Positions 1 to 64,000 of a stretch of DNA of 64,000 nucleotides are shown piece after piece; the first letter of the stretch is position 1, and every line of letters begins with the position of its first letter. A model generated the notes under the pieces. It searched no databases. It saw only the letters and a list, made by a program, of their open reading frames with translations, and was not told the origin of the DNA. The position numbers were made by a program, and so were the translations under genes. The stretch is from an uncultured virus (IMG/VR IMGVR_UViG_3300037601_000035) (lineage: Duplodnaviria > Heunggongvirae > Uroviricota > Caudoviricetes), in IMG/VR virus record IMGVR_UViG_3300037601_000035. The stretch is one strand, 5' to 3'.

Positions 1-245
1 AATGGAATTTTTTTCTTAACTGCTCTCATAGAAGATATATTTAAATTTCCAGGAGTGCTAAAATATCCTTCTTCGTCTACTTTCCAATCTCCTGTTAATC
101 TATATTCTTCATTATATTTTTTATTTACAAGATGTTTTTCTATAAACGCTTTTACTTCTTCAGGTTCTTCTAATGGAAATATAGATTGATCTAGTTCCTG
201 ACTCTCATTTAAAAACTCTTTATATGTCTTAAATTCTTTATTCAT
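1..245 (-). CDS. Partial protein with T4-like capsid-targeting N-terminus (runs off window)
   Basis: Manual translation MNKEFKTYKEFLNESQELDQ...; ATG overlaps the upstream TAA (TAATG); absent from ORF track because truncated. Confidence 0.75.
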   Translation of the reverse strand, partial: MNKEFKTYKEFLNESQELDQSIFPLEEPEEVKAFIEKHLVNKKYNEEYRLTGDWKVDEEGYFSTPGNLNISSMRAVKKKIP

Positions 246-1123
246 TATGATCCAACTTTTACGGTTTGTGCTAGTATTAAATTTTCTGCTGCATCTACGG
301 CAGTAGTGGTAACGCCAGGGGTAGCAAACATTTTTCCGTCTATATTTACTGCCATAGCTTTAAGTAATTTCATTAAAGGTTCTCCATGAACAGCAGAAAA
401 AGTAGGAGAGCTTCCTAAATAAGTATTGTCTCCATTTATTTTAACTATACTTGAATTAACAGTTATTCTATTTTCTGAAGTTATGTCAATATCTCTATTT
501 GATATTATCTTAATATCAGGACCTTTTAATTCTATCATAGATTCCGTATCTTTATGTTCTATGAATATAGAAGAGTCTGGGCGAATTACTATTTGACTTC
601 CTTTATGATATACTTGAAGTCCTATAGATTTTGTATAAAGCATCCAATAATCTTCATCTTCATCAAAGAAAGTAACATTTGCATTTACATAATCACCATC
701 TTCACGAGTAATTATTCCCATCATCTTTTCATTTAATTTATGAACAGTATGATATTCTCCGGAATAAATGTCATCGTTTACAAAATTAACTTTTACCAAA
801 GATCCTAACTTAGGAGTACAAAAAGAACCTGATCCTGGATTTTCGCCTCCTGCAAATATTTGAGAATTTACTTGAAACATCCAAGGCAAAGCTTTATTAG
901 GAAGTAAAAAATGTGATTCATCTAGATAATCTTCTAGTTTTAAAGGTTCGTCGGGATAAGTTCCTTTATCGTCAATAGGAGCTCTTTGATCAAATCTTTC
1001 AAATATTCTTATCTTAGCTCTTCCTCTTTGTAAAGGATCTTCTATATCAACAACTATACCTAACCAATCCTTTCCTCTAAGACTTTGATTATAATTTTCT
1101 TTTTGTTGCTTTTCTTTATTCAT
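245..1123 (-). CDS. Baseplate hub/central spike protein (T4 gp5/VgrG OB-fold type)
   Basis: WLGIVVDIEDPLQRGRAKIRIF and PKLGSLVKVNF OB-fold motifs; beta-rich C-terminus; next to sheath gene. Confidence 0.85.
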   Translation of the reverse strand: MNKEKQQKENYNQSLRGKDWLGIVVDIEDPLQRGRAKIRIFERFDQRAPIDDKGTYPDEPLKLEDYLDESHFLLPNKALPWMFQVNSQIFAGGENPGSGSFCTPKLGSLVKVNFVNDDIYSGEYHTVHKLNEKMMGIITREDGDYVNANVTFFDEDEDYWMLYTKSIGLQVYHKGSQIVIRPDSSIFIEHKDTESMIELKGPDIKIISNRDIDITSENRITVNSSIVKINGDNTYLGSSPTFSAVHGEPLMKLLKAMAVNIDGKMFATPGVTTTAVDAAENLILAQTVKVGS

Positions 1124-1125
1124 TT

Positions 1126-4100
1126 TTAAATATTAAATCCTGAAACTTCTATACCACTTCCTTTCTTTACATTAAGTTCACAAATAAAGCTTCTTATTGC
1201 AGACGTAGGGAAAATTTCAATTTCTATTATACCATAAGATCCATCTAAAACAGATCCATTGTTATTACTAGAATCTATTTTAATTGAATAATCTGTAAAT
1301 GCTCCTTCATCTTTTAAAGGAAATAATAAAGCATCTACATCTTCGAATATTTGAAATCTTGTTCTAGGAGTATTATTATCGAAAATATATCTTTGTAGAA
1401 CATATTCAATTAATCTCTCAACTGTACATAACATGTCTCTTACATGTAAATTTGCTAAAGGAGAAACTTTTAAATAATTTGTTTGATTTCCGTACATTAT
1501 TATTCCATATCCACTTTTATCTATAAATGGATTATATCCTATTTCAGTAAAATATTGAACATCATTTTCAGAAATATATTCTACTCCTACTACTCTAGGA
1601 TCTCTAATAAATCCTCTAGATGTTCCTGCAGCAGGTTTAAATCTATCTCCTGTTCTATTTTTAGAAACAAATAAATTTGAAGCATGTGCTCCAGCAGGAA
1701 GTTTAATTCTTTGACCATTGTTTTTAACATAAGTAACATAAGGTCCAACTACAGTTGAATGTTTTGCTCCATTTGAAACAGAAGGATGTGAATATTTATA
1801 ATCTGGGTTTAAATCATCATTTCCACCTTCAGCTACATAAATAGCATCAAATACTCTATTGTTAGCAGCGCTTGAAAAAATTGGTCCAGGAGCAACTGAA
1901 TTAGTAAATGCTTCTATACTTGGTCCATTTAAAAGTGCAATCGATCTTCCTTGTTTACTACATAAATTAGATAAAATTGTTTTAGGATAAAGTTCATTTG
2001 TTATTAAAGATTCAAACGAATCTACTAAGTATCTAAAATCTATAATGTTTCTATCTATTAAAGAATCTTCTAAATTAGTATCTGTAATGACTCCTAATAT
2101 TTTTTCTAATTGGCTTGATTTATTTAAAAAGCTTCCAGGTAAATGGTATTCGCCCATTTTAAATCCACCTAAAGTAATTAAATTAAATGAATCAGTGAAG
2201 TCGTTAAATGTTTTGTATTTTTCAATATAATAACTACTTGAAATTAAAAATATTTTAGGAGCTCTTACTAAAGTAATATCATAATAAATTACTTCAGAAA
2301 CTACTACTTTTCTTTTAGTTAAAATAGGAGTTAAATAATTTTTAGTTATTCCTTCTACATTTACTTGAGTATTTAATAAATCTCCTACTTTTAATTTATC
2401 TGCTTCTGTAGAAGTTAATCTTATTCTTGTTCCAGAATCAAATGTTTGTTCAATTAAAATCTTTTCATTAATATTTCCTATTCTAGAAGAAAATGCAATT
2501 TCTGAAGGAGAAACTGCTTCGTAAGTATCTCCTACTTTCTTTTTATTTCCTAATGCCATTACTTCTGAATCTTTTACAGATAAATCTGTATCAGTATAAT
2601 TATCAATTACTATTCTTTCTACTCCATCATTATCTAATAATTTTTCAATTGAAACATAATATGCTTTATCTGTAGGACCAGTAATTTCTTTATAATAAAC
2701 ATCTCCTTGAGCAAGTTTACCAGACTCCCAATCAACATAAGCTTGAGAACTCTTATAAGCAACTAATTTATCACCATCTATTTTTACAACGTCTGGTTCA
2801 TATACAAGTTGAACATTATTTGCTGAAATATTTGGTCTAGTTATTGAATCAAAACCAAAAGTAACATAATAAGGATTTGTTGCAAGCTCATCCAATTCTC
2901 CTAAACTCACTAAATTAAATGTTGTTCCATTTGCCAATTCTGTAGAAGCAGCAGTTATTGTTACTACAGTATCTCCATTATCATCAATTGTATGACCAGA
3001 AAAAGCCATAGTTCCAGTAGTTCCTGAATTAGTTTTTAAATAAACTGTATTAGCAGTTAAGTTAGAACTTATAGTATCAAAATCCCAATAACCGTCAATC
3101 GTTACTTTACTATTTGCTGAATCTACTTCTAAAATTTTATATCCTGCTGACCAAGTAGCTTTATAATTAGTATCAATGTTAGATAAATTTGTATTATCTG
3201 CTACTGTAAATGTCGTTATGTTATTTGTTCCATCTACATCAAATCCAGAAAGTTCAAAATAATATTTAGAAATTCCGTTCGTTAAATAGAAATCTTCATT
3301 TGTCATTCCTAAATCAAGATCTCCATGAACTCCTTTTATTACAACATTACTATTTGCTGCATCAACAGAATCAACTAAATAATTAAAAGTTCCTTCCCCT
3401 GCTTTATCTGGATGTGTATAGGTAATTATAGTATTTCCAGAACTTGTACTATAATTTTTAATTGTTGCATACTTAGCTCCATTATCTAATTTTATTAAAG
3501 AAGTTTCTGGAATTATGTTTGCCTGAACATCTGTTCCATCTACAGTTACTCTATTAGAAAATAATCCATTTTCTCCTTTTCCTACAGAATTCTGATAATG
3601 ATCAGATCCGTCTGCTAAAGGAACGTTATCTTCTGTAAATGTAGTTTTTTGTGTATAAATTATATTCTCTAATAAACTAAATTTATAAGATAAAAAGTCT
3701 ATAGATTCTATATCTAAATTTTCATCTACTAAACTATGACCTAACATATCAATTACAGAAAAATCTTCTTCTGATAAAGACAATAAATAATCATCGTTAA
3801 TAGTACAAAATAAACCAACAGTAGATAAATAGTTGTTGATGATATTATCAATAGAATAAGAAATTCCCGACCCATCTAAAATGTCAGGAACTATTGATCC
3901 AGTAACAGAAAGAACAACATCAAAATCTGATGAACCTTCTAAAGAAGAAACTGAATCTTTATTTAACCCGTTAGTGCTAAAATATTTTGAATAAACAGCA
4001 TCAGTAGACAAACTTTGATAATCAGTGAAGTCTCCTTTAATTATCTTTACATCTACAAAATAATCTGAAATTTTATCTAAAGGATTCATATATGGAGGAA

Positions 4101-4689
4101 CATTTTCTTTTCCAAAATATTCGTGCGCATATACATCAAACTCTCTAGTAGAATCTGCTTTTTTGATCAATATAGAATATTGAGATTGACTTAAATTTAC
4201 AAATGATAAAATAGAATCTTTTGTTTCTATATTACTATCAATAATAGCTTTAAAGTTTGATTCTGAAGGTTCCCACATTCTTTCTTTAGAATAAAATGCA
4301 GCATAAAGTTCTTTTATTTTATTAGGATTTTCTGTTTGCGGGGTAGTTGAAAATGAATTAAATTCTACTTTATCTCCATCATCACTATTATCTAAAGCTA
4401 ATAAATTTAGTGCTAGAACAGGACCTTCTTGTAAACAAATATCTATAAATCTATGGAAATAAGATCCTCTTTTTTCTAAAAACGAATCAATTTCTCCAAA
4501 AACTCTTCTTCTTTGTTCTACGTTTTCTATTCTTACTACTTTATTAAATGTTCCCACCCTTGAAAAACCAACTACTAAACGCTCTTCTGATAATCGATTA
4601 CTTTGAAGTAATTCTTGATCATTTGCGCTTGTTTCAATTATAGTTACGCCGGGTTTTTTAATATCAAAAAGATTTATATTTACTGCCAT
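1126..4689 (-). CDS. Tail sheath protein (paralog 2)
   Basis: KKPGVTIIE, LVVGFSRVG, FKPAAGTSRG, YNPF, LHVRDML, IFDNNTPRTR sheath motifs. Confidence 0.9.
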   Translation of the reverse strand: MAVNINLFDIKKPGVTIIETSANDQELLQSNRLSEERLVVGFSRVGTFNKVVRIENVEQRRRVFGEIDSFLEKRGSYFHRFIDICLQEGPVLALNLLALDNSDDGDKVEFNSFSTTPQTENPNKIKELYAAFYSKERMWEPSESNFKAIIDSNIETKDSILSFVNLSQSQYSILIKKADSTREFDVYAHEYFGKENVPPYMNPLDKISDYFVDVKIIKGDFTDYQSLSTDAVYSKYFSTNGLNKDSVSSLEGSSDFDVVLSVTGSIVPDILDGSGISYSIDNIINNYLSTVGLFCTINDDYLLSLSEEDFSVIDMLGHSLVDENLDIESIDFLSYKFSLLENIIYTQKTTFTEDNVPLADGSDHYQNSVGKGENGLFSNRVTVDGTDVQANIIPETSLIKLDNGAKYATIKNYSTSSGNTIITYTHPDKAGEGTFNYLVDSVDAANSNVVIKGVHGDLDLGMTNEDFYLTNGISKYYFELSGFDVDGTNNITTFTVADNTNLSNIDTNYKATWSAGYKILEVDSANSKVTIDGYWDFDTISSNLTANTVYLKTNSGTTGTMAFSGHTIDDNGDTVVTITAASTELANGTTFNLVSLGELDELATNPYYVTFGFDSITRPNISANNVQLVYEPDVVKIDGDKLVAYKSSQAYVDWESGKLAQGDVYYKEITGPTDKAYYVSIEKLLDNDGVERIVIDNYTDTDLSVKDSEVMALGNKKKVGDTYEAVSPSEIAFSSRIGNINEKILIEQTFDSGTRIRLTSTEADKLKVGDLLNTQVNVEGITKNYLTPILTKRKVVVSEVIYYDITLVRAPKIFLISSSYYIEKYKTFNDFTDSFNLITLGGFKMGEYHLPGSFLNKSSQLEKILGVITDTNLEDSLIDRNIIDFRYLVDSFESLITNELYPKTILSNLCSKQGRSIALLNGPSIEAFTNSVAPGPIFSSAANNRVFDAIYVAEGGNDDLNPDYKYSHPSVSNGAKHSTVVGPYVTYVKNNGQRIKLPAGAHASNLFVSKNRTGDRFKPAAGTSRGFIRDPRVVGVEYISENDVQYFTEIGYNPFIDKSGYGIIMYGNQTNYLKVSPLANLHVRDMLCTVERLIEYVLQRYIFDNNTPRTRFQIFEDVDALLFPLKDEGAFTDYSIKIDSSNNNGSVLDGSYGIIEIEIFPTSAIRSFICELNVKKGSGIEVSGFNI

Positions 4690-4717
4690 AATTAGGTTTA
4701 CTGTTTAGTACATAATG

Positions 4718-4725
4718 TATATATT
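4718..4725 (-). promoter_or_regulatory. Putative late promoter (AATATATA)
   Basis: Same octamer upstream of both sheath genes, the 16249 gene and the 20556 gene. Confidence 0.6.
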
Positions 4726-4729
4726 CAAT

Positions 4730-4759
4730 AAAAAAGAGACCTATTTCTAAGTCTCTTTT
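4730..4759 (-). terminator. Intrinsic terminator
   Basis: AAAAGAGAC-N10-GTCTCTTTT hairpin flanked by A/T runs. Confidence 0.65.
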
Positions 4760-4782
4760 AAAAGTTTATTTGTAATTTATTT

Positions 4783-5247
4783 TTATAAATGAATGCTTTG
4801 TTTCTTTCTTCTTTCTAAGATGTATTTTAAATGATTGTAATCATCAAAAACTACTTTATCTAAATAATGTTCTTCTAATTTAATTACATCAGTTCCTAAA
4901 ACATCTTTAACCTTTTCATTAAACCATTCTCCTTCTTTAGGTTTATTCATTTCATTTTCAACTAAATCATCTAGTCTTTGTAAAATTTCAGAATATCTTT
5001 CAACTGGAATAGAATATTTTTCTTGATATTCTTTAGTGATTTCCCATTCTGATACATGATAATCAGAAACAAATCTTACAGCAGAATCACTTAAGTATTG
5101 TTTAGGATTTTCTTCTATTACCTCAATAGCTTCATCATATCCTTTATCTATTATAATCTGAGATAACATTTCTTCTGGAGACATTTGATTGTTATCTTCA
5201 TTAAATTTTCTCCAAGCTTCAAATAATTTTACTGGTTTCTGTTCCAT
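4783..5247 (-). CDS. Probable internal head protein
   Basis: N-terminus VKLFEAWRKFNED; alternative start 5262. Confidence 0.65.
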   Translation of the reverse strand: MEQKPVKLFEAWRKFNEDNNQMSPEEMLSQIIIDKGYDEAIEVIEENPKQYLSDSAVRFVSDYHVSEWEITKEYQEKYSIPVERYSEILQRLDDLVENEMNKPKEGEWFNEKVKDVLGTDVIKLEEHYLDKVVFDDYNHLKYILERRKKQSIHL

Positions 5248-5254
5248 CTTATTT

Positions 5255-5494
5255 TTATACATTGTAAGTAAATGAACCGTCTTTTACTTCAACTATTATT
5301 TTTTTCTTTCCTTTAATTCTTCTATTTGTCATTAAAGAATATTCTTCTATTTTATCCCATCCTTGGAGATACAATTTATCTCCATAAACATATCCTGAAT
5401 ATGTTCCATCTTTTTGTTCTGTAGTGAACGTATTTATATTAGGAGGTGTACAAAAACTGTTATACGATTCATATAATCTATCTTTCTTTTCCAT
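5255..5494 (-). CDS. Probable internal head protein, paralog of 5505-5729
   Basis: RLYESYNSF motif; DGTYSG vs DGIYKG similarity. Confidence 0.65.
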   Translation of the reverse strand: MEKKDRLYESYNSFCTPPNINTFTTEQKDGTYSGYVYGDKLYLQGWDKIEEYSLMTNRRIKGKKKIIVEVKDGSFTYNV

Positions 5495-5504
5495 AAGCTT
5501 TTCT

Positions 5505-5729
5505 TTACCTTAATTGTTTAAATCTTAAAACATTATTTTTAACAAAGGCTTCAATAGGACACCCACTGCATCTAACTCCGCCTGTTGTACTTCTATAATC
5601 TTGTCCTTCTACAGTAACTATCCATCCTGAAATAGTTCCTTTGTAAATACCATCTTCTAAATCAGTATTTACTTCTACTTCTCCAGCATAAGAAGAATAT
5701 TCATCAAAGCTTTCATATAATTTAGTCAT
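5505..5729 (-). CDS. Probable internal head protein
   Basis: MTKLYESFDEY motif. Confidence 0.65.
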   Translation of the reverse strand: MTKLYESFDEYSSYAGEVEVNTDLEDGIYKGTISGWIVTVEGQDYRSTTGGVRCSGCPIEAFVKNNVLRFKQLR

Positions 5730-6162
5730 TATGTAAACGTAATTTGTATTTTCTAAATCCCCAAACTAAATTTAACCTAGTTAAAGAATTATCATTATAA
5801 TCAAATTTTAAAAATTCAATATCATCTAATTGAACTTCTGTAAAATCAATAGAAATAGAAGGTTCATGAATTCTATTAAATAAAGATAGTGTTACTTTAG
5901 GATTTGGAAATCTATGTTTTAAGTTATGAAACAATTCTAAAATATATTTAGTTCCTTCATTTAAACAAATTTCTGTATGAAATCTATATTTCTTAAGTTC
6001 TAAATCTACGGATACTACAGACTCATTTAAAAGCTCTATAAAAATTTCATCATTTATCTTAGAATTATTTGTAAATAAATCTATATCGAATAAATTATTA
6101 TATTGTGGCTCTAAAAACTTTTCTACAGTATTTTCCATATTAGTAAAAAAATCTAATTTCAT
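5722..6162 (-). CDS. Tail tube-like protein
   Basis: EPQYNNLFDI start, C-terminal FDYNDNSLTRLNLVW strand, 146 aa, lies between two sheath genes. Confidence 0.5.
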   Translation of the reverse strand: MKLDFFTNMENTVEKFLEPQYNNLFDIDLFTNNSKINDEIFIELLNESVVSVDLELKKYRFHTEICLNEGTKYILELFHNLKHRFPNPKVTLSLFNRIHEPSISIDFTEVQLDDIEFLKFDYNDNSLTRLNLVWGFRKYKLRLHND

Positions 6163-6163
6163 T

Positions 6164-6640
6164 TTATAACTCGTTATCTAATACATAATCTCTAGCAAAT
6201 TGTTTAGGATCATCTCCTCTCATAAAAGCATCATACATTTTATCTTCGAAATCATAAAGATCATAATCTCTGCCTTGGATAATTGTCATTGCCTGTTCTT
6301 TATATTCTTTTAATTCTAAAGATTTCTTTTGTCTTTTTTCAAGTCTTTTATCTATTTGAGGAGCAAAACTTTCTACTACACTTTCGTCTTCTTCATTTTC
6401 TAAATCTCTAATAGATTGACCAACTTCTTCCATTTCTTGTTCAATCTCTTTTCTTTTCGCAGGATCTTTTTCAAATTCAAGTTCTTTTTCAAGAGCATCC
6501 ATTTCGTTATTTAAAAATTCTAATTGACCTGTTTTTGAATCAAGATCGTAATTTTTTTCTTCTTGAATTTTACTTACGTTTTCTTCTTTATTTTTGAAAT
6601 AATCTTGAAAACTTTCGACTATTTTTTGTTCTTTTTTCAT
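6164..6640 (-). CDS. Probable internal head protein (acidic coiled coil)
   Basis: MKKEQKIVESFQDYF plus internal VVESF. Confidence 0.65.
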   Translation of the reverse strand: MKKEQKIVESFQDYFKNKEENVSKIQEEKNYDLDSKTGQLEFLNNEMDALEKELEFEKDPAKRKEIEQEMEEVGQSIRDLENEEDESVVESFAPQIDKRLEKRQKKSLELKEYKEQAMTIIQGRDYDLYDFEDKMYDAFMRGDDPKQFARDYVLDNEL

Positions 6641-6653
6641 AGTTTTTTAGTAT

Positions 6654-6884
6654 TTAATCAATTATAGATTCAATGTATTCCATTACATCTTCTTTTTCAA
6701 AACCGTCGTTCATCATTTCAGAAGCAAATAATCTTACACTATCAACAAGAGCTGTTAAATTTTCAGCATCTGCGAAACTTTCCATTCTTTCTTTTGCTTC
6801 TGGAGAAATTTTATTTTCTACTGGAGCTGCTTCAGGATTTTGAAAATCTTCAAAACTTTCTACTATTCTTTGTTCTTTTTTCAT
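6654..6884 (-). CDS. Probable internal head protein
   Basis: MKKEQRIVESFEDF motif. Confidence 0.65.
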   Translation of the reverse strand: MKKEQRIVESFEDFQNPEAAPVENKISPEAKERMESFADAENLTALVDSVRLFASEMMNDGFEKEDVMEYIESIID

Positions 6885-6910
6885 TTTGTTTTTCTTATTT
6901 GTTTTTATTT

Positions 6911-6937
6911 AAAAAGTAAGGAGGCCTTTCGACCTCC
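6911..6937 (-). terminator. Intrinsic terminator after sheath 1
   Basis: GGAGGUC-GAAA-GGCCUCC followed by UUACUUUUU. Confidence 0.75.
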
Positions 6938-6962
6938 GTTTTAATTTTATAATTTATATATT

Positions 6963-9900
6963 TTAACCGCTAAAACCAGATTGTTGCAATTCTCCAACGC
7001 CTCCAGCATTATGAACAGTAATTCTATTCAAGTATTTAGATATTGGGAATGTAGGTTCTACATCAATATCAATTATACCAAATCCTGCAGTTATTGTTTC
7101 ATTTGTGTTATTAGCACTTGTCATTGTTACTTTATAGTCAGTTAAACCTCCAGCAACTTTAACTTGATTTAAGAATGCTCTTAATCTAGCAGAAACTTCT
7201 TCTCTTAAGAAATCTGTATTATTATCCCATAAGTAAGATTGTAAGATTGAATCTATACCATCTTCAATAGTAATTAATAAATCTCTAGTTGATAAGTAGT
7301 TAAATGCAGATAATTGTTCTTGGTATGCCATCAAGTTATCAAATATTACATAACCTTGATTTTCTCTCCAAACAATCGGATTCCAACCTAACTCAGCTAA
7401 AAACTCTCTATCTTCAAAAGTAAAATCATGCTCTAATGCTCCTGTTGCTCCAGTTACAGAGAATCCTCCATATTTACCAGCAACTGCATTAAACTTAGTT
7501 CCATCAAAATGCTTAGAAACAAATCTATTTGAAATTCCAGCTGCAGGCGGAACTGCAATATTTTTCTTATTATATCTAACTAATGGATATGTTCCGAAGA
7601 AACCACAATGTCTTGAACCATTTTCTTCTGAAGGAAGCGAGAATCTAACACTTGGTCCTAAACTTAAGTTACCACCTTCTTTAATATATTGAACTTTAAT
7701 TGGTGGTCTAGGATCAACTTCTGACGGTAAATCAGAGAACCTAGGATCAGTAGACTCTTTCAATTCTTTCCAAGAAGGAGTATTCATTATAGCTAAACAT
7801 CTTAATTTATCTTTAGCTAATCTAGTAATTAAGTTTTTAGGATAACATTCTGCAGAAACACCTCCACTGAATGTATCAACAATATATCTAAATCTCATTG
7901 TTTCATTATCAGCAAGAGCTTTGTAGATATTTGTTCCTGGTCCCATTACTTTAATAATTTTCTCTAATTGAGATTGTCTATTTAAGAAATTACCTGGTAG
8001 GTGATAATCGTTTACTGTAAATCCACTTAAAGTAGCAAAAGTATAATTAGTTGCAAAGTCTTCAACTGCAGATAAAATGTAAACGTTATCAACAGAAGAT
8101 ACATCAAATGTAGTAATTGAAGCTGCAGACGTTACAGTTTTAGTACCATCTCCATTACTTACCATTGAAATAATCTTAGCCGCATAATATTTAGTAGTTA
8201 AACCTTCAGTTATTGAAGTTGCAATATAATCCCCTACTTTAGTATCTCCTAAATTAGCATTCGTTATTTTAACAGATTTTGTATCTGCTGATAATGAATT
8301 TGTTACGATAGGAACCGTTTGTACTATATCCGTAGTCGTAAATGGAGTTGTGAATGTAGCATCTTCAGCCGGAGCATCTGTTGCTGAATTGATTGATAAA
8401 CTTTCATTTGTAAAGAACTTAACATTATAAATATCAATTCCTACAGAATCTTGCGCTTTTTCAATTTTCAAATATTCAGTATCTCCAGTAACTTGTCCAT
8501 TCTTAATTAAACCAGATTCAATATCTTTGTAAAGATCTGATCCTGAATAAACTTCTAAATAATCAGTTCCTGCTTCATCTAAAATAGTTAAATTAGGAGC
8601 AGCTGAATATCTAACAGTCCAAGTTAAACCACTATTTATAGCTTGACAAGGATTTAAATTACTTACTACAACATCGTGAGTAGAGTTTCCAATTCCTAAA
8701 TTAGTCATTGTATCAGGTAATCCTGTTACTACGATAGCACATTCATCTCCTGGATCATCTAATGTTAATGATGAAATAGTTGCATAATATCCTGTAGAAG
8801 CAGAAGTTTTAGGTTTGAAATAAATTTGTCTACCAACTTCAGCACCATATACTGTATATGAAGTTAAATTGATTGAATTTGCATCCAAATCAGTTTCATC
8901 AAACGTATAAACCGTATCAGCTTCAGCAGATTTTCCAGAATTCTTTAAATCTACATAAAGAACTATTTCATTGTCTCCTAAAGAATTTACTTCATTTATT
9001 TCGTAAGCATCTACAACACCAAAATAAATTTCAGAAGCAGTATCTGTTGTATCATTATGTCCTGCAAATACAGCTGTTTTTTCAGTAGCTGCTTGCTTTA
9101 AAGTATTATAAGTAGCTAACTGGGTAGCATCTGTAGGCTTTATTATTCTTAACCTATTATTCAATAATCCATAACCTTCAATTGCTTTAGATTGTAAAGT
9201 AACACCATCTAAAGTTATATTACCTACTTTTGTAGATAAATCTTCTCCGTTTTCAGAAGAAGGATAAGTTTTAGAAGTATTGAAGTTTGCTTTATATGAT
9301 AAGAAATCTAATTCTTTTACTGCAGAACCAGAAGCTGTTTGATTAATTAATGAGTGACCTACTAAATCAAGATCAGAAACTGAATCAGCTTTATTTTCCC
9401 AATTTTCTAGAACTTCTCTATTAATAGAAGTAAACAATCCTGTTATTGTTATTCCTTGATTCATTATTGCATCTAATGACCAGTTTTTACCGTTACCGTC
9501 AATTAAATCAGGAATCACAGATCCTGTATAATTTTGAACATAATCTACTCCATCTTCAGCTAAGAAGTCATTTAATTTTGATTTAATTAAACCGTCCTTA
9601 GTAAAGTATTTTGAATAAATTGGATCAATTGATAATTTCTCATAATCATTCCAATCTCCTTCAATTATAATTACTTCTAAGAAATAATCATTCAATATAT
9701 CAAAATCTTGTAAATAATCTGGAACATTATTTTGTCCAAAGAATTTTCTTGCAGTTATATCAAAACCTTTAACATTAGTTTTTCTAGTAATTAAAGAAAC
9801 TTGCTTAGTTCCTAAATTTGCTACTGATAATAATTTTCCTGAAGTTGTTGCATTAAATTCTATAATACCATCAAAGTTTTCTAAATCTAGTTCCCAAAAT

Positions 9901-10319
9901 CTTTCTTTATTAAAAAATGCAGAATATAATGCACTAGATACTTTAGAATTTTTCTCTTTTGTATCTAATGAAAATGATTGATATTCTACTTCATCTCTTG
10001 GAAAATCTAAATCTGTTCCATTGTTTACTGGCATTAATGCTAAAGCTAAAACAGGTCCAGCTTCTAATGCAGTAAATAATGATCTGTGGAAAAACGAACC
10101 TCTTTTTTCTAAAAATGGATCAATATCTCCAAATATTTGAATTGCTTCGTTTTTAGAATTAACTAAGATTGGCTTATTATAAATTCCTTTTCTAGAAAAG
10201 CCTGGAACTAATCTAAGAATAGTAGTATCTACCTGCGTTACCGGAGCTCCTTCATATTCTTCAAAATATATCCCTGGGGCTTTATACTGTGATAAATCTA
10301 AGTATCTGTTATTTGCCAT
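6963..10319 (-). CDS. Tail sheath protein (paralog 1)
   Basis: YKAPGIYFEE, LVPGFSRKG, VPPAA, GWNPI, YLSTRDLLITIE, YLWDNNT motifs. Confidence 0.92.
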   Translation of the reverse strand: MANNRYLDLSQYKAPGIYFEEYEGAPVTQVDTTILRLVPGFSRKGIYNKPILVNSKNEAIQIFGDIDPFLEKRGSFFHRSLFTALEAGPVLALALMPVNNGTDLDFPRDEVEYQSFSLDTKEKNSKVSSALYSAFFNKERFWELDLENFDGIIEFNATTSGKLLSVANLGTKQVSLITRKTNVKGFDITARKFFGQNNVPDYLQDFDILNDYFLEVIIIEGDWNDYEKLSIDPIYSKYFTKDGLIKSKLNDFLAEDGVDYVQNYTGSVIPDLIDGNGKNWSLDAIMNQGITITGLFTSINREVLENWENKADSVSDLDLVGHSLINQTASGSAVKELDFLSYKANFNTSKTYPSSENGEDLSTKVGNITLDGVTLQSKAIEGYGLLNNRLRIIKPTDATQLATYNTLKQAATEKTAVFAGHNDTTDTASEIYFGVVDAYEINEVNSLGDNEIVLYVDLKNSGKSAEADTVYTFDETDLDANSINLTSYTVYGAEVGRQIYFKPKTSASTGYYATISSLTLDDPGDECAIVVTGLPDTMTNLGIGNSTHDVVVSNLNPCQAINSGLTWTVRYSAAPNLTILDEAGTDYLEVYSGSDLYKDIESGLIKNGQVTGDTEYLKIEKAQDSVGIDIYNVKFFTNESLSINSATDAPAEDATFTTPFTTTDIVQTVPIVTNSLSADTKSVKITNANLGDTKVGDYIATSITEGLTTKYYAAKIISMVSNGDGTKTVTSAASITTFDVSSVDNVYILSAVEDFATNYTFATLSGFTVNDYHLPGNFLNRQSQLEKIIKVMGPGTNIYKALADNETMRFRYIVDTFSGGVSAECYPKNLITRLAKDKLRCLAIMNTPSWKELKESTDPRFSDLPSEVDPRPPIKVQYIKEGGNLSLGPSVRFSLPSEENGSRHCGFFGTYPLVRYNKKNIAVPPAAGISNRFVSKHFDGTKFNAVAGKYGGFSVTGATGALEHDFTFEDREFLAELGWNPIVWRENQGYVIFDNLMAYQEQLSAFNYLSTRDLLITIEDGIDSILQSYLWDNNTDFLREEVSARLRAFLNQVKVAGGLTDYKVTMTSANNTNETITAGFGIIDIDVEPTFPISKYLNRITVHNAGGVGELQQSGFSG

Positions 10320-10355
10320 TGTCTTTTATTTTAAATTTATATTTTCTTTATAGTC

Positions 10356-10363
10356 TATATATT
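10356..10363 (-). promoter_or_regulatory. Putative late promoter (AATATATA)
   Basis: About 36 nt upstream of sheath 1 start, just downstream of a terminator. Confidence 0.6.
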
Positions 10364-10372
10364 TAAAAAAGC

Positions 10373-10408
10373 AAAAAAGTCAAAAAAGTAAAACTTCTTT
10401 TGACTTTT
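10373..10408 (-). terminator. Intrinsic terminator
   Basis: AAAAGTCAAAA...TTTTGACTTTT inverted repeat with U-run. Confidence 0.6.
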
Positions 10409-10441
10409 AAATAAATTAAATTTATATTTATATTTTCTTTG

Positions 10442-10963
10442 TTATTTATCTATTGCTTCAATATCAACATTTTCGAATTTCCATGTTTCAGTATTAACTC
10501 CAAATGCAATAAATCTTTCTAATCCTGGAAAAGCTTCTAAATAATTAGTTTCTATTCCTTCTCCTAAGTTATAATTTATTTTTGTTTCAAAAAATAAAAA
10601 TCCTGATTCTAATGCACTTAGATGACCAAATAGTACCATTTTTACATTATATCCTATAGTATCCATAGAAGTTAAAAGATTGTTAGAAGTAAGTAAAAAT
10701 TCAAATTTTTCTGGGTCGTATTCAACTATAAATCTAACATCTGCTTCCAATACTTTAGAAATTTGTGAATTTAGAAAACTTATATTTTTTTCCAATTTTT
10801 CTTTTATAGAATTAATATCATATTTACTAAATTCTTCTCTTTCTCGTTTTTTGTCTGCATTTGTATACATTTTTGTGCGGCGAAAAGGATCAAATGCTTC
10901 ATTAAATCCTTTAAAGGTTTCTACTATTCTTTGTTTTTGTTCTTTTTTCATTTCGTTTTTCAT
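10442..10963 (-). CDS. Probable internal head protein
   Basis: MKKEQKQRIVETFKGFNEA motif; start moved from 10993 to avoid overlap. Confidence 0.65.
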   Translation of the reverse strand: MKNEMKKEQKQRIVETFKGFNEAFDPFRRTKMYTNADKKREREEFSKYDINSIKEKLEKNISFLNSQISKVLEADVRFIVEYDPEKFEFLLTSNNLLTSMDTIGYNVKMVLFGHLSALESGFLFFETKINYNLGEGIETNYLEAFPGLERFIAFGVNTETWKFENVDIEAIDK

Positions 10964-10974
10964 ATTATATTTTT

Positions 10975-11271
10975 CTAATTGTTTTCCCAGCATTCATATT
11001 TAATAAAATTACCATCTACAAATACTTTATTTCCATAATAATCTACCGCAATAGTCCTTTCAGAATACCATTCTTCTTTAGGAAGTACTGTAAATTCTTC
11101 CCCATTATCGATAGTTACTTCATAATTTTGATCTGCTACATTATCTAAAGATACTGCGTAAACATAATCTGATGTAGTATATTTTTTTCCTGGGGTTATT
11201 TCATCGGTTCTATCTTCATTTATTTTAGAAAATTTTTCAAAATTTTCTACTATTCTATTTTCTTTTTTCAT
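10975..11271 (-). CDS. Probable internal head protein
   Basis: MKKENRIVENFEKFSKINED motif; alternative start 11301. Confidence 0.65.
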   Translation of the reverse strand: MKKENRIVENFEKFSKINEDRTDEITPGKKYTTSDYVYAVSLDNVADQNYEVTIDNGEEFTVLPKEEWYSERTIAVDYYGNKVFVDGNFIKYECWENN

Positions 11272-11290
11272 TATTTTTCTATTTATAATT

Positions 11291-11761
11291 TTATTCTTCA
11301 TCTAAAAACTTAGATAAATCAATATCATCTCCTGTAGATGGATCTTCTCCTTCTTCTGGTTCTTTAGAAGGTTCTTCTTCCATTTGAGATTCAATATCTT
11401 TAATCATTTCTTTAACTACTTTCTCCATATCTTTATCATCATCTAATTTTTGAGTAGATGAATAAGATTCTTCTTCTCCAGGTACAGTTAAAGTAATTTC
11501 TTTTGAAGTAAATGTTAAAGTAGCATCAGAAGAAAATTTCTTTTCTATGTCTTCCATTACATCTTCCATAACATCAGATGCTATTTCTCCATCAGATTTT
11601 TTATCTTCTTTCTTGTCTTTTTTCTTTTTGTCTTTCTTTTTATCTTCTTTAGACTCTTCTTCAGTTTCTTCTTCTACATTATTTATTTCTAATGTACCTT
11701 CTTCATTTTCGTTTAAATGATTTCTAAAGTTTTCGAAATTCATTAAATTTTTTCTTTCCAT
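11291..11761 (-). CDS. Highly charged probable head/scaffold-associated protein
   Basis: NLMNFENFRNHLNE motif; E/K/D-rich. Confidence 0.6.
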   Translation of the reverse strand: MERKNLMNFENFRNHLNENEEGTLEINNVEEETEEESKEDKKKDKKKKDKKEDKKSDGEIASDVMEDVMEDIEKKFSSDATLTFTSKEITLTVPGEEESYSSTQKLDDDKDMEKVVKEMIKDIESQMEEEPSKEPEEGEDPSTGDDIDLSKFLDEE

Positions 11762-11775
11762 AATTTTTCTCTTTT

Positions 11776-12216
11776 TTATTTTTTATTTTTATCTTGTTTT
11801 GTGTAAAATAATTCAATGTTGTCCAATTGAATTTCATCTATAGTTTCAGAATTTTTCTTTATCCAATCTTTAAATCTAAGATTGTTTTTATCTACTCTTC
11901 TTTCTATAATTTCATATTTTTCATCTACTTTATGTATAGTTTCTAAATATTTATGATCTATTTTTCTATCTAAAGTTTTAAATCTTTCATTCATTTCACG
12001 TTTTATTTGAGAAATTTCAGTCTTATTTGATTGAATACTCCCATCGTAAGAATTCCAAACACTTATAGTTATTCCTAATGATACTAAACCACCAATTAAT
12101 AATATTAGCATTTGATAAGATAGAAATATTCCGGTTCCTTCTATATCAATTGCTCTTGGACCTTTTTCGTTTTCTTCTGATCCTCTTTTTGTTTCATTCT
12201 TATTCATAATTTTCAT
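11776..12216 (-). CDS. Single-TM coiled-coil membrane protein (possibly lysis related)
   Basis: One hydrophobic helix followed by a coiled coil; in late block. Confidence 0.5.
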   Translation of the reverse strand: MKIMNKNETKRGSEENEKGPRAIDIEGTGIFLSYQMLILLIGGLVSLGITISVWNSYDGSIQSNKTEISQIKREMNERFKTLDRKIDHKYLETIHKVDEKYEIIERRVDKNNLRFKDWIKKNSETIDEIQLDNIELFYTKQDKNKK

Positions 12217-12228
12217 TAAATACTTTTC

Positions 12229-12456
12229 CTAATCGAAGCAATTTAATACTCTAGATTCTAAATCATCATGATCTTCATAATCTATATCAAGTTTATCTGC
12301 TATATTTATTAATCTATCTTTAGAAAAATCTTTTATAAATTCATATCGCTTTTCGCGAGTATTAAATTTCTTTAACTTTTCTATATCACTGTCGACATTT
12401 TCATTTATTTTATTAAATTCTATAAAACTTTCTATTATTCTTTTTTCTTTATGCAT
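12229..12456 (-). CDS. Probable internal head protein
   Basis: MHKEKRIIESFIEFNKINE motif. Confidence 0.65.
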   Translation of the reverse strand: MHKEKRIIESFIEFNKINENVDSDIEKLKKFNTREKRYEFIKDFSKDRLINIADKLDIDYEDHDDLESRVLNCFD

Positions 12457-12474
12457 ATATCTATTTATTTAATT

Positions 12475-15381
12475 TTAAGCTAAATATGAAGGACTTATAA
12501 CTGTAACATCGTCATAATGTTGATCTCCATTTATTTTTAGCCTTACTTGTAATTGTCCTGTTCTTGTAGTTGGACCAAATGTTATTTTTCTAATATCTGG
12601 ATTAGTTTCTCCGTCATCATAATAAGTTAAATCTAATGCAGGATCTTGGTATTCTTCTGGAATAAATGCATTTGCAGGATATGCTTCATTTGCATCTATC
12701 CAATCAGTTCCTAAACTTGCATTATCAGTATTTAATACTCTTACTTGCATATCAAAATTAGAAGTCATTGTTGTTCCATTTAAAAAGTCATCCAATAAAG
12801 AATTATCTGTTCCGTTAATAGACAAAATTACATAAGATTCTCCAACAATTTCTCCTAAGTTATATTCGTCCCAACCTGCATCATTTAATTCAGGAGTAGC
12901 ATCAGTTTCTACTACATCTTTAAATGAAATGCTTTTAGAAGAAGTTCCTATTCTTACATAAATTATACCTGTTCTTTCTATTGTTCCAAAACTAGCTCTT
13001 CTATAATTAGCATTTCCTTCCATCCACCCTAAATCTAGTGCAGGATCCCCGTCTCCTGTAGGATTTTCTATTAAAGTAGAATTATAAGCTTTATTTAAAT
13101 CTAACCAACCTGTTCCATAAGCAGGATTTAATGGGTTATAAATCATAATATACATTTTAAAATCAGGAGTAACAGTTACACCATCAGTTAAATCATATAA
13201 AATTCCCGTAGTGTCTCTTATTTCTAAGTTAAAATGTTTCTTAGCCTCAAGAGTTCCTAAATTAAAGGTTGTCCATCTATAATCCGTATCACTATTAGAA
13301 TAATCTGGATATGCTACCGGAGATCCATCATGAGTAACTCCCGTAAATGCCGTATAATCTACTTGTGGATAAAAATATTTTCCTCCAAATAATTGAAGTT
13401 CTTTATTTCCTAATATATTTACTTGTGTTTGTGCTTCATCATACAATACTCCCCAATCTACTCCAGGAGAACCTGCTGGAAAATCACCTACACCAGAAGT
13501 TAATCTAACACCTTCCTCTACTGTAACATCATCAACTAAGAATCCTGTTCCGCCAGTATTATGAGTTACAGAATCTGCTAAAGCATTATAAGCTTTAATC
13601 ACAAAACTAGGAGAAGAAGATATTGCATCTTCAGCAATTAAACAAGCAACGTTTGCAGTTTCGATTACCGGACCGTCTTCTGTAGGGCCTGCTGGTAAAG
13701 TTAAAGGAGGTAAAGATCCAGGATCAAAATACCCAGTATCTCCAAAATCTATAACTAATGCTTCTTCCATTATATCAGAAGAAACCTCTGTAATTTTTTC
13801 GTGATTATAAAAATATCTAACAGCATCATGAATTTCATAATCAAATTCAATATGGTCTCCTTCTTTTAATACAGGGACACCGCTTAAATATTTTAAATCT
13901 GTATCATTTGAAACTGCTATAAAGTTTTCTACGTTTGCAATACTTGGAGTTCTTACAGATTCTACATAAAATTCTACTTCTGTTGCATCAGCAGAACTTA
14001 AGTGAGTAATATTTAATTTATAAGAATCTTCACTAGGAGTTAAAGTTTCAACTGTTACTAAATTAGCATCTATTGAATTATAAAAACCTTTATATCCTTG
14101 TTGTGTTCCATAATGATCGTCTCTAACTACAGTAAAATCTAATTTTGTTTCTGCATCTGTTATAATAACAGTATTAGGTAAAGTAGATGGAGGTGGATCT
14201 AAGTTTAAATTATCGGTTGAATAAGAAGTTAAAGGTGTAAATAAATACGATTTCAAGGCTCCTGAATCATAAGGAGTAAACTTTTCTTCTACTTCAGCTT
14301 CTACTGTTGTATTATCTCTAACTATATTATTACTATAATTATCATCTACTGCATAAGCCGCTTCTGTAAATCCTGCCTTATTATGTTCAGTAACTAATTG
14401 CAAATTAGCATTATCTATATTTACAGGTTTAGTAGGGGCAAATGAATTTATGAAAGCCGATATATCTTGAAATGCATCTAATATTCTAGTATCAGTATTC
14501 CAATGATCAAAGAAATGATCTACAAAGTTTCCCGAAGTAGGAGTACTTCCTATGTGAGAAAATCTACTTATATTAGAAGCAGTTACTGCTCCCATAGATA
14601 CTAATTTATCTGCAGCAAAATCTGTAGATAAAGAAGTTCCATCAGATACATGAGTATAAGCTGCTTGATATAAATTATTATCGTGTTCAACTACTTGATT
14701 TTCTAAATACAAAGTATCAGTTTCCCATTGTAATATTCTAGTAGTTAAATCTTTTTCAAATTTTAAAGGATTAATATTTAAAGGAATATTATATCCATAA
14801 AGTGTTGTTACTGGTAAAGGTCTAAGAACATCACTTACCGTTTGATTAGGCATTACTAATACAAAACCTAAAAATAAATATCCATCATCTACAGAAGGAA
14901 CAGGAATATCAGAAGCAATGTTTCCTTTAAACACTTTAAATTCTGCTCCATAAAATCCTCCTGATTCAAATGTCATATCTCCTTTTACAGCAACTGCATC
15001 TAATCTTGGATAAATCTCTATATTTTCTGGAACTGTTATAGTTGCATCATCAACATCTAAAGTACCATCATGTTTATAAACTCTTCCATTTATTCTAAAA
15101 GTACCTGCTGAAATGTTTATCTCTCTTAAAGATGCTCCAGAAGTTGAAATTTCTAAACCTTCTAAAATTCCATCTATTGTAGAAAGATTAATAGGCTGAA
15201 TTCCGTCAGAAGTAAATAGTTCCCCAGTATCTGCATTAATAGCAAGTTCGCCTTTATAAATACTATCAACTGTCCAATCTCCTGGATCGTCAATATGATT
15301 TGTTCCGGCATCTGGAATGTTAGGTCTAATTCCTGTTAAAAGTAATTCAATTCTTTTCTTTATATCTACTAATAAGCTCAT
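12475..15381 (-). CDS. Virion structural/fibre-like protein
   Basis: GELAINADTGELF fibre-type N-terminus; CBM5/12-like WETDTLYLENQVVEHDNNLYQA; duplicated C-terminal domain. Confidence 0.65.
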   Translation of the reverse strand: MSLLVDIKKRIELLLTGIRPNIPDAGTNHIDDPGDWTVDSIYKGELAINADTGELFTSDGIQPINLSTIDGILEGLEISTSGASLREINISAGTFRINGRVYKHDGTLDVDDATITVPENIEIYPRLDAVAVKGDMTFESGGFYGAEFKVFKGNIASDIPVPSVDDGYLFLGFVLVMPNQTVSDVLRPLPVTTLYGYNIPLNINPLKFEKDLTTRILQWETDTLYLENQVVEHDNNLYQAAYTHVSDGTSLSTDFAADKLVSMGAVTASNISRFSHIGSTPTSGNFVDHFFDHWNTDTRILDAFQDISAFINSFAPTKPVNIDNANLQLVTEHNKAGFTEAAYAVDDNYSNNIVRDNTTVEAEVEEKFTPYDSGALKSYLFTPLTSYSTDNLNLDPPPSTLPNTVIITDAETKLDFTVVRDDHYGTQQGYKGFYNSIDANLVTVETLTPSEDSYKLNITHLSSADATEVEFYVESVRTPSIANVENFIAVSNDTDLKYLSGVPVLKEGDHIEFDYEIHDAVRYFYNHEKITEVSSDIMEEALVIDFGDTGYFDPGSLPPLTLPAGPTEDGPVIETANVACLIAEDAISSSPSFVIKAYNALADSVTHNTGGTGFLVDDVTVEEGVRLTSGVGDFPAGSPGVDWGVLYDEAQTQVNILGNKELQLFGGKYFYPQVDYTAFTGVTHDGSPVAYPDYSNSDTDYRWTTFNLGTLEAKKHFNLEIRDTTGILYDLTDGVTVTPDFKMYIMIYNPLNPAYGTGWLDLNKAYNSTLIENPTGDGDPALDLGWMEGNANYRRASFGTIERTGIIYVRIGTSSKSISFKDVVETDATPELNDAGWDEYNLGEIVGESYVILSINGTDNSLLDDFLNGTTMTSNFDMQVRVLNTDNASLGTDWIDANEAYPANAFIPEEYQDPALDLTYYDDGETNPDIRKITFGPTTRTGQLQVRLKINGDQHYDDVTVISPSYLA

Positions 15382-15403
15382 TTATATTTTTATTTTTCTA
15401 TTT

Positions 15404-15880
15404 TTAAAGTGCTATTAAAATATCTAGAGTAGCATCATATTGACCATCATTTATATCATCAATAACAGCATTAGGAGTTCCGTTAAAAAATTTAAAAACT
15501 CCCGTAATTCTATTTACAGTACTTCCAGAAATTACATTTAACTGTCCTAACGGAGTTGGATCATCACTATCTCTTGTATAAAATAATTTATCATTTTCAT
15601 AATCCTTTTCGGCAAAGACTGAATTTTTAGCCATTACAGCAAACATAATCATTCCTTCATCTGTTTCAGAAGAAATAGTAGAAGAATCTAAAGTAACTGC
15701 TGAATTTTTAGGAAGATCAATTGTATAACTTACAACATTGTCTGCAACCCATACACAATCTTTTAAAGAAACAGTAGTAACTGTTTTACCATTTTTAATT
15801 ACAGTAAAATGATCGTCTCTTATAATTATCTTATTTCCATCTGTAGTTCCCGTAGGAGCACAATTTAAATTTAATGTCAT
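15404..15880 (-). CDS. Probable virion protein
   Basis: Beta-rich ORF within late operon. Confidence 0.55.
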   Translation of the reverse strand: MTLNLNCAPTGTTDGNKIIIRDDHFTVIKNGKTVTTVSLKDCVWVADNVVSYTIDLPKNSAVTLDSSTISSETDEGMIMFAVMAKNSVFAEKDYENDKLFYTRDSDDPTPLGQLNVISGSTVNRITGVFKFFNGTPNAVIDDINDGQYDATLDILIAL

Positions 15881-15889
15881 TTGTTATTC

Positions 15890-16249
15890 TTAAGCTTTTT
15901 CTATTTCTGAAGTTTCTAATTTAATTATCTTACCATCTACATTTAAAGTAACCGTTTTATAATTTCCTTCAGGATCTTTTATTCCTGTTATAAACTTACC
16001 ATGAATGTTTTTCTTTTTGTTCATATCAAAAACTTCAACTTCATCTCCTTTTTTAATTATAGTAGGACTTGGTTTTAAATTTGATTTAGGCTCATAGATT
16101 TGTGCTGCTCTTTCTCTACTTAAAATCGCAACTTGAAAGGAAGGGGTGTGCCAACTTTGATACACAATAGAACCGTCTGTTTCCGGTCCCATAAAAGCAA
16201 CAGCTGAACTATCTTCTTGTAAACAAAACTTTTTGAAATCTAAATACAT
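15890..16249 (-). CDS. Probable internal head protein
   Basis: MYLDFKKFCLQED motif; first gene after a late motif. Confidence 0.6.
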   Translation of the reverse strand: MYLDFKKFCLQEDSSAVAFMGPETDGSIVYQSWHTPSFQVAILSRERAAQIYEPKSNLKPSPTIIKKGDEVEVFDMNKKKNIHGKFITGIKDPEGNYKTVTLNVDGKIIKLETSEIEKA

Positions 16250-16253
16250 ACAA

Positions 16254-16299
16254 AAATCCTAATCATTGATATAAACTATATATTTAATGATTAGGATTT
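16254..16299 (-). promoter_or_regulatory. 14-bp hairpin covering the RBS, with late promoter motif in its loop
   Basis: Arms 16254-16267 and 16286-16299 perfectly complementary; AATATATA at 16277-16284; AGGA 7 nt before ATG. Confidence 0.65.
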
Positions 16300-16318
16300 A
16301 AATTTAAGAAAATTTTAT

Positions 16319-16618
16319 TTATTTTTCTTGATTTGCTTTTCTTTTTTCGTATGCCTCGTTCATTTTTTCTAAGACATCGTCATCTATATAAATATTATTG
16401 TTAATATTTTTTAAACTATCATCAAAAATAATTTTTGATAAAAATACTGCGAAAAAAGTTAATATACCTACTATTACTGCTTGTTGATCTTCTGTAAACA
16501 TTAAATCAAAATATGACAGGCAATATTTAAAAATTAGAACATAAATGAATATTAATACAGCATCTATGCCAAAGTCTGTTAAAAATTCTACTATTTTATT
16601 TTTCGTTTCTTTTTTCAT
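16319..16618 (-). CDS. Two-TM membrane protein
   Basis: Two hydrophobic segments. Confidence 0.6.
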   Translation of the reverse strand: MKKETKNKIVEFLTDFGIDAVLIFIYVLIFKYCLSYFDLMFTEDQQAVIVGILTFFAVFLSKIIFDDSLKNINNNIYIDDDVLEKMNEAYEKRKANQEK

Positions 16619-16992
16619 TCTATTTCCTTTATTATAAAATTATGTTGTTTTAAAAATTTTTCTATTGCCGGTAAACATTTATAGTCATCATGAAAAACAT
16701 CACAAAAAGAAAAATTTCCTTTTTTATAAATGTCTAAATAATCAGAAGTTTTCTTTTTACTTATAGTTCCAACTAAACATCCTGACATATACAAAATTCC
16801 TAACATCTTTCCGTTTTCTAATTCTGCTATCCATTCTATTGGAGAATGATCTTTGTTTCTTTCTAATGAAATTATTTCAATTTTTTTCTTTCTAGTAAAA
16901 AATGAAGTAATATATTCTAATAAAGAATTTAAAAAAATTCCAACTATTACTCCACCTACTAAATAAAAAGCATCTCTAATTGTTATTTCCAT
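16615..16992 (-). CDS. Hypothetical membrane-anchored protein
   Basis: N-terminal TM; coupled ORF. Confidence 0.6.
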   Translation of the reverse strand: MEITIRDAFYLVGGVIVGIFLNSLLEYITSFFTRKKKIEIISLERNKDHSPIEWIAELENGKMLGILYMSGCLVGTISKKKTSDYLDIYKKGNFSFCDVFHDDYKCLPAIEKFLKQHNFIIKEIE

Positions 16993-16993
16993 T

Positions 16994-17161
16994 TTAACCT
17001 ATCCCAAGTGGATCAAGTCCTGTTGCAAAAATTCCTAATATTAATGCCATTGAAATATGTTTCCATAGCACGCTTGTAATTTCAGGAAAAGGAAGTAATA
17101 ATAATATAAATATTCCACTGTATATTAATATTTTTCCTAATTGTGTTAAAAAGTTGTTCAT
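16994..17161 (-). CDS. Small membrane protein
   Basis: Two hydrophobic segments; ATGA overlap. Confidence 0.55.
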   Translation of the reverse strand: MNNFLTQLGKILIYSGIFILLLLPFPEITSVLWKHISMALILGIFATGLDPLGIG

Positions 17162-17391
17162 TTTATTTCCTTTAATTTTTTCCATTCTTCAAATTCTTCT
17201 ATAGATTCAAATTCTATTTCTACATAAGAATCAAAGTCAATTTTAAATAATTCTGTTAAATTGTTAATTTCGCAGTCCCAATTTCCTAAATCTTCTCCGT
17301 CTAGGTTACATACTTCTTTATAGTCTACATAAACTATGATTTGGACTATATTTCCTTCTTCTTTAATAGTTGTTTTTAAAATACTATTCAT
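17158..17391 (-). CDS. Hypothetical protein
   Basis: Coupled ORF; start reassigned to MNSILK. Confidence 0.55.
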   Translation of the reverse strand: MNSILKTTIKEEGNIVQIIVYVDYKEVCNLDGEDLGNWDCEINNLTELFKIDFDSYVEIEFESIEEFEEWKKLKEIK

Positions 17392-17555
17392 TTTTTCCTT
17401 TCTTCTAAATATACAATAATAGATGTTACTATAAATGATGTTATCCACATTTCAGTGACACTGAAATATTTTACTAAAAAAGCATAAGTTAAAACAAAAA
17501 TTAATAATGTTCCTAAAATAAGCTTTACGGTAATTCTTTCAAAATTATTTTCCAT
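17388..17555 (-). CDS. Small membrane protein
   Basis: Two hydrophobic segments. Confidence 0.5.
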   Translation of the reverse strand: MENNFERITVKLILGTLLIFVLTYAFLVKYFSVTEMWITSFIVTSIIVYLEERKK

Positions 17556-17814
17556 TTCCTTTCCAGTTCTCATATTGTTCCCAATCATCAAACGATAGAT
17601 TTTCAACGTTCAAAGGTTCTTTTCTTACTCCTGCTTCGTATGAAGATTTCATAAATTCTGAAATTTTATAAACAAAAGATAAATCTCTTCCTAAACTATT
17701 ATCTTCAGGTTCTCCGCTTCCTGCTGATAAAACTTCTTCCCCGTCAATTAATAATAGAAATCTTTCTCCTTCTCCCCATTCATTAGGTTCTATGGTTACA
17801 TTTTGTATTTTCAT
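17545..17814 (-). CDS. Hypothetical protein, paralog of 18142-18369
   Basis: LLIDGEE..YEAGVRKEPL vs LVVDGEP..YQTGRKNQPL. Confidence 0.6.
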   Translation of the reverse strand: MKIQNVTIEPNEWGEGERFLLLIDGEEVLSAGSGEPEDNSLGRDLSFVYKISEFMKSSYEAGVRKEPLNVENLSFDDWEQYENWKGNGK

Positions 17815-18140
17815 TTGTGTACCTCCAATACATTTCTGTACATTGATAAAAACGGAATTCTCCATCCAACCACTTTTACAACATACTTTTTATTTGGTTT
17901 CAATTTATTTTGAATATCAGAACTATTGAATTTTAAAAACAACCAACTATCGGTATTTTCAAAAACTTCATCATCTGTGAATATTAAATATTTACTTGAA
18001 GTATTTTCATGATTTCCAGATACTGTTATTTCTTTATCATTTACTTTTAATTCAACAAATTCAACCGTTGAATAATAATACGCTCCAAGTAGAACTACTG
18101 CTATAATCCCAATTACTGATATTGATAAAAATCCTTTCAT
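17811..18140 (-). CDS. Conserved phage membrane-anchored protein
   Basis: KYLIFTDDEVFENTDSWLFLKFNSSD...VVGWRIPFLSMYRN, a motif I recognise from other phages. Confidence 0.65.
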   Translation of the reverse strand: MKGFLSISVIGIIAVVLLGAYYYSTVEFVELKVNDKEITVSGNHENTSSKYLIFTDDEVFENTDSWLFLKFNSSDIQNKLKPNKKYVVKVVGWRIPFLSMYRNVLEVHK

Positions 18141-18141
18141 T

Positions 18142-18369
18142 TTAAACTCTCCCTTTTGTTTTTTCTAACCATTTTTTAAAATCTTCATGGCCCCCAAATT
18201 CCAATTCTTTATATCTTAAAGGTTGATTTTTTCTACCTGTTTGATAACCTAAAATTATTAAACCTAAAAAATCAGTAGGAAATCCGTCAAGTAGGTTCGC
18301 TCCAAATCTAGGTTCACCATCAACAACAAGAATTTCTTCTGTTCCTATATCTACTTTAACAATATCCAT
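18142..18369 (-). CDS. Hypothetical protein
   Basis: Paralog of 17545-17814. Confidence 0.6.
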   Translation of the reverse strand: MDIVKVDIGTEEILVVDGEPRFGANLLDGFPTDFLGLIILGYQTGRKNQPLRYKELEFGGHEDFKKWLEKTKGRV

Positions 18370-18385
18370 ACTTATCTTCTTCCTT

Positions 18386-20095
18386 TTAAATTATTTGAAT
18401 TCTGTTTTCTATATACTCAGGTATCATTTTTGCTTGTCTTAGTCTTTCAAAACTCGAATCTAAAATATAAGTATCACAATAATCTTCTACAAATCTATTT
18501 GATCTTCCTATACCTTGAACAAAATTTAATGAAGTTTCCCAGGCATACCATAATTTATTTTTGTCAAATCGTACCTTTGTAAATCTATCTCCTAAATTTA
18601 AAAAAGGAATTTTCATAAATATTTGACATCTTGAAATTTCTCCTGCTAAATCTAATCCTTCTAATAAACTTGGACCGGCAATAAAGAAATTCTTATCCTC
18701 ACTCAATTTTTCTATAAGTTCTTTTTTCTCTGTCGTATTTTTATAATACTTAATCTTTTTATTTTTAATAGTATCTTTTAAATAATTTGCATTTTCATAA
18801 GATCCTGTATGAATAATTCCCGACTCATATTTATTTACTATTTCATTTATTTTCTCTGCTTGTCCAGGTCTAGATTCTTTTTTCTTATAGAAACTCATAT
18901 TAAATTTCTTACTATAATAAATAGGAGATTTAGAAAAATCAAATGTAGTTGGTATTTTGATTACTTGTACATTTTTCATATTACTATATTTTACAAAGAA
19001 ATCATGATTTAAAAAAGTAGCACTCATAAATACTCCAAAATTGTAATATTTATGAAATTGTTTTTCCATCATATAACTTTCATCTGAACAAAAATAAGCA
19101 ACTTCATTTTCTTTTTCAGTTCTAACTAAAAGTTCTTTTACGTTTTTTGCAATAATATCAATATAATCTTCTACTTTACAATGAACATCCTTTATAAAAT
19201 CTACTGCTGATAAACACTTTCTTTGTTCTGTATTTAATTGAGTATCGGTTCCAAATAAAGTAGCTCCTCTAACTTGATCAGAAGGAATTAAAATATCTTT
19301 CAAAGTATGTTTTAATTCTACCAAATTTCCAAAATCATTATTATCTATTCCTGCTAAAATAGAAGTAACTAATCTAGATACATGATTTAAAAGCTCAGAT
19401 TTTCTTTTAGAAGAAATTAAATTTTTAGAAGAATAGTATTCTAATATCGTTTTTGCTCTTTTTGGAATAGATTCAGTTATCCTAGGAGAAAAGTGATTAT
19501 TTACTATTTGAACTATGTTGTGAGCTTCATCAAAAAATGTTGCATCTCTCTTAGTAAATAATGGATGATCGGTTGTAGCATTTACAAAAGTTTGTTGAAT
19601 TATCCAGTAATTATAATTCAATACTGCTATTTTTGATCTTGAAGCAGCATCTCTTCTGGAATAATAAGGACATGTAGAATAGCAATCCAATTTTCTTAAA
19701 GCTTGCCCTGTAATTCCTTTTATTTTACAGTCTCCTAAAGAAATTTTATCTAAATTAATAGTACAATTGTATCTATCAATTCCTTTTATAGAAGGAGCTT
19801 TAAAATCAAATTGTGCAACAGATTTTTCGTACTGATCCTGTAAATAAGTTTCAGAAGTTAAAATATAACATTCCTTCTTAAAGTATTGACTAGATAAAAC
19901 TTTAGAAGAAACTAAAGCTATTATAGATTTTCCAGTTCCTGTAGGGGCATCTAAAATAACATTTGATTTTGGGTCATTTTGATATGCTTGCAAAATCATT
20001 ACTATTGCTTCTTTTTGATATTTCCTAAATTCTAAATTTGGAAATAATTCATCAATTATTTGATGTAATCTTTCTTGTGAATATTTAATTTTCAT
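18386..20095 (-). CDS. DinG/Rad3-like SF2 helicase
   Basis: FRKYQ Q-motif, APTGTGKS, Cys cluster, DEAH, MSATF, EGLDL, QGIGRSNR. Confidence 0.9.
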   Translation of the reverse strand: MKIKYSQERLHQIIDELFPNLEFRKYQKEAIVMILQAYQNDPKSNVILDAPTGTGKSIIALVSSKVLSSQYFKKECYILTSETYLQDQYEKSVAQFDFKAPSIKGIDRYNCTINLDKISLGDCKIKGITGQALRKLDCYSTCPYYSRRDAASRSKIAVLNYNYWIIQQTFVNATTDHPLFTKRDATFFDEAHNIVQIVNNHFSPRITESIPKRAKTILEYYSSKNLISSKRKSELLNHVSRLVTSILAGIDNNDFGNLVELKHTLKDILIPSDQVRGATLFGTDTQLNTEQRKCLSAVDFIKDVHCKVEDYIDIIAKNVKELLVRTEKENEVAYFCSDESYMMEKQFHKYYNFGVFMSATFLNHDFFVKYSNMKNVQVIKIPTTFDFSKSPIYYSKKFNMSFYKKKESRPGQAEKINEIVNKYESGIIHTGSYENANYLKDTIKNKKIKYYKNTTEKKELIEKLSEDKNFFIAGPSLLEGLDLAGEISRCQIFMKIPFLNLGDRFTKVRFDKNKLWYAWETSLNFVQGIGRSNRFVEDYCDTYILDSSFERLRQAKMIPEYIENRIQII

Positions 20096-20100
20096 GTTTA

Positions 20101-20128
20101 ATAATACTTTTAAAAATGTAAAAAGTTT
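20101..20128 (-). promoter_or_regulatory. Putative middle promoter AAACTTTT-N14-TATTAT
   Basis: Same spacing as copies at 25912, 26803 and 40428. Confidence 0.55.
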
Positions 20129-20183
20129 TTATATGAAGAAAAATTTTATTAAGTTAAAATAATTAAAACAGCAGGAATATAAA

Positions 20184-20552
20184 ATGACTTTACGTGAAGT
20201 AAAAAATAAAATACAAGAAGAAATTAGTAAACTAAAAAGTCCTAGTGAAACTGAAAGGCAAGGGATAAATCATGCATACAAAGAGTTTATAAAACATTTT
20301 AAAAATTATCTTCATTTAATTGAAGGTGAAATTAGAATATATGGAGTAGATGATGATTCTATATGTATAAGTTGGAATTTTAAATACTTATTCTTTCATG
20401 CTGAATTCTTTTATTATGATAATGAAAGCGGTTATAATAGTTTATTATCTATAAAAGATAATTCAGTCGAAGAATTAAAACTTATTTATTATAAAATGGG
20501 CAACGAAAAGATACTTGAAGATTTCTTTGAAATTTTTAATAAAAATATATAA
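20184..20552 (+). CDS. Hypothetical protein, paralog of 59163-59567
   Basis: Shared KEFI..IY..DD/EE.ICIS..AE.F pattern. Confidence 0.65.
   Translation: MTLREVKNKIQEEISKLKSPSETERQGINHAYKEFIKHFKNYLHLIEGEIRIYGVDDDSICISWNFKYLFFHAEFFYYDNESGYNSLLSIKDNSVEELKLIYYKMGNEKILEDFFEIFNKNI
20544..20551 (+). promoter_or_regulatory. Putative late promoter (AATATATA)
   Basis: 4 nt before ATG of 20556. Confidence 0.45.
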
Positions 20553-20555
20553 CTT

Positions 20556-21410
20556 ATGGAAAAAGAAAATACAGAAAATAGTTATCAAAAATTTTTAGAA
20601 TTTTGTTCTGCACCAGATAGGGAGCTTTATTATTTTGGTTCTCCTTCTTATGAAAAAGAACAAGAAGAATATAGAAAATTATATGAAGGTTTAATTACTT
20701 CATATCATCAAGATTCTGTTAAATCTTTACTAGATAAAAACTTTGGAAATAAAATTTATATTAAAAAAATAAACGAAGAACGTTTTTTAATAGATGTATT
20801 TATAGATAAAATATCAAATGAAGATGTTTTATTATTTAAAGATGTCTATGAAAAAATAAATTCTACTTATGGGTGGATCTGTAATAATTGGTCATTAATT
20901 AAAGATAAAAACTTTTTTTCTTCATCAAGCGGAAATGATATATTTAAAATTTTAAATTATGAAAAAATAAAAGATGGATATGTTTTAACATTTCAATTTG
21001 AACCAATTCATCCTATGAAAATATTTGATAAAGAAAAAATTCCTAAAACTCTTTATCATTTATCACCAGCAAGATATGAAAATAAAATATTGAAAAGGGG
21101 ATTAATTCCTAAATCTAAAAATAGTAAATTTAAACATCCAGACAGAGTATACGTTTTCGATTCTTTAGATGATACAGAAAAAATAATACAAAAAATTTCT
21201 GAAGTAAATGAAGAAACTGAATGGACACTTTATACAATATCTAATTTTGCTTTTATTCCATCTAATAGAGAACTTTTTATAGATAATTTATTTTCATTAG
21301 ATAACGGAACTTCTTATTTTACTAAAAGAAATATTCGACCTTCAAATATTAAAAAACATCAAAGGTTAAAGATAGATTTAGAAACGGGGAAAATTACATA
21401 TTTAAAATAA
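20556..21410 (+). CDS. ADP-ribosyltransferase-fold (Tpt1/KptA C-terminal-like) protein
   Basis: TLYHLSP...KILKRGLIPK...PDRVYVF...NIRPSNIK pattern. Confidence 0.6.
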   Translation: MEKENTENSYQKFLEFCSAPDRELYYFGSPSYEKEQEEYRKLYEGLITSYHQDSVKSLLDKNFGNKIYIKKINEERFLIDVFIDKISNEDVLLFKDVYEKINSTYGWICNNWSLIKDKNFFSSSSGNDIFKILNYEKIKDGYVLTFQFEPIHPMKIFDKEKIPKTLYHLSPARYENKILKRGLIPKSKNSKFKHPDRVYVFDSLDDTEKIIQKISEVNEETEWTLYTISNFAFIPSNRELFIDNLFSLDNGTSYFTKRNIRPSNIKKHQRLKIDLETGKITYLK

Positions 21411-21411
21411 T

Positions 21412-21767
21412 GGGGCAGTTTAGGATTCGATTTTGGATCAATTTAATGAATTGCAAGTAGTGTTGGTAAAGGTCTCGACACTTAAATAAACACTGATACT
21501 AAGTAACTGACGAAACTCAGTACGCTTCGTTAGCAGCCTAGCTAATACGTTTTAATGAATACTTTCTATAATGTAATTAAAAACGTCGAAATACTTTAGA
21601 AATAGATTTTGGAAGTTGATGATGATACAAAATCGAAATTCTTAATTATCTACTAAATAGTACTTGTTAATTAGTTAACTATTTAGGAAATTTATAAATT
21701 AACTAAACTTGTAGTATATTTATTAATAGGATTGCAAAAGACGCGGGATCGTTCCCCGCCTGCTCCA
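21412..21767 (+). ncRNA. ssrA: tmRNA
   Basis: 5' GGGGCAG pairs with 3' CTGCTCC(A) including G3.U70; GGATTCGA D-loop; T-arm; tag ORF 21509-21541 DETQYASLAA*. Confidence 0.95.
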
Positions 21768-21776
21768 CAAACTAAG

Positions 21777-21809
21777 TCCTTACTAATTAATTTTAGTAAG
21801 GATTTTTTT
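21777..21809 (+). terminator. Intrinsic terminator after tmRNA
   Basis: TCCTTACTAA-N6-TTAGTAAGGA followed by T7. Confidence 0.8.
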
Positions 21810-21834
21810 ATTTAAAAAATTTTTCTTATATTTG
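21803..21834 (+). promoter_or_regulatory. Putative early promoter, copy 1
   Basis: TTTTTTTATTTAAAAAATTTTTCTTATATTTG; six copies in the window. Confidence 0.75.
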
Positions 21835-21863
21835 TTTCAAATGAAATTACAATAAAGGAAAAA

Positions 21864-22370
21864 ATGAAATTTGAAATTGGCGATAAAGTAGTAATTTTAA
21901 AGATGCAGTATTTTGATAATTCTTATCATTATGATAAATGCATTGAAGAATTTACTGTTAAAGATGCAAATGAGAAGTATTTTTCACCTCATAGAGAAAA
22001 GTTAGATCCCTTTTTATCTGGTTCTAATATGTATAGTATAGTTTTTCAAAAAGATGGTCGTGCAATGTATGGCGGACAAATTTATTATCATAAAGAAAAA
22101 GATAGAAAAAAGATTGAAGAGATTATACAAACGGCTATTAATGATTTCGATGAACAGATGCAGAAGATTGATAATAGTAGAATAGAGGAATTAAATAAAA
22201 TAATTGATAATTATAAAAAAGAAATTAAAGATTCTAAAAAAGAAATCGATGAAATTAAAAATGGAAATGGAACTAGATATTTTGGATTTAAAAGAATATA
22301 TCATAATGAATGGAAAGAAAAGGTTATTTCTGAAATGAATAAAATTATTAATTTTAAAGAACAGACATAA
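21864..22370 (+). CDS. Hypothetical protein
   Basis: RBS AAGGA; SH3-like FEIGDKV start; coiled coil. Confidence 0.65.
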   Translation: MKFEIGDKVVILKMQYFDNSYHYDKCIEEFTVKDANEKYFSPHREKLDPFLSGSNMYSIVFQKDGRAMYGGQIYYHKEKDRKKIEEIIQTAINDFDEQMQKIDNSRIEELNKIIDNYKKEIKDSKKEIDEIKNGNGTRYFGFKRIYHNEWKEKVISEMNKIINFKEQT

Positions 22371-22371
22371 A

Positions 22372-22776
22372 ATGAAAAAATCTACAGTTGCTATATTGGA
22401 AGGAGACTATATTGAAGATTCTATTTATCCTAATGAGTATCTTTTTGAAGATTTTTCAGATATTGCTAATCTTGTTCAAATAGGAGATTATTTAAATTTA
22501 TACAATTGGCCTGAAAAATTAGATAAATTAATTACTGATGATCCAGATTATATTTTTTTCAATACTAACTTTTTTTATAAAAATAAAATAGATAAATTGG
22601 TAGAAAAATTTGTAAATTTAGAGTATGTACCTAAAAATGTAATATTTGGTCCAAATGTAAAAGAAGATACATTTAAAGATTTAATTATTTCTTATGAAAG
22701 GAAAGGAACTGTTTTTTATAAAATAGATGAAGAAGAATTAGAGACTATTAAATTAACTAGGGAGAAAATAGAATGA
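22372..22776 (+). CDS. Hypothetical protein
   Basis: Coupled ORF. Confidence 0.6.
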   Translation: MKKSTVAILEGDYIEDSIYPNEYLFEDFSDIANLVQIGDYLNLYNWPEKLDKLITDDPDYIFFNTNFFYKNKIDKLVEKFVNLEYVPKNVIFGPNVKEDTFKDLIISYERKGTVFYKIDEEELETIKLTREKIE

Positions 22777-23405
22777 AAAAGGATTTTGAAATATTTCATA
22801 TAGATGATTGTACTTCACATAATGGACCTATTAGGTTTACATTTAAAGAAAATGGAAAGATAGTACAAATAAATCCTGATGCTAAAACAAATATTGAAAC
22901 AGAATGGGATTTTGTTATTGAAAAAACTTTTAGTTTTATTTTTAATGACAAAGAAAAAATAAAAGATTATATTTCTTATATGGAGCAGTTTACCGATTTT
23001 GATAAACCTGCAAAGAAACAAATGTTTCTAAAAGAGTATAAAAATACTTTACCGGAACAAGAACATATTTTAGAAAGAATATTTTTAAAATATTCTTATT
23101 TTCTTTCTGATAAAGAATTAACTGGATTAATGTGTTCTACTGCTTTAGAACAAGATATATTTTGGCAATTTAAATTTTTAACTGTTCTTCGTTTATTTGA
23201 ATGGACAGAAGTACATCCAACATGTTATTCATTTATTGAAAATTTTATTATTGAAAATGAAGACGATGATGAATTAGTAGATGCTGGATTAAAAACATTA
23301 GAAGCTTTAAATGATAAAAAATCTTATATCCTTTTATCTGGATTAAAAGGAAAAATTAAAAGTGAATGGTTAGAAGAATATAGACAAAAAATATTGGAGC
23401 CTTAA
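22773..23405 (+). CDS. Hypothetical protein with HEAT-like C-terminus
   Basis: ELVDAGLKTLEAL helical repeat-like segment. Confidence 0.6.
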   Translation: MKKDFEIFHIDDCTSHNGPIRFTFKENGKIVQINPDAKTNIETEWDFVIEKTFSFIFNDKEKIKDYISYMEQFTDFDKPAKKQMFLKEYKNTLPEQEHILERIFLKYSYFLSDKELTGLMCSTALEQDIFWQFKFLTVLRLFEWTEVHPTCYSFIENFIIENEDDDELVDAGLKTLEALNDKKSYILLSGLKGKIKSEWLEEYRQKILEP

Positions 23406-23407
23406 AA

Positions 23408-23971
23408 ATGAAAAAGAATGTATTTAGTAAGTGGCCGCAAAAAATGAAAATAAAATATCTTGATTTTTTATTAGATGTAGAGTATCATTTAGGAGAAGTA
23501 CAACAAATATTTTTAGGAGGAGAACTATTAGATTCTTTATCTCCTTTAAAAGAATTTGATAAAGAAATAGGAGAAGCTTTTTCAAATTATTCTACATATT
23601 TTACAGATGATAATTTCTTCGTGATTTCTCTTAACACAGATGATCGTAAAATACTTTGGTTACTTGAATTTTGGTTTATTCAACAAGTATCTTCATACTA
23701 TACGGGATCTACTATTAAAGTCGAATCTAATAATAACATAAAAAATAACGAATTTAAAAAATTTGTATTTGATATAGAAAACATAACGCAGTTAGAGATT
23801 AATAGTATGAGATCTACATTAGAAACAAAAAATCGTTTTTTAAAAGAAAGAATAAAAACAAATAAAGATTTAATTAAAATATTAGATCGATTAGAAGAAC
23901 CTTTTATCGAAGAAGAATGTCAATTATTACACGAAGATTCAATACACGAGGATGAAAATGGAAATACCTGA
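23408..23971 (+). CDS. Hypothetical protein
   Basis: Coupled ORF. Confidence 0.6.
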   Translation: MKKNVFSKWPQKMKIKYLDFLLDVEYHLGEVQQIFLGGELLDSLSPLKEFDKEIGEAFSNYSTYFTDDNFFVISLNTDDRKILWLLEFWFIQQVSSYYTGSTIKVESNNNIKNNEFKKFVFDIENITQLEINSMRSTLETKNRFLKERIKTNKDLIKILDRLEEPFIEEECQLLHEDSIHEDENGNT

Positions 23972-24203
23972 TAATATAAAAGAAAGTTTACAAAGATACG
24001 TAGATAAAGGAATACCTACAGGATCTTTTTTACAAGCAGTGTTGGAAAATAATCTTATGGGTGCAGTAGGAAAAGCAGATTATATTAATAAGCATTTACT
24101 TCCTGAAATTTGTTCCTATATTTATAATCAGCTTCCTTCAATTTCTCATGGAAGCCCTGAAAATGTACAAAAATGGATAGAAAGAGGAGGGTTAAATAAA
24201 TGA
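23952..24203 (+). CDS. Conserved phage protein
   Basis: GIPTGSFLQAVLENNL..AD..HGS.E.V..W motif seen in other phages. Confidence 0.7.
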   Translation: MKMEIPDNIKESLQRYVDKGIPTGSFLQAVLENNLMGAVGKADYINKHLLPEICSYIYNQLPSISHGSPENVQKWIERGGLNK

Positions 24204-24568
24204 ATAGTTCACCACTAAAATTTTTAATTATTTACATAGGTACAATTGTACTTGTTGCTTGTGGAATGGCATTTTTATTTGTTAAAGCAACTGAAAATAA
24301 TGAAAATATAGATTCTAGTTATTATATGATAGATCCTGAAATTATTTTAGAAATAGATGGAAAGACAGATACTATGGATGTATGTTTTTGGGGTCCTGAT
24401 TTTTATTTATTAAAAAAAGACTTTCCTAAATATCATGTATTTGAAGTAGATTCATTTTATTATTTTGGACAATTTTGTGGTGATATCGGGATGATTTATG
24501 AAAAAAGTACTTCTCCTATAGAAATTAAAAGTATCAAATACAATAAGAAAAAGTTAAATGAAAAATAA
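24200..24568 (+). CDS. Membrane-anchored hypothetical protein
   Basis: N-terminal TM. Confidence 0.6.
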   Translation: MNSSPLKFLIIYIGTIVLVACGMAFLFVKATENNENIDSSYYMIDPEIILEIDGKTDTMDVCFWGPDFYLLKKDFPKYHVFEVDSFYYFGQFCGDIGMIYEKSTSPIEIKSIKYNKKKLNEK

Positions 24569-24851
24569 TTTAATTTTTAATGAAATAACATTTAACGATT
24601 TTGAATTTACTGTTCCAGATAATATTAATATGGAAGAAATAAGTAATGAAGACATCGTAGATTGGGTATTCGGGAATCTTTTAGGAAATCCTATATCTGA
24701 TTTGAATGTTCTTAAAGAAGTAAATTTTAAAGAAAATTTTATCAAATTAAAATCCATAGTAATAAATGGTATACACTTCACAATAGAAGAATATCTTTAT
24801 CACATGCTAAATGGAAATGTACAAAAAATATACTTTGTGTTTAACAATTAA
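24558..24851 (+). CDS. Hypothetical protein
   Basis: C-terminus similar to the next small ORF. Confidence 0.6.
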   Translation: MKNNLIFNEITFNDFEFTVPDNINMEEISNEDIVDWVFGNLLGNPISDLNVLKEVNFKENFIKLKSIVINGIHFTIEEYLYHMLNGNVQKIYFVFNN

Positions 24852-24860
24852 AAGGCTTTT

Positions 24861-24998
24861 ATGGTTATAGAAAAAGAAGAATCAAAAATACATTTTAAAT
24901 CAGCTCTTATATTAGGAATTGATTTTACTTATGAAGAATATTTACAAGGAATAAAAGAAGGAAACATTCATTATATGTATAGAATATCACTAAATTAA
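24861..24998 (+). CDS. Small protein missing from ORF track
   Basis: IHFKSALILGIDFTYEEYL resembles IKLKSIVINGIHFTIEEYL of 24558. Confidence 0.55.
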   Translation: MVIEKEESKIHFKSALILGIDFTYEEYLQGIKEGNIHYMYRISLN

Positions 24999-25006
24999 AG
25001 AATATT

Positions 25007-25453
25007 ATGGACAATCAAGAAGCAATAGAAATTTTAAAATCAATAAGAAACTCTTGTGCGATGGGGACACCACTGAGATATGATATAAGGTTAGATGAAG
25101 CTTTAGAAAAATCAATCAAAGCTTTGAGTAATAAGGGTGTCCAATACTCAGAAAATGTAGAAAAATTAAAGAAAGAATTATTTAAACTTAAAAATGAACT
25201 TATAGAAAAATTTGATCTTACTGAAGAAGATATTGAAATTTATGAATTATGTTTTTTTACTCCTATAGTAAATGGATTCTACTTTAAAATAGTAAAAATA
25301 AAGTTAGATGAGAATGAAGAATATAAAAACTTCATGGATAAAAAAGTTTTTGAATTAAATTATCCTCAAATAGACTTCTTTGTTACAGATGATGAAAATT
25401 ATAATTTAGAACATTCTCAAAAAAGAATAACATTAGAAGGAGAAGATAAATGA
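25007..25453 (+). CDS. Hypothetical protein
   Basis: EAIEILK..EAL..SIKAL phage-type start. Confidence 0.6.
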   Translation: MDNQEAIEILKSIRNSCAMGTPLRYDIRLDEALEKSIKALSNKGVQYSENVEKLKKELFKLKNELIEKFDLTEEDIEIYELCFFTPIVNGFYFKIVKIKLDENEEYKNFMDKKVFELNYPQIDFFVTDDENYNLEHSQKRITLEGEDK

Positions 25454-25959
25454 ATCAACAAGAAATTCAAAACGTTTTAGATAAAATTGAATTACTAAAA
25501 CAACGTGTAGGCGATGACACAAAAATAGATAAAATAGCAAATCTCATTATTGATGCTTCTCCTGAAAAATTAAAGAAACCACTAGTCCATGTATGGACTG
25601 ACAATAAAGATACTATTACTTTTTCATGGCTATGGCATACTTTAAAAATAAATTTAAATGATTTGTCTACTAATCATTGTAATAGTATGTTTACTGAAGA
25701 AGAGGAATTTAATTTAGAAGACACAGATTCATTAAAAAGAGTTCTAAAAGAAATTATGGGAAATGGAAATTCTCATAGTAAATTTAATGATTTTAAAATT
25801 AAATCAAAACTGTTCTTTCGATCAAAACCTACTAGAACTATTCTCATTATTTTATGTCTTTGGTTAGCTATTCAAATATCTTTAAAGCTTTTTGTAAAAC
25901 CTTCGGAACATAAACTTTCTTGTAGTTTTAAAGTATATCCATCTAAAATTGAAAAATAA
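25450..25959 (+). CDS. Hypothetical protein with C-terminal TM
   Basis: RBS GGAG; hydrophobic segment. Confidence 0.6.
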   Translation: MNQQEIQNVLDKIELLKQRVGDDTKIDKIANLIIDASPEKLKKPLVHVWTDNKDTITFSWLWHTLKINLNDLSTNHCNSMFTEEEEFNLEDTDSLKRVLKEIMGNGNSHSKFNDFKIKSKLFFRSKPTRTILIILCLWLAIQISLKLFVKPSEHKLSCSFKVYPSKIEK

Positions 25960-25960
25960 A

Positions 25961-26009
25961 TTTTTTTATTTAAAAAATTTTTCTTATATTACAACACATT
26001 CAATTAACA
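25961..26009 (+). promoter_or_regulatory. Putative early promoter, copy 2, with conserved leader
   Basis: Repeat motif plus ACAACACATTCAATTAACA. Confidence 0.8.
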
Positions 26010-26023
26010 TTTAGGAAAATAAA

Positions 26024-26833
26024 ATGAAAACGGTAGTATTACATACAATAGACAAATCAACAGATTTCTTAAAACCTATCTATGAGGACCTCCCAGATAA
26101 AAAGGTTTATAGAAGATACACTCATAATAATAACATACTTCAGGATATTAAAGAAGCTGATTTAGTTATTATGTTAGGCCACGGGAGTCCTTTTGGATTA
26201 TTTAGTTGGGGTAATTTATTTAGAGATCCTGAATTTATTCAGGCTTTAAAAGAAAAAGAAGGTAACAATATTTATATTTGGTGTCACGCAAGTGATTGGG
26301 TAATTGAACATAGATTAGAAGGTTTTTCTACTGGAATGTTTATATCAGAAGTTGGAGAAGCTGCTTGTTATAAAATACAAGTTCCCCAAAGAGATATAGA
26401 CCTTTCAAATAATTTATTTGCAGGTCTTGTAAGAGAAGGATTAGTAGAAGAAAATATAACTGATATGGAAAAATTAAGAAATTTTGTTCATAGAGAGTAT
26501 TATTCTGATACATGTGAAGTAATAGATTATAATAGAGAAAGATTGGTTTACTTAGATGGAACAATTGAACCACCTGAGAAAACATATCAACAATTCAATT
26601 TATATGATTACTACAATGAAGTTTTTGGAGAAAATTGGGAAGACGAATTTGGAGAAAGTCTATTATTTGATGATTTTGATTATGATAGATACCAAAATAG
26701 AAATTCTTTAAAAAATAAAGGAAAGATTAATTTAAGAGAAAAATATCAAAAACCTAAAAAGAAAATATCACCGTATTCAAAATTTAAGAAAATTTTTAAA
26801 GAAAACTTTTCAAAGAAACGAAAGTATAATTAA
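26024..26833 (+). CDS. Conserved phage protein
   Basis: STDFLKPIY, MLGHGSPFGLF, IWCHAS, GMFISEVGEA motifs; H and C resemble a caspase-like dyad (speculative). Confidence 0.65.
   Translation: MKTVVLHTIDKSTDFLKPIYEDLPDKKVYRRYTHNNNILQDIKEADLVIMLGHGSPFGLFSWGNLFRDPEFIQALKEKEGNNIYIWCHASDWVIEHRLEGFSTGMFISEVGEAACYKIQVPQRDIDLSNNLFAGLVREGLVEENITDMEKLRNFVHREYYSDTCEVIDYNRERLVYLDGTIEPPEKTYQQFNLYDYYNEVFGENWEDEFGESLLFDDFDYDRYQNRNSLKNKGKINLREKYQKPKKKISPYSKFKKIFKENFSKKRKYN
26803..26830 (+). promoter_or_regulatory. Putative middle promoter AAACTTTT-N14-TATAAT
   Basis: Upstream of pspA-like gene. Confidence 0.6.
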
Positions 26834-26867
26834 TATAACTTATTCACTATAAAAGGAGAAAAATAGT

Positions 26868-27548
26868 ATGGGACTATTCAAACGAATAAAAACCTGGTTT
26901 AAAGCAGAAGCTAACAGTGCTTTAGATTCTATGGAAGATACTTCCAAAATGTTAGATCAATCTATGAGAGATGTAAAAGAAAAAGTTGCTGAATCAATTA
27001 AAGCAACAGCTAAAGCTCTCGCAAATCAAAAATCAATTGAAAGAAAAGTTGATTTAGAAAAACATACAATCAAAGACCTTGAATCAAAAGCTAAAAGAGC
27101 AATTGAAGAAGGTGAAGATGAACTTGCTAAATCGGCAATTAGAAAGAAATTAGTACATCAAAATAATTTAAAGATGTATGAAAAGATGTTAACTCAAGCA
27201 ACTACAGCTTCTACTAAACTAAAAGCGCAGAAAGAACGTCTTGAAAGTAAGTATGAAACGATGCAAATTCAAGTTGAAAGTTTGAAAGCTAGAAAGAGTC
27301 ACGCAACAATTCAAAAAGAATTAAATGAAGCATCTTTAGGAATTGGAGATTCAGGACTTGCTGATTTTAAATCTTTAGAAGAAGATATTAACAAAGAGCA
27401 AGATATTGCCGATGCCTATGAAGAAATGATTGATGATGACACTTCATTTGAAAAACAATTTGAAGAACTTGGAAGTTCTGAAGTAGATGACGAATTCGAA
27501 AGAATTAAAAAATCTGCAAAAAAGAAAACAGGTTCAGCTAAGAAGTAA
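26868..27548 (+). CDS. pspA: PspA/IM30 family protein
   Basis: MGLFKRIK..KAEANSALDSMED..MLDQ; GEDELAKSA; VDDEFERIK. Confidence 0.9.
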   Translation: MGLFKRIKTWFKAEANSALDSMEDTSKMLDQSMRDVKEKVAESIKATAKALANQKSIERKVDLEKHTIKDLESKAKRAIEEGEDELAKSAIRKKLVHQNNLKMYEKMLTQATTASTKLKAQKERLESKYETMQIQVESLKARKSHATIQKELNEASLGIGDSGLADFKSLEEDINKEQDIADAYEEMIDDDTSFEKQFEELGSSEVDDEFERIKKSAKKKTGSAKK

Positions 27549-27566
27549 AATCTAAAAGGTGCACTT

Positions 27567-28424
27567 ATGATAACATTTGAAGAGTTTATAGGAACTTCAG
27601 AAGAATGCTGCAAATCCTCTTTACTAAATGTAAACATAGAACCTAATGACGTGGTTAATTTGCTAAAAGGTTTTATGAGTAAGTTTCTTGATCTAGGTGC
27701 ACCTTATTTTAGTGATGAATCAACTTCTTTAGATATTATTTATTTTACAACATTTACTTGTTTTAGTGCAGATAAAGATGAAAAAATAAAGGAACTTTAT
27801 AAATTATGTTCTAAATGTTTTCATAAAGAAGAAGGATTTCAAATAGAAACTAAAATTTCTAATGTAGAACAAGATATTAATAATTCTTTTTATTCTAATG
27901 TTACTATTTCCATGGAAGTATTTTTAAATACTGAAGAAATTGAAGAAATTAAAATTACTGACGGTAGAAGAATAGTCGGAAAGGAACATAAAAGAAAACA
28001 TATAAATTTTATAACTAATAAAGTTCATAGACATACACATCGTCCATTTATAGATACTTCTCCTTTAATTTTTGATATTGAAGGAAAACCTATTGATATT
28101 AATCCTAGAGAAATTTTTTCTTTCTATGCTACTGAAAAAGAACAATTAATGTATTTACTTTTTTCTGATATTGAAATAAAAACAAAATTAGAAGATATTT
28201 TGCACAATATAGTGTTTAAGAAATTTCCAGAAAGATACATTGAATTACTTGATGAAAATGATTCTTCTAAAAAAGAAATCGTTGAAGATATTTTAAAAGA
28301 ACTTAATTTAGAAGAAAAAGCACTCATTTCAGAGCTTATATCAAAAATCAGAAAAAACATTTGGAAAGAATATAAGGAAACTGAAATAATAATAGAAGAT
28401 TTATTTTTTAAGGTATTTACATGA
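27567..28424 (+). CDS. Paralog family B protein
   Basis: LEDILHNIVFKKFPERYIELLD. Confidence 0.65.
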   Translation: MITFEEFIGTSEECCKSSLLNVNIEPNDVVNLLKGFMSKFLDLGAPYFSDESTSLDIIYFTTFTCFSADKDEKIKELYKLCSKCFHKEEGFQIETKISNVEQDINNSFYSNVTISMEVFLNTEEIEEIKITDGRRIVGKEHKRKHINFITNKVHRHTHRPFIDTSPLIFDIEGKPIDINPREIFSFYATEKEQLMYLLFSDIEIKTKLEDILHNIVFKKFPERYIELLDENDSSKKEIVEDILKELNLEEKALISELISKIRKNIWKEYKETEIIIEDLFFKVFT

Positions 28425-28882
28425 CAAATTTACAAATAGGCAAAATATCTATTCCAGACAAAGACTATTTATTCGATGATATTTTCGAACATCTTTGGGT
28501 TGAAGAAGATGATTTAGAATGGGGAACAAGTGATCCTTCACATTCTAGAAAAAATCAAGAAAAGGAATATCAAAAATTAAAAGAAAAAGATTTTAAGCTT
28601 TTAGTAGAAATAAAAGATTCTATAGATAAATTGTTTTCAGAAAAATATCCTGAAATGTATTTAAATTTAGTAAATGGAATTAACAAAGAAAGACATCTAA
28701 CATCTATGATTAGTTATTTAAATGCTACATATAATACTCTTGATAATTTAGAACCTCTCTCTGAACTTTTTAATTTTATTGAACGTTCGGAAAACAAAAT
28801 AAAAGCCTTGGGTATTGATATTTCTTATGAAAATAACTTTCCTACTATTATAGTTAATAAAATGTTTAGTATTGAGGGATGA
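28421..28882 (+). CDS. Paralog family B protein
   Basis: IKDSIDKLFSEKYPEMYLNL. Confidence 0.65.
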   Translation: MTNLQIGKISIPDKDYLFDDIFEHLWVEEDDLEWGTSDPSHSRKNQEKEYQKLKEKDFKLLVEIKDSIDKLFSEKYPEMYLNLVNGINKERHLTSMISYLNATYNTLDNLEPLSELFNFIERSENKIKALGIDISYENNFPTIIVNKMFSIEG

Positions 28883-29591
28883 TATAATGGCTAATTGTAA
28901 CACTCATTCTCAAAGTACTTATGAAGAATATCTTAAATATCTTCAAGATAGTCTTACAGAAGAATATGGGTATAAAAAGTCAGATAATTCATTATCTGAG
29001 TATCACCAACATGAAATAGAAACAATAACTGCTTCTGTAGTAAAAAGTAAAAATTTAAATTGTTTAAAAGATTCAAAATTATACAATGTAAATAAAAAAG
29101 AATTTGTTCTTCTTTCCGAATTCTACATTAATTCAGAAATGAATAAAAAATATAATTTATATTCTATTTCTAATTTAGTAGAAACAAAACAATTACATTT
29201 AAATTACAATAAAAGATATAATGAACAAAAGAAAAAAGCTTTTAAAATATTTATTAATTCTCAAAGCAAGAAACCTTTTTTAGAGTTATTAGAGTTATTT
29301 GATAATTTTTTATATAATTCTTTTCCCGATACACTGATTCAATTGTCTAATATTACAAGTAAAGAAGAAAAAAGAAGTATTTTAAACGAAATAGTTCCTC
29401 ATGCAATACCTAAAAAACTTGAAACTTTTAATATTCAAGATGAACGTATGGTAAAATTAAAAACAAAGCTAAATGCTTTAGCTAATCATATTTACAATGA
29501 AAAAAATCAGTATATCTTTTCTTTTTATTCTGAAGAAGAATTAGCAAAAGAAATAATTATCAATGATTATTTGAGGGAATGTAATGGCTAG
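28872..29591 (+). CDS. Paralog family B protein (likely start 28887)
   Basis: LFDNFLYNSFPDTLIQL..SKEEK. Confidence 0.6.
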   Translation: MRDDIMANCNTHSQSTYEEYLKYLQDSLTEEYGYKKSDNSLSEYHQHEIETITASVVKSKNLNCLKDSKLYNVNKKEFVLLSEFYINSEMNKKYNLYSISNLVETKQLHLNYNKRYNEQKKKAFKIFINSQSKKPFLELLELFDNFLYNSFPDTLIQLSNITSKEEKRSILNEIVPHAIPKKLETFNIQDERMVKLKTKLNALANHIYNEKNQYIFSFYSEEELAKEIIINDYLRECNG

Positions 29592-30066
29592 AAATTTGGT
29601 TGGTTTATATGAAGATTTTTCTAAAGGTTCTGCTCATTATGCAATTCGAAAGGCAAAAAAGAAACTGTTTGATAATAAAATGTGGCATCATACCAGAAGA
29701 ATGTCTGAAGAAAAATTAGATTTATATGTAAGATTTAGAGAAGATGAAATACAGAAAATCTATGATATAAACAGAGAATATTTTTATAATTTAGAGTCTT
29801 CGATTGAAAATATTTTAGCTGAACATCATTGCAAACAATTTTTAAAATTACACAATAGAACAATTACTTCTAAAGAAAATTCTATTAAAAGAAAAATATT
29901 ACATAAGATTTTATATAAAGAAAAATTAGAAAAAGAAAGAGAAAATATCTTTACTCTAATTGAAAATATATCAAAAGATTTTGAAGGAAAAGAAATAATA
30001 AAAGAACATGAAATTTATGGGGAAGATTTGTTATTACTTATTTTAAGAAATTTATATTTTAATTAA
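29584..30066 (+). CDS. Paralog family B protein
   Basis: LESSIENILAEHHCKQFLKL. Confidence 0.6.
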   Translation: MARNLVGLYEDFSKGSAHYAIRKAKKKLFDNKMWHHTRRMSEEKLDLYVRFREDEIQKIYDINREYFYNLESSIENILAEHHCKQFLKLHNRTITSKENSIKRKILHKILYKEKLEKERENIFTLIENISKDFEGKEIIKEHEIYGEDLLLLILRNLYFN

Positions 30067-30077
30067 AAGGAATTTAT

Positions 30078-30428
30078 ATGATAACAGTTATAACAATAAT
30101 TTTAATAACATTGTTAGCAATGTTAATATTTTCATTTATTATAGATGGAGTTTTATTATATTTCCTTAGTTATAGAAAAAGAGTAATCAAAAGAAAATAC
30201 TGTGAAATGACTTTTAAAGAATTTAAAATTCTTTGGGAAAATGAAAAGATGTACCACATAGATCCCGGTTATGATATGGTTAGTCTTAACGGAATAAATG
30301 TTAAATTTAATTTTTTAAATTATGTTAAATTTTATTTTTGGGTAAAGTTTAAAAATAATAGAAAAATTAAAAAATTACAAAAAGAAGAAAATAAAGTTTC
30401 AATAGAAACAATGTTAGATAATAATTAA
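30078..30428 (+). CDS. Membrane protein with KYxxxTFKEF module
   Basis: TM plus KYCEMTFKEF..F.NYVKFYFW. Confidence 0.65.
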   Translation: MITVITIILITLLAMLIFSFIIDGVLLYFLSYRKRVIKRKYCEMTFKEFKILWENEKMYHIDPGYDMVSLNGINVKFNFLNYVKFYFWVKFKNNRKIKKLQKEENKVSIETMLDNN

Positions 30429-30431
30429 ATG

Positions 30432-30513
30432 GTCCTACTTTATTAAATTGAAAACCCCCATACAAAGATAGAGATTTTTAGTAGAGTCTCTGAATTAATA
30501 AAGTAGGATTTTT
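30432..30513 (+). other. Nested stem-loop (terminator-like or small structured RNA)
   Basis: 14-bp outer stem 30433-30446/30495-30508, inner stem 30470-30491, then U-run. Confidence 0.55.
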
Positions 30514-30534
30514 ATTTTTAAAGGAGAAATAAAA

Positions 30535-30843
30535 TTGATAAATTTTTTAAAAGAAACTGTTGACACACTACATAAATACAAATTGACCTTAGAAGATGTT
30601 GTTTGGATAGGAACCCCTCAAGTAAAAATAGACATAGAAAAATTCAAAGAATTAGCAGATCAAGAATATGATGATCGATATTATCCTATTCAAATTTCTA
30701 GAGATTTGCTTGTAGTAGGAAAAGATTGGTGGTTAGAAAGAAGAACTTATGAAGGTTTTGAATGTTGGGAATTTAAAAGACTTCCTAAGGAACCTGCTGA
30801 AACTAGAGATACTGGAAAAATTATAGGAAATACTGATTTATGA
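30535..30843 (+). CDS. Conserved phage protein
   Basis: DLLVVGKDWWLER..YEG.E.WEFK motif; AAGGAG RBS. Confidence 0.7.
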   Translation: MINFLKETVDTLHKYKLTLEDVVWIGTPQVKIDIEKFKELADQEYDDRYYPIQISRDLLVVGKDWWLERRTYEGFECWEFKRLPKEPAETRDTGKIIGNTDL

Positions 30844-31430
30844 TAGAAAATAAAGAATTAGAATTTAGAGCATGGGATATTAAACGTAAATTAATGTTAC
30901 CTGTTTTAAGATATGGATTGTGGGTATTAGTAACTCCACCAGACGATGATGATGAAGGGAATAAATCCTATGAACTACAATCAAAATTATACGAAGATGG
31001 TTCAGGAGAAGTAGAATGTATTACCATGCAATATGTAAGATTAAAAGATAAAAATCAACAGAAAATTTATGACGGTGACTTTATAAGATATAAACATATC
31101 AATAGACGCCGAGAAGAATTTCCAGGTCCTTTAGGAGGCGTAGGATATTTAGAACCTTTTATAGATGAAGAAATATTATTAGTTGATAATTTCGGAACTC
31201 TAGAATTTTCTTTATTTTATGTTGCATTAGAATATGATAGAGAAATAGTATTAGATGAATGGGGTATGTCAATAGATAAGTGGTTAGGACCTGAAGGAGA
31301 TTTACAATATCTTTTAGATGAATATAATTTTAAAGACGAAGAAGAACTATTAAAGCATTTAGGTTGCGAAGTAATAGGTAATTGTTTTGAAAATCCAGAA
31401 TTAATAGAAGAAATAGATGAAAGTAATTAA
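30840..31430 (+). CDS. YopX family protein
   Basis: FRAWD, MQYVRLKDKNQQKIYDGD, EVIGNCFENPEL. Confidence 0.85.
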   Translation: MIENKELEFRAWDIKRKLMLPVLRYGLWVLVTPPDDDDEGNKSYELQSKLYEDGSGEVECITMQYVRLKDKNQQKIYDGDFIRYKHINRRREEFPGPLGGVGYLEPFIDEEILLVDNFGTLEFSLFYVALEYDREIVLDEWGMSIDKWLGPEGDLQYLLDEYNFKDEEELLKHLGCEVIGNCFENPELIEEIDESN

Positions 31431-31668
31431 GAAAAAACCAGAAGAATTTCATGCATATCAATGGAATGGAAGTACATGGGAAGAGTATTGTGAATACGCA
31501 AAGAAGGTTAGAGAAGAAACTGGAATAGTAGTTTATTTTGATAAAGATGATTACCACGTTTCTGTAAATTGGCAAAATATTTACAAAGGAGAATATTTAT
31601 TAATAGATAGAAATAAAATGTGTCAAAAATTAACAGAAGAAGATTTTAACAAATATTATAAAAAATAA
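31417..31668 (+). CDS. Conserved phage protein (KKP..A.QW family)
   Basis: KKKPEEFHAYQWNG..EDFNKYY. Confidence 0.65.
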   Translation: MKVIKKKPEEFHAYQWNGSTWEEYCEYAKKVREETGIVVYFDKDDYHVSVNWQNIYKGEYLLIDRNKMCQKLTEEDFNKYYKK

Positions 31669-31669
31669 A

Positions 31670-32005
31670 ATGATCACTGATATAGTTTTAAATAATTATC
31701 CAATCAATGAAAATTTTAAATGGAGAACAAATCCTGGAAAATTTTTATTTCCTAAAGACATGGACACTATGCACTTGATGAATACTCTTAAAATGATATG
31801 GAACAATTTTACAAGTTATGAGAAAATAGAACCTGTTAATTTATATGATTTTAGTCCATATTACACAGATGAATATATTTGTGAAACTATTGTTCATTTA
31901 TTACACGAACTGAAACAAAGAAAAAATAAATTGAATGGAAATCAAATAAAAATTTTACATCAAATGAATGAAGAATTAAATAAATTAAAAGAGCTTGAAA
32001 AATGA
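31670..32005 (+). CDS. Hypothetical phage protein
   Basis: WRT..PKDMDTMHLMNTLKM motif. Confidence 0.65.
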   Translation: MITDIVLNNYPINENFKWRTNPGKFLFPKDMDTMHLMNTLKMIWNNFTSYEKIEPVNLYDFSPYYTDEYICETIVHLLHELKQRKNKLNGNQIKILHQMNEELNKLKELEK

Positions 32006-32262
32006 GTTGGAAAAAATATAGAAGAACTAATGTTGCAGAAATGAGACCCGTTACAATTCATGATATTGATCATTTCAATTTATATGATTTTATAGCTGGT
32101 AATGTCAACAGTCTTTCAGTACAAATTTCTATTTCAGAAGCAGATTTAAAAAACGGAAGTCCTAAATTAGGAGATATGATAGCAAGAAATCCCGAAAATC
32201 ATAAAGATCAATGGTTAGTTGCAGAACAATATTATAAAGATAACTTTGAGGAAATGTCTTGA
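32002..32262 (+). CDS. Conserved phage protein
   Basis: AEMRP..SPKLGDMIARNPENHKDQWLVA..YYKDNFE. Confidence 0.7.
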   Translation: MSWKKYRRTNVAEMRPVTIHDIDHFNLYDFIAGNVNSLSVQISISEADLKNGSPKLGDMIARNPENHKDQWLVAEQYYKDNFEEMS

Positions 32263-32585
32263 GCAATAATACAAAAAATATTTTTTCGGGATACGAATGG
32301 CAAATGGAGTTCTGGTATGATGAAGAAACATCAACAGCACATTGGAACAGAAGAGGTAATATACCAAAAGGTATACGAATATTTCCGTTTTCAATGATTG
32401 TACAAACAGATGAGATTGTAAAGATAAATAGTGGGAAAAACTCTAAAGATAGTATGAAAATGGATAGAGAAACATTTGACGATTTAGCTCTGTTATTTGA
32501 GGGGTTGGAAGAGTGTGATTCTGAATTTATTAGGAAGAAGGCTATAATTAGCAATAGACATAAACAATCAGAAAAAATAAAATGA
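32259..32585 (+). CDS. Paralog family A protein (N-module only)
   Basis: GYEWQMEFWYDEET...W. Confidence 0.6.
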   Translation: MSNNTKNIFSGYEWQMEFWYDEETSTAHWNRRGNIPKGIRIFPFSMIVQTDEIVKINSGKNSKDSMKMDRETFDDLALLFEGLEECDSEFIRKKAIISNRHKQSEKIK

Positions 32586-33271
32586 ATAAAATAAGAACTT
32601 ATAAAAAAGATGGATGGGAAATCCAAATTAAATTTGATGAAGATACCAATCTTTTACTATATAGACGATTGAAAGGTAAAATAAAATCTTATATAGACGA
32701 AGTATCTGAAAGTCCTTATTACGCAGAAATGACTTCAAGTTTAATTTCTACTATAAATCGTATTCAAATAGAATCTATTTGGAATAGCACAACCACGACG
32801 AAAAGATCCTATAAAAATCTAGTTAATTTTTTAGATTCTATTATTCAAAATGAAAAAGTATTTCACAATGAAAATTTTCATATTAGAGTTTGGGAAAATC
32901 TAAATGCTGTAGGAATAGAAACTATTTGGATTAAAGAAGATTTTTATTATAATTCAGAAAATGATAATAAAAACAATTTCAGTATCGTAATTAATTCTAA
33001 TGAAGTTACATCTATTTATAGTGATGACTGTATATTTGCATTTGGAATGGAATTCTCAAAAGACGCCATTTGGACAAATGAAATTGATTATACGTTTAAA
33101 GAGCTTTGTGAAGCACTTGAAGAAATAGAAGAAAAAACATGTACTAAAAAAGAAGAAGTTTTAAAAAAACTTATTTTAGATAAAATAAAGATTTTAGAAA
33201 TAATTGAAGATTATTCATCTATAGAGGTTCTTTATAGCATACTACAAGAATACGAGAATAGTTTAAAATGA
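32582..33271 (+). CDS. Paralog family A protein
   Basis: WEIQIKFDED..VWE..VGIETIWIKE..EIDYTFKELCEALE. Confidence 0.7.
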   Translation: MNKIRTYKKDGWEIQIKFDEDTNLLLYRRLKGKIKSYIDEVSESPYYAEMTSSLISTINRIQIESIWNSTTTTKRSYKNLVNFLDSIIQNEKVFHNENFHIRVWENLNAVGIETIWIKEDFYYNSENDNKNNFSIVINSNEVTSIYSDDCIFAFGMEFSKDAIWTNEIDYTFKELCEALEEIEEKTCTKKEEVLKKLILDKIKILEIIEDYSSIEVLYSILQEYENSLK

Positions 33272-33423
33272 AAAAAATATTAAAGAATTAGAAGAGTTAG
33301 ATAAAAGAATTGAAAGACTTGAATATGGAAGAAAATACTATGGAGAAAATGATTATGAAAAAAATCTACTTCTTATAAACAATAAGCAAAGATTATTAAT
33401 TAATTTATTAAAAGGAGAATAAA

Positions 33424-33702
33424 ATGACAATATTAACAAATAGAGCATCTGGAAGAACGTCTGCACTTGTATTACAATCAGCAGATAGAAAATATCCTAT
33501 TATTTGTTCATCTAAACAGAAAGCAGAATCTTTAAAATATCAAGCAAAAATATTTAACGTTGAAATACCAGAACCTATTATCTATAGTCAATTAGTAGAA
33601 GGTAGAGTATTAGGAAAACAATATGATGGATTTTTAATGGACGACGCGCATGAAATTCTTCAAAAAATGTGCGGCGATAAATTAAAAACTATTGCTATAT
33701 AA
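33424..33702 (+). CDS. Small degenerate P-loop-like phage protein
   Basis: RASGRTSALV..IPEPI..LMDDA. Confidence 0.6.
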   Translation: MTILTNRASGRTSALVLQSADRKYPIICSSKQKAESLKYQAKIFNVEIPEPIIYSQLVEGRVLGKQYDGFLMDDAHEILQKMCGDKLKTIAI

Positions 33703-33745
33703 CTTAAGGTTATCACAGAAATGATTCAGATTTAATTTAAAGCAT

Positions 33746-33780
33746 AAAAGGTATAGTAACATATACCTTTTGTTGTTTTT
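33746..33780 (+). terminator. Intrinsic terminator
   Basis: AAAAGGTATA-N6-TATACCTTTT followed by T-rich tail. Confidence 0.65.
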
Positions 33781-33793
33781 ATTTTAAAATTAA

Positions 33794-33842
33794 TTTTTTT
33801 ATTTAAAAAATTTTTCTTATATTACATCACATTTAATTAACA
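33794..33842 (+). promoter_or_regulatory. Putative early promoter, copy 3
   Basis: Repeat motif plus leader. Confidence 0.8.
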
Positions 33843-33854
33843 TTAATAATATAA

Positions 33855-34475
33855 ATGAAAATGAAACCAACAATAATTAATTTCTTTGCAGGTCCTGGAG
33901 CAGGAAAATCGACATCATCTGCAGGGTTATTTTATAAAATGAAGTTAGATGGATTTAATGTTGAATTAGTAAATGAATATGCTAAAAAGAAAACATTTGA
34001 AAATAATTCTACTGCTTTATCTAAACAGTATTATGTTTCTGCTAAACAGGTTTATTATCAAGAAATAGCAGAAATGCATTATGATTATGTAGTTACTGAT
34101 TCTCCTATTCTTTTAGGATCTATTTATTCTCAAATAGAATTAGATAGACAATTAGAAAATGAAAATATTCTTCCAGCAGAAAAGAAATATTTACAAACAA
34201 TTCACGATTTACATGATAAGTTTTTAGTTGAAACTTTTAAAAATAAAAACAATATTAATTACTTTGTAAAAAGAAATCCTGAAACTTATTCAGAAATAGG
34301 AAGAAATCAATCACTAGAAGATTCTATGAAAATTGATTCTAGGATTGAAAATTTCTTACAAGAAAATTCAATTCAATATACTGAAATAGAAAAAGATTTT
34401 GAAAAACAAGAAAAAGAATTTTTTAAGTTAATGAATACTTTAAAGGAGATAAAAAAATGGACACAAAAGAAATAG
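33855..34475 (+). CDS. P-loop kinase (AAA_28/NadR-like)
   Basis: GPGAGKST, ELVNEYAK, VVTDSPILL, GRNQS. Confidence 0.75.
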   Translation: MKMKPTIINFFAGPGAGKSTSSAGLFYKMKLDGFNVELVNEYAKKKTFENNSTALSKQYYVSAKQVYYQEIAEMHYDYVVTDSPILLGSIYSQIELDRQLENENILPAEKKYLQTIHDLHDKFLVETFKNKNNINYFVKRNPETYSEIGRNQSLEDSMKIDSRIENFLQENSIQYTEIEKDFEKQEKEFFKLMNTLKEIKKWTQKK

Positions 34476-34900
34476 ACAAAATTGCCAAAGAATTGTATGA
34501 TAAAGTATGGAATGCATGTAAATTAAAATATGGTTCAAAATTTACTGATCATATAGATAAAAATGATGATTTTTTATTGATTTGGAAGGATTACACTACA
34601 GACAAACATTATCAGTATGGATTCCAACACGAAGACTACTATTGTGGAAATACTGAATACTACACCTTTCAAGTTACGGTCGAAGATTTTGAAAAAACAG
34701 CTGAAGATTTTCAAAAAGAAAAAGAGCTTGAAGAAAAAAGAAAAATAGAAGCTCAAGAAAAAGCAGAAAAAGAACGTTTAGAAGCTGTAAAAAGATCTGA
34801 AATTGTTCAATTAAATGAATTGATGAAAAAATATGGAATTCCTCAAACCGAAGAAACGAATTTACTTGCTAATTTATTAGATGAAGATGATAAGGTTTAA
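34457..34900 (+). CDS. Hypothetical protein, paralog of 35147-35572
   Basis: LYDKVW..KLKY..F.VTVEDF plus coiled coil. Confidence 0.65.
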   Translation: MDTKEIDKIAKELYDKVWNACKLKYGSKFTDHIDKNDDFLLIWKDYTTDKHYQYGFQHEDYYCGNTEYYTFQVTVEDFEKTAEDFQKEKELEEKRKIEAQEKAEKERLEAVKRSEIVQLNELMKKYGIPQTEETNLLANLLDEDDKV

Positions 34901-34922
34901 CATAAATAAAGGAGAATTAAAA

Positions 34923-35090
34923 ATGAATTGGAAAGCACTAGGACTATCACTAGTAGTAACAGTTGCGACAGTAATTTTTGCGTATGCTGTTGCATTTAGT
35001 GTAATAACATTTGGAGAATTGGCTACTGTGATATGGTTATTAATTGTGTGTATTGTGGTAGGGTACCTAATGATAAAAGATATGGTATAA
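34923..35090 (+). CDS. Small two-TM protein
   Basis: AGGAG RBS; hydrophobic. Confidence 0.6.
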   Translation: MNWKALGLSLVVTVATVIFAYAVAFSVITFGELATVIWLLIVCIVVGYLMIKDMV

Positions 35091-35160
35091 AACTTACGGT
35101 GAAATCAAAATGAAACATTTCAAATAAAACTTACGGTGAAATCAAAATGAAACATTTCAA
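35087..35160. repeat. Perfect 37-bp tandem duplication
   Basis: ATAAAACTTACGGTGAAATCAAAATGAAACATTTCAA x2. Confidence 0.95.
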
Positions 35161-35572
35161 AAAAGAAGAATTAGAAGAAGTATTAGATTATATGTACGAT
35201 AAATTCTTTAAAGTACTTAAAGAAAAATATTCGGACAATTGGGCAGTTCAAAAAATGGAATACGGAGCACCACTAACAGTAGAAAAGAAGGGAAAGGAAA
35301 CGATTCTTTCTTTTATGTACGATCATTATCCAGTAGATTCAGAGGGTAATAAAGAATATTTTAACGTTAGTATAGATGATCTGTATACAGATTTTAAAGA
35401 TTGGAAAAAGAAAGAACAAGAAAAGATGGATATTCTAAAAAGAATAAAAGAAGACGAATTAAGAATAGAAAGAGAAGAAAAGATAGAGGAAATGGAATAT
35501 TTGAAAAGAAGGGCTGAAGAAGATGAAATAGAAAGATTAAATTTATTATTAGAGAAATATAATGAGACTTGA
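35147..35572 (+). CDS. Hypothetical protein
   Basis: Paralog of 34457-34900. Confidence 0.65.
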   Translation: MKHFKKEELEEVLDYMYDKFFKVLKEKYSDNWAVQKMEYGAPLTVEKKGKETILSFMYDHYPVDSEGNKEYFNVSIDDLYTDFKDWKKKEQEKMDILKRIKEDELRIEREEKIEEMEYLKRRAEEDEIERLNLLLEKYNET

Positions 35573-35900
35573 TAAAGTTATAAACCAGAATGAAAATTTG
35601 GTGAAAAATATTATTGGAGCAAGTGAAATAATTTATACAGATGATATTGATTTAGAGTCAAATATTTTATTAAAAGTAGATGGCGATTGTGTAATTTATA
35701 TGACTGTTGGGAAAGATGTAAAAGAAGAATGGTTAAAAAGACAGAAAGAAGAAATACAAAGATTAAAATCTTATATTAGTAAAATAGAAAGTAAATTAAA
35801 TAATGAATCTTTTATTTTAAAAGCACCTGCGGATGTTGTTAAATTAGAAAGAAAGAAACATAAAGACCTTATTAATAAATTAAAGTTACTAGAAAAATGA
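35562..35900 (+). CDS. Stand-alone valyl-tRNA synthetase C-terminal coiled-coil arm
   Basis: EIQRL..I.KIESKLNNESFILKAPADVVKLERKK matches the ValRS arm signature KL.N..F..KAP..VV..ER.K. Confidence 0.75.
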   Translation: MRLDKVINQNENLVKNIIGASEIIYTDDIDLESNILLKVDGDCVIYMTVGKDVKEEWLKRQKEEIQRLKSYISKIESKLNNESFILKAPADVVKLERKKHKDLINKLKLLEK

Positions 35901-36115
35901 GTAAGAATATAAAATACCACAAAAGCAAAAATTGGATAATTGGCTTAATAACTATAACTATTATTGTCTACTTGATTTTTTCATTTATCCATTTAACATT
36001 TGATTTTACAGTATGGGAAAATATATGGAAAATAGGTGGTATTACTTTAACGTTTTTTATATTTTGGTCACTAATTTATGGAATGTATATGAAAACTAAT
36101 GACAATGAAAAATGA
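35897..36115 (+). CDS. Two-TM membrane protein
   Basis: Hydrophobic segments. Confidence 0.6.
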   Translation: MSKNIKYHKSKNWIIGLITITIIVYLIFSFIHLTFDFTVWENIWKIGGITLTFFIFWSLIYGMYMKTNDNEK

Positions 36116-36270
36116 AACTAATTAGGAAAAACACCCCACAAATTGAAGCTTTTAAATGGGAAGGGAACTTCACAAAAGAATTAAAGATGATGTTAGCAAG
36201 ACATAGTTATAAAGATTACTCTATATTATCCGAGCAAGAAGTTAAACAAAAATATGAGGTTTTGAAATGA
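36112..36270 (+). CDS. Small protein missing from ORF track, related to 31417
   Basis: MKLIRKNTPQIEAFKWEG; ATGA overlaps at both ends. Confidence 0.55.
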   Translation: MKLIRKNTPQIEAFKWEGNFTKELKMMLARHSYKDYSILSEQEVKQKYEVLK

Positions 36271-37004
36271 GCAGACTAAAACACTACAAAGGGGAAGATT
36301 GGGAAATTAAGATTAAATATGATGAGGATATGGGAATGGTGCTTTGGAATGACAGGTGTGGAGAAATACCTTATTACCTCCCCTATTCAGAAGCAGACCA
36401 ATTAATATCAAAGATGAATCAAGATAGAAAAAACGCTTTGATTTATTCTCAATACGTATTTAATCATCTTACTAAGCATCTCGACAACCTAACCAAACCT
36501 AAGATTATAACCGAAAGAACTTTTGATAATCCGAACTTCAAGATAAAGATTTGGGAAACTGAAGACAAAGTAGGAGCGGAGACTATTTGGATTAAAGAGG
36601 GGTTTAAGTGGAACACCAATATCAATGACCTAGAGTTTGCTAGAGATATTTCTATTGATAAAGAAGAAACAACAGAACTTTTTGTCGAAAACATTTATCC
36701 TTATTTCGGTATGAGTGGCACAAAGAGCGATATTCACAAATCCGAAATCAACTACACCTTCACCGACCTTTGCAAAGCACTCGAAAGAGCAGAGCAGCAG
36801 ACAAGCAAACTAACTTATGACACGGTTGTTAAAGAGTTAGAAGGATTGGAGGAAATGGAGTTATATGAAGCTATGAAGAAGTATGAATATAGCTATGTAT
36901 TAGAGTTTTGGGATTGGTTCCCTTTGACAAGATTATCAATACAATTTTTCAGTATGCGAGAAGCTGTTGAACGCGGTCTAATCAAACTAAGGAGGGCTAA
37001 GTGA
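36267..37004 (+). CDS. Paralog family A protein
   Basis: WEIKIKYDED..IWETEDKVGAETIWIKE..EINYTFTDLCKALE. Confidence 0.7.
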   Translation: MSRLKHYKGEDWEIKIKYDEDMGMVLWNDRCGEIPYYLPYSEADQLISKMNQDRKNALIYSQYVFNHLTKHLDNLTKPKIITERTFDNPNFKIKIWETEDKVGAETIWIKEGFKWNTNINDLEFARDISIDKEETTELFVENIYPYFGMSGTKSDIHKSEINYTFTDLCKALERAEQQTSKLTYDTVVKELEGLEEMELYEAMKKYEYSYVLEFWDWFPLTRLSIQFFSMREAVERGLIKLRRAK

Positions 37005-37043
37005 AAACATCTGAAGTAATAGAAGTAATAAAGGAAAGAAAAA

Positions 37044-37238
37044 ATGACTAAAAAAGTAGAATTAACTGACCTAGAAACATCCATAATAGAAAATGCTCTT
37101 ATCTATCAATATGATGATATTAATAATAGACTGGTAACAGATGTTGAAACCCAAGAATTAGGTGATGTTGAAAAAAAGATATTGATTCAACAAAGAAAAC
37201 TAATAGAACCAATAATTAAAAAATTTGAAAATTTATAA
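37044..37238 (+). CDS. Hypothetical protein
   Basis: ORF with RBS. Confidence 0.55.
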   Translation: MTKKVELTDLETSIIENALIYQYDDINNRLVTDVETQELGDVEKKILIQQRKLIEPIIKKFENL

Positions 37239-37251
37239 ATAAAAATAAATC

Positions 37252-37689
37252 ATGACTGGTGAAGAATATAAATTAATAGTATTTAACGGAAAGATAGAAA
37301 AAAATAGATGTGTTGAAATTATTTCAACTACTAGAACTAAAACCGTTTCAGGAAAAGATTTAGAAGAAACTTCAACAGTAATTCTTTCTGAAGAAATGGA
37401 AGAAAAAATAGGGTGGAAATATAAGTATGCTAACGTAAAATATTATATTTCTGAAGAAGAGATAGATCCTGAAACTATTCAACTTGATTATTTGAATTAT
37501 ATTTTTGGATCTCCAAAAGTAACACATGTTCCTATTTATGGAAGTGAATTAACTGGTTATATGTATACTAAAGAAGAATTTAAAATAGGTGGTCATTCAT
37601 TAATAAATATTTTATCTTCAAACATAGATAAATATGTTCATTTAGAAATAGAATTATTTACAAACAAGAAGGATGATAATGACAATTAA
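37252..37689 (+). CDS. Hypothetical protein, paralog of 54873-55292
   Basis: SELTGY..GGHSLINILSSNIDKYVHL. Confidence 0.65.
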   Translation: MTGEEYKLIVFNGKIEKNRCVEIISTTRTKTVSGKDLEETSTVILSEEMEEKIGWKYKYANVKYYISEEEIDPETIQLDYLNYIFGSPKVTHVPIYGSELTGYMYTKEEFKIGGHSLINILSSNIDKYVHLEIELFTNKKDDNDN

Positions 37690-38026
37690 CGAATTTATAA
37701 AAGATAAAGAATATAATATTTCTGATATTGTACAAATGAAAACAAGAATTTATTGTATTGACGATCTTAATTTAAGTGTACAAGCAAGCTGGGGACATTA
37801 TTGTGATCCTAGGAGAGATGCTGCTGATTTTTATACTCAAGTTGAAATAGGCTATCCAAGTATAAAAATTCCAGAATTGATGGAATATGCAGAAGATCCA
37901 GAATATCCTACAGAAACAGTCTACGGACATGTTCCAGTTTCTTTAGTAGATAAAATATTAAAAGATTATGGAGGAATAGATCCTCTTAAAACATTAACTC
38001 ATAAATACGATAGAGAAATGAAATGA
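37673..38026 (+). CDS. Conserved phage protein
   Basis: SVQAS.GHYC.PR..VEIGYPS..YAED..TETVYGHVP. Confidence 0.7.
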   Translation: MIMTINEFIKDKEYNISDIVQMKTRIYCIDDLNLSVQASWGHYCDPRRDAADFYTQVEIGYPSIKIPELMEYAEDPEYPTETVYGHVPVSLVDKILKDYGGIDPLKTLTHKYDREMK

Positions 38027-38274
38027 AAGAAACTAGAAGCATAGAAGTAGATTTTGAAGATGTAGAAATTACTAAATTTGATTCAGAAGATTCTTTTTAT
38101 ATTGAAGTTAAATTAATACAACATGACACGCATATTTGTAAAAATCTTTCATATCAAAAGAAGCATATAAGAGATAGTAAATTTAAAAGCTTTAATGAAA
38201 AACGATTACGAAAAATTAAAAACGAATTAAGTGATATTGCTTTAAAACATAGAGAATCAGAGGAAATAGAGTAA
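38023..38274 (+). CDS. Hypothetical protein
   Basis: Coupled ORF. Confidence 0.55.
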   Translation: MKETRSIEVDFEDVEITKFDSEDSFYIEVKLIQHDTHICKNLSYQKKHIRDSKFKSFNEKRLRKIKNELSDIALKHRESEEIE

Positions 38275-38807
38275 TGGAAAAATACACAGAAGAAGAAATA
38301 AAAAAGTATATTGATAAAATGTCTTTAAATGATTTAGAAGAAAATTCAAAATTTTTAAAGGATCAAAAAGATAAATTTATGGATGTTTATAATTATAATA
38401 CTTCTATTTTACAGGATAGAATAAATGAATATAAATATAAAGAATATTTTCAAGATTTAAAAGAAGTTGAAAATACATATTATTTTTCTATGAAAGAAGA
38501 CGACATTAAAAAAGTTCGAATAACTTTACTATCTTTAGGAAAAGTATTTAAAGATAAAATGTTTCCTGTAATAGAAAAAAGAGCATGGAGCTTTATTGTA
38601 TGGGAAGGAGTAATCATAGAATCTAATTGGCTTCCGGGAAAAACTACAATTACTCCCAGTATAGTAAAAGAAAGAAATAAAATTACTAAAGAAAAATTTA
38701 ATGAATTATTTGAAATGTTAAAGTTTGATGATAAGGGAAAAGAGTTATTTAATTCTATGTTCGAAGAAAATTTTCCTGATATAAAACCTTTAAAAATAGG
38801 AGAATAG
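38274..38807 (+). CDS. Hypothetical protein
   Basis: Coupled ORF; weakly similar to 60871. Confidence 0.6.
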   Translation: MEKYTEEEIKKYIDKMSLNDLEENSKFLKDQKDKFMDVYNYNTSILQDRINEYKYKEYFQDLKEVENTYYFSMKEDDIKKVRITLLSLGKVFKDKMFPVIEKRAWSFIVWEGVIIESNWLPGKTTITPSIVKERNKITKEKFNELFEMLKFDDKGKELFNSMFEENFPDIKPLKIGE

Positions 38808-38809
38808 AG

Positions 38810-39760
38810 ATGTTTGGTTTATCGTGTAGAAAAAGAGGTGCTGAAGAAAAAACTACTTTAGAAAAAAATAAAATACAAGAAGAAAAATCTATAATTAAAC
38901 AAGATGTAAGGAAAGAAATTACTTCTGAAATATTAGAATATCAGGATTCTGAAATTTCAAAAGAAGAAGAACTTAAAAAAGAATTAGAAAAATTATCTGC
39001 TGGTGATGAATCAAAGAAGTTAGATCAATTAAAAAAATATGATTTTTTGGACAGTTTTAATTATGAAGAATTAATCGATTTAAGAAATAAAAAATATACA
39101 ATAGAACAAAATTTGATAATGATAGAAGGATTAAAATATTTTAAAGAAAAATGTCCCGAAAATAAAATAATTACTCATAGAAAATTAACAGAATTATCTA
39201 ACAAATATTTTTTAGGGCTTTATAAATCTGCAAGATATACCCAAGAAGTGCCATCTTTAGAAATAGATAAAATTTCAAAATTAAAAATCCCTTATGATGA
39301 TTTAGTTTATTCATTATCTTTAAAATCTTTTTTACTGGGTGACTATGACCACTACGATGATTATAACTATGATAAAAAAGAAATTGATAAAATTTTTAAA
39401 GAAGGAAATTTTAAAGTAGAAGAAGAAAGAAAAAAAGATAAATTTAATTTGGTTAATAAATACGTTTTTGCTCCTATTAAATATAACTCACGTATAGAAC
39501 ATGCCTATGAAAGTTATGTTACACGTGGAATAAATGAATTGTCCGCACAAGATTATACAGATATTGATAAATATGAAAAATATCATAATAATGAAATTGC
39601 ATGCTATCTTCTACCACTTCATTATAATTCTATTAAAGGAAAAGATCAAGAAAAAGAATTTAATAGACTAATACAATATGGTGAATTTTATTTAATAGCG
39701 GGTGGCCCGTGGGAAGTAGAATCTTCAAATAAATCTTTAAATGAAATAAAAGAAAAATAA
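38810..39760 (+). CDS. Hypothetical protein related to 59569
   Basis: KIIT..L..L..KY.L..Y..EVP. Confidence 0.6.
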   Translation: MFGLSCRKRGAEEKTTLEKNKIQEEKSIIKQDVRKEITSEILEYQDSEISKEEELKKELEKLSAGDESKKLDQLKKYDFLDSFNYEELIDLRNKKYTIEQNLIMIEGLKYFKEKCPENKIITHRKLTELSNKYFLGLYKSARYTQEVPSLEIDKISKLKIPYDDLVYSLSLKSFLLGDYDHYDDYNYDKKEIDKIFKEGNFKVEEERKKDKFNLVNKYVFAPIKYNSRIEHAYESYVTRGINELSAQDYTDIDKYEKYHNNEIACYLLPLHYNSIKGKDQEKEFNRLIQYGEFYLIAGGPWEVESSNKSLNEIKEK

Positions 39761-39761
39761 A

Positions 39762-40454
39762 ATGAAATTCAATTATCATTTCATATTATTAACTTTTACA
39801 ATTTGTATCTGGAGCTACCTTTTATTTTCTATATCATACAAATTAATTAAAGAGTATTTACATCATAAAGATTGGGTTACTTATAAAAAATACTATAAAT
39901 TTACTTATAGAGAATTTATAAATATTTATAAAAGTAATCCTGATGATATAACAACAGAAGAAGACATTAACCCAGATTATACACTCACTGATTATTATAA
40001 TTTTGTACATTATAAACATAGATTAATACTATTTAACAGTATTATTAGTTATGCAATGTTTAAAATTTGGAAATTCAAACAAAACATCCTTTCAGAAAGT
40101 AATAGAATTTTATCTGTTAGAGAAAGTAAAATAAATAGACAAATAAATAAAAAAGAATATCCAAACACTTGGAGTGAAGAAATTTTAAATGAAGATAATT
40201 TTTTAATGATAGAAAAAATTCTTAATTCTATAATCAGTAATCATTATCCAACAGAATATTTAGAATTAAATCAAAATTTATCAAAAAAAGAAAAAGAATT
40301 AGTATTTGATACTATTATAAAAAATGATCTTTTTGATCACCTTACTAAAAATAAAGTATTTAAAAATTTTGAAATTAAAAATAGTAGGAATGAAAATTCA
40401 AAACAAAAAAATATTCATAAAGTAAAACAACTTTTAGAAAAAACCTTTTTATAA
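39762..40454 (+). CDS. TM + KYYKFT module + family B domain
   Basis: IEKILNSIISNHYPTEYLEL. Confidence 0.65.
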   Translation: MKFNYHFILLTFTICIWSYLLFSISYKLIKEYLHHKDWVTYKKYYKFTYREFINIYKSNPDDITTEEDINPDYTLTDYYNFVHYKHRLILFNSIISYAMFKIWKFKQNILSESNRILSVRESKINRQINKKEYPNTWSEEILNEDNFLMIEKILNSIISNHYPTEYLELNQNLSKKEKELVFDTIIKNDLFDHLTKNKVFKNFEIKNSRNENSKQKNIHKVKQLLEKTFL

Positions 40455-40455
40455 T
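40428..40455 (+). promoter_or_regulatory. Putative middle promoter CAACTTTT-N14-TATAAT
   Basis: Same spacing as other copies; ends just before a gene start. Confidence 0.5.
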
Positions 40456-40457
40456 TT

Positions 40458-40727
40458 TTGGATATGTTAATTATGGATTTTAAAAAATTAGAAGGAAAAA
40501 ATTGGTCACTAGAAATTAAATACGACGATAAGTTACAACAAATTCATTGGAAAGATAATAAGACATTTAAAAATTTTATATGTGTTCATTCAAATGAAAT
40601 AGGTTTAATTTCTAGGGAGATGTCAAAAGAATTAAAGAAGGGAGAAATTGGATCTCTAAAAATAGAAAAACAATTCTATGATAAATTTATTAACTATGCT
40701 GAAGAGTCAATTAACCTAGGACTTTAA
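40458..40727 (+). CDS. Paralog family A protein (N-module only)
   Basis: GKNWSLEIKYDD...W. Confidence 0.6.
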   Translation: MDMLIMDFKKLEGKNWSLEIKYDDKLQQIHWKDNKTFKNFICVHSNEIGLISREMSKELKKGEIGSLKIEKQFYDKFINYAEESINLGL

Positions 40728-40733
40728 AAAATA

Positions 40734-40782
40734 TTTTTTTATTTAAAAAATTTTTCTTATATTACATCATATTCAATTAACA
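40734..40782 (+). promoter_or_regulatory. Putative early promoter, copy 4
   Basis: Repeat motif plus leader. Confidence 0.8.
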
Positions 40783-40798
40783 CTTAGAGAAAAATACA

Positions 40799-41083
40799 AT
40801 GGATAACAAAAAATTATTATATGAAGCAACACATCTAGATACTGATACTTTAGCTGAAGCATTTGGTATTTTGTATGGATCTGAATGGAAAAAGAAACTT
40901 AATAATTCTGCAAAAGCAGCAGATATTGTATCTGTTTTGAGAGATGGTTCACGACCGTGTGTTGCCACAGAAAATTGGTTTTCTTTTGTAGATTTTATTA
41001 AAGAAAAAGTTAAAGAAAATGATAGAGTAATAAAAAGTCAAACTTTTGATAATGACTTCTTTGGGGTTACAAATGAAAGTTGA
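40799..41083 (+). CDS. 5' part of a probably split family A gene
   Basis: Ends SQTFDNDFF, resembling ERTFDNPNF in 36267. Confidence 0.55.
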   Translation: MDNKKLLYEATHLDTDTLAEAFGILYGSEWKKKLNNSAKAADIVSVLRDGSRPCVATENWFSFVDFIKEKVKENDRVIKSQTFDNDFFGVTNES

Positions 41084-41465
41084 TTTTAAATATAAAGTTT
41101 CTGAAAAATGTCTAATAGATTATGTAAGGCCTACTCAATTATACACTACTAATTTTCCTACATTTGGAATGCTTAGCGCAGAAAGCACAATTTCTTTAGA
41201 AAAAACTAATATTTCTTTTGAAGAAATATGTGATAATTTAAAAGAAATAGAAAAAGACATCTGTAAAGATTTTGTTTCTTATGAAGAAGTATTAGATGAA
41301 GTAAAAGATCTTAAAGGAATAGAATTATATAAAGGCTTTGGAAAATACAAATGTAAAGATTTAAGATATGGAGATCATTGGAAGCCTTTACAAGAATATT
41401 CAATTATCTTTTTTGATAATCCTACTCCATTTAAAAAAGATTTAATTAAGATTAAAAGGAGATAA
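41046..41465 (+). CDS. 3' part of a family A gene (ATG at 41073)
   Basis: FPTFGM..NISFEEIC..YEEVLDEV..LIKIKRR aligns to 36267 C-terminus. Confidence 0.6.
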   Translation: MIMTSLGLQMKVDFKYKVSEKCLIDYVRPTQLYTTNFPTFGMLSAESTISLEKTNISFEEICDNLKEIEKDICKDFVSYEEVLDEVKDLKGIELYKGFGKYKCKDLRYGDHWKPLQEYSIIFFDNPTPFKKDLIKIKRR

Positions 41466-41470
41466 TTTAA

Positions 41471-42100
41471 ATGAATGAAATTTTTGCAGCTATTTTAACT
41501 ATAGGAACTATTGCTATAATAATAATGTTTTTCTTGTGGTTAATTGTAACACTTCCTTTTTATCTTGACCATAAAAAATGGTTGACTATGAGAAAATATC
41601 ATAGCTTTACATTTAAAGAATTTAAAAAAGAAGCAGAAGAATATAAAGTTGAATATTATACAAGCAATACTTTAATATATCCAGAACTAGGAGGTTACCC
41701 GGTAGTATTTACAAATTATTTTGAACGTATTAAATTTAGAATATGGAACATGTTCGAAAAAAGAAGAAACCAAAAAGAAGTTGAAGAAAGCAATAAGATT
41801 AAAAAAGCAAAACCGAAAAAAGAATACAATCTTGATATTAAAGATATATCAAAAGATAGTATAGATGAAATTTCAGAATCTTTAAATTTTATATTAAGTG
41901 AATATGATCCGGAATTATATTTAGCATTAATAGATGATAATTGTACAAATAAAGAAGAGTTAATAGAAAATTTAATTTCTAATAAAGATTTTGTAAGTAA
42001 ATGTCATTCAAGCGGAAGTCTTAGACCTACTAAAACTACTAAAGTACTTTTACGTCAAATAATGAAACAAATGTTTATTAAAAAGGAAACTATATCATGA
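41471..42100 (+). CDS. TM + KYHSFTFKEF module + family B domain
   Basis: ISESLNFILSEYDPELYLAL. Confidence 0.65.
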   Translation: MNEIFAAILTIGTIAIIIMFFLWLIVTLPFYLDHKKWLTMRKYHSFTFKEFKKEAEEYKVEYYTSNTLIYPELGGYPVVFTNYFERIKFRIWNMFEKRRNQKEVEESNKIKKAKPKKEYNLDIKDISKDSIDEISESLNFILSEYDPELYLALIDDNCTNKEELIENLISNKDFVSKCHSSGSLRPTKTTKVLLRQIMKQMFIKKETIS

Positions 42101-42303
42101 GCCAAACAGAAAAATTAGAAAGACTTTATAAAGAAGTAACTAATAGAATTCAAAAAGAAAGACAAGAAAGAGATTTGATAAAAGAAGAAAATTATGAAAA
42201 ACATTCAATATCATATTTTACAGATAAATCTCAATCTTTGGGAAGATCTGAAGGACTTGTATTAGCATTGCATTTAATAAAAGAGGAAATGGAAAGCAAA
42301 TGA
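42097..42303 (+). CDS. Hypothetical protein
   Basis: Coupled ORF. Confidence 0.55.
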   Translation: MSQTEKLERLYKEVTNRIQKERQERDLIKEENYEKHSISYFTDKSQSLGRSEGLVLALHLIKEEMESK

Positions 42304-42578
42304 AAATAGAAACTCTAGCTCTCGTAATCGGACTTACGACTATATCATTAATTTTTATTGGAATTTTTTACGATTTATACAAGCAATATAAAACAGCAAT
42401 AGAATTACTTAAAACATCTAATCAAACAATTAAGGCATTTAAAGATGAAATAGTAGAAGGATGTTTTGATTTAGGATATTTCAAAGTATCTTTAAAAGAA
42501 GACTATAAAACATTTACTTATTGGAAAGCTTTAAAATTAACTTTTTTACCTATTAAAGGAGAAGAAAATGAAGAATAA
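42300..42578 (+). CDS. Membrane-anchored protein
   Basis: N-terminal TM. Confidence 0.55.
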   Translation: MKIETLALVIGLTTISLIFIGIFYDLYKQYKTAIELLKTSNQTIKAFKDEIVEGCFDLGYFKVSLKEDYKTFTYWKALKLTFLPIKGEENEE

Positions 42579-42789
42579 ACAAAAAATGTATTTACTATAT
42601 GGTATAGTTTATACAGTGTCATTGTTTTTAATATTTGTACTTACATCAAATATACTAGCAATGTTTATAGGAGATAATTTTGTTTCAAATATTATATCTC
42701 TTATAATATCAGTTCTTCTTTGGCTTCGTTTTATTCCATATTGGAATAACGGATTTAAAGAAGTAAAAGACATGATTATTAACAACTAA
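42568..42789 (+). CDS. Two-TM protein
   Basis: AGGAG RBS; hydrophobic. Confidence 0.6.
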   Translation: MKNKQKMYLLYGIVYTVSLFLIFVLTSNILAMFIGDNFVSNIISLIISVLLWLRFIPYWNNGFKEVKDMIINN

Positions 42790-42975
42790 AAGGCAATATT
42801 TGATTAGAAATATATTATTGTTTTTAGGATTTGGACAAGACGGTTTTAAATTAATTAAAGGATCAAGTGAAGATCTTACACAAACAGAAGAAAATAAAGT
42901 TCATAGATTTTTTATAGTTTTATTTTATATTCTTCTAGCAATGGTTATAATTTACATAATTTATGGTTTACTTAA

Positions 42976-43245
42976 ATGATTACTACAACTATAGATGAAT
43001 TTACTTTAAAAATTTTAAAAAATACTGAAGTCCAAAAAGATCAAATAAAATTAGAAGTAAATTCATTTATAGATTCTTTAAAAGAAAATAAAATACTTAC
43101 TTTAAAAAACTTAAATTGTAAAGTAATAGATTTTCAAATTTCGGGTTACTTTGAAAAAGAATTCAGAAAAGATATAATTGAAATATTAGCAGAACTTAGA
43201 AGATGTTTAGAAATTAAAAATTTAGAATTAAAAGATGTATATTAA
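42976..43245 (+). CDS. Hypothetical protein
   Basis: ORF in operon. Confidence 0.55.
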   Translation: MITTTIDEFTLKILKNTEVQKDQIKLEVNSFIDSLKENKILTLKNLNCKVIDFQISGYFEKEFRKDIIEILAELRRCLEIKNLELKDVY

Positions 43246-43338
43246 AGCACCAAAGAAAAAGCATTTAGAAAAAATGAAAGACCCTAAAATTAAAGTTAAA
43301 GAATTAAGAGAATATAGAAAAAAGTATTTGGGTAAAAG

Positions 43339-43581
43339 ATGAATATTTTTAAATTAGAATATAAATCAAGATGCTGTTGGTTAGAATGCTTTTTTGAAAG
43401 TACTAAAGAAGATATGGATACTACTAGATTCGAAAGAGATAGCAATCAGTTGATTATTAAATATAGAAATAAAGGAATGGACGAACACGATCTTTTTTAT
43501 AGATTACAAGAAGATTTACTTGAACTTGGATATAAAAAATGTGAAGATCCTATAAATTCAACAATCAGATTAGGGGATTAA
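43339..43581 (+). CDS. Hypothetical protein
   Basis: ORF in operon. Confidence 0.55.
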   Translation: MNIFKLEYKSRCCWLECFFESTKEDMDTTRFERDSNQLIIKYRNKGMDEHDLFYRLQEDLLELGYKKCEDPINSTIRLGD

Positions 43582-43583
43582 AT

Positions 43584-44282
43584 ATGGATATTTTCTTAGA
43601 TGTATTATTATTTTTATCATTAATAGCAGGAGCTACTGTAATTATTTTTAGTATTTTTGGAACAGTAGAGTTAATAGTAGGCTTTAGAGATTCGAAAGAA
43701 AGTATTTTAGAAGAAAAATATTATAAGCTTACTTTTAAAAAATTTTTAGAAATTTATAAACAGAATCCGAAAAAAATAAGAAGTTGGGATTTTAGGGACT
43801 ATCCAGAAATAGATAGAGTTCCTGTTTTATTTACATTTATAGATTATTTAAAATTTAAATGGTGGAATTTTAAAAAGAACAGAGCTGAAGAAAAGCAAGA
43901 ACAGTTAGAAAATGAACAACAATATAAAGAAAATGAAATAGAGTTTACGGAATGTTTACAAATAGATGAAGATATTTTAAAAGAAGAAAATTTCTTAGAA
44001 ATGGAAGTAATAGTAAATAATGTAATAAGTGAAAATTTTCCTAGTATCTATTTATTATTAGATCAAATGGAAGATGAAAACAAATTTAATACTTTAATAG
44101 AATCATTATTAGATGATAAAAACTTAAATAAAACTTTTATATTATTTATGAATATTAGAAATAAAAAATATCTTAAAGATAAAAGTTTTCATCATTCTGT
44201 AGGATGGAACATAGAACAAGAAAATAGAAAAATAATAGAAAAAATGATCAAAAGATCTTTTGTTTGGGAGAAAATGGAATGA
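43584..44282 (+). CDS. TM + KYYKLTFKKF module + family B domain
   Basis: MEVIVNNVISENFPSIYLLL. Confidence 0.65.
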   Translation: MDIFLDVLLFLSLIAGATVIIFSIFGTVELIVGFRDSKESILEEKYYKLTFKKFLEIYKQNPKKIRSWDFRDYPEIDRVPVLFTFIDYLKFKWWNFKKNRAEEKQEQLENEQQYKENEIEFTECLQIDEDILKEENFLEMEVIVNNVISENFPSIYLLLDQMEDENKFNTLIESLLDDKNLNKTFILFMNIRNKKYLKDKSFHHSVGWNIEQENRKIIEKMIKRSFVWEKME

Positions 44283-44806
44283 AACCAGAATCAAGAAAAA
44301 ACTTAGACTGGAGCAAACATGACTTAATTATTAAAAAGACTGAGGACATAATAATTCATCATTTAAAGAAATCTGATACTACTTCTCAAAACATAAAATT
44401 TACTAATTTTGATGATGTTTTAGTTGTAACAGGATCTTACGGAAATTATATTTTTTGCAAATCTTTTTATCCAAACCCAGAAGGAAGAGTAAGTGATGAC
44501 TATTGGTTAGAAAAATTAACAATGAATTCTTGCCAAGAACCAGAAGAATTTGATCCTGAAGAAACAATAAAAGAAATAGATGAAAAATTAAAAAATCCTG
44601 ATTTAACAGAAGAAGAAAAAGAATATTTTGAAGACATCAAAAGCTATGTAGATGAACCTTATGATGGTTATTATATAGTACATTTAATTGAAAAATTACC
44701 AAAGTCTATTGACTATGATGATGTTCCTCATATAAGGAAAATCATTTCTCGTCTTTTATATGTATTTGATGCATTTGAAGAAATTTGTAGGAGATTAAAA
44801 AAATGA
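44279..44806 (+). CDS. Conserved phage protein
   Basis: LVVTGSYGNYIF..DYWLEKL motif; alternative start 44264. Confidence 0.7.
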   Translation: MKPESRKNLDWSKHDLIIKKTEDIIIHHLKKSDTTSQNIKFTNFDDVLVVTGSYGNYIFCKSFYPNPEGRVSDDYWLEKLTMNSCQEPEEFDPEETIKEIDEKLKNPDLTEEEKEYFEDIKSYVDEPYDGYYIVHLIEKLPKSIDYDDVPHIRKIISRLLYVFDAFEEICRRLKK

Positions 44807-45063
44807 ATTTACTTCAAAAAATATTAAAAAGAAGATTTCTTAAAAAAGAAATAAAGGAGACAGATAAAAAGATTGAAGATCTTCAAGAAGATCTCGCAAT
44901 TTTTGGAATGGCATATTTGTTAGGTTCTAAAGAAGAAAGAAAACATACACATACTTATGCAAATAAAAGATATAAACAATATGAGGAAGAAGAAGATAAA
45001 TTAAAATCTCATAAAAATAATCTTCTACTAGAATTAAAAAGTATAAAATATTTAAGGTACTAA
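44803..45063 (+). CDS. Hypothetical coiled-coil protein
   Basis: Coupled ORF. Confidence 0.55.
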   Translation: MNLLQKILKRRFLKKEIKETDKKIEDLQEDLAIFGMAYLLGSKEERKHTHTYANKRYKQYEEEEDKLKSHKNNLLLELKSIKYLRY

Positions 45064-45064
45064 A

Positions 45065-45643
45065 ATGAAACAAACAGAATTTGTTTGTATGAAATCAGAT
45101 GTTCGAGAAACAGATTTATGGAGAGATATGTACGATACATCTGAAAAAGAGAAAAGAGAATTTATAAATAGAATGGATTCAAAATTAAAAGAGGTTGTTT
45201 TGGAAAAGTTTGCTACTTATTTAAAAGATGTTTTTAAAGTAAAAGAAGCAATAAAAATGCCAATGGAAAAATATACTTTAATTCATTTTAAAGTTGAAGA
45301 AGAAATTGAAAATATAATTTCTTCTAGATTTCCTGAAAATTATTTACTTCTTTTAGATTCGTCTGTCTCTATAGAAGAAAAAATTAAAATGTTGGTTTCC
45401 TTTTTAGAAGATCAGTACAAACAATATAATTTTAAAAATAAATTTGATCACTACCCTACTCCTTATAATTACAATCATACTTTTTATTCTTTAAGAAATG
45501 AATTAGAAGAAAATTATGAAGAAGAATGTAATGAAATATATTCTCAGATACAAGAAAATATTCCTTTGTATTCTAAAGGAGACATGTCTTATATTCTTAT
45601 TTTTTGGATTATGGTAAATAGATTTATGTCAAATGAAAATTAA
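45065..45643 (+). CDS. Paralog family B protein
   Basis: VEEEIENIISSRFPENYLLLLD..EEK. Confidence 0.65.
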   Translation: MKQTEFVCMKSDVRETDLWRDMYDTSEKEKREFINRMDSKLKEVVLEKFATYLKDVFKVKEAIKMPMEKYTLIHFKVEEEIENIISSRFPENYLLLLDSSVSIEEKIKMLVSFLEDQYKQYNFKNKFDHYPTPYNYNHTFYSLRNELEENYEEECNEIYSQIQENIPLYSKGDMSYILIFWIMVNRFMSNEN

Positions 45644-46169
45644 ATTTAAAATATTTAGGTACTTTGTTTTAAAACTATATTTAAAAGGATTTATAAAAGA
45701 AGATAATGATTATAGTAGATTAAAAATTATACAATTGTTTTTTCAGGTTTATGTTTTAGCTACTTCATTAATTAAAGAAGAAAAAATTTTTATTAATTCA
45801 TTTGAATGGAAAGCTTATCCTTTAGGACCAAAGGAAGAAGAAATCCATGAAGCATTAAAAGAAGATTATTTTAAAAGACAATTTAAAATAGACGATCATA
45901 AAACAACTATACTTTTATTTAAAGTTCTTGAATCTTCTGAAATAACAGAAGAAGATATAGATGATCCAGATGTTCCAGAAGAAATTAAAAATTTTATAAA
46001 TGCATACTTGGATAAATTTCCTCATTTGTTTGAATATGGAGTATCAGAATTAATTCAAATTTTACAAAAATATAAATGTTGGGAAAATGCATATAATAAC
46101 CGAACTAAAACAAATGTTATTACATTAAAAAGTATACAGGAAGAAAAGAATATTTACGTATACAAATAA
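45633..46169 (+). CDS. Panacea/SocA-like (DUF4065) protein
   Basis: RLKIIQLFF..Y, WKAYPLGP, SELI, WENAY. Confidence 0.55.
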   Translation: MKIKFKIFRYFVLKLYLKGFIKEDNDYSRLKIIQLFFQVYVLATSLIKEEKIFINSFEWKAYPLGPKEEEIHEALKEDYFKRQFKIDDHKTTILLFKVLESSEITEEDIDDPDVPEEIKNFINAYLDKFPHLFEYGVSELIQILQKYKCWENAYNNRTKTNVITLKSIQEEKNIYVYK

Positions 46170-46181
46170 GGAGAAAATTAA

Positions 46182-47138
46182 ATGAGAAATGATATTAAAG
46201 ATAGCTTAGTTTCTATAAAATATGGAAACATTAAAATACAATTAAAATATGATACTGAAACAGGTATACTTATATGGATTAATTCATCTAAAAATTTTCC
46301 AGAAAATATTGACGGAGGATTGGTTAAACCCTTTAATCATCGAACGAATGGAGCTTTAAAAATAAGTTTAGATACAGCAAATAAGATTTTAACTGCATTA
46401 GAAGATAAACCTAAATTAGAGTTCAATATAAAAACTCCTTACTATTCTTTAACAGTTTGGGAAACGGTAGTATCTATGGGAGTAGATGTTCATCAAATAG
46501 ATTCTTCTTTTGTTTATAATCATCCATCAAACGATTCATCAGAAGTATCTTTTTCTGGAGTAGATTTTTTGAAAACGGGACTAAGTTCAAAAGAAATGCC
46601 TAAAATTGGAAGTGTTGGATCTTTTAGTATTTTTAAAAAAGATTGTTCATATAGTTTTGAAGAAATGTATGAAGCTTTTAAAAGAGCAGAAAAAGAACAC
46701 AATCAAATGGGAGCGTTGAACAATAAAAACACAAAGGATGATTTACAAGTAACGTATACTTATAAAGGAAAAGAAATTTCTAAAGAAGAATATGAAAAAA
46801 GAAAGTCTTCTATTGAAGAAAAGAAAGATGTCATAGAAGATAAAAATAGTAAATTAGAAGAAGACCTGAATAAACAACTACAAATAGAATTAAAAAAATA
46901 TGGTGTAGTTGATGTTTATTATACTTCTCATACTATCTTAGTAAGACCTTCTATAAGTATTTTACTTCCTAAAAAAGTTAATGATACTTTTAGGGATGAC
47001 ATAACAAGAGAAGTATTAGATATTGTTCCACATAATATTTATATTAAATGGCATATTTTAGAAAATACTATAAAAGCCTTACATACTCAACTTGCGCCAA
47101 ACGATTCGCTTGATGCTACCGGAGAAGAACTATGTTAG
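46182..47138 (+). CDS. Paralog family A protein with C-terminal extension
   Basis: IQLKYDTET..W; TVWET..MGV; SYSFEEMYEAFKRAE. Confidence 0.65.
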   Translation: MRNDIKDSLVSIKYGNIKIQLKYDTETGILIWINSSKNFPENIDGGLVKPFNHRTNGALKISLDTANKILTALEDKPKLEFNIKTPYYSLTVWETVVSMGVDVHQIDSSFVYNHPSNDSSEVSFSGVDFLKTGLSSKEMPKIGSVGSFSIFKKDCSYSFEEMYEAFKRAEKEHNQMGALNNKNTKDDLQVTYTYKGKEISKEEYEKRKSSIEEKKDVIEDKNSKLEEDLNKQLQIELKKYGVVDVYYTSHTILVRPSISILLPKKVNDTFRDDITREVLDIVPHNIYIKWHILENTIKALHTQLAPNDSLDATGEELC

Positions 47139-47163
47139 AAGATAATCCAAATGAGGAATAAAT

Positions 47164-47709
47164 ATGGAAAAGAAAGACTTCGAGAATCTTTATAAAAAGA
47201 TAGATCACATTGTATCATACATAATAAGCAAAGAAAATGAAAAGATTGTACCTAAACATAGAATTTATCATTTGCTTTCAGATGGTGTAATTTTTTATTT
47301 AAAAAAATATTCTATTTTTATTGATCTAAAAAGTTTTGAACTTTCTAAAAGAGATCTTAAAAAATTAGTAGATGATGAAATATTAAATCAAGATCTTTAT
47401 CATACATTTAAAGATTCTATTTATTCTTATGTACTTGCTACTCCATTAAAAGATATAGAAATTTCAGAAGAAACTTTTAATGAAATAAAAAGAGAGTGGA
47501 GAAAAACTGTAATTCTAAATAAAATAGAAGAAAGAAAAAGCAAACTTTATTTTCAAACAAATAAAGAAAAATTTAAGAATATTTTAAAAGAAATAATTGA
47601 AAATAAAAAACGAATGCTGGAAGATACAAAACAAGAATATTTAAAAATACAAGAAACTTTAAAAAATGAATTAGGAAATGATTATTTAATAGGATTAGAA
47701 AATGAGTAA
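47164..47709 (+). CDS. Hypothetical protein
   Basis: GAGG RBS. Confidence 0.6.
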   Translation: MEKKDFENLYKKIDHIVSYIISKENEKIVPKHRIYHLLSDGVIFYLKKYSIFIDLKSFELSKRDLKKLVDDEILNQDLYHTFKDSIYSYVLATPLKDIEISEETFNEIKREWRKTVILNKIEERKSKLYFQTNKEKFKNILKEIIENKKRMLEDTKQEYLKIQETLKNELGNDYLIGLENE

Positions 47710-48109
47710 TAAAAAATACACGAGAGAAGAACTAATTTCTATATGCGAAGATGCTGTAGTACATCATTCAAATTGGCAAGATAGAGATAGTTATCTTTCC
47801 CAATTAAGCGTTCAAGCAATTTATAAAGGACTTACAGCAGGTTTAGATTTTACTATTGGAGATTCGACAACCTATAAATCAATTTGGATAACATTTACCC
47901 GTCCTATAAATATGGAAAAATTAGAAACTGGAAAATATTTAGAAATTTCTTCAAGAGAAGAATACTTTGAAGAATGTGATCCTGAAAGAGAAACCGAAAT
48001 GTTTGATAGTTATACAAATGGAATAGACTGGAACGGATCATATACAACTTCTTATTTACCTACAAGAAAACGATTAGAAGAAAGAGGACTAGGAGAAGAC
48101 TGGACGTGA
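47702..48109 (+). CDS. Conserved phage protein
   Basis: YTREELISICEDAVV..W.DRDS..YLPTRKRL..DW. Confidence 0.65.
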   Translation: MSNKKYTREELISICEDAVVHHSNWQDRDSYLSQLSVQAIYKGLTAGLDFTIGDSTTYKSIWITFTRPINMEKLETGKYLEISSREEYFEECDPERETEMFDSYTNGIDWNGSYTTSYLPTRKRLEERGLGEDWT

Positions 48110-48318
48110 AAAAACAGTTTTGTATTAAGATTTTAAAAGATGACAAGAAAATAGGATGGTGGAAAAAAGGATCTTCTACATATCCTCCTATTACAGAAGA
48201 TTTAAAAAGAGCTACTAAAATAGAAGATCAAAATATTGCTATGAATGCAATGCTAAGACTTTCAGAACTTTTTAGAGACTATAATTTTACTGTTCAAAAA
48301 CTTAAAAGTGTAAAATAA
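48106..48318 (+). CDS. Hypothetical protein
   Basis: GTGA-coupled ORF. Confidence 0.55.
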   Translation: MKKQFCIKILKDDKKIGWWKKGSSTYPPITEDLKRATKIEDQNIAMNAMLRLSELFRDYNFTVQKLKSVK

Positions 48319-48366
48319 TTTTTTTATTTAAAAATTTTTTCTTATATTACACTATATTCAATTAAC
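48319..48366 (+). promoter_or_regulatory. Putative early promoter, copy 5
   Basis: Repeat motif with one A>T change, plus leader. Confidence 0.8.
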
Positions 48367-48379
48367 TTTAGAGAGAAAA

Positions 48380-48778
48380 ATGGATTTCATATCAATACTA
48401 ATATCAACATTTATAATTTTTATATTAGGAACGGGCAGCGCTTTAACTTATATTTTTGGCGGTTATGCTGGAACTTTACTGGTAGATAAGAAATATAAAA
48501 AATCAATTATAATTACAAGTGCTATGATTTGTTCAGTTATTATTTTAAATAGTTTTTATAGTTTATCTGAATTGCCATTAGATTATTTTTATATTTGGAG
48601 AGTATGTTTTTTAGCAATATCTTCATTTTATATAATGTCTACAGATAAAATTACACCTCATGTAAAGAAATTTATTCCAGAAGAAAATGCAGGAAAAAGA
48701 ATTAAAATTTCTGTCAATGTAGCATTAGTACTAAATATTATTTTTTATATCACATATTTAATATCACAAGGAGCATAA
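48380..48778 (+). CDS. Four-TM membrane protein
   Basis: Four hydrophobic segments. Confidence 0.65.
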   Translation: MDFISILISTFIIFILGTGSALTYIFGGYAGTLLVDKKYKKSIIITSAMICSVIILNSFYSLSELPLDYFYIWRVCFLAISSFYIMSTDKITPHVKKFIPEENAGKRIKISVNVALVLNIIFYITYLISQGA

Positions 48779-48779
48779 A

Positions 48780-49901
48780 TTGGACATCACATATATTTAT
48801 GATAATGACATAGTAAATATTTCTAAAATAGACCCTACAAACGCGTCTAAAAAATTAAAACCGCTTATTTATACTATAATAGAAACTCAAGCAGGGTTTT
48901 GTTTAAAAATAGTAAATCAAAAATTTAAACTTCCTGAAAAATTCTATGGTCCAATACAGGACAGAGAAAATAGAATATGTAAATCTTATGAATCTAGAGA
49001 TTCTTCTTTGGGCATATTATTAACAGGATTAAAAGGAACTGGTAAATCTCTTTTAGCTAAGAAAATTTCAAATGTTTTTTTAGAAGAAAAAAATCTTCCT
49101 GTTATTTTAATAACTCAAGCCTTTTCTGGAGATAGTTTTTTTAATGTCATAAATTCATTAGGAGAATGTGTTTTAGTATTTGATGAATTTGCCAAAGTAT
49201 ATGGAAGACATGAAAATCAAGCAAGTTTGCTTTCATTATTTGATGGAGTAAATAGTGACTATAAAAGATTAATAATTTTAACAGAAAATAATGCTTATGA
49301 TGTTTGTAGGTATTTTAAAAATAGACCGGGCAGAATTCTTTATCACTATAAATATTCTAATTTAGATGTAGATACAGTTAAAGAATATTGTATAGATCAT
49401 GGAGTTCCTGAAAATCTTGCTAATGAATTAGCTTCTATGTCTAGTAGTATAGTAGACTTTAATTTTGATATTCTACAAGCATTGGTAGATGATTACAAAA
49501 TTCACAGAGAACCAAAGTTTTATAATTCATTTAAACATTTAAATGTTGAATTTATAGATAGAGGATATACTAAATTCAAAGTATCTAAATTATATTTAAA
49601 TGATAAAGAAGTTAAATTTAAACAAAAAAGACTTTTTGAAGATTTCATTGGAAATGGATGGAACACGAAGCTTCGTAAAGGATATTTAGAATTTGAAGAT
49701 GAAAAAATAGAAAAGATTTTATTCGGAGAAGAGTTAAACAGAGGATTTTCTTTAGATTCAGAAAACATTATTGAAAGACGGGAAGATAAATATGTACTAG
49801 AACGTAAATTAGAAAAAGATACTTTGATATTTATTTTAGAAGAAGATCCCGATTCAAAAGATAATTATATGCGTAAACCCTATTTAATAGAAGGTGTTTA
49901 A
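48780..49901 (+). CDS. AAA+ ATPase
   Basis: GLKGTGKS, VFDEFAK, LLSLFDG, NRPGRI. Confidence 0.88.
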   Translation: MDITYIYDNDIVNISKIDPTNASKKLKPLIYTIIETQAGFCLKIVNQKFKLPEKFYGPIQDRENRICKSYESRDSSLGILLTGLKGTGKSLLAKKISNVFLEEKNLPVILITQAFSGDSFFNVINSLGECVLVFDEFAKVYGRHENQASLLSLFDGVNSDYKRLIILTENNAYDVCRYFKNRPGRILYHYKYSNLDVDTVKEYCIDHGVPENLANELASMSSSIVDFNFDILQALVDDYKIHREPKFYNSFKHLNVEFIDRGYTKFKVSKLYLNDKEVKFKQKRLFEDFIGNGWNTKLRKGYLEFEDEKIEKILFGEELNRGFSLDSENIIERREDKYVLERKLEKDTLIFILEEDPDSKDNYMRKPYLIEGV

Positions 49902-50472
49902 AATGGAAGTAAGAAATTTATTTAGAAAAATAAAATATCCTATAGAATTATACGATAAAAATGGAAATCTAATATACCATGAAAATAGTTCAGGTTTCTG
50001 GACAAAGAGAGAATATGATAAAAATGGCAATCAAATTTATATGATAAATTCTATGGGACTTTGGGCAAAAAACGAATTTGACGACCAAGGAAATCAAATA
50101 TATTGGGAAAATAAATATAAAGTTTTTCAAGATGATAGAATAAACAAAGGAGTAAAAATGAGTACTGAACTAAAACAAAAATTACAAGAAAAAGTAGCTA
50201 GAAATGAACCTATACGTAAAGATCGTATAGAATTGGACATATATCACTTTATGTCTAAAGCTGCTGAAGAAGGAGCAATTTCTACTGTTATAGAAGGAGT
50301 AGAAGTTTCTACTCAAAAATATAATCAATCTCAATTTCAAATAGTGAAAGAATATTTAGATGAAAATGAAATCTATTATCGCGTTCTAAATACTTATAAA
50401 AACACAAATGGTAATGATACAAAGGATATTTTTATACAATGGGGAGAAAAAGAAGTAACCGATGAAAACTAG
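49894..50472 (+). CDS. YDxNGN-repeat protein with in-frame internal start at 50158
   Basis: Three YDKNGN.IY-type repeats; AAGGAG before MSTELK. Confidence 0.6.
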   Translation: MFKMEVRNLFRKIKYPIELYDKNGNLIYHENSSGFWTKREYDKNGNQIYMINSMGLWAKNEFDDQGNQIYWENKYKVFQDDRINKGVKMSTELKQKLQEKVARNEPIRKDRIELDIYHFMSKAAEEGAISTVIEGVEVSTQKYNQSQFQIVKEYLDENEIYYRVLNTYKNTNGNDTKDIFIQWGEKEVTDEN

Positions 50473-51535
50473 ATACATCCACGATAACGATAAAATATCT
50501 GTTATTAACTTTGCAGATAATTCGATTAAAGAAAAAATTTCACCTGGAGTTTATTCGGTAGAACATAGTCTTTCTTTAGGATATTTTTTAAAAATAAATA
50601 AACCTAAATTTGAGCTTCCTGAAAAAATATACGGAGATGTAGATAAAAGAATTTCTAGAATTATGAAAACTTATGAATCAAAAGATACTTCTTTAGGTGT
50701 TCTTTTGACAGGACTTAAAGGTTCTGGTAAAACTTTGTTAATTAAGAAATTAGCAAACACTTTTATAGAAGAAAAAGAACTCCCTATAGTTCTTATAAAT
50801 TCAAACTATACAGATGAACAATTTTTAAATTTTCTAAATTCGTTAAAAGAATGTGTTCTAGTATTCGATGAATTTGCAAAAAATTATCCTGATTTATATT
50901 ATGATGAAGAAGGTGGACAGAGTAAACTACTTTCATTATTTGATGGTGTAAATAGTTTTAAAAGATTAATTCTTCTTTCTGAAAACAAACTTCATAAAAT
51001 AAATGAATTTTACTTAAATAGACCAGGAAGAATTTATTATCATTTTACTTATGAAGAACTTTCAACTGATGTTATTAGAGATTATTGTGAAGATTTAAAT
51101 GTTCCAGAATCAATGATTCAAAAAATTATTCAAGTTTCTCCGTTAATTGAAATGAATTTTGATATTTTACAAACTATTGTAGAAGATTATTTAATTCATA
51201 AAGAAGAAAATATACATGAAATGTTAAAGATTCTAAATATTAGATATAGAAATTCTTTAATCAATTTTGAGTTGGCAAAAGTTTTAATCAATGATAAAGA
51301 AATAGAATATAAACTAAAACAAAAAAGCATTCCAGATTTTATAACAGAGGATGATTCTATTTGGGTATCTTCTCTAATAGAATGTGAAGAAGATATATCC
51401 AATCGCGATGGAAGATTTGATAAAAAACATATCATAGAACGAAAAGGCGATATTCTTATTTTAAGAAACGCAGAGATAACAATTCATTTAAAAAGAATAG
51501 TTCCTAATTTTATGAACTATAACACAATTTTATAA
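50462..51535 (+). CDS. AAA+ ATPase, paralog of 48780
   Basis: GLKGSGKT, VFDEFAK, LLSLFDG, NRPGRI. Confidence 0.88.
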   Translation: MKTRYIHDNDKISVINFADNSIKEKISPGVYSVEHSLSLGYFLKINKPKFELPEKIYGDVDKRISRIMKTYESKDTSLGVLLTGLKGSGKTLLIKKLANTFIEEKELPIVLINSNYTDEQFLNFLNSLKECVLVFDEFAKNYPDLYYDEEGGQSKLLSLFDGVNSFKRLILLSENKLHKINEFYLNRPGRIYYHFTYEELSTDVIRDYCEDLNVPESMIQKIIQVSPLIEMNFDILQTIVEDYLIHKEENIHEMLKILNIRYRNSLINFELAKVLINDKEIEYKLKQKSIPDFITEDDSIWVSSLIECEEDISNRDGRFDKKHIIERKGDILILRNAEITIHLKRIVPNFMNYNTIL

Positions 51536-51552
51536 AAAGAGGAGAATAAAAA

Positions 51553-52959
51553 ATGAGCGCAGATGTTGGAATAATTGTTGGAAGATTTCAGGTTCCTTAT
51601 TTACATGAAGGACATAAAAATACTATTCAAACAGTATTAGATAATCATAAACAAATTGCAATATTTTTAGGGGTAGGACATACGAGAGGACTTCCTAAAA
51701 ATCCTTATGACTACAACACTAGAAGAAATATGATGCAATCTACTTTTCCAGAAGTAGGACTTTCTATTCATTCTATAGGAGATAAAAGAAGTGATAAAGA
51801 ATGGTCTATTGAATTGGATAAAAGAATTTCAGAAATCTTTCCTGGAAGGTCAATAGTTCTTTATGGATCAAGAGATTCATTTATAAGTAGGTATCACGGA
51901 GTTCATGAAACTTTAGAACTTGAAACAGATGTATTTGTATCCGGAACAGAAATTAGAGAAGAACATAAAAATAGTTTACTTGCTGAAGAAGCATTTAGAA
52001 TTGGTATTAACTATTCAGTAAATGATAGATATTTTAATCCTATTCCAACTGTAGATATAGCAGTAATTAAAAGACAAGAAGAAAAAGTATTACTTGCTAG
52101 AAAGGACGGAGAAACTAAATATAGATTTATTGGAGGTTTCGTAGATACTACAGATGAAAGTTTAGAAAGAGCAGCAATAAGAGAATTAAAGGAAGAAGCA
52201 GGAAATGATATTGAAGTAAGTCAAGATATAAAATATGTTACTTCTAGATTAGTAGATGATTGGAGATACAGTGGTGAAGCTGTAAAGCCTTTAACTACTT
52301 TATATGCTGTAGAATATATGTGGGGAACCCCGAGACCTAGTGATGATATAGTTGAATTGAAATGGTTTGATTTAAATTCTTTAAGTTCTGATGATCTAAT
52401 GGATGAACATTTTATTTTAGCAGAAAGACTAAAAGAAAAACTGCATGATATTGATCTTTATAAAATTAAACAATACGAACCTACTTTAGATTTTGAAGAT
52501 GAAGATTTTACTCCAAAGAAAAGCATAGCAGAACGTTATGGCAAAAAGGAACCTACATGGAAAGAAAAATTAGATTTAAAAAATAATTCAAAAGAAATAG
52601 TAAAAGAAAATCTAAAAGATATTTTAAAAATAGCAGGAACTTATAAAAAAGCTGCTCAAATATCAGGACTTACTAGAGATCAAATACTATATAGAGCTAG
52701 AAAGTTAAAGGTAGGTGGTAAAAAAGGAAGACCTTCTTCAAAAAAGGATTCTACAAATGGAAGACTTTCAAACAGTCAACTTAATTGGAATATCAAACTG
52801 AGTACGAAGTTAAATAATCATTCTGAAATGGCTAGTAATTTAAGAGAGCTTTCTGACAAAGCAGATGGAAAAATTGCTAAAATGGCTAAAATATCAGGGA
52901 TGAGCTATGGACAAATCAATTATAGACTAAATAAATATGTTTATAATAATTTTATTTAA
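51553..52959 (+). CDS. nadM: Bifunctional NMN adenylyltransferase/ADP-ribose pyrophosphatase with C-terminal tandem Fis-type HTHs
   Basis: GRFQ..LHEGH, SGTEIR, Nudix box GGFVD..ESLERAAIRELKEEAG; two A.ISG....I.YR..K HTH-like segments. Confidence 0.9.
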   Translation: MSADVGIIVGRFQVPYLHEGHKNTIQTVLDNHKQIAIFLGVGHTRGLPKNPYDYNTRRNMMQSTFPEVGLSIHSIGDKRSDKEWSIELDKRISEIFPGRSIVLYGSRDSFISRYHGVHETLELETDVFVSGTEIREEHKNSLLAEEAFRIGINYSVNDRYFNPIPTVDIAVIKRQEEKVLLARKDGETKYRFIGGFVDTTDESLERAAIRELKEEAGNDIEVSQDIKYVTSRLVDDWRYSGEAVKPLTTLYAVEYMWGTPRPSDDIVELKWFDLNSLSSDDLMDEHFILAERLKEKLHDIDLYKIKQYEPTLDFEDEDFTPKKSIAERYGKKEPTWKEKLDLKNNSKEIVKENLKDILKIAGTYKKAAQISGLTRDQILYRARKLKVGGKKGRPSSKKDSTNGRLSNSQLNWNIKLSTKLNNHSEMASNLRELSDKADGKIAKMAKISGMSYGQINYRLNKYVYNNFI

Positions 52960-52970
52960 AGGTACATATC

Positions 52971-53165
52971 ATGTCACAAAAACATAATTTTAAAATAGGT
53001 GATATAGTGGTATTAAATTCAGGAGGACCTGATATGAAAATAATTGGAATACTTGAAGAAGATTTAGTATATCGCTCTATTGAATGTATGTGGAAAGATA
53101 ATAGAGAAATTTCTAAATTTCACAATTTTCATCCAGCAACAATACATTTAAAAGAGGAGAAATAA
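52971..53165 (+). CDS. DUF2158/YodC-like small protein
   Basis: FKIGDIVVLNSGGPDMKI..C.W. Confidence 0.75.
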   Translation: MSQKHNFKIGDIVVLNSGGPDMKIIGILEEDLVYRSIECMWKDNREISKFHNFHPATIHLKEEK

Positions 53166-53167
53166 AA

Positions 53168-53359
53168 ATGAAAAAATATTTAATTTTAATCGCTTTATTA
53201 TTTTTAATAAGCTGTAATGATAATCAAAATTCTAAAGAAGATTCTACAAAAGAACCTCAACAAGAATTACAATTTGATGAAAGAGATACTTTAGAAGCAA
53301 CTAGTCCTGAAGGAGAACTTCCTGAAGGAGAATATGAACACAATGGGCCTATTGCCTAG
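53168..53359 (+). CDS. Small lipoprotein
   Basis: MKKYLILIALLFLIS-C lipobox. Confidence 0.7.
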   Translation: MKKYLILIALLFLISCNDNQNSKEDSTKEPQQELQFDERDTLEATSPEGELPEGEYEHNGPIA

Positions 53360-53371
53360 GAGAAATAAAAA

Positions 53372-54865
53372 ATGAAGTTTGAATTATTATATGGATCGGA
53401 CTCTTATAAAGTCGGTCATCACCAACAATACCCAGAAGACGTAACTAAAATATACTCTTATTTTGAAGCAAGAGGATTTAAAGAACCTTTTATAACTGAA
53501 CCGTCTGTAGTAGTATATGGATTGGACTATCTTTTAGAAAATCTAGAAGGAATTCAATTTACTAAAGAAGGTATTGAAGAAGCAAAAGAATTCTATAAGA
53601 ATCATTTTGGTTATGAAGTATTTAATGAAGAAGGATTTAACTATCTTTTAGAAAAACATAACGGAACTTTACCTTTAAAAATTAAAGCAGTTCCGGAAGG
53701 ATCTGTAGTTCCAATTGGAAATGTTTTAATGACAGTAGAAAACACCGACTCTGATATGCCAGGAGAAACAGCTAAATGGTTAACTAATTACGTAGAAACT
53801 TATTTGACACATCTTTGGTATACTACTTCAGTAGCTACACTTTCAAGAGAAATTAAAGCACTAATTTCAGCTTTTGCTTTCTTAACTCTTTCTGCAGAAG
53901 AAATGGAAGCATATCTTCCTTTTGCATTACATGATTTTGGAATGAGAGGATCTGTTGGACACGAATCTGCATATCTTGCAGGAGCTGCTCATCTTATAAA
54001 CTTCTTAGGAACTGATACAACATCAGCTATGAGATTTATAGAAAAATTTCATGGAAAGGAAGAGCAAATTCCTGGTTATTCAGTAATGGCTTCGGAACAT
54101 TCTGTAATGACAATTAATGGAAAAGAAGGAGAAAAAGATCAATTCAAAAAATTAATTGACCTTTGTCCTGAAGAGAAAATAGTTTCTATAGTATCAGATT
54201 CTTATAACATTTATAATGTTGTAGAAAATTGGGTTTGTGGAGAATTTAAAGATGAAATTCTTTCAGGAACTAAAAAGATAGTTATTCGACCGGATTCAGG
54301 AGATCCTAAAAAAGTACTTACTAGAATACTAAATATCCTAGAAGACAATTTAGAAATATCTATAAATGAAAGAGGATATAAAGTCCTTCCACCTCAAATA
54401 GGTTTAATCTGGGGAGACGGTATTGGATTAGAAGATATTCGAAATATTTTATCTATGATGACTACTTCTAATTGGGCAACTTCAAATATAGTATTTGGTA
54501 TGGGTGGAGGACTTCATCAAAAAGTAAATAGAGATTCTTTAAAGTTTGCTTTTAAAGCATGTTATGCAGAAAAAAGAGATGGAACAACAATTGATATTTA
54601 CAAAGATCCTATTACTGATCAAGGAAAGTCTTCTAAGAAAGGAAAACTAAAACTTATAGAAGATTCTAAAACAGGAGATTTAGTAACTGTTTCTTCTTCT
54701 ACAGATCCTAAACTATATGCAATGTCCGAAGAACTAGGAGATGATCAACTAAAAATTGCTTTCTTAAATGGAAAAATAGTTAGACAAAAATCTAAATTTT
54801 CTGAAATAAGAGAAAGAGCAAAGTTAACTCCACCTAAAACAACTATTATAGATATAACAAATTAA
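53372..54865 (+). CDS. nadV: Nicotinamide phosphoribosyltransferase
   Basis: DSYKVGH, LHDFGMRG, ASEHS, VSDSY, IRPDSGDP, WGDGI, FGMGGGL, KDPITD.GK.SKKG. Confidence 0.95.
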   Translation: MKFELLYGSDSYKVGHHQQYPEDVTKIYSYFEARGFKEPFITEPSVVVYGLDYLLENLEGIQFTKEGIEEAKEFYKNHFGYEVFNEEGFNYLLEKHNGTLPLKIKAVPEGSVVPIGNVLMTVENTDSDMPGETAKWLTNYVETYLTHLWYTTSVATLSREIKALISAFAFLTLSAEEMEAYLPFALHDFGMRGSVGHESAYLAGAAHLINFLGTDTTSAMRFIEKFHGKEEQIPGYSVMASEHSVMTINGKEGEKDQFKKLIDLCPEEKIVSIVSDSYNIYNVVENWVCGEFKDEILSGTKKIVIRPDSGDPKKVLTRILNILEDNLEISINERGYKVLPPQIGLIWGDGIGLEDIRNILSMMTTSNWATSNIVFGMGGGLHQKVNRDSLKFAFKACYAEKRDGTTIDIYKDPITDQGKSSKKGKLKLIEDSKTGDLVTVSSSTDPKLYAMSEELGDDQLKIAFLNGKIVRQKSKFSEIRERAKLTPPKTTIIDITN

Positions 54866-54872
54866 AGGGAAA

Positions 54873-55292
54873 ATGGAAATAAAAGGAAAAATAGGTAGAG
54901 GATCATCTGTAAGTTTAACATGTTGTACCGATATAGAAGACATTACAATTGATGATAAATCACTTTATCAGATGTTAATGGAATTATTCGATGAAGATGA
55001 ACAAGAGCATTGGGAAAATCACGTAAACGGTAAAAGACTTTTTATGAGGTATGTTGTAACAGAAGAAAAATTTGATGAAACTTATTCTTTTGAACAAGTA
55101 GTTGCCGAAACAGTAAATTCAATGTTATATTCTGAACATATTTCAGGATGCTATTCTGAATGGACATGTGGATATGGTGGATTTGATTATATTGTACAAG
55201 ACGGACGTTCTATATTTACAGAATTAGAAAGTCATATTGGAAAACATTTACATTTAAAATTAGATTTCAATGAGGAATTTGAAGATGAGTAA
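54873..55292 (+). CDS. Hypothetical protein, paralog of 37252
   Basis: YSEWTCGY..GRSIFTELESHIGKHLHL. Confidence 0.65.
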   Translation: MEIKGKIGRGSSVSLTCCTDIEDITIDDKSLYQMLMELFDEDEQEHWENHVNGKRLFMRYVVTEEKFDETYSFEQVVAETVNSMLYSEHISGCYSEWTCGYGGFDYIVQDGRSIFTELESHIGKHLHLKLDFNEEFEDE

Positions 55293-55734
55293 AATTTGGA
55301 AATTTGGAAACGAAGACGATAATATTAATGTAGTAAAGATATTAGTAGAAATTGCAAATGCTATGGAAAAAGATACAGATGGTGAATTTAAATGTTCTGT
55401 TTCATTTTTTGATTCAAATACTTATAGTGACTCGTGTAGAATTTCATATATTCTTAGTATATCTGATAAACATTCTACATATTCTTTATTAAAATTAAAT
55501 TTTAATTATTATACGTCTAAAAACAATATAGAAATACAAATTGCACCAGCTGAGTTAATTAATCCAAATAAAATTAGTTACGTATTTTGGGTTAAAACAG
55601 AAGAAGAATTGAAAAGTAAATTAATTGAATGGATCCAATGTGATGAAATAGCAAACCCTATATCAAGTATGATTCATCATCTACGCGCTATATCAAAAAG
55701 TAAAGAAGAATACGCAAAATTAAATACTAAGTAA
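55270..55734 (+). CDS. Hypothetical protein (likely start 55285)
   Basis: ORF in operon. Confidence 0.6.
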   Translation: MRNLKMSKIWKFGNEDDNINVVKILVEIANAMEKDTDGEFKCSVSFFDSNTYSDSCRISYILSISDKHSTYSLLKLNFNYYTSKNNIEIQIAPAELINPNKISYVFWVKTEEELKSKLIEWIQCDEIANPISSMIHHLRAISKSKEEYAKLNTK

Positions 55735-55746
55735 AATGGAAATACA

Positions 55747-56072
55747 ATGAAAATTTCAAAAATTAAACAAAAATTAGAACACACCATATAGAAAATTCTG
55801 TTATTAGTGATTCAGAAATAAAAGAAGGATTAAAACAATCTCTCGATTCTGAAACTATAAATGCTCTAAAAGAAGCTCTTAAAATAGTAAATAATTATGA
55901 ACTTATGAAAGACATCTCAAAAATAGAAGCAAAAATAAAAGAAACAAAACAAAAGAAAATATTTTTCGTAGATGTTCAAAATTTTGATACTGCCTCCAAA
56001 TTAAGAACTATTGAACTTGATCTAGAAAAAGAACTTACTAAAAAACGAGATTTATTAGAAAAATCAGAATAA
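55747..56072 (+). pseudogene. Frameshifted gene with UVR-like C-terminal coiled coil
   Basis: ATG frame stops at 55789; removing one CA from ACACAC joins it to an open frame ending ..QNFDTASKLRTIE.. Confidence 0.5.
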
Positions 56073-56093
56073 TAAAAAATAATTTCCTCCTCT

Positions 56094-56130
56094 GGGCCTC
56101 ATAGATTAATTCTGGAGGCCTTTTGTTTTT
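56094..56130 (+). terminator. Intrinsic terminator
   Basis: GGCCTC..AGA-loop-TCT.GAGGCC followed by TTTTGTTTTT. Confidence 0.75.
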
Positions 56131-56230
56131 AATACAGTTACATACATCATCACACATAAAATTAAACCTGATGCTCCTCTGCACTCCCTAGTGCATTTAG
56201 AATAAAACTTTAGAAATATTTAAAATTTAA

Positions 56231-56279
56231 TTTTTTTATTTAAAAAATTTTTCTTATATTACATCATATTCAATTAACA
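56231..56279 (+). promoter_or_regulatory. Putative early promoter, copy 6
   Basis: Repeat motif plus leader. Confidence 0.8.
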
Positions 56280-56298
56280 ATTATAGGAAAAGTAAAAT

Positions 56299-56697
56299 AT
56301 GGAAAAGACATTACAAGAAATGTTTGATGAACTTACCTTTAAGTTTGCACAGTATACAGAAATTACTGATCTTGCCTTTAAAGCAAATCAAGGTTATGAT
56401 GACGGAAATTACAAAAGATTTTTTCTTTGTTTAGATACTCATGATTTTTGGTTGGTTAGAATCCAAGAAGGATGGAACCAAGAATATGAAAGACAGGAAG
56501 GAATGTGGTTATTAGAAAGAGACAAAATCGAAAAAGATTTTAAAGGTGAAGATGTTACTTTTGAGAAGCTTATAGATATATTGGAAAACGATTCGTTTGA
56601 GAATTGGGACGTCTATGAAAGTGAAGATTTAGACGAATTACTTACTGATTATGTTGACGGCGGTTACGGTATTAATAACTTTAAAATAGAGGTTTAA
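56299..56697 (+). CDS. Acidic hypothetical protein
   Basis: First gene after promoter motif. Confidence 0.65.
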   Translation: MEKTLQEMFDELTFKFAQYTEITDLAFKANQGYDDGNYKRFFLCLDTHDFWLVRIQEGWNQEYERQEGMWLLERDKIEKDFKGEDVTFEKLIDILENDSFENWDVYESEDLDELLTDYVDGGYGINNFKIEV

Positions 56698-56698
56698 A

Positions 56699-57034
56699 AT
56701 GAATTTATTAGATGAAAAATTAGAATTGTATAAAAAAGAAGTAGAGACTTTAGAAAAAAAGAATTTTAATAAATTGAAAGAAGAATTTGTTGGTCGCTAT
56801 ATAGAAACATCTTTTATCGTAGGTAAAATTAAAGATATTACTACTAATGGACCATTCTTTAAAGAATCTTTGAGAGATGTTGTTTTGGTTATTTCAGGAA
56901 TTGATAGAAATGGACAACGTACATCTTTTGATTTACTAGTAAACAAAGTAGGATTTTCTCTTATATCTGAAGAAGAATTTATGACTGCTACTAAGGAAAT
57001 ATTTGAAGAAGCGATTGAAAAAGTAAAAGGATAA
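56699..57034 (+). CDS. Hypothetical protein
   Basis: GAGG RBS. Confidence 0.6.
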   Translation: MNLLDEKLELYKKEVETLEKKNFNKLKEEFVGRYIETSFIVGKIKDITTNGPFFKESLRDVVLVISGIDRNGQRTSFDLLVNKVGFSLISEEEFMTATKEIFEEAIEKVKG

Positions 57035-57050
57035 TTTAGGAGAAATAAAA

Positions 57051-57263
57051 ATGAAATTTAAGAAAATAGATTTTTTAGTAGGTATTTTTCTTCCTCCTAT
57101 TTTAATGCTTTTATGTTTTTTAATTATTACAGGATCTCTAAATGAAACTTTTAGTCTGTTAAAAAATTTTAATCATACGTTTTTATTAGTGCTTTTATGG
57201 ATAGTAGAATCCATAGTATTTACAATAGTTAGTTTTAATGTAAGAATTGGATGGAGAAAATAA
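57051..57263 (+). CDS. Two-TM protein
   Basis: AGGAG RBS; hydrophobic. Confidence 0.6.
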   Translation: MKFKKIDFLVGIFLPPILMLLCFLIITGSLNETFSLLKNFNHTFLLVLLWIVESIVFTIVSFNVRIGWRK

Positions 57264-57717
57264 AATGCTTGCAATAGTTTTAAGTATGTTAATTGGTAGT
57301 TTTGCTGTTTCTCTATTTGATGATAAAAAAAGATTTGAGGTTATAGCTGTTACTCTTATTATTCTTACTTGTATTAATGTTTTTTTATCCCTTTGTGTAA
57401 GTGCATTTAATACTGAAAAAATAAAAGTACAGGAATTTCCTTGTAAAATTTCAAATATAAAAACAGTAATTGACGAACGAGACAACCTTTCGTATGTAAT
57501 ACTGAATAAAAATGAAACATACTCTGTAGAAGAGAAAAAAATTAAATTTATTTTTGGTTCTACTAAGTATGATAAAAACACAATTGTTCAATTTAAAGAT
57601 AGAGTAAAACCTTCTATACAAAAATTAGATGATAGAGAATTGTTATATTTATTTAATTTAGATAGCTATGAATATGAAGTTCACCTAGTGGAGAAAAACA
57701 ATGGAAAAATTAAATGA
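57247..57717 (+). CDS. Membrane protein (likely start 57265)
   Basis: Two N-terminal TMs. Confidence 0.6.
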   Translation: MDGENKMLAIVLSMLIGSFAVSLFDDKKRFEVIAVTLIILTCINVFLSLCVSAFNTEKIKVQEFPCKISNIKTVIDERDNLSYVILNKNETYSVEEKKIKFIFGSTKYDKNTIVQFKDRVKPSIQKLDDRELLYLFNLDSYEYEVHLVEKNNGKIK

Positions 57718-57898
57718 AATAATTCTAGAAGATTCTTATAGAGTCTATTATGGACAATTATTTGTAGCAGATGGAAAAATTATAAGATGCGATATTATGG
57801 GAACGGTAGCAGATCTTAAAGAAAAATTAAATGCGAAAGAAATTAAAAACTGTGATATAAGTTCTAGGTACACTAATCAATTAAAAAAAGAAAAATAA
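57701..57898 (+). CDS. Hypothetical protein
   Basis: GGAG RBS. Confidence 0.6.
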   Translation: MEKLNEIILEDSYRVYYGQLFVADGKIIRCDIMGTVADLKEKLNAKEIKNCDISSRYTNQLKKEK

Positions 57899-57905
57899 TA
57901 GTTGT

Positions 57906-58169
57906 ATGAGTATTAATGATAAAAATGATTTAATAAAATCTGTTCTAAAACTAATTGATAAAAAACAAATAACTTTAAATACAATGATTTGGAAAGTGTT
58001 TACTTCATTTGTATTTGCTCATATTTATACATTTCTTGCAGTTGCTTTAAATAAAGAACATTCTATAGCATTTTGGGTATTCTGGGGAATGGGCGCACTA
58101 TTAGTATTAGTAAGATTATTGATGGCAAGTTTAATATTGTGGGTGCAAATAAATTATGGAAAAAATTAG
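57906..58169 (+). CDS. Two-TM protein
   Basis: Hydrophobic segments. Confidence 0.55.
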   Translation: MSINDKNDLIKSVLKLIDKKQITLNTMIWKVFTSFVFAHIYTFLAVALNKEHSIAFWVFWGMGALLVLVRLLMASLILWVQINYGKN

Positions 58170-58178
58170 AGATAAAAA

Positions 58179-58646
58179 ATGAAAATATTATTAACACGAG
58201 AAGATTTACTTGATATAGATAAAGATATAGAAGATATACAACTATCTGATTTTAAATCCTGGTCTCCAGATACAAAGACAGTAATTAATGCTGATATTAT
58301 AACATTTGTAGATGACAATGGTGAAACTAAAGATTTAAAACATAGGTGGAAAACTAACCCAGATATGGAATTTTTTAGAACCGTAGTAGAAGGTTATGAA
58401 GGTAAATATAATTTTTCATGTTTTAAAAATACAGAACCTATAGAAATTGGAGATTATTTTCTAATGTTTTTTGGTGGTATAGCAGATGTTCAAATATGTG
58501 ACTCAGAATCTATCAAAGAAGAAATTAATAAAAATGATAGGCAGTCGTCAGGACTTGGCGATTTTGTCACAGGTTTTTGGAGAAATTGTTATAAAATTGA
58601 ACAGACAGATTTTAATATCGAAGACAAAGTTTCGCAAGAACAATAA
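58179..58646 (+). CDS. Hypothetical protein
   Basis: ORF in operon. Confidence 0.6.
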   Translation: MKILLTREDLLDIDKDIEDIQLSDFKSWSPDTKTVINADIITFVDDNGETKDLKHRWKTNPDMEFFRTVVEGYEGKYNFSCFKNTEPIEIGDYFLMFFGGIADVQICDSESIKEEINKNDRQSSGLGDFVTGFWRNCYKIEQTDFNIEDKVSQEQ

Positions 58647-58680
58647 AATCAAAAAGAATGGTAAAAATTAAGGGATTTTT

Positions 58681-59163
58681 ATGGGAATAACTAAACCACC
58701 AAGAAAGGGACCATCTTTGAAATATATCCAATTAATGGAAAAAATATTTCATAAAAAAGAAACTTGTTCATTTAGAACAAATAAGTATAAAGAATGGGAA
58801 GAAAAATACGAAAAAAATAAACGATCTTTAATAAATTTCCAAAATAAAATAGAAGTTCTTTTAGCAGATCTTTATTATGAAGAATATCTATCTTTACAAG
58901 AATCTTCTTTAAGTCAATTGGAAAAAATTGAAATTTTAGAAAGTATTTTAAAGGATTCATTATCTAAAGAATATGAAGAAGAAAAGAAAATACTGAAATC
59001 TAATAAATCAAATCAAAAAGGTTTATTTAATTTGTTGCTTGAAGATGATTTTAATTTTAATAAATTTTTATATTTTAGAACATTCATTGATGAAGTAACA
59101 GATAAAAAGATTTTAAAGGACTATGGAAAACCTGACGAATTACACCCAAGAAAAATAAAATAA
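58681..59163 (+). CDS. Paralog family B protein
   Basis: FQNKIEVLLADLYYEEYLSL..LEKIEIL. Confidence 0.6.
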   Translation: MGITKPPRKGPSLKYIQLMEKIFHKKETCSFRTNKYKEWEEKYEKNKRSLINFQNKIEVLLADLYYEEYLSLQESSLSQLEKIEILESILKDSLSKEYEEEKKILKSNKSNQKGLFNLLLEDDFNFNKFLYFRTFIDEVTDKKILKDYGKPDELHPRKIK

Positions 59164-59567
59164 TGAATATTTTTAAAATAGAAGAAATACAAAATAAAAT
59201 AAATTTTTTAATAACTGAGTTATCTAAACCTACTTCAACAGAAAAAGAAAATCTTAGAATTATTTGTAAAGAATTTATAGAAAATCTTATTGTATATTTA
59301 AATGTATCAAAAAATCCAGAGTTAAATATTTATTCATTAGATGAAGAATGTATTTGTATTTCTGCATGGTTAGATTGTGTCGAAGTAAATGCTGAATTAT
59401 TCTCGTTTGAAAAAGAACCTGAAGTAGAATTAATAGTTAGAGCAACACAAGGAAGACATATTGAAAATGAATTTAAAGAAGGATATTTTAAAAGTATAAA
59501 TAGAAAACAATTTAAAGAATTATTTGATTTTATATCAATAGAAATTAATAAACATATAGGAGATTAA
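59163..59567 (+). CDS. Hypothetical protein, paralog of 20184
   Basis: KEFIENL..IYSLDEECICIS. Confidence 0.65.
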   Translation: MNIFKIEEIQNKINFLITELSKPTSTEKENLRIICKEFIENLIVYLNVSKNPELNIYSLDEECICISAWLDCVEVNAELFSFEKEPEVELIVRATQGRHIENEFKEGYFKSINRKQFKELFDFISIEINKHIGD

Positions 59568-59568
59568 C

Positions 59569-60330
59569 ATGTTAACAATAGACTTAGAACAGAAATTATT
59601 AAAAATGAGAGAGAAAGAAACTGAAGAAAGTTCTTTTATAGTAGAACATTTTAAAGATGTTTTAGAAGATGCAGTAGAAGAAGATAAAGAGATTTTGTCT
59701 GAAGCAGGTTTTTCTTTTTCTCATTATGAGAAAGCAAAAGAAAATACTGAAAGAAAATTTGGTAAAAATTTAGATACTAAAAGAATTTTTAGTAAATCAG
59801 AAATTAAAAAGCTTTGTTTAAATTATAATTTAAGATTTGTTGAAACTCAATATTATAAAGGAACTATCCCACCAGAGCTTCCTCAAAAAATAAAAGAAGC
59901 AAAAGAAAATATTGGAACAGATATTAACCATGATGATTACTTTATAGTTGCTCCTCTGAATTCTTTAAAACTGGAAAAAGAACCAAAGGATCCTTTAATG
60001 TTTATAAAATTAACCGATGAATTTTATTATTTAGTTCATAAATGGGGAAATGATCTTTCTATAACAAATAGAATTTCAGGATTTATTGATAGTGGATATT
60101 TAATGAGATATTTTCTATTATTTGTTCCTTTACTTATTCTTATTGCATCAATACTAGGAACTATGGGAATTATTCCTTATATAATTTCTTATGAGGATAT
60201 ATTGATAAAAAGAATAGCAGGAAACGTAGGTTTCAGTTTAATAGGGTTATTAATTGTAGGATATATCACATATTTCATAGGATCAGATCCTGAAATATAT
60301 CATAGAAGGTGGAACACTCATTATGAATAA
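59569..60330 (+). CDS. Conserved membrane protein
   Basis: IKKLCLNYNLRF..YKG.IP..DPLMF..YYLVHKWGNDL plus two TMs. Confidence 0.7.
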   Translation: MLTIDLEQKLLKMREKETEESSFIVEHFKDVLEDAVEEDKEILSEAGFSFSHYEKAKENTERKFGKNLDTKRIFSKSEIKKLCLNYNLRFVETQYYKGTIPPELPQKIKEAKENIGTDINHDDYFIVAPLNSLKLEKEPKDPLMFIKLTDEFYYLVHKWGNDLSITNRISGFIDSGYLMRYFLLFVPLLILIASILGTMGIIPYIISYEDILIKRIAGNVGFSLIGLLIVGYITYFIGSDPEIYHRRWNTHYE

Positions 60331-60712
60331 AAAATATATTGAAATAAAAGATTGGAAAGATTTTGTCGACACTCCAGGTGAATATGAAATTGTTTTTGCT
60401 GATGGTGTTTTAGAGAAGTATATCGAAAAAATTAAAAATGGAATGGCATTTTTATATAATGATCCAGACGCTGCACAATACGGTGCACTGTTAAAAACAT
60501 GCGGTACTTTAAAATTTTACGGAGATTCAACACAAAAAGAAAGTACCCATTTAGAACTTGAAATATTTGAAAATCTTCCTACTACTGAAATTCTTTCTAA
60601 TTTAAAAGATATTAGAGAAAGAATGAAACTTTTTGTGTATGCAAGTGCAGAAGAAGGTATTTATAGAATTAATTACATTCGTAATATGTATATAAATTTT
60701 TATGAAAATTGA
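60323..60712 (+). CDS. Hypothetical protein
   Basis: Coupled ORF. Confidence 0.6.
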   Translation: MNKKYIEIKDWKDFVDTPGEYEIVFADGVLEKYIEKIKNGMAFLYNDPDAAQYGALLKTCGTLKFYGDSTQKESTHLELEIFENLPTTEILSNLKDIRERMKLFVYASAEEGIYRINYIRNMYINFYEN

Positions 60713-60870
60713 TATGAAAAAAGGATAAAAAATGATAGAAAGAATTTCAAGCAAGTAATATTACAAATGCTGTCTTGCTGGATATAAACCATATCAAATT
60801 GCTCCATTTTTTCAAAGTGCTATAGAAGTTGAAAATATTTATTTACCACAAAGATTTTGGGAGGTCCTGA

Positions 60871-61335
60871 ATGGACAGTAAAACTAAATGGGAAGAAATT
60901 TCTGATGCTAACCAAAAGTATCACGACCTTAAAGATGATTACATGAAGGTACAATTAGAATTGAATGGACATAGTTCAATTAGAGAAGATAGAGAAGCCT
61001 TTGGTGAGTTTATTTCAAATAAGCGTAGAGTAAATAAAAAACGAAAAGATTTAGAAGAGATAATTTTAAATAATATTGATGAACTACTTGAAAAAGGAAA
61101 GTATTACAGCTTCAGATTTAAGTATAATCAAATGAACATATACTACATACATCTTAGAAATTTTGACAAAGATAATCGTATATTATCTGGTGACATTTAT
61201 GAATTCACAAGAGATCAAAAAACTATGACATTCTTTAGAGAGGCTAAGTTTGTCCCAGGTGAAACCTTTTTACATGAAATATCAAAACAAAGATTTAACT
61301 ATATGTATGATAATCACGAGTTAATAATTCCTTAA
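60871..61335 (+). CDS. Hypothetical protein
   Basis: GGAGG RBS; stop overlaps convergent gene. Confidence 0.6.
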   Translation: MDSKTKWEEISDANQKYHDLKDDYMKVQLELNGHSSIREDREAFGEFISNKRRVNKKRKDLEEIILNNIDELLEKGKYYSFRFKYNQMNIYYIHLRNFDKDNRILSGDIYEFTRDQKTMTFFREAKFVPGETFLHEISKQRFNYMYDNHELIIP

Positions 61336-61631
61336 ATAACTAGAACAAATCCAGTAGAACTTACGTAATCTACTTTATAGTGCAAATTAAATTTTTCTTC
61401 CATCAAAGAAATTACTTCTTCAATTATTTCATTTGCTTCTACCTTTGGAATATTAGGAGAAGTAAATCCTATATCTAGTTTAGTTCCTACATTAAATCTT
61501 TCATCTTCTTCAATAGAAACTTTATTTAATTCTTCTAATATTTCTTCTTCTGTTATTTTTCTTTCTGATCTTTCTTGATAAAAATCTTCATTTACTGAAA
61601 AATCTTTAAAATTTTTATATAGTTTTTCCAT
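61332..61631 (-). CDS. Probable internal head protein
   Basis: MEKLYKNFKDFSVNED motif. Confidence 0.6.
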   Translation of the reverse strand: MEKLYKNFKDFSVNEDFYQERSERKITEEEILEELNKVSIEEDERFNVGTKLDIGFTSPNIPKVEANEIIEEVISLMEEKFNLHYKVDYVSSTGFVLVI

Positions 61632-61632
61632 G

Positions 61633-63312
61633 TTATCTTCTATTTCTTATTTGTGTTACTAAACTTTTATTTTTAATTCTATTTGAATTCTTTTCGACTT
61701 CTTTATTAAATGTAATATTTAAAGATGAAGGTAAATTTTCTGAAAGATCTTCTAAGTAAGTTACTCCAGTATCATCAGTCCATCCACCTCTAATTATAGG
61801 ATAATCTTTTTTACCTATTTGAATGTCTCCCATTTCAGTAATATAAGTATCATCATTTACTGAATAATTAGCAGGATCTTCTTTAAAATAAACATTTACT
61901 GAATCTACTCCGTCTACATATTCAATCATTGCAATTATATCAGATTTAGGAATAGTATCTCTTCGAGTATAATTAATAAAATAATCAGAAAGCTGATCAA
62001 TAATATTTGTTCTAATTAATTCTTTAGAATGTCCTTTAAAGTAATTAATAATTACATGTAATGTGAACTTCTTAATAGTAGGTTGAATTATTTCAAATTC
62101 TGTTCCTATCATTACTTGTCCAGATCCTTCAATAGTTTCTAATAACTGAGTAGTCTCTTGTCCTGTCATTAAAAATGAACTCAAAGGAGCAGTAAAATAA
62201 TTGTACTTAGGAGAAATTCTTAATGATAAATTAGGAATTAAGAACATATAAACAACATTATCGTCATCTAAATTATCATCTTCAAATGTATTAAATACAT
62301 CTACAGTAGAAAAATAATTCATTCTATTTAAATAAGATTCATAAGCATCTGTATTTGAAAGAACAAATGATCTTGAGTGTTTAGGTCCTGAAATTACAGT
62401 TACGTCTATAGGTTCTGGATTAGATCCTAATACTAAACCTTCTTGTGCTTCTACACTTAAATATTCATTTAAATCTATAGAATTTCCTTGATTATCAAAA
62501 CCTTCGTCTACAAATTCAAATCTTAAATCTCTAGCATCTATAATATTTCCAGCAGATCCTGAATTTTTAATATATGAAACAGAAATAGTAGCTCCTGGGG
62601 GTGGTGGAGTTCCATTGTAAAGAGTTCCAAAAAATATATCTATTCCTCCTCCTACAGAAGTTCTAACTTGATAACCAAGTTCTCCTAAAGGAATATCATT
62701 TAATCCATAATATCTTTTACTTACTAACCCGTTTACTTTTACTACTAAACTATCTAAATCTACAAAGTCAGAAAATCTTTCATTTATTCTAAAACTTTGT
62801 AATGATAATCCAGTTCCTGTAAAAGTTTGTTCAAATATTTCACCTTGAATAAGTTTTACGGAAATCGTTTTTTCTTTATCATTTGAATAAAAACGTATTT
62901 CGGAATTCGATTGTGTTAAATAATATAAATTATTAGCAGGACAAAAAACTCTTGTATAATTAGGAAGTATTATTTGATTTACTTGAGAATCTAAAGGTTG
63001 CTTTCCGTTATATCTTATTGTTGCTAAACCTGAAGCAGATGTAGCGTTTTTAGGTTGATAACCAGTTAAAGCAATTAATCCTCTTTTAGAAGAAGATCTA
63101 GAAGCAGAATTAATATTGTTTTCTGAAATAGCATCTTCAATATAATAAAAAACTTTCTCTGTTAACCCTACTACTGCAGTAAGAATTTGTCCAAACGGAG
63201 AAGCAGGAGTATATGTCTTATTATTTTGATTATGAACTTCAGTTAAATACGTTCTTGCGTCAGAAAGTAATTCACTAAACTTGATTCTTGATTCTTTAAA
63301 TATTTGTTTCAT
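61633..63312 (-). CDS. Baseplate wedge subunit (T4 gp6/baseplate J-like)
   Basis: ASPFGQIL, ALTGYQP, IFFG..GTPP, GSAGNI, GSNPEP, IEYVDGVDSVNV. Confidence 0.85.
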   Translation of the reverse strand: MKQIFKESRIKFSELLSDARTYLTEVHNQNNKTYTPASPFGQILTAVVGLTEKVFYYIEDAISENNINSASRSSSKRGLIALTGYQPKNATSASGLATIRYNGKQPLDSQVNQIILPNYTRVFCPANNLYYLTQSNSEIRFYSNDKEKTISVKLIQGEIFEQTFTGTGLSLQSFRINERFSDFVDLDSLVVKVNGLVSKRYYGLNDIPLGELGYQVRTSVGGGIDIFFGTLYNGTPPPPGATISVSYIKNSGSAGNIIDARDLRFEFVDEGFDNQGNSIDLNEYLSVEAQEGLVLGSNPEPIDVTVISGPKHSRSFVLSNTDAYESYLNRMNYFSTVDVFNTFEDDNLDDDNVVYMFLIPNLSLRISPKYNYFTAPLSSFLMTGQETTQLLETIEGSGQVMIGTEFEIIQPTIKKFTLHVIINYFKGHSKELIRTNIIDQLSDYFINYTRRDTIPKSDIIAMIEYVDGVDSVNVYFKEDPANYSVNDDTYITEMGDIQIGKKDYPIIRGGWTDDTGVTYLEDLSENLPSSLNITFNKEVEKNSNRIKNKSLVTQIRNRR

Positions 63313-63335
63313 TTATTTTCTTTTTAATATTCTAC

Positions 63336-64000
63336 TTATAGAATTTTTTCAACTGAAATATCAGCATCATATAATAGAGCTTTAAAATCGTCCATTTGTC
63401 CTAAAGACTGAACGGTTAACTCGTTTGATTTTCTACGATAAACATCTATATAAGTTCGAGCAGGTCCAGTAACAACACCAAAGACGTATTTTTCATCTTC
63501 TGTTAATTCTAAAATAGTTGTTCCTCCTATTCTAGTACATGTTGCAAGACTTACTCTATCAGGAGAACCGTTTTTATTCCAAGTTCTCATTATATCTATA
63601 GGAGTACTTGCAGATCCTAACATTTTTACTAATGAAGCAGATGCAGTTCCTAAACCAGTTTTGATTGTATATGATCCGCCTCCACTTAATTTAAATAAAC
63701 CAATTCCAGCGTGACCTAAATCATTTGTTGTATAATTTACAACCGGACTAAATGCTTCATTAAACATTACAAAATCAATTCCAACGTTTGTAGATATTGA
63801 ATATTTAGCAGTTTCTTCTGGTACTAATACAATACCACCAGTTAAATCTCCATGAGAAATTGCGCCTAAATCAGAATCTAAAATTTCTTCTCCTACTGAT
63901 CTATATCTAATTCCAGCAGCCGCAGCATTTGAAAACGTATTATAGTTTAAAATACCTGCTTGAATATCTTCATTTGTTCCTGATTGAATAGTACTTAAAT
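63336..64000 (-). CDS. C-terminal part of a probable virion protein (start outside window)
   Basis: Frame stays open from 63767 to the window end; G/T/S-rich. Confidence 0.65.
   Translation of the reverse strand, partial: LSTIQSGTNEDIQAGILNYNTFSNAAAAGIRYRSVGEEILDSDLGAISHGDLTGGIVLVPEETAKYSISTNVGIDFVMFNEAFSPVVNYTTNDLGHAGIGLFKLSGGGSYTIKTGLGTASASLVKMLGSASTPIDIMRTWNKNGSPDRVSLATCTRIGGTTILELTEDEKYVFGVVTGPARTYIDVYRRKSNELTVQSLGQMDDFKALLYDADISVEKIL

Follow-up and report, generated by a model that had tools for sequence, protein, structure and literature searches.

A phage NatV enzyme with a C-terminal tail of two helix-turn-helix-like repeats and its possible tie to DNA

NAD+ enzymes and DNA-binding modules in described systems

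The nearest point of comparison for the gene treated here is NatV of Vibrio phage KVP40, which together with NadV constitutes NARP2 (Nmnat-Nudix plus Nampt). NARP2 is reported to rebuild the NAD+ destroyed by host defence systems, and also to overproduce NAD+, to consume PRPP, and to be toxic to clone in E. coli (bioRxiv 10.1101/2024.02.11.579819). Such a cost in PRPP, NAD+ excess, and toxicity supplies a rationale for regulation, of which no mention was found in the parts of the NARP2 literature consulted. The phage gene designated natV-HTH encodes the same two-domain enzyme, with NadV near and in one unit, and differs from KVP40 NatV by 172 added C-terminal residues. NatV and NARP2 are already known; what is new, as read from the sequence, is a DNA-binding-like tail with two helix-turn-helix (HTH) repeats.

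In bacteria, NadR combines an HTH, an NMN adenylyltransferase (NMNAT), and a ribosylnicotinamide kinase in one NAD-responsive repressor. The natV-HTH product resembles it in the covalent joining of an NMN adenylyltransferase to a predicted HTH, a design by which an enzyme may also respond to NAD status at the DNA, whereas the HTH of NadR is N-terminal and of another type, and NadR has a kinase domain and no Nudix domain. With the NadR model TIGR01526 the phage product reached 12.5 bits, where the cut-off is 341, no kinase domain was found, and the HTH repeats are C-terminal; by its sequence the protein is an analogue of NadR and not a member of that family. NrtR provides a second parallel, being composed of a Nudix-like ADP-ribose sensor followed by a C-terminal winged HTH, by which NAD metabolism is linked to DNA (PMC9503650). 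The order of a Nudix domain and then a C-terminal DNA-binding domain, the latter predicted, recurs in the phage protein, which in contrast to NrtR has a Nudix box that looks catalytically intact, an NMNAT domain, and two HTH_8-like repeats in place of the winged helix.

HTH_8 domains, for their part, usually stand behind a sigma-54 AAA+ domain or form a homodimer in Fis. The likeness of the phage tail to the Fis/NtrC type lies in a profile match that takes in helix two as well as the recognition helix, and in the position of the second repeat at the extreme C-terminus; unlike the HTH_8 proteins of that type, it carries two tandem copies in one chain, behind a metabolic enzyme.

The natV-HTH locus and its enzyme part

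The DNA analysed is a 64,000-nucleotide stretch (the window) of an uncultured virus of the Caudoviricetes, a large phage from a pond (IMG/VR IMGVR_UViG_3300037601_000035), whose record comprises 211,581 bases with a GC content of 0.273. A megablast search of positions 45000-60000 against phage records returned no match. The features of the locus outside the tail are as follows.

48319..48366, + strand: promoter/leader motif copy at the head of the unit, one of 12 genome copies and a candidate target
51553..52959, + strand: natV-HTH ORF, 468 aa plus stop, encoding NatV (NMNAT and Nudix) with a C-terminal double-HTH tail (ORF list, profile matches)
51559..52002, + strand: NMN adenylyltransferase domain, about aa 3-150 (phrog_395, NF003791, PRK13793, invariant columns)
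52048..52398, + strand: Nudix hydrolase domain, aa 166-282 (PF00293; Nudix box RE..EE.G kept)
52971..53359, + strand: natV-nadV gap with two small ORFs, one for a DUF2158 protein of 64 aa and one of 63 aa without family match
53372..54865, + strand: NadV, nicotinamide phosphoribosyltransferase, the NARP2 partner enzyme (PF04095 5.9e-39, PF18127 2.6e-29, phrog_448 1.1e-144)

The reading frame has exactly the boundaries, strand, and length given in a preliminary description made from the letters alone, and no ORF of at least 40 aa overlaps it on either strand. That description had also placed NadM and Nudix domains within about aa 1-300, which is borne out by profile matches to both. The phage cytidyltransferase family phrog_395 matches aa 3-72 (E 1.5e-13), the NCBIfam NMNAT models NF003791 and PRK13793 match aa 3-136 and aa 4-150, respectively, and NUDIX PF00293 matches aa 166-282 with E 1.3e-12 and 48.3 bits (cut-off 21.1). 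The NMNAT motif columns GRFQ..LH..H and SGT..R, invariant in an alignment of 18 NatV sequences, are present, as are the Nudix box residues R210, E211, E214, E215, and G217, likewise invariant in the alignment; altogether, 59 of its 59 invariant columns are preserved in the enzyme part, aa 1-296. The bacterial equivalog models (the PRK05379 set) all fell short of their curated cut-offs, the best being NF003785 with 49.3 bits against 418. On these sequence grounds, the enzyme part belongs to the phage NatV clade (its homologues have E values between 1e-113 and 1e-69), outside the bacterial equivalogs, and aa 1-296 read as an intact NMNAT and Nudix enzyme, NatV being the Nmnat half of NARP2. It should join NMN and ATP to NAD+ and act as a hydrolase on ADP-ribose.

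The partner gene nadV lies 412 nt downstream on the same strand and in the same unit, and because natV is encoded with it the pair is taken as a NARP2 NAD+-rebuilding system. Both genes sit in a co-directional unit (48380-55734) preceded by a copy of the promoter/leader motif; the repeated early promoter of the preliminary description was indeed recovered, in 12 copies across the genome. An NAD-dependent ligase adenylation domain (PF01653, 66.8 bits) is also encoded by the phage and counts, as an NAD-dependent partner, in favour of the DNA-binding reading given below.

Architecture, relatives, and variation of the tail

The tail is taken to start at aa 297 because the alignment with the closest homologue (P0002, 59% identical, 330 aa, on a 9,356-base contig) ends at aa 296. 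The extension proposed earlier is therefore present, its length being 172 aa (297-468) rather than about 165. It comprises five parts, all on the + strand.

52441..52578, + strand: linker 1 (aa 297-342), acidic and variable
52579..52707, + strand: HTH repeat 1 (aa 343-385), basic (internal repeat; HTH_28 and AsnC-type HTH matches, 15 bits)
52708..52755, + strand: lysine-rich arm KVGGKKGRPSSKKDST (aa 386-401), whose core reads GRP
52756..52812, + strand: linker 2 (aa 402-420), variable
52813..52956, + strand: HTH repeat 2 (aa 421-468), with an HTH_8 match at aa 436-462

The two similar segments first noticed fall where they had been placed, at aa 362-385 (52636-52707) and aa 439-462 (52867-52938), as does the KKGRPSSKK stretch between them. 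The repeats have diverged, with 17 identities in 42 positions between aa 340-396 and aa 416-468 (E 1e-5 in BLASTP, as a single comparison), and the internal repeat is judged real from this alignment. The arm may be read as AT-hook-like from its GRP tripeptide and flanking lysines, a judgement made by eye. The tail carries a net charge of +15, and HTH 1 with the arm is strongly basic (17 K+R against 5 D+E). At a GC content of 0.275, close to that of the genome, the tail has a native base composition.

Assignment of the repeats to a family depends on several profile comparisons. Pfam HTH_8 (PF02954) matched the whole protein in two stretches, the better at aa 436-462 and ending 6 residues short of the C-terminus, with E 3.1e-5 and 24.1 bits, whereby the gathering cut-off of 22 was passed narrowly and only by the two repeats taken together. 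By itself, repeat 2 scored 21.8 bits against the same cut-off, or 21.2 in a six-frame scan (22.1 with neighbours), and repeat 1 alone had no HTH_8 match in the Pfam scan, just those 15-bit matches to HTH_28 and AsnC-type HTH. In a six-frame scan of the whole record, the natV-HTH locus was the sole PF02954 match. A profile built from the two repeats drew three chains from the PDB sequences at E up to 10, two of which are HTH_8 DNA-binding domains; both 2m8g_X (E 0.18) and NifA 9qq6_C (E 0.43) were aligned across the recognition helix and share a Q-[IL]-x-Y-R stretch with both tail repeats. Searches of the ESM Atlas with aa 330-391 and 407-464 led to HTH_8, AAA_lid_14, and homeodomain-like clusters (TM about 0.3), and hhalign aligned the repeats, in register, with residues 70-96 of Fis at E 0.01 and a probability of 4%. 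No alignment of E. coli Fis over the tail HTH was obtained with BLASTP, and the tail has no significant pairwise similarity to that protein. Given this and the low hhalign probability, the earlier label "Fis-type" is valid at the level of the family profile only. Of the winged-helix models, HTH_24 alone gave a match in the tail with an E value of 10 or less, at 14.6-15.7 bits (cut-off 21.9), below HTH_8.

Structural modelling from the single sequence was poor, AlphaFold2 reaching a pLDDT of 35 when run on the entire protein and of 61 on aa 330-468, the latter with long merged helices. Foldseek found nothing in the PDB at E 0.001 or better for the tail model, sigma factors ranking best at E 0.45, and a wide VIA-align search gave generic helical matches only (Z up to 6.4). 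Against PDB sequences, phmmer with the whole tail and with single repeats yielded chance matches only, namely an uncharacterized protein (E 0.18), designed repeat proteins, and a ribosomal protein.

Relatives of the tail were absent from every collection searched. A phmmer search of 1.84 billion representative proteins gave 0 hits, a homologue search with region 300-468 returned the query alone, tblastn against 50,697 phage records found none at E up to 10, no paralogue was seen in the genome of the phage itself, and nothing emerged from 79 related viral loci (597,225 bases; best E 0.13). Homologues of the protein are annotated "bifunctional NMN adenylyltransferase/nudix hydrolase". The best 119 NatV homologues listed all end at about 300-350 aa, and so does NatV in 79 of the 79 related loci, in agreement with the expectation voiced beforehand that a NadM-Nudix protein stops after its Nudix domain. 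A C-terminal DNA-binding tail was likewise found in none of the 30 ESM Atlas clusters, and no other NatV among the homologues, loci, and clusters surveyed carries an HTH. The foreseen architecture is present here in the form of NMNAT, Nudix, and two HTH-like repeats, a combination that, among the sequences surveyed, is confined to a single phage lineage.

The neighbourhood of natV was compared across the same 79 loci, in 75 of which nadV lies within 3.5 kb. Among the 146 distinct small ORFs located no more than 1 kb from natV, Pfam assigned none to a regulator-type HTH family, the neighbour scan covering ORFs of up to 260 aa and passing over the larger gap ORFs of loci L010, L046, and L076. 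With neither an HTH neighbour nor another HTH-bearing NatV, a link between NatV and DNA has no comparative support. In 4 of the 79 loci, the same scan found homing-endonuclease genes at most 1 kb away from natV, with matches to GIY-YIG in L034 and L080, to LAGLIDADG_3 in L082, and to NUMOD1 in L028 and L034, the NUMOD1 modules scoring 24.6-26.5 bits.

A natural variant of the protein (P0121, on the X13 contig) allows the tail to be viewed from a different angle. It is identical at 447 of 468 residues (96%) and of the same length, the two genes differing at 51 nucleotides and aligning without a gap. The substitutions are concentrated in the tail (18 of 172 residues, against 3 of 296 in the enzyme part), whose overall rate of change is about tenfold that of the enzyme part. 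None of these 18 falls in the two 24-aa HTH segments of the preliminary description (P 0.0019), and four lie within the repeats as delimited by BLAST (P 0.017). Codon changes number 9 nonsynonymous and 3 synonymous in linker 1, against 3 and 13 in the enzyme part; HTH repeat 1 has I349V as its sole amino-acid change beside 2 synonymous codons, the arm has no amino-acid change and 1 synonymous, linker 2 has five amino-acid changes, and aa 429-468 of HTH repeat 2 are identical. This is one pairwise comparison of two variants, in which 10-11 of the 51 nucleotide differences lie outside those listed. The linkers look neutral and the HTH segments conserved, and the best reading of the pattern is that the tail is selectively kept.

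Possible roles and origins of the tail

Taken together, these observations may be accommodated by an active NatV whose selectively kept, two-part tail binds DNA, a reading that we hold to have about an even chance of being correct. A NatV in one phage lineage would have gained a 172-aa C-terminal tail in which an acidic variable linker leads to the basic HTH 1, a lysine-rich GRP arm, a second variable linker, and finally HTH 2 of the Fis/NtrC HTH_8 type. This two-part module would most likely position the enzyme on the DNA of the phage, which is AT-rich, and its most likely use would be that of a "trigger enzyme", in the manner of NadR or BirA. Occupancy of an operator would then depend on which ligands (NMN, ATP, NAD+, ADP-ribose) the catalytic domains have bound, so that the costly NARP2 unit could follow demand. 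As such an operator, the foremost candidate is the early promoter/leader with its 12 copies, one of which also heads the unit of natV-HTH itself. DNA binding by the tail, its target, its coupling to ligands, and the Fis-dimer-like arrangement of the repeats suggested at the outset are all inferred, and the enzyme may in this way have a connection with DNA or with the control of genes. A bolder form, in which NatV acts at once as a counter-defence enzyme and a transcription factor that senses NAD+, NMN, or ADP-ribose in its catalytic sites and uses the tandem HTH tail to switch either the regulon of the 12-copy early promoter or the NARP2 unit to which it belongs, is in our estimate distinctly unlikely.

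The genetic setting suggests two other origins. In the one, which we regard as rather unlikely, the fusion is an accident: a separate small double-HTH gene, coding for a phage transcription factor and located in the natV-nadV gap, would have lost its start or an upstream stop, and the HTH would keep a DNA task of its own without coupling to NAD. The gap measures at most 150 nt in 36 of 73 related loci, compared with about 930 nt from the NatV core to nadV here (tail plus two small ORFs), and it is prone to insertion, varied genes being found in it among the relatives; linker 1 has the neutral-looking codon changes given above; and one-off fusions have befallen other NatV proteins, with a P-loop-like tail in P0122, an N-terminal extension in P0123, and a fusion of NMNAT with NAMPT in P0124. 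Yet a free-standing relative of the tail is missing from all 1.84 billion representatives, the phage records, and the 597,225 bases of related loci, the tail has no ATG before aa 426 (judged by eye), and the fusion is retained without indels in both variants. In the other, to which we assign a small probability, a homing endonuclease inserted between natV and nadV would have lost its nuclease, its HTH modules being fused in frame as a remnant or in domesticated form. The presence of NUMOD1 homing endonucleases beside natV in the related loci surveyed, where no regulator-type HTH was found, makes an origin from a mobile element possible, the flanks of natV being a hot spot for such genes; the larger gap ORFs of L010, L046, and L076 also appear endonuclease-like by eye. 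Homing endonucleases typically have DNA-binding regions in which HTH modules stand in tandem, joined by basic linkers; GIY-YIG and LAGLIDADG endonucleases with NUMOD1 likewise possess modular HTH tails. The natV-HTH tail, however, is without NUMOD1, NUMOD3, or any nuclease family in the Pfam scan, which a very diverged origin may escape, and NUMOD1 (PF07453) is absent from both tail and whole phage genome at E up to 10. The scenario hence gains no sequence support, and an endonuclease remnant, named in advance as the outcome that would speak against a regulator, gains in genomic context only. Moreover, the tail is unlike any sequence in the 79 related loci, Pfam detects no nuclease remnant in linker 1, and HTH cores conserved between variants are a poor fit to decay.

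It is also conceivable, if quite improbable, that the tail does not bind DNA and is a charged helical extension serving oligomerisation, contact with other proteins (for example, the neighbouring ATPases or the ligase), or solubility, with HTH_8 as a borderline false positive. The marginal HTH_8 score with single repeats under the cut-off, the AlphaFold2 model of the tail with long helices only, the generic character of the fold matches (Foldseek E at least 0.45), and the want of a pairwise match to Fis would all suit such an extension. Against it, Pfam, the sole PF02954 match in the genome, the PDB profile, the ESM Atlas, and hhalign, each weak, agree on place and register, and HTH 1 with the arm has the basic character noted above.

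Were the tail inert or merely a fused neighbour, natV-HTH would be a curiosity of one lineage. Under the preferred reading of a DNA-binding tail, a NatV bearing its own DNA-binding module would offer a handle on how phages regulate or localise NAD+ synthesis, and it would represent an independent joining of an NAD enzyme to an HTH, beside those of bacterial NadR and NrtR. If the enzyme should prove to be a transcription factor as well, it would be an independently built viral counterpart of NadR and NrtR, by which a phage could sense NAD+-depleting host immunity and answer it by transcription.

The natV-HTH reading frame and its enzyme part

The preliminary description had placed an NMN adenylyltransferase (NMNAT)-Nudix enzyme with two helix-turn-helix (HTH)-like segments at 51553-52959, which is borne out by one ORF with NatV matches, a match to HTH_8 (PF02954, Fis/NtrC type) and an internal repeat. 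No competing ORF of at least 40 aa overlaps it on either strand. The window corresponds, read on the opposite strand, to bases 81201-145200 of a virus record of 211,581 bases (G000; rated 82% complete; G+C 27%), which carries myovirus-type tail genes (tail sheath and baseplate PHROGs) and a helicase PHROG. Another viral contig (L002) shares the natV-HTH region and differs from it at 1 of 9,404 bases.

Features of natV-HTH and of the natV-nadV gap
51553-52959 (+): natV-HTH ORF, single open frame, 468 codons plus stop
aa 166-282 of its product (+): NUDIX, PF00293, E 1.3e-12
natV-nadV gap: DUF2158 ORF, 64 aa, family match
53168-53359, natV-nadV gap: 63-aa ORF, without family match

On sequence grounds, aa 1-296 are phage NatV, with PHROG matches to MutT/Nudix (phrog_1198) and cytidyltransferase (phrog_395) and with matches to NMNAT/Nudix NCBIfam models, all of which score far under the bacterial equivalog cut-offs. 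When 8,000 candidates were scored, 1,505 homologues were obtained at E <=0.001; the best 119 others are 292-348 aa long, with 58-66% of the query covered, and many bear the source name 'bifunctional NMN adenylyltransferase/nudix hydrolase'. The enzyme part is judged intact from its alignment, 59/59 columns invariant among 18 sequences being retained, nucleotidyltransferase and Nudix-box residues among them. The nadV gene (nicotinamide phosphoribosyltransferase; NAMPT_N and NAPRTase domains, phrog_448 E 1e-144) starts 412 nt downstream, and the pair fits the definition of NARP2, an NAD+-rebuilding pathway, as outlined in bioRxiv 10.1101/2024.02.11.579819. The 63-aa ORF in the gap has, by reading, a lipoprotein-like start (a hydrophobic stretch up to a Cys) and an acidic tail.

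Layout, search for relatives and possible constraint of the C-terminal tail

The alignment to P0002, the closest homologue (59% identical, 330 aa), stops at aa 296, and the extension is therefore 172 aa long; an extension past the Nudix domain had been described correctly, though at ~165 aa.

Layout of the tail, with amino-acid changes relative to the natural variant P0121
aa 297-342: linker 1, acidic; 9 changes
aa 343-385: repeat 1, basic; 1 change (I349V)
aa 386-401: lysine-rich arm with GRP core; 0 changes throughout aa 350-401
aa 402-420: linker 2; 5 changes, in aa 402-411
aa 421-468: repeat 2; 3 changes, in aa 426-428, and 0 in aa 429-468

The two repeats share 17/42 identities (E 1e-5). 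On the whole protein, HTH_8 scores 24.1 bits (cut-off 22; E 3.1e-5) over two stretches, and a six-frame PF02954 search of the phage genome matched the natV-HTH locus alone. A two-repeat profile retrieved three PDB chains at E <=10, of which 2m8g_X (E 0.18) and NifA (E 0.43) are HTH_8 DNA-binding domains with the recognition helix aligned; the third was rejected as a chance match. Leads from the ESM Atlas agree with this direction at low scores, and hhalign places the repeats in register on Fis residues 70-96 (E 0.01, probability 4%); BLASTP gave no HTH alignment to E. coli Fis, and no confident fold for the tail came from structure predictions or fold searches. Given agreement across methods with a weak score in each, the HTH_8 assignment is consistent but marginal. 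Of the two Fis-type HTHs claimed earlier, the repeats stand and the HTH_8 match stands marginally: repeat 2 alone reaches 21.8 bits, and repeat 1 alone matches just HTH_28 and an AsnC-type HTH, in the same position and at 15 bits.

No relatives of the tail were found among proteins of similar length, at E <=0.001 among 1.84 billion cluster representatives, in phage records or across 79 related viral loci, nor was a second copy found in its own genome. Those loci derive from a viral-contig search with 284 NatV relatives, from which 80 were retained, one being the same phage. The expectation that NadM-Nudix proteins normally end after the Nudix domain held, natV being 300-351 aa long in 79/79 loci and the best 119 homologues being similarly short; the 30 named ESM Atlas clusters likewise consist throughout of NUDIX (+CTP_transf_like) proteins of ~300 aa. 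Longer NatV fusions were singletons with partners other than HTH. Three metagenome examples are P0122 (539 aa, a C-terminal P-loop NTPase-like domain), P0123 (535 aa, a 220-aa N-terminal domain of no known type) and P0124 (644 aa, an NMNAT-NAMPT fusion with no Nudix match), each a single sequence and possibly an artefact of gene calling or assembly. In both G+C (0.275) and GC3 the tail agrees with its genome, which gives no indication that it was recently acquired from a foreign source. Among passages and abstracts on NARP2 and NAD-linked regulation, no mention of NatV/NadM-Nudix fused to an HTH was found. The natV-HTH architecture is thus far known from one phage lineage; NatV itself was already known.

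P0121, the second member of the 90% cluster, has the same length and 447/468 identical residues, its DNA (a 7,870-base contig of run X13, aquatic metagenome) differing at 51/1,407 bases with 0 gaps. Codon counts rest on 40 listed base differences, representing 15/21 amino-acid changes, the remaining six lying after 52760, outside that list; on this basis the enzyme part has 13 synonymous and 3 nonsynonymous changes versus 3 and 9 in linker 1 (Fisher P 0.006). The tail holds 18/21 of the amino-acid changes. None of these 18 falls in the two HTH segments of the preliminary description (aa 362-385 and aa 439-462; 48/172 positions; P 0.0019), which had been fixed ahead of the substitution test, and 4/18 fall in the BLAST-defined repeats (83 positions; P 0.017). 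Conserved HTH segments between drifting linkers suggest constraint, suggestively rather than conclusively because this is one pairwise comparison.

Gene neighbourhood in the phage and in related loci

A 48-nt promoter/leader motif, highly conserved and made up of a T/A-tract block followed by CTTATATTACA and next by ATT.AATTAACA, occurs in 12 genome copies at <=4 mismatches in a 31-nt core, six in the window and 6 elsewhere in G000. By reading, an ATG follows ~20-40 nt downstream in 12/12 copies, and a hairpin (CTCTACTAA...TTAGTAGAG type) precedes three. A weaker copy lies at 47288-47320. The small + strand genes, which span a block of 40 kb, are divided by the copies into 4-8 kb units.

Promoter/leader copies in the window
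21803-21850
25961-26008
33794-33841
40734-40781
48319-48366
56231-56278

The copy at 48319 heads a co-directional unit (48380-55734) of two phrog_2376 AAA ATPases, natV-HTH, two small ORFs, nadV and two ORFs without family match, and the motif is a candidate, putative target of the tail. The ATPases (48780-49901, E 1.6e-73; 50462-51535, E 4.8e-82) are paralogues just upstream of natV with a common 226-nt DNA repeat (72% identity), between which a 192-aa ORF (49894-50472) has, by reading, three DKNGN/DDQGN-IY motif copies.

Elsewhere in the record, an NAD-dependent DNA ligase adenylation domain (PF01653, 66.8 bits) lies outside the window at G000:C1:211128-211580 (L006), cut by the record end. 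Two very long tail-sheath paralogues (1126-4689 and 6963-10319, both -; 1,187 and 1,118 aa) match the sheath PHROG (phrog_34521) just in their C-terminal ~340 aa, the N-terminal 750-830 aa being without match. Direct repeats of 57-77 nt (63-81% identity) at 6582-6658, 6826-6902, 10904-10960, 11213-11289 and 12398-12474 each lie, by reading, close to or at the 5' start of a minus-strand ORF; several genes would then have a common conserved N-terminus and upstream region.

Across the related loci, 73/79 have nadV downstream of natV and co-directional with it; the gap measures <=150 nt in 36 of these, 151-400 nt in another 22 and >400 nt in 15. Within 1 kb of natV, 184 distinct neighbour ORFs of 45-260 aa formed 171 clusters at 70% identity; 25 were left out (<55 aa, or minus strand and <80 aa) and 146 taken to Pfam. 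At E <=0.001, 0/146 matched an HTH family of regulator type, and the HTH fusion therefore does not belong to a wider pattern. Matches included YqeY (5), YopX (4), extra Nudix (2) and SLOG families: a YAcAr gene between natV and nadV in a cluster of 8 loci (L012:4448-4783, 112 aa, E 1.5e-16) and a YpsA-type gene upstream of natV in one (L085:1434-1880). SLOG domains have been proposed as sensors of NAD+/ADP-ribose derivatives, as outlined in PMC9503650. Homing endonuclease matches near natV comprised GIY-YIG (L034, L080), LAGLIDADG_3 (L082) and NUMOD1 (L028, L034).

Endonuclease genes near natV in related loci
L028:3624-4235 (-), L034:2678-3454, L080:2884-3489, L082:1764-2543 (-): endonuclease-type, by Pfam
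L010:4480-5427, L046:5187-5999, L076:3296-4120: endonuclease-like, by reading

Possible uses of the tail

The tail presumably binds DNA, and we favour, at about an even chance, a functional two-part DNA-binding module. An accidental fusion of NatV with an independent HTH gene is rather unlikely. It is improbable that the tail is the DNA-binding region of a homing endonuclease, domesticated or decaying: the natV flanks and natV-nadV gap are a landing site of mobile endonuclease genes with HTH modules in related phages, but the tail, checked for such a remnant, has neither NUMOD1 nor nuclease signal and does not resemble those genes. A helical tail with no DNA-binding role is just as doubtful.

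For the favoured DNA-binding module, the likeliest use would be to control the costly NARP2 unit, or the early promoters, by feedback. NadR, NrtR and BirA serve as analogues for this proposed role. The interpretation proposed at the outset, a candidate NAD/ADP-ribose-sensing regulator, is partly upheld, by the intact NatV, the HTH-like repeats and their conserved segments, but not by any wider NatV-regulator pattern. As a second option, the tail may tether NAD+ synthesis near the NAD-dependent ligase; with a phage-encoded ligase of this kind, the phage's own ligation would need NAD+.
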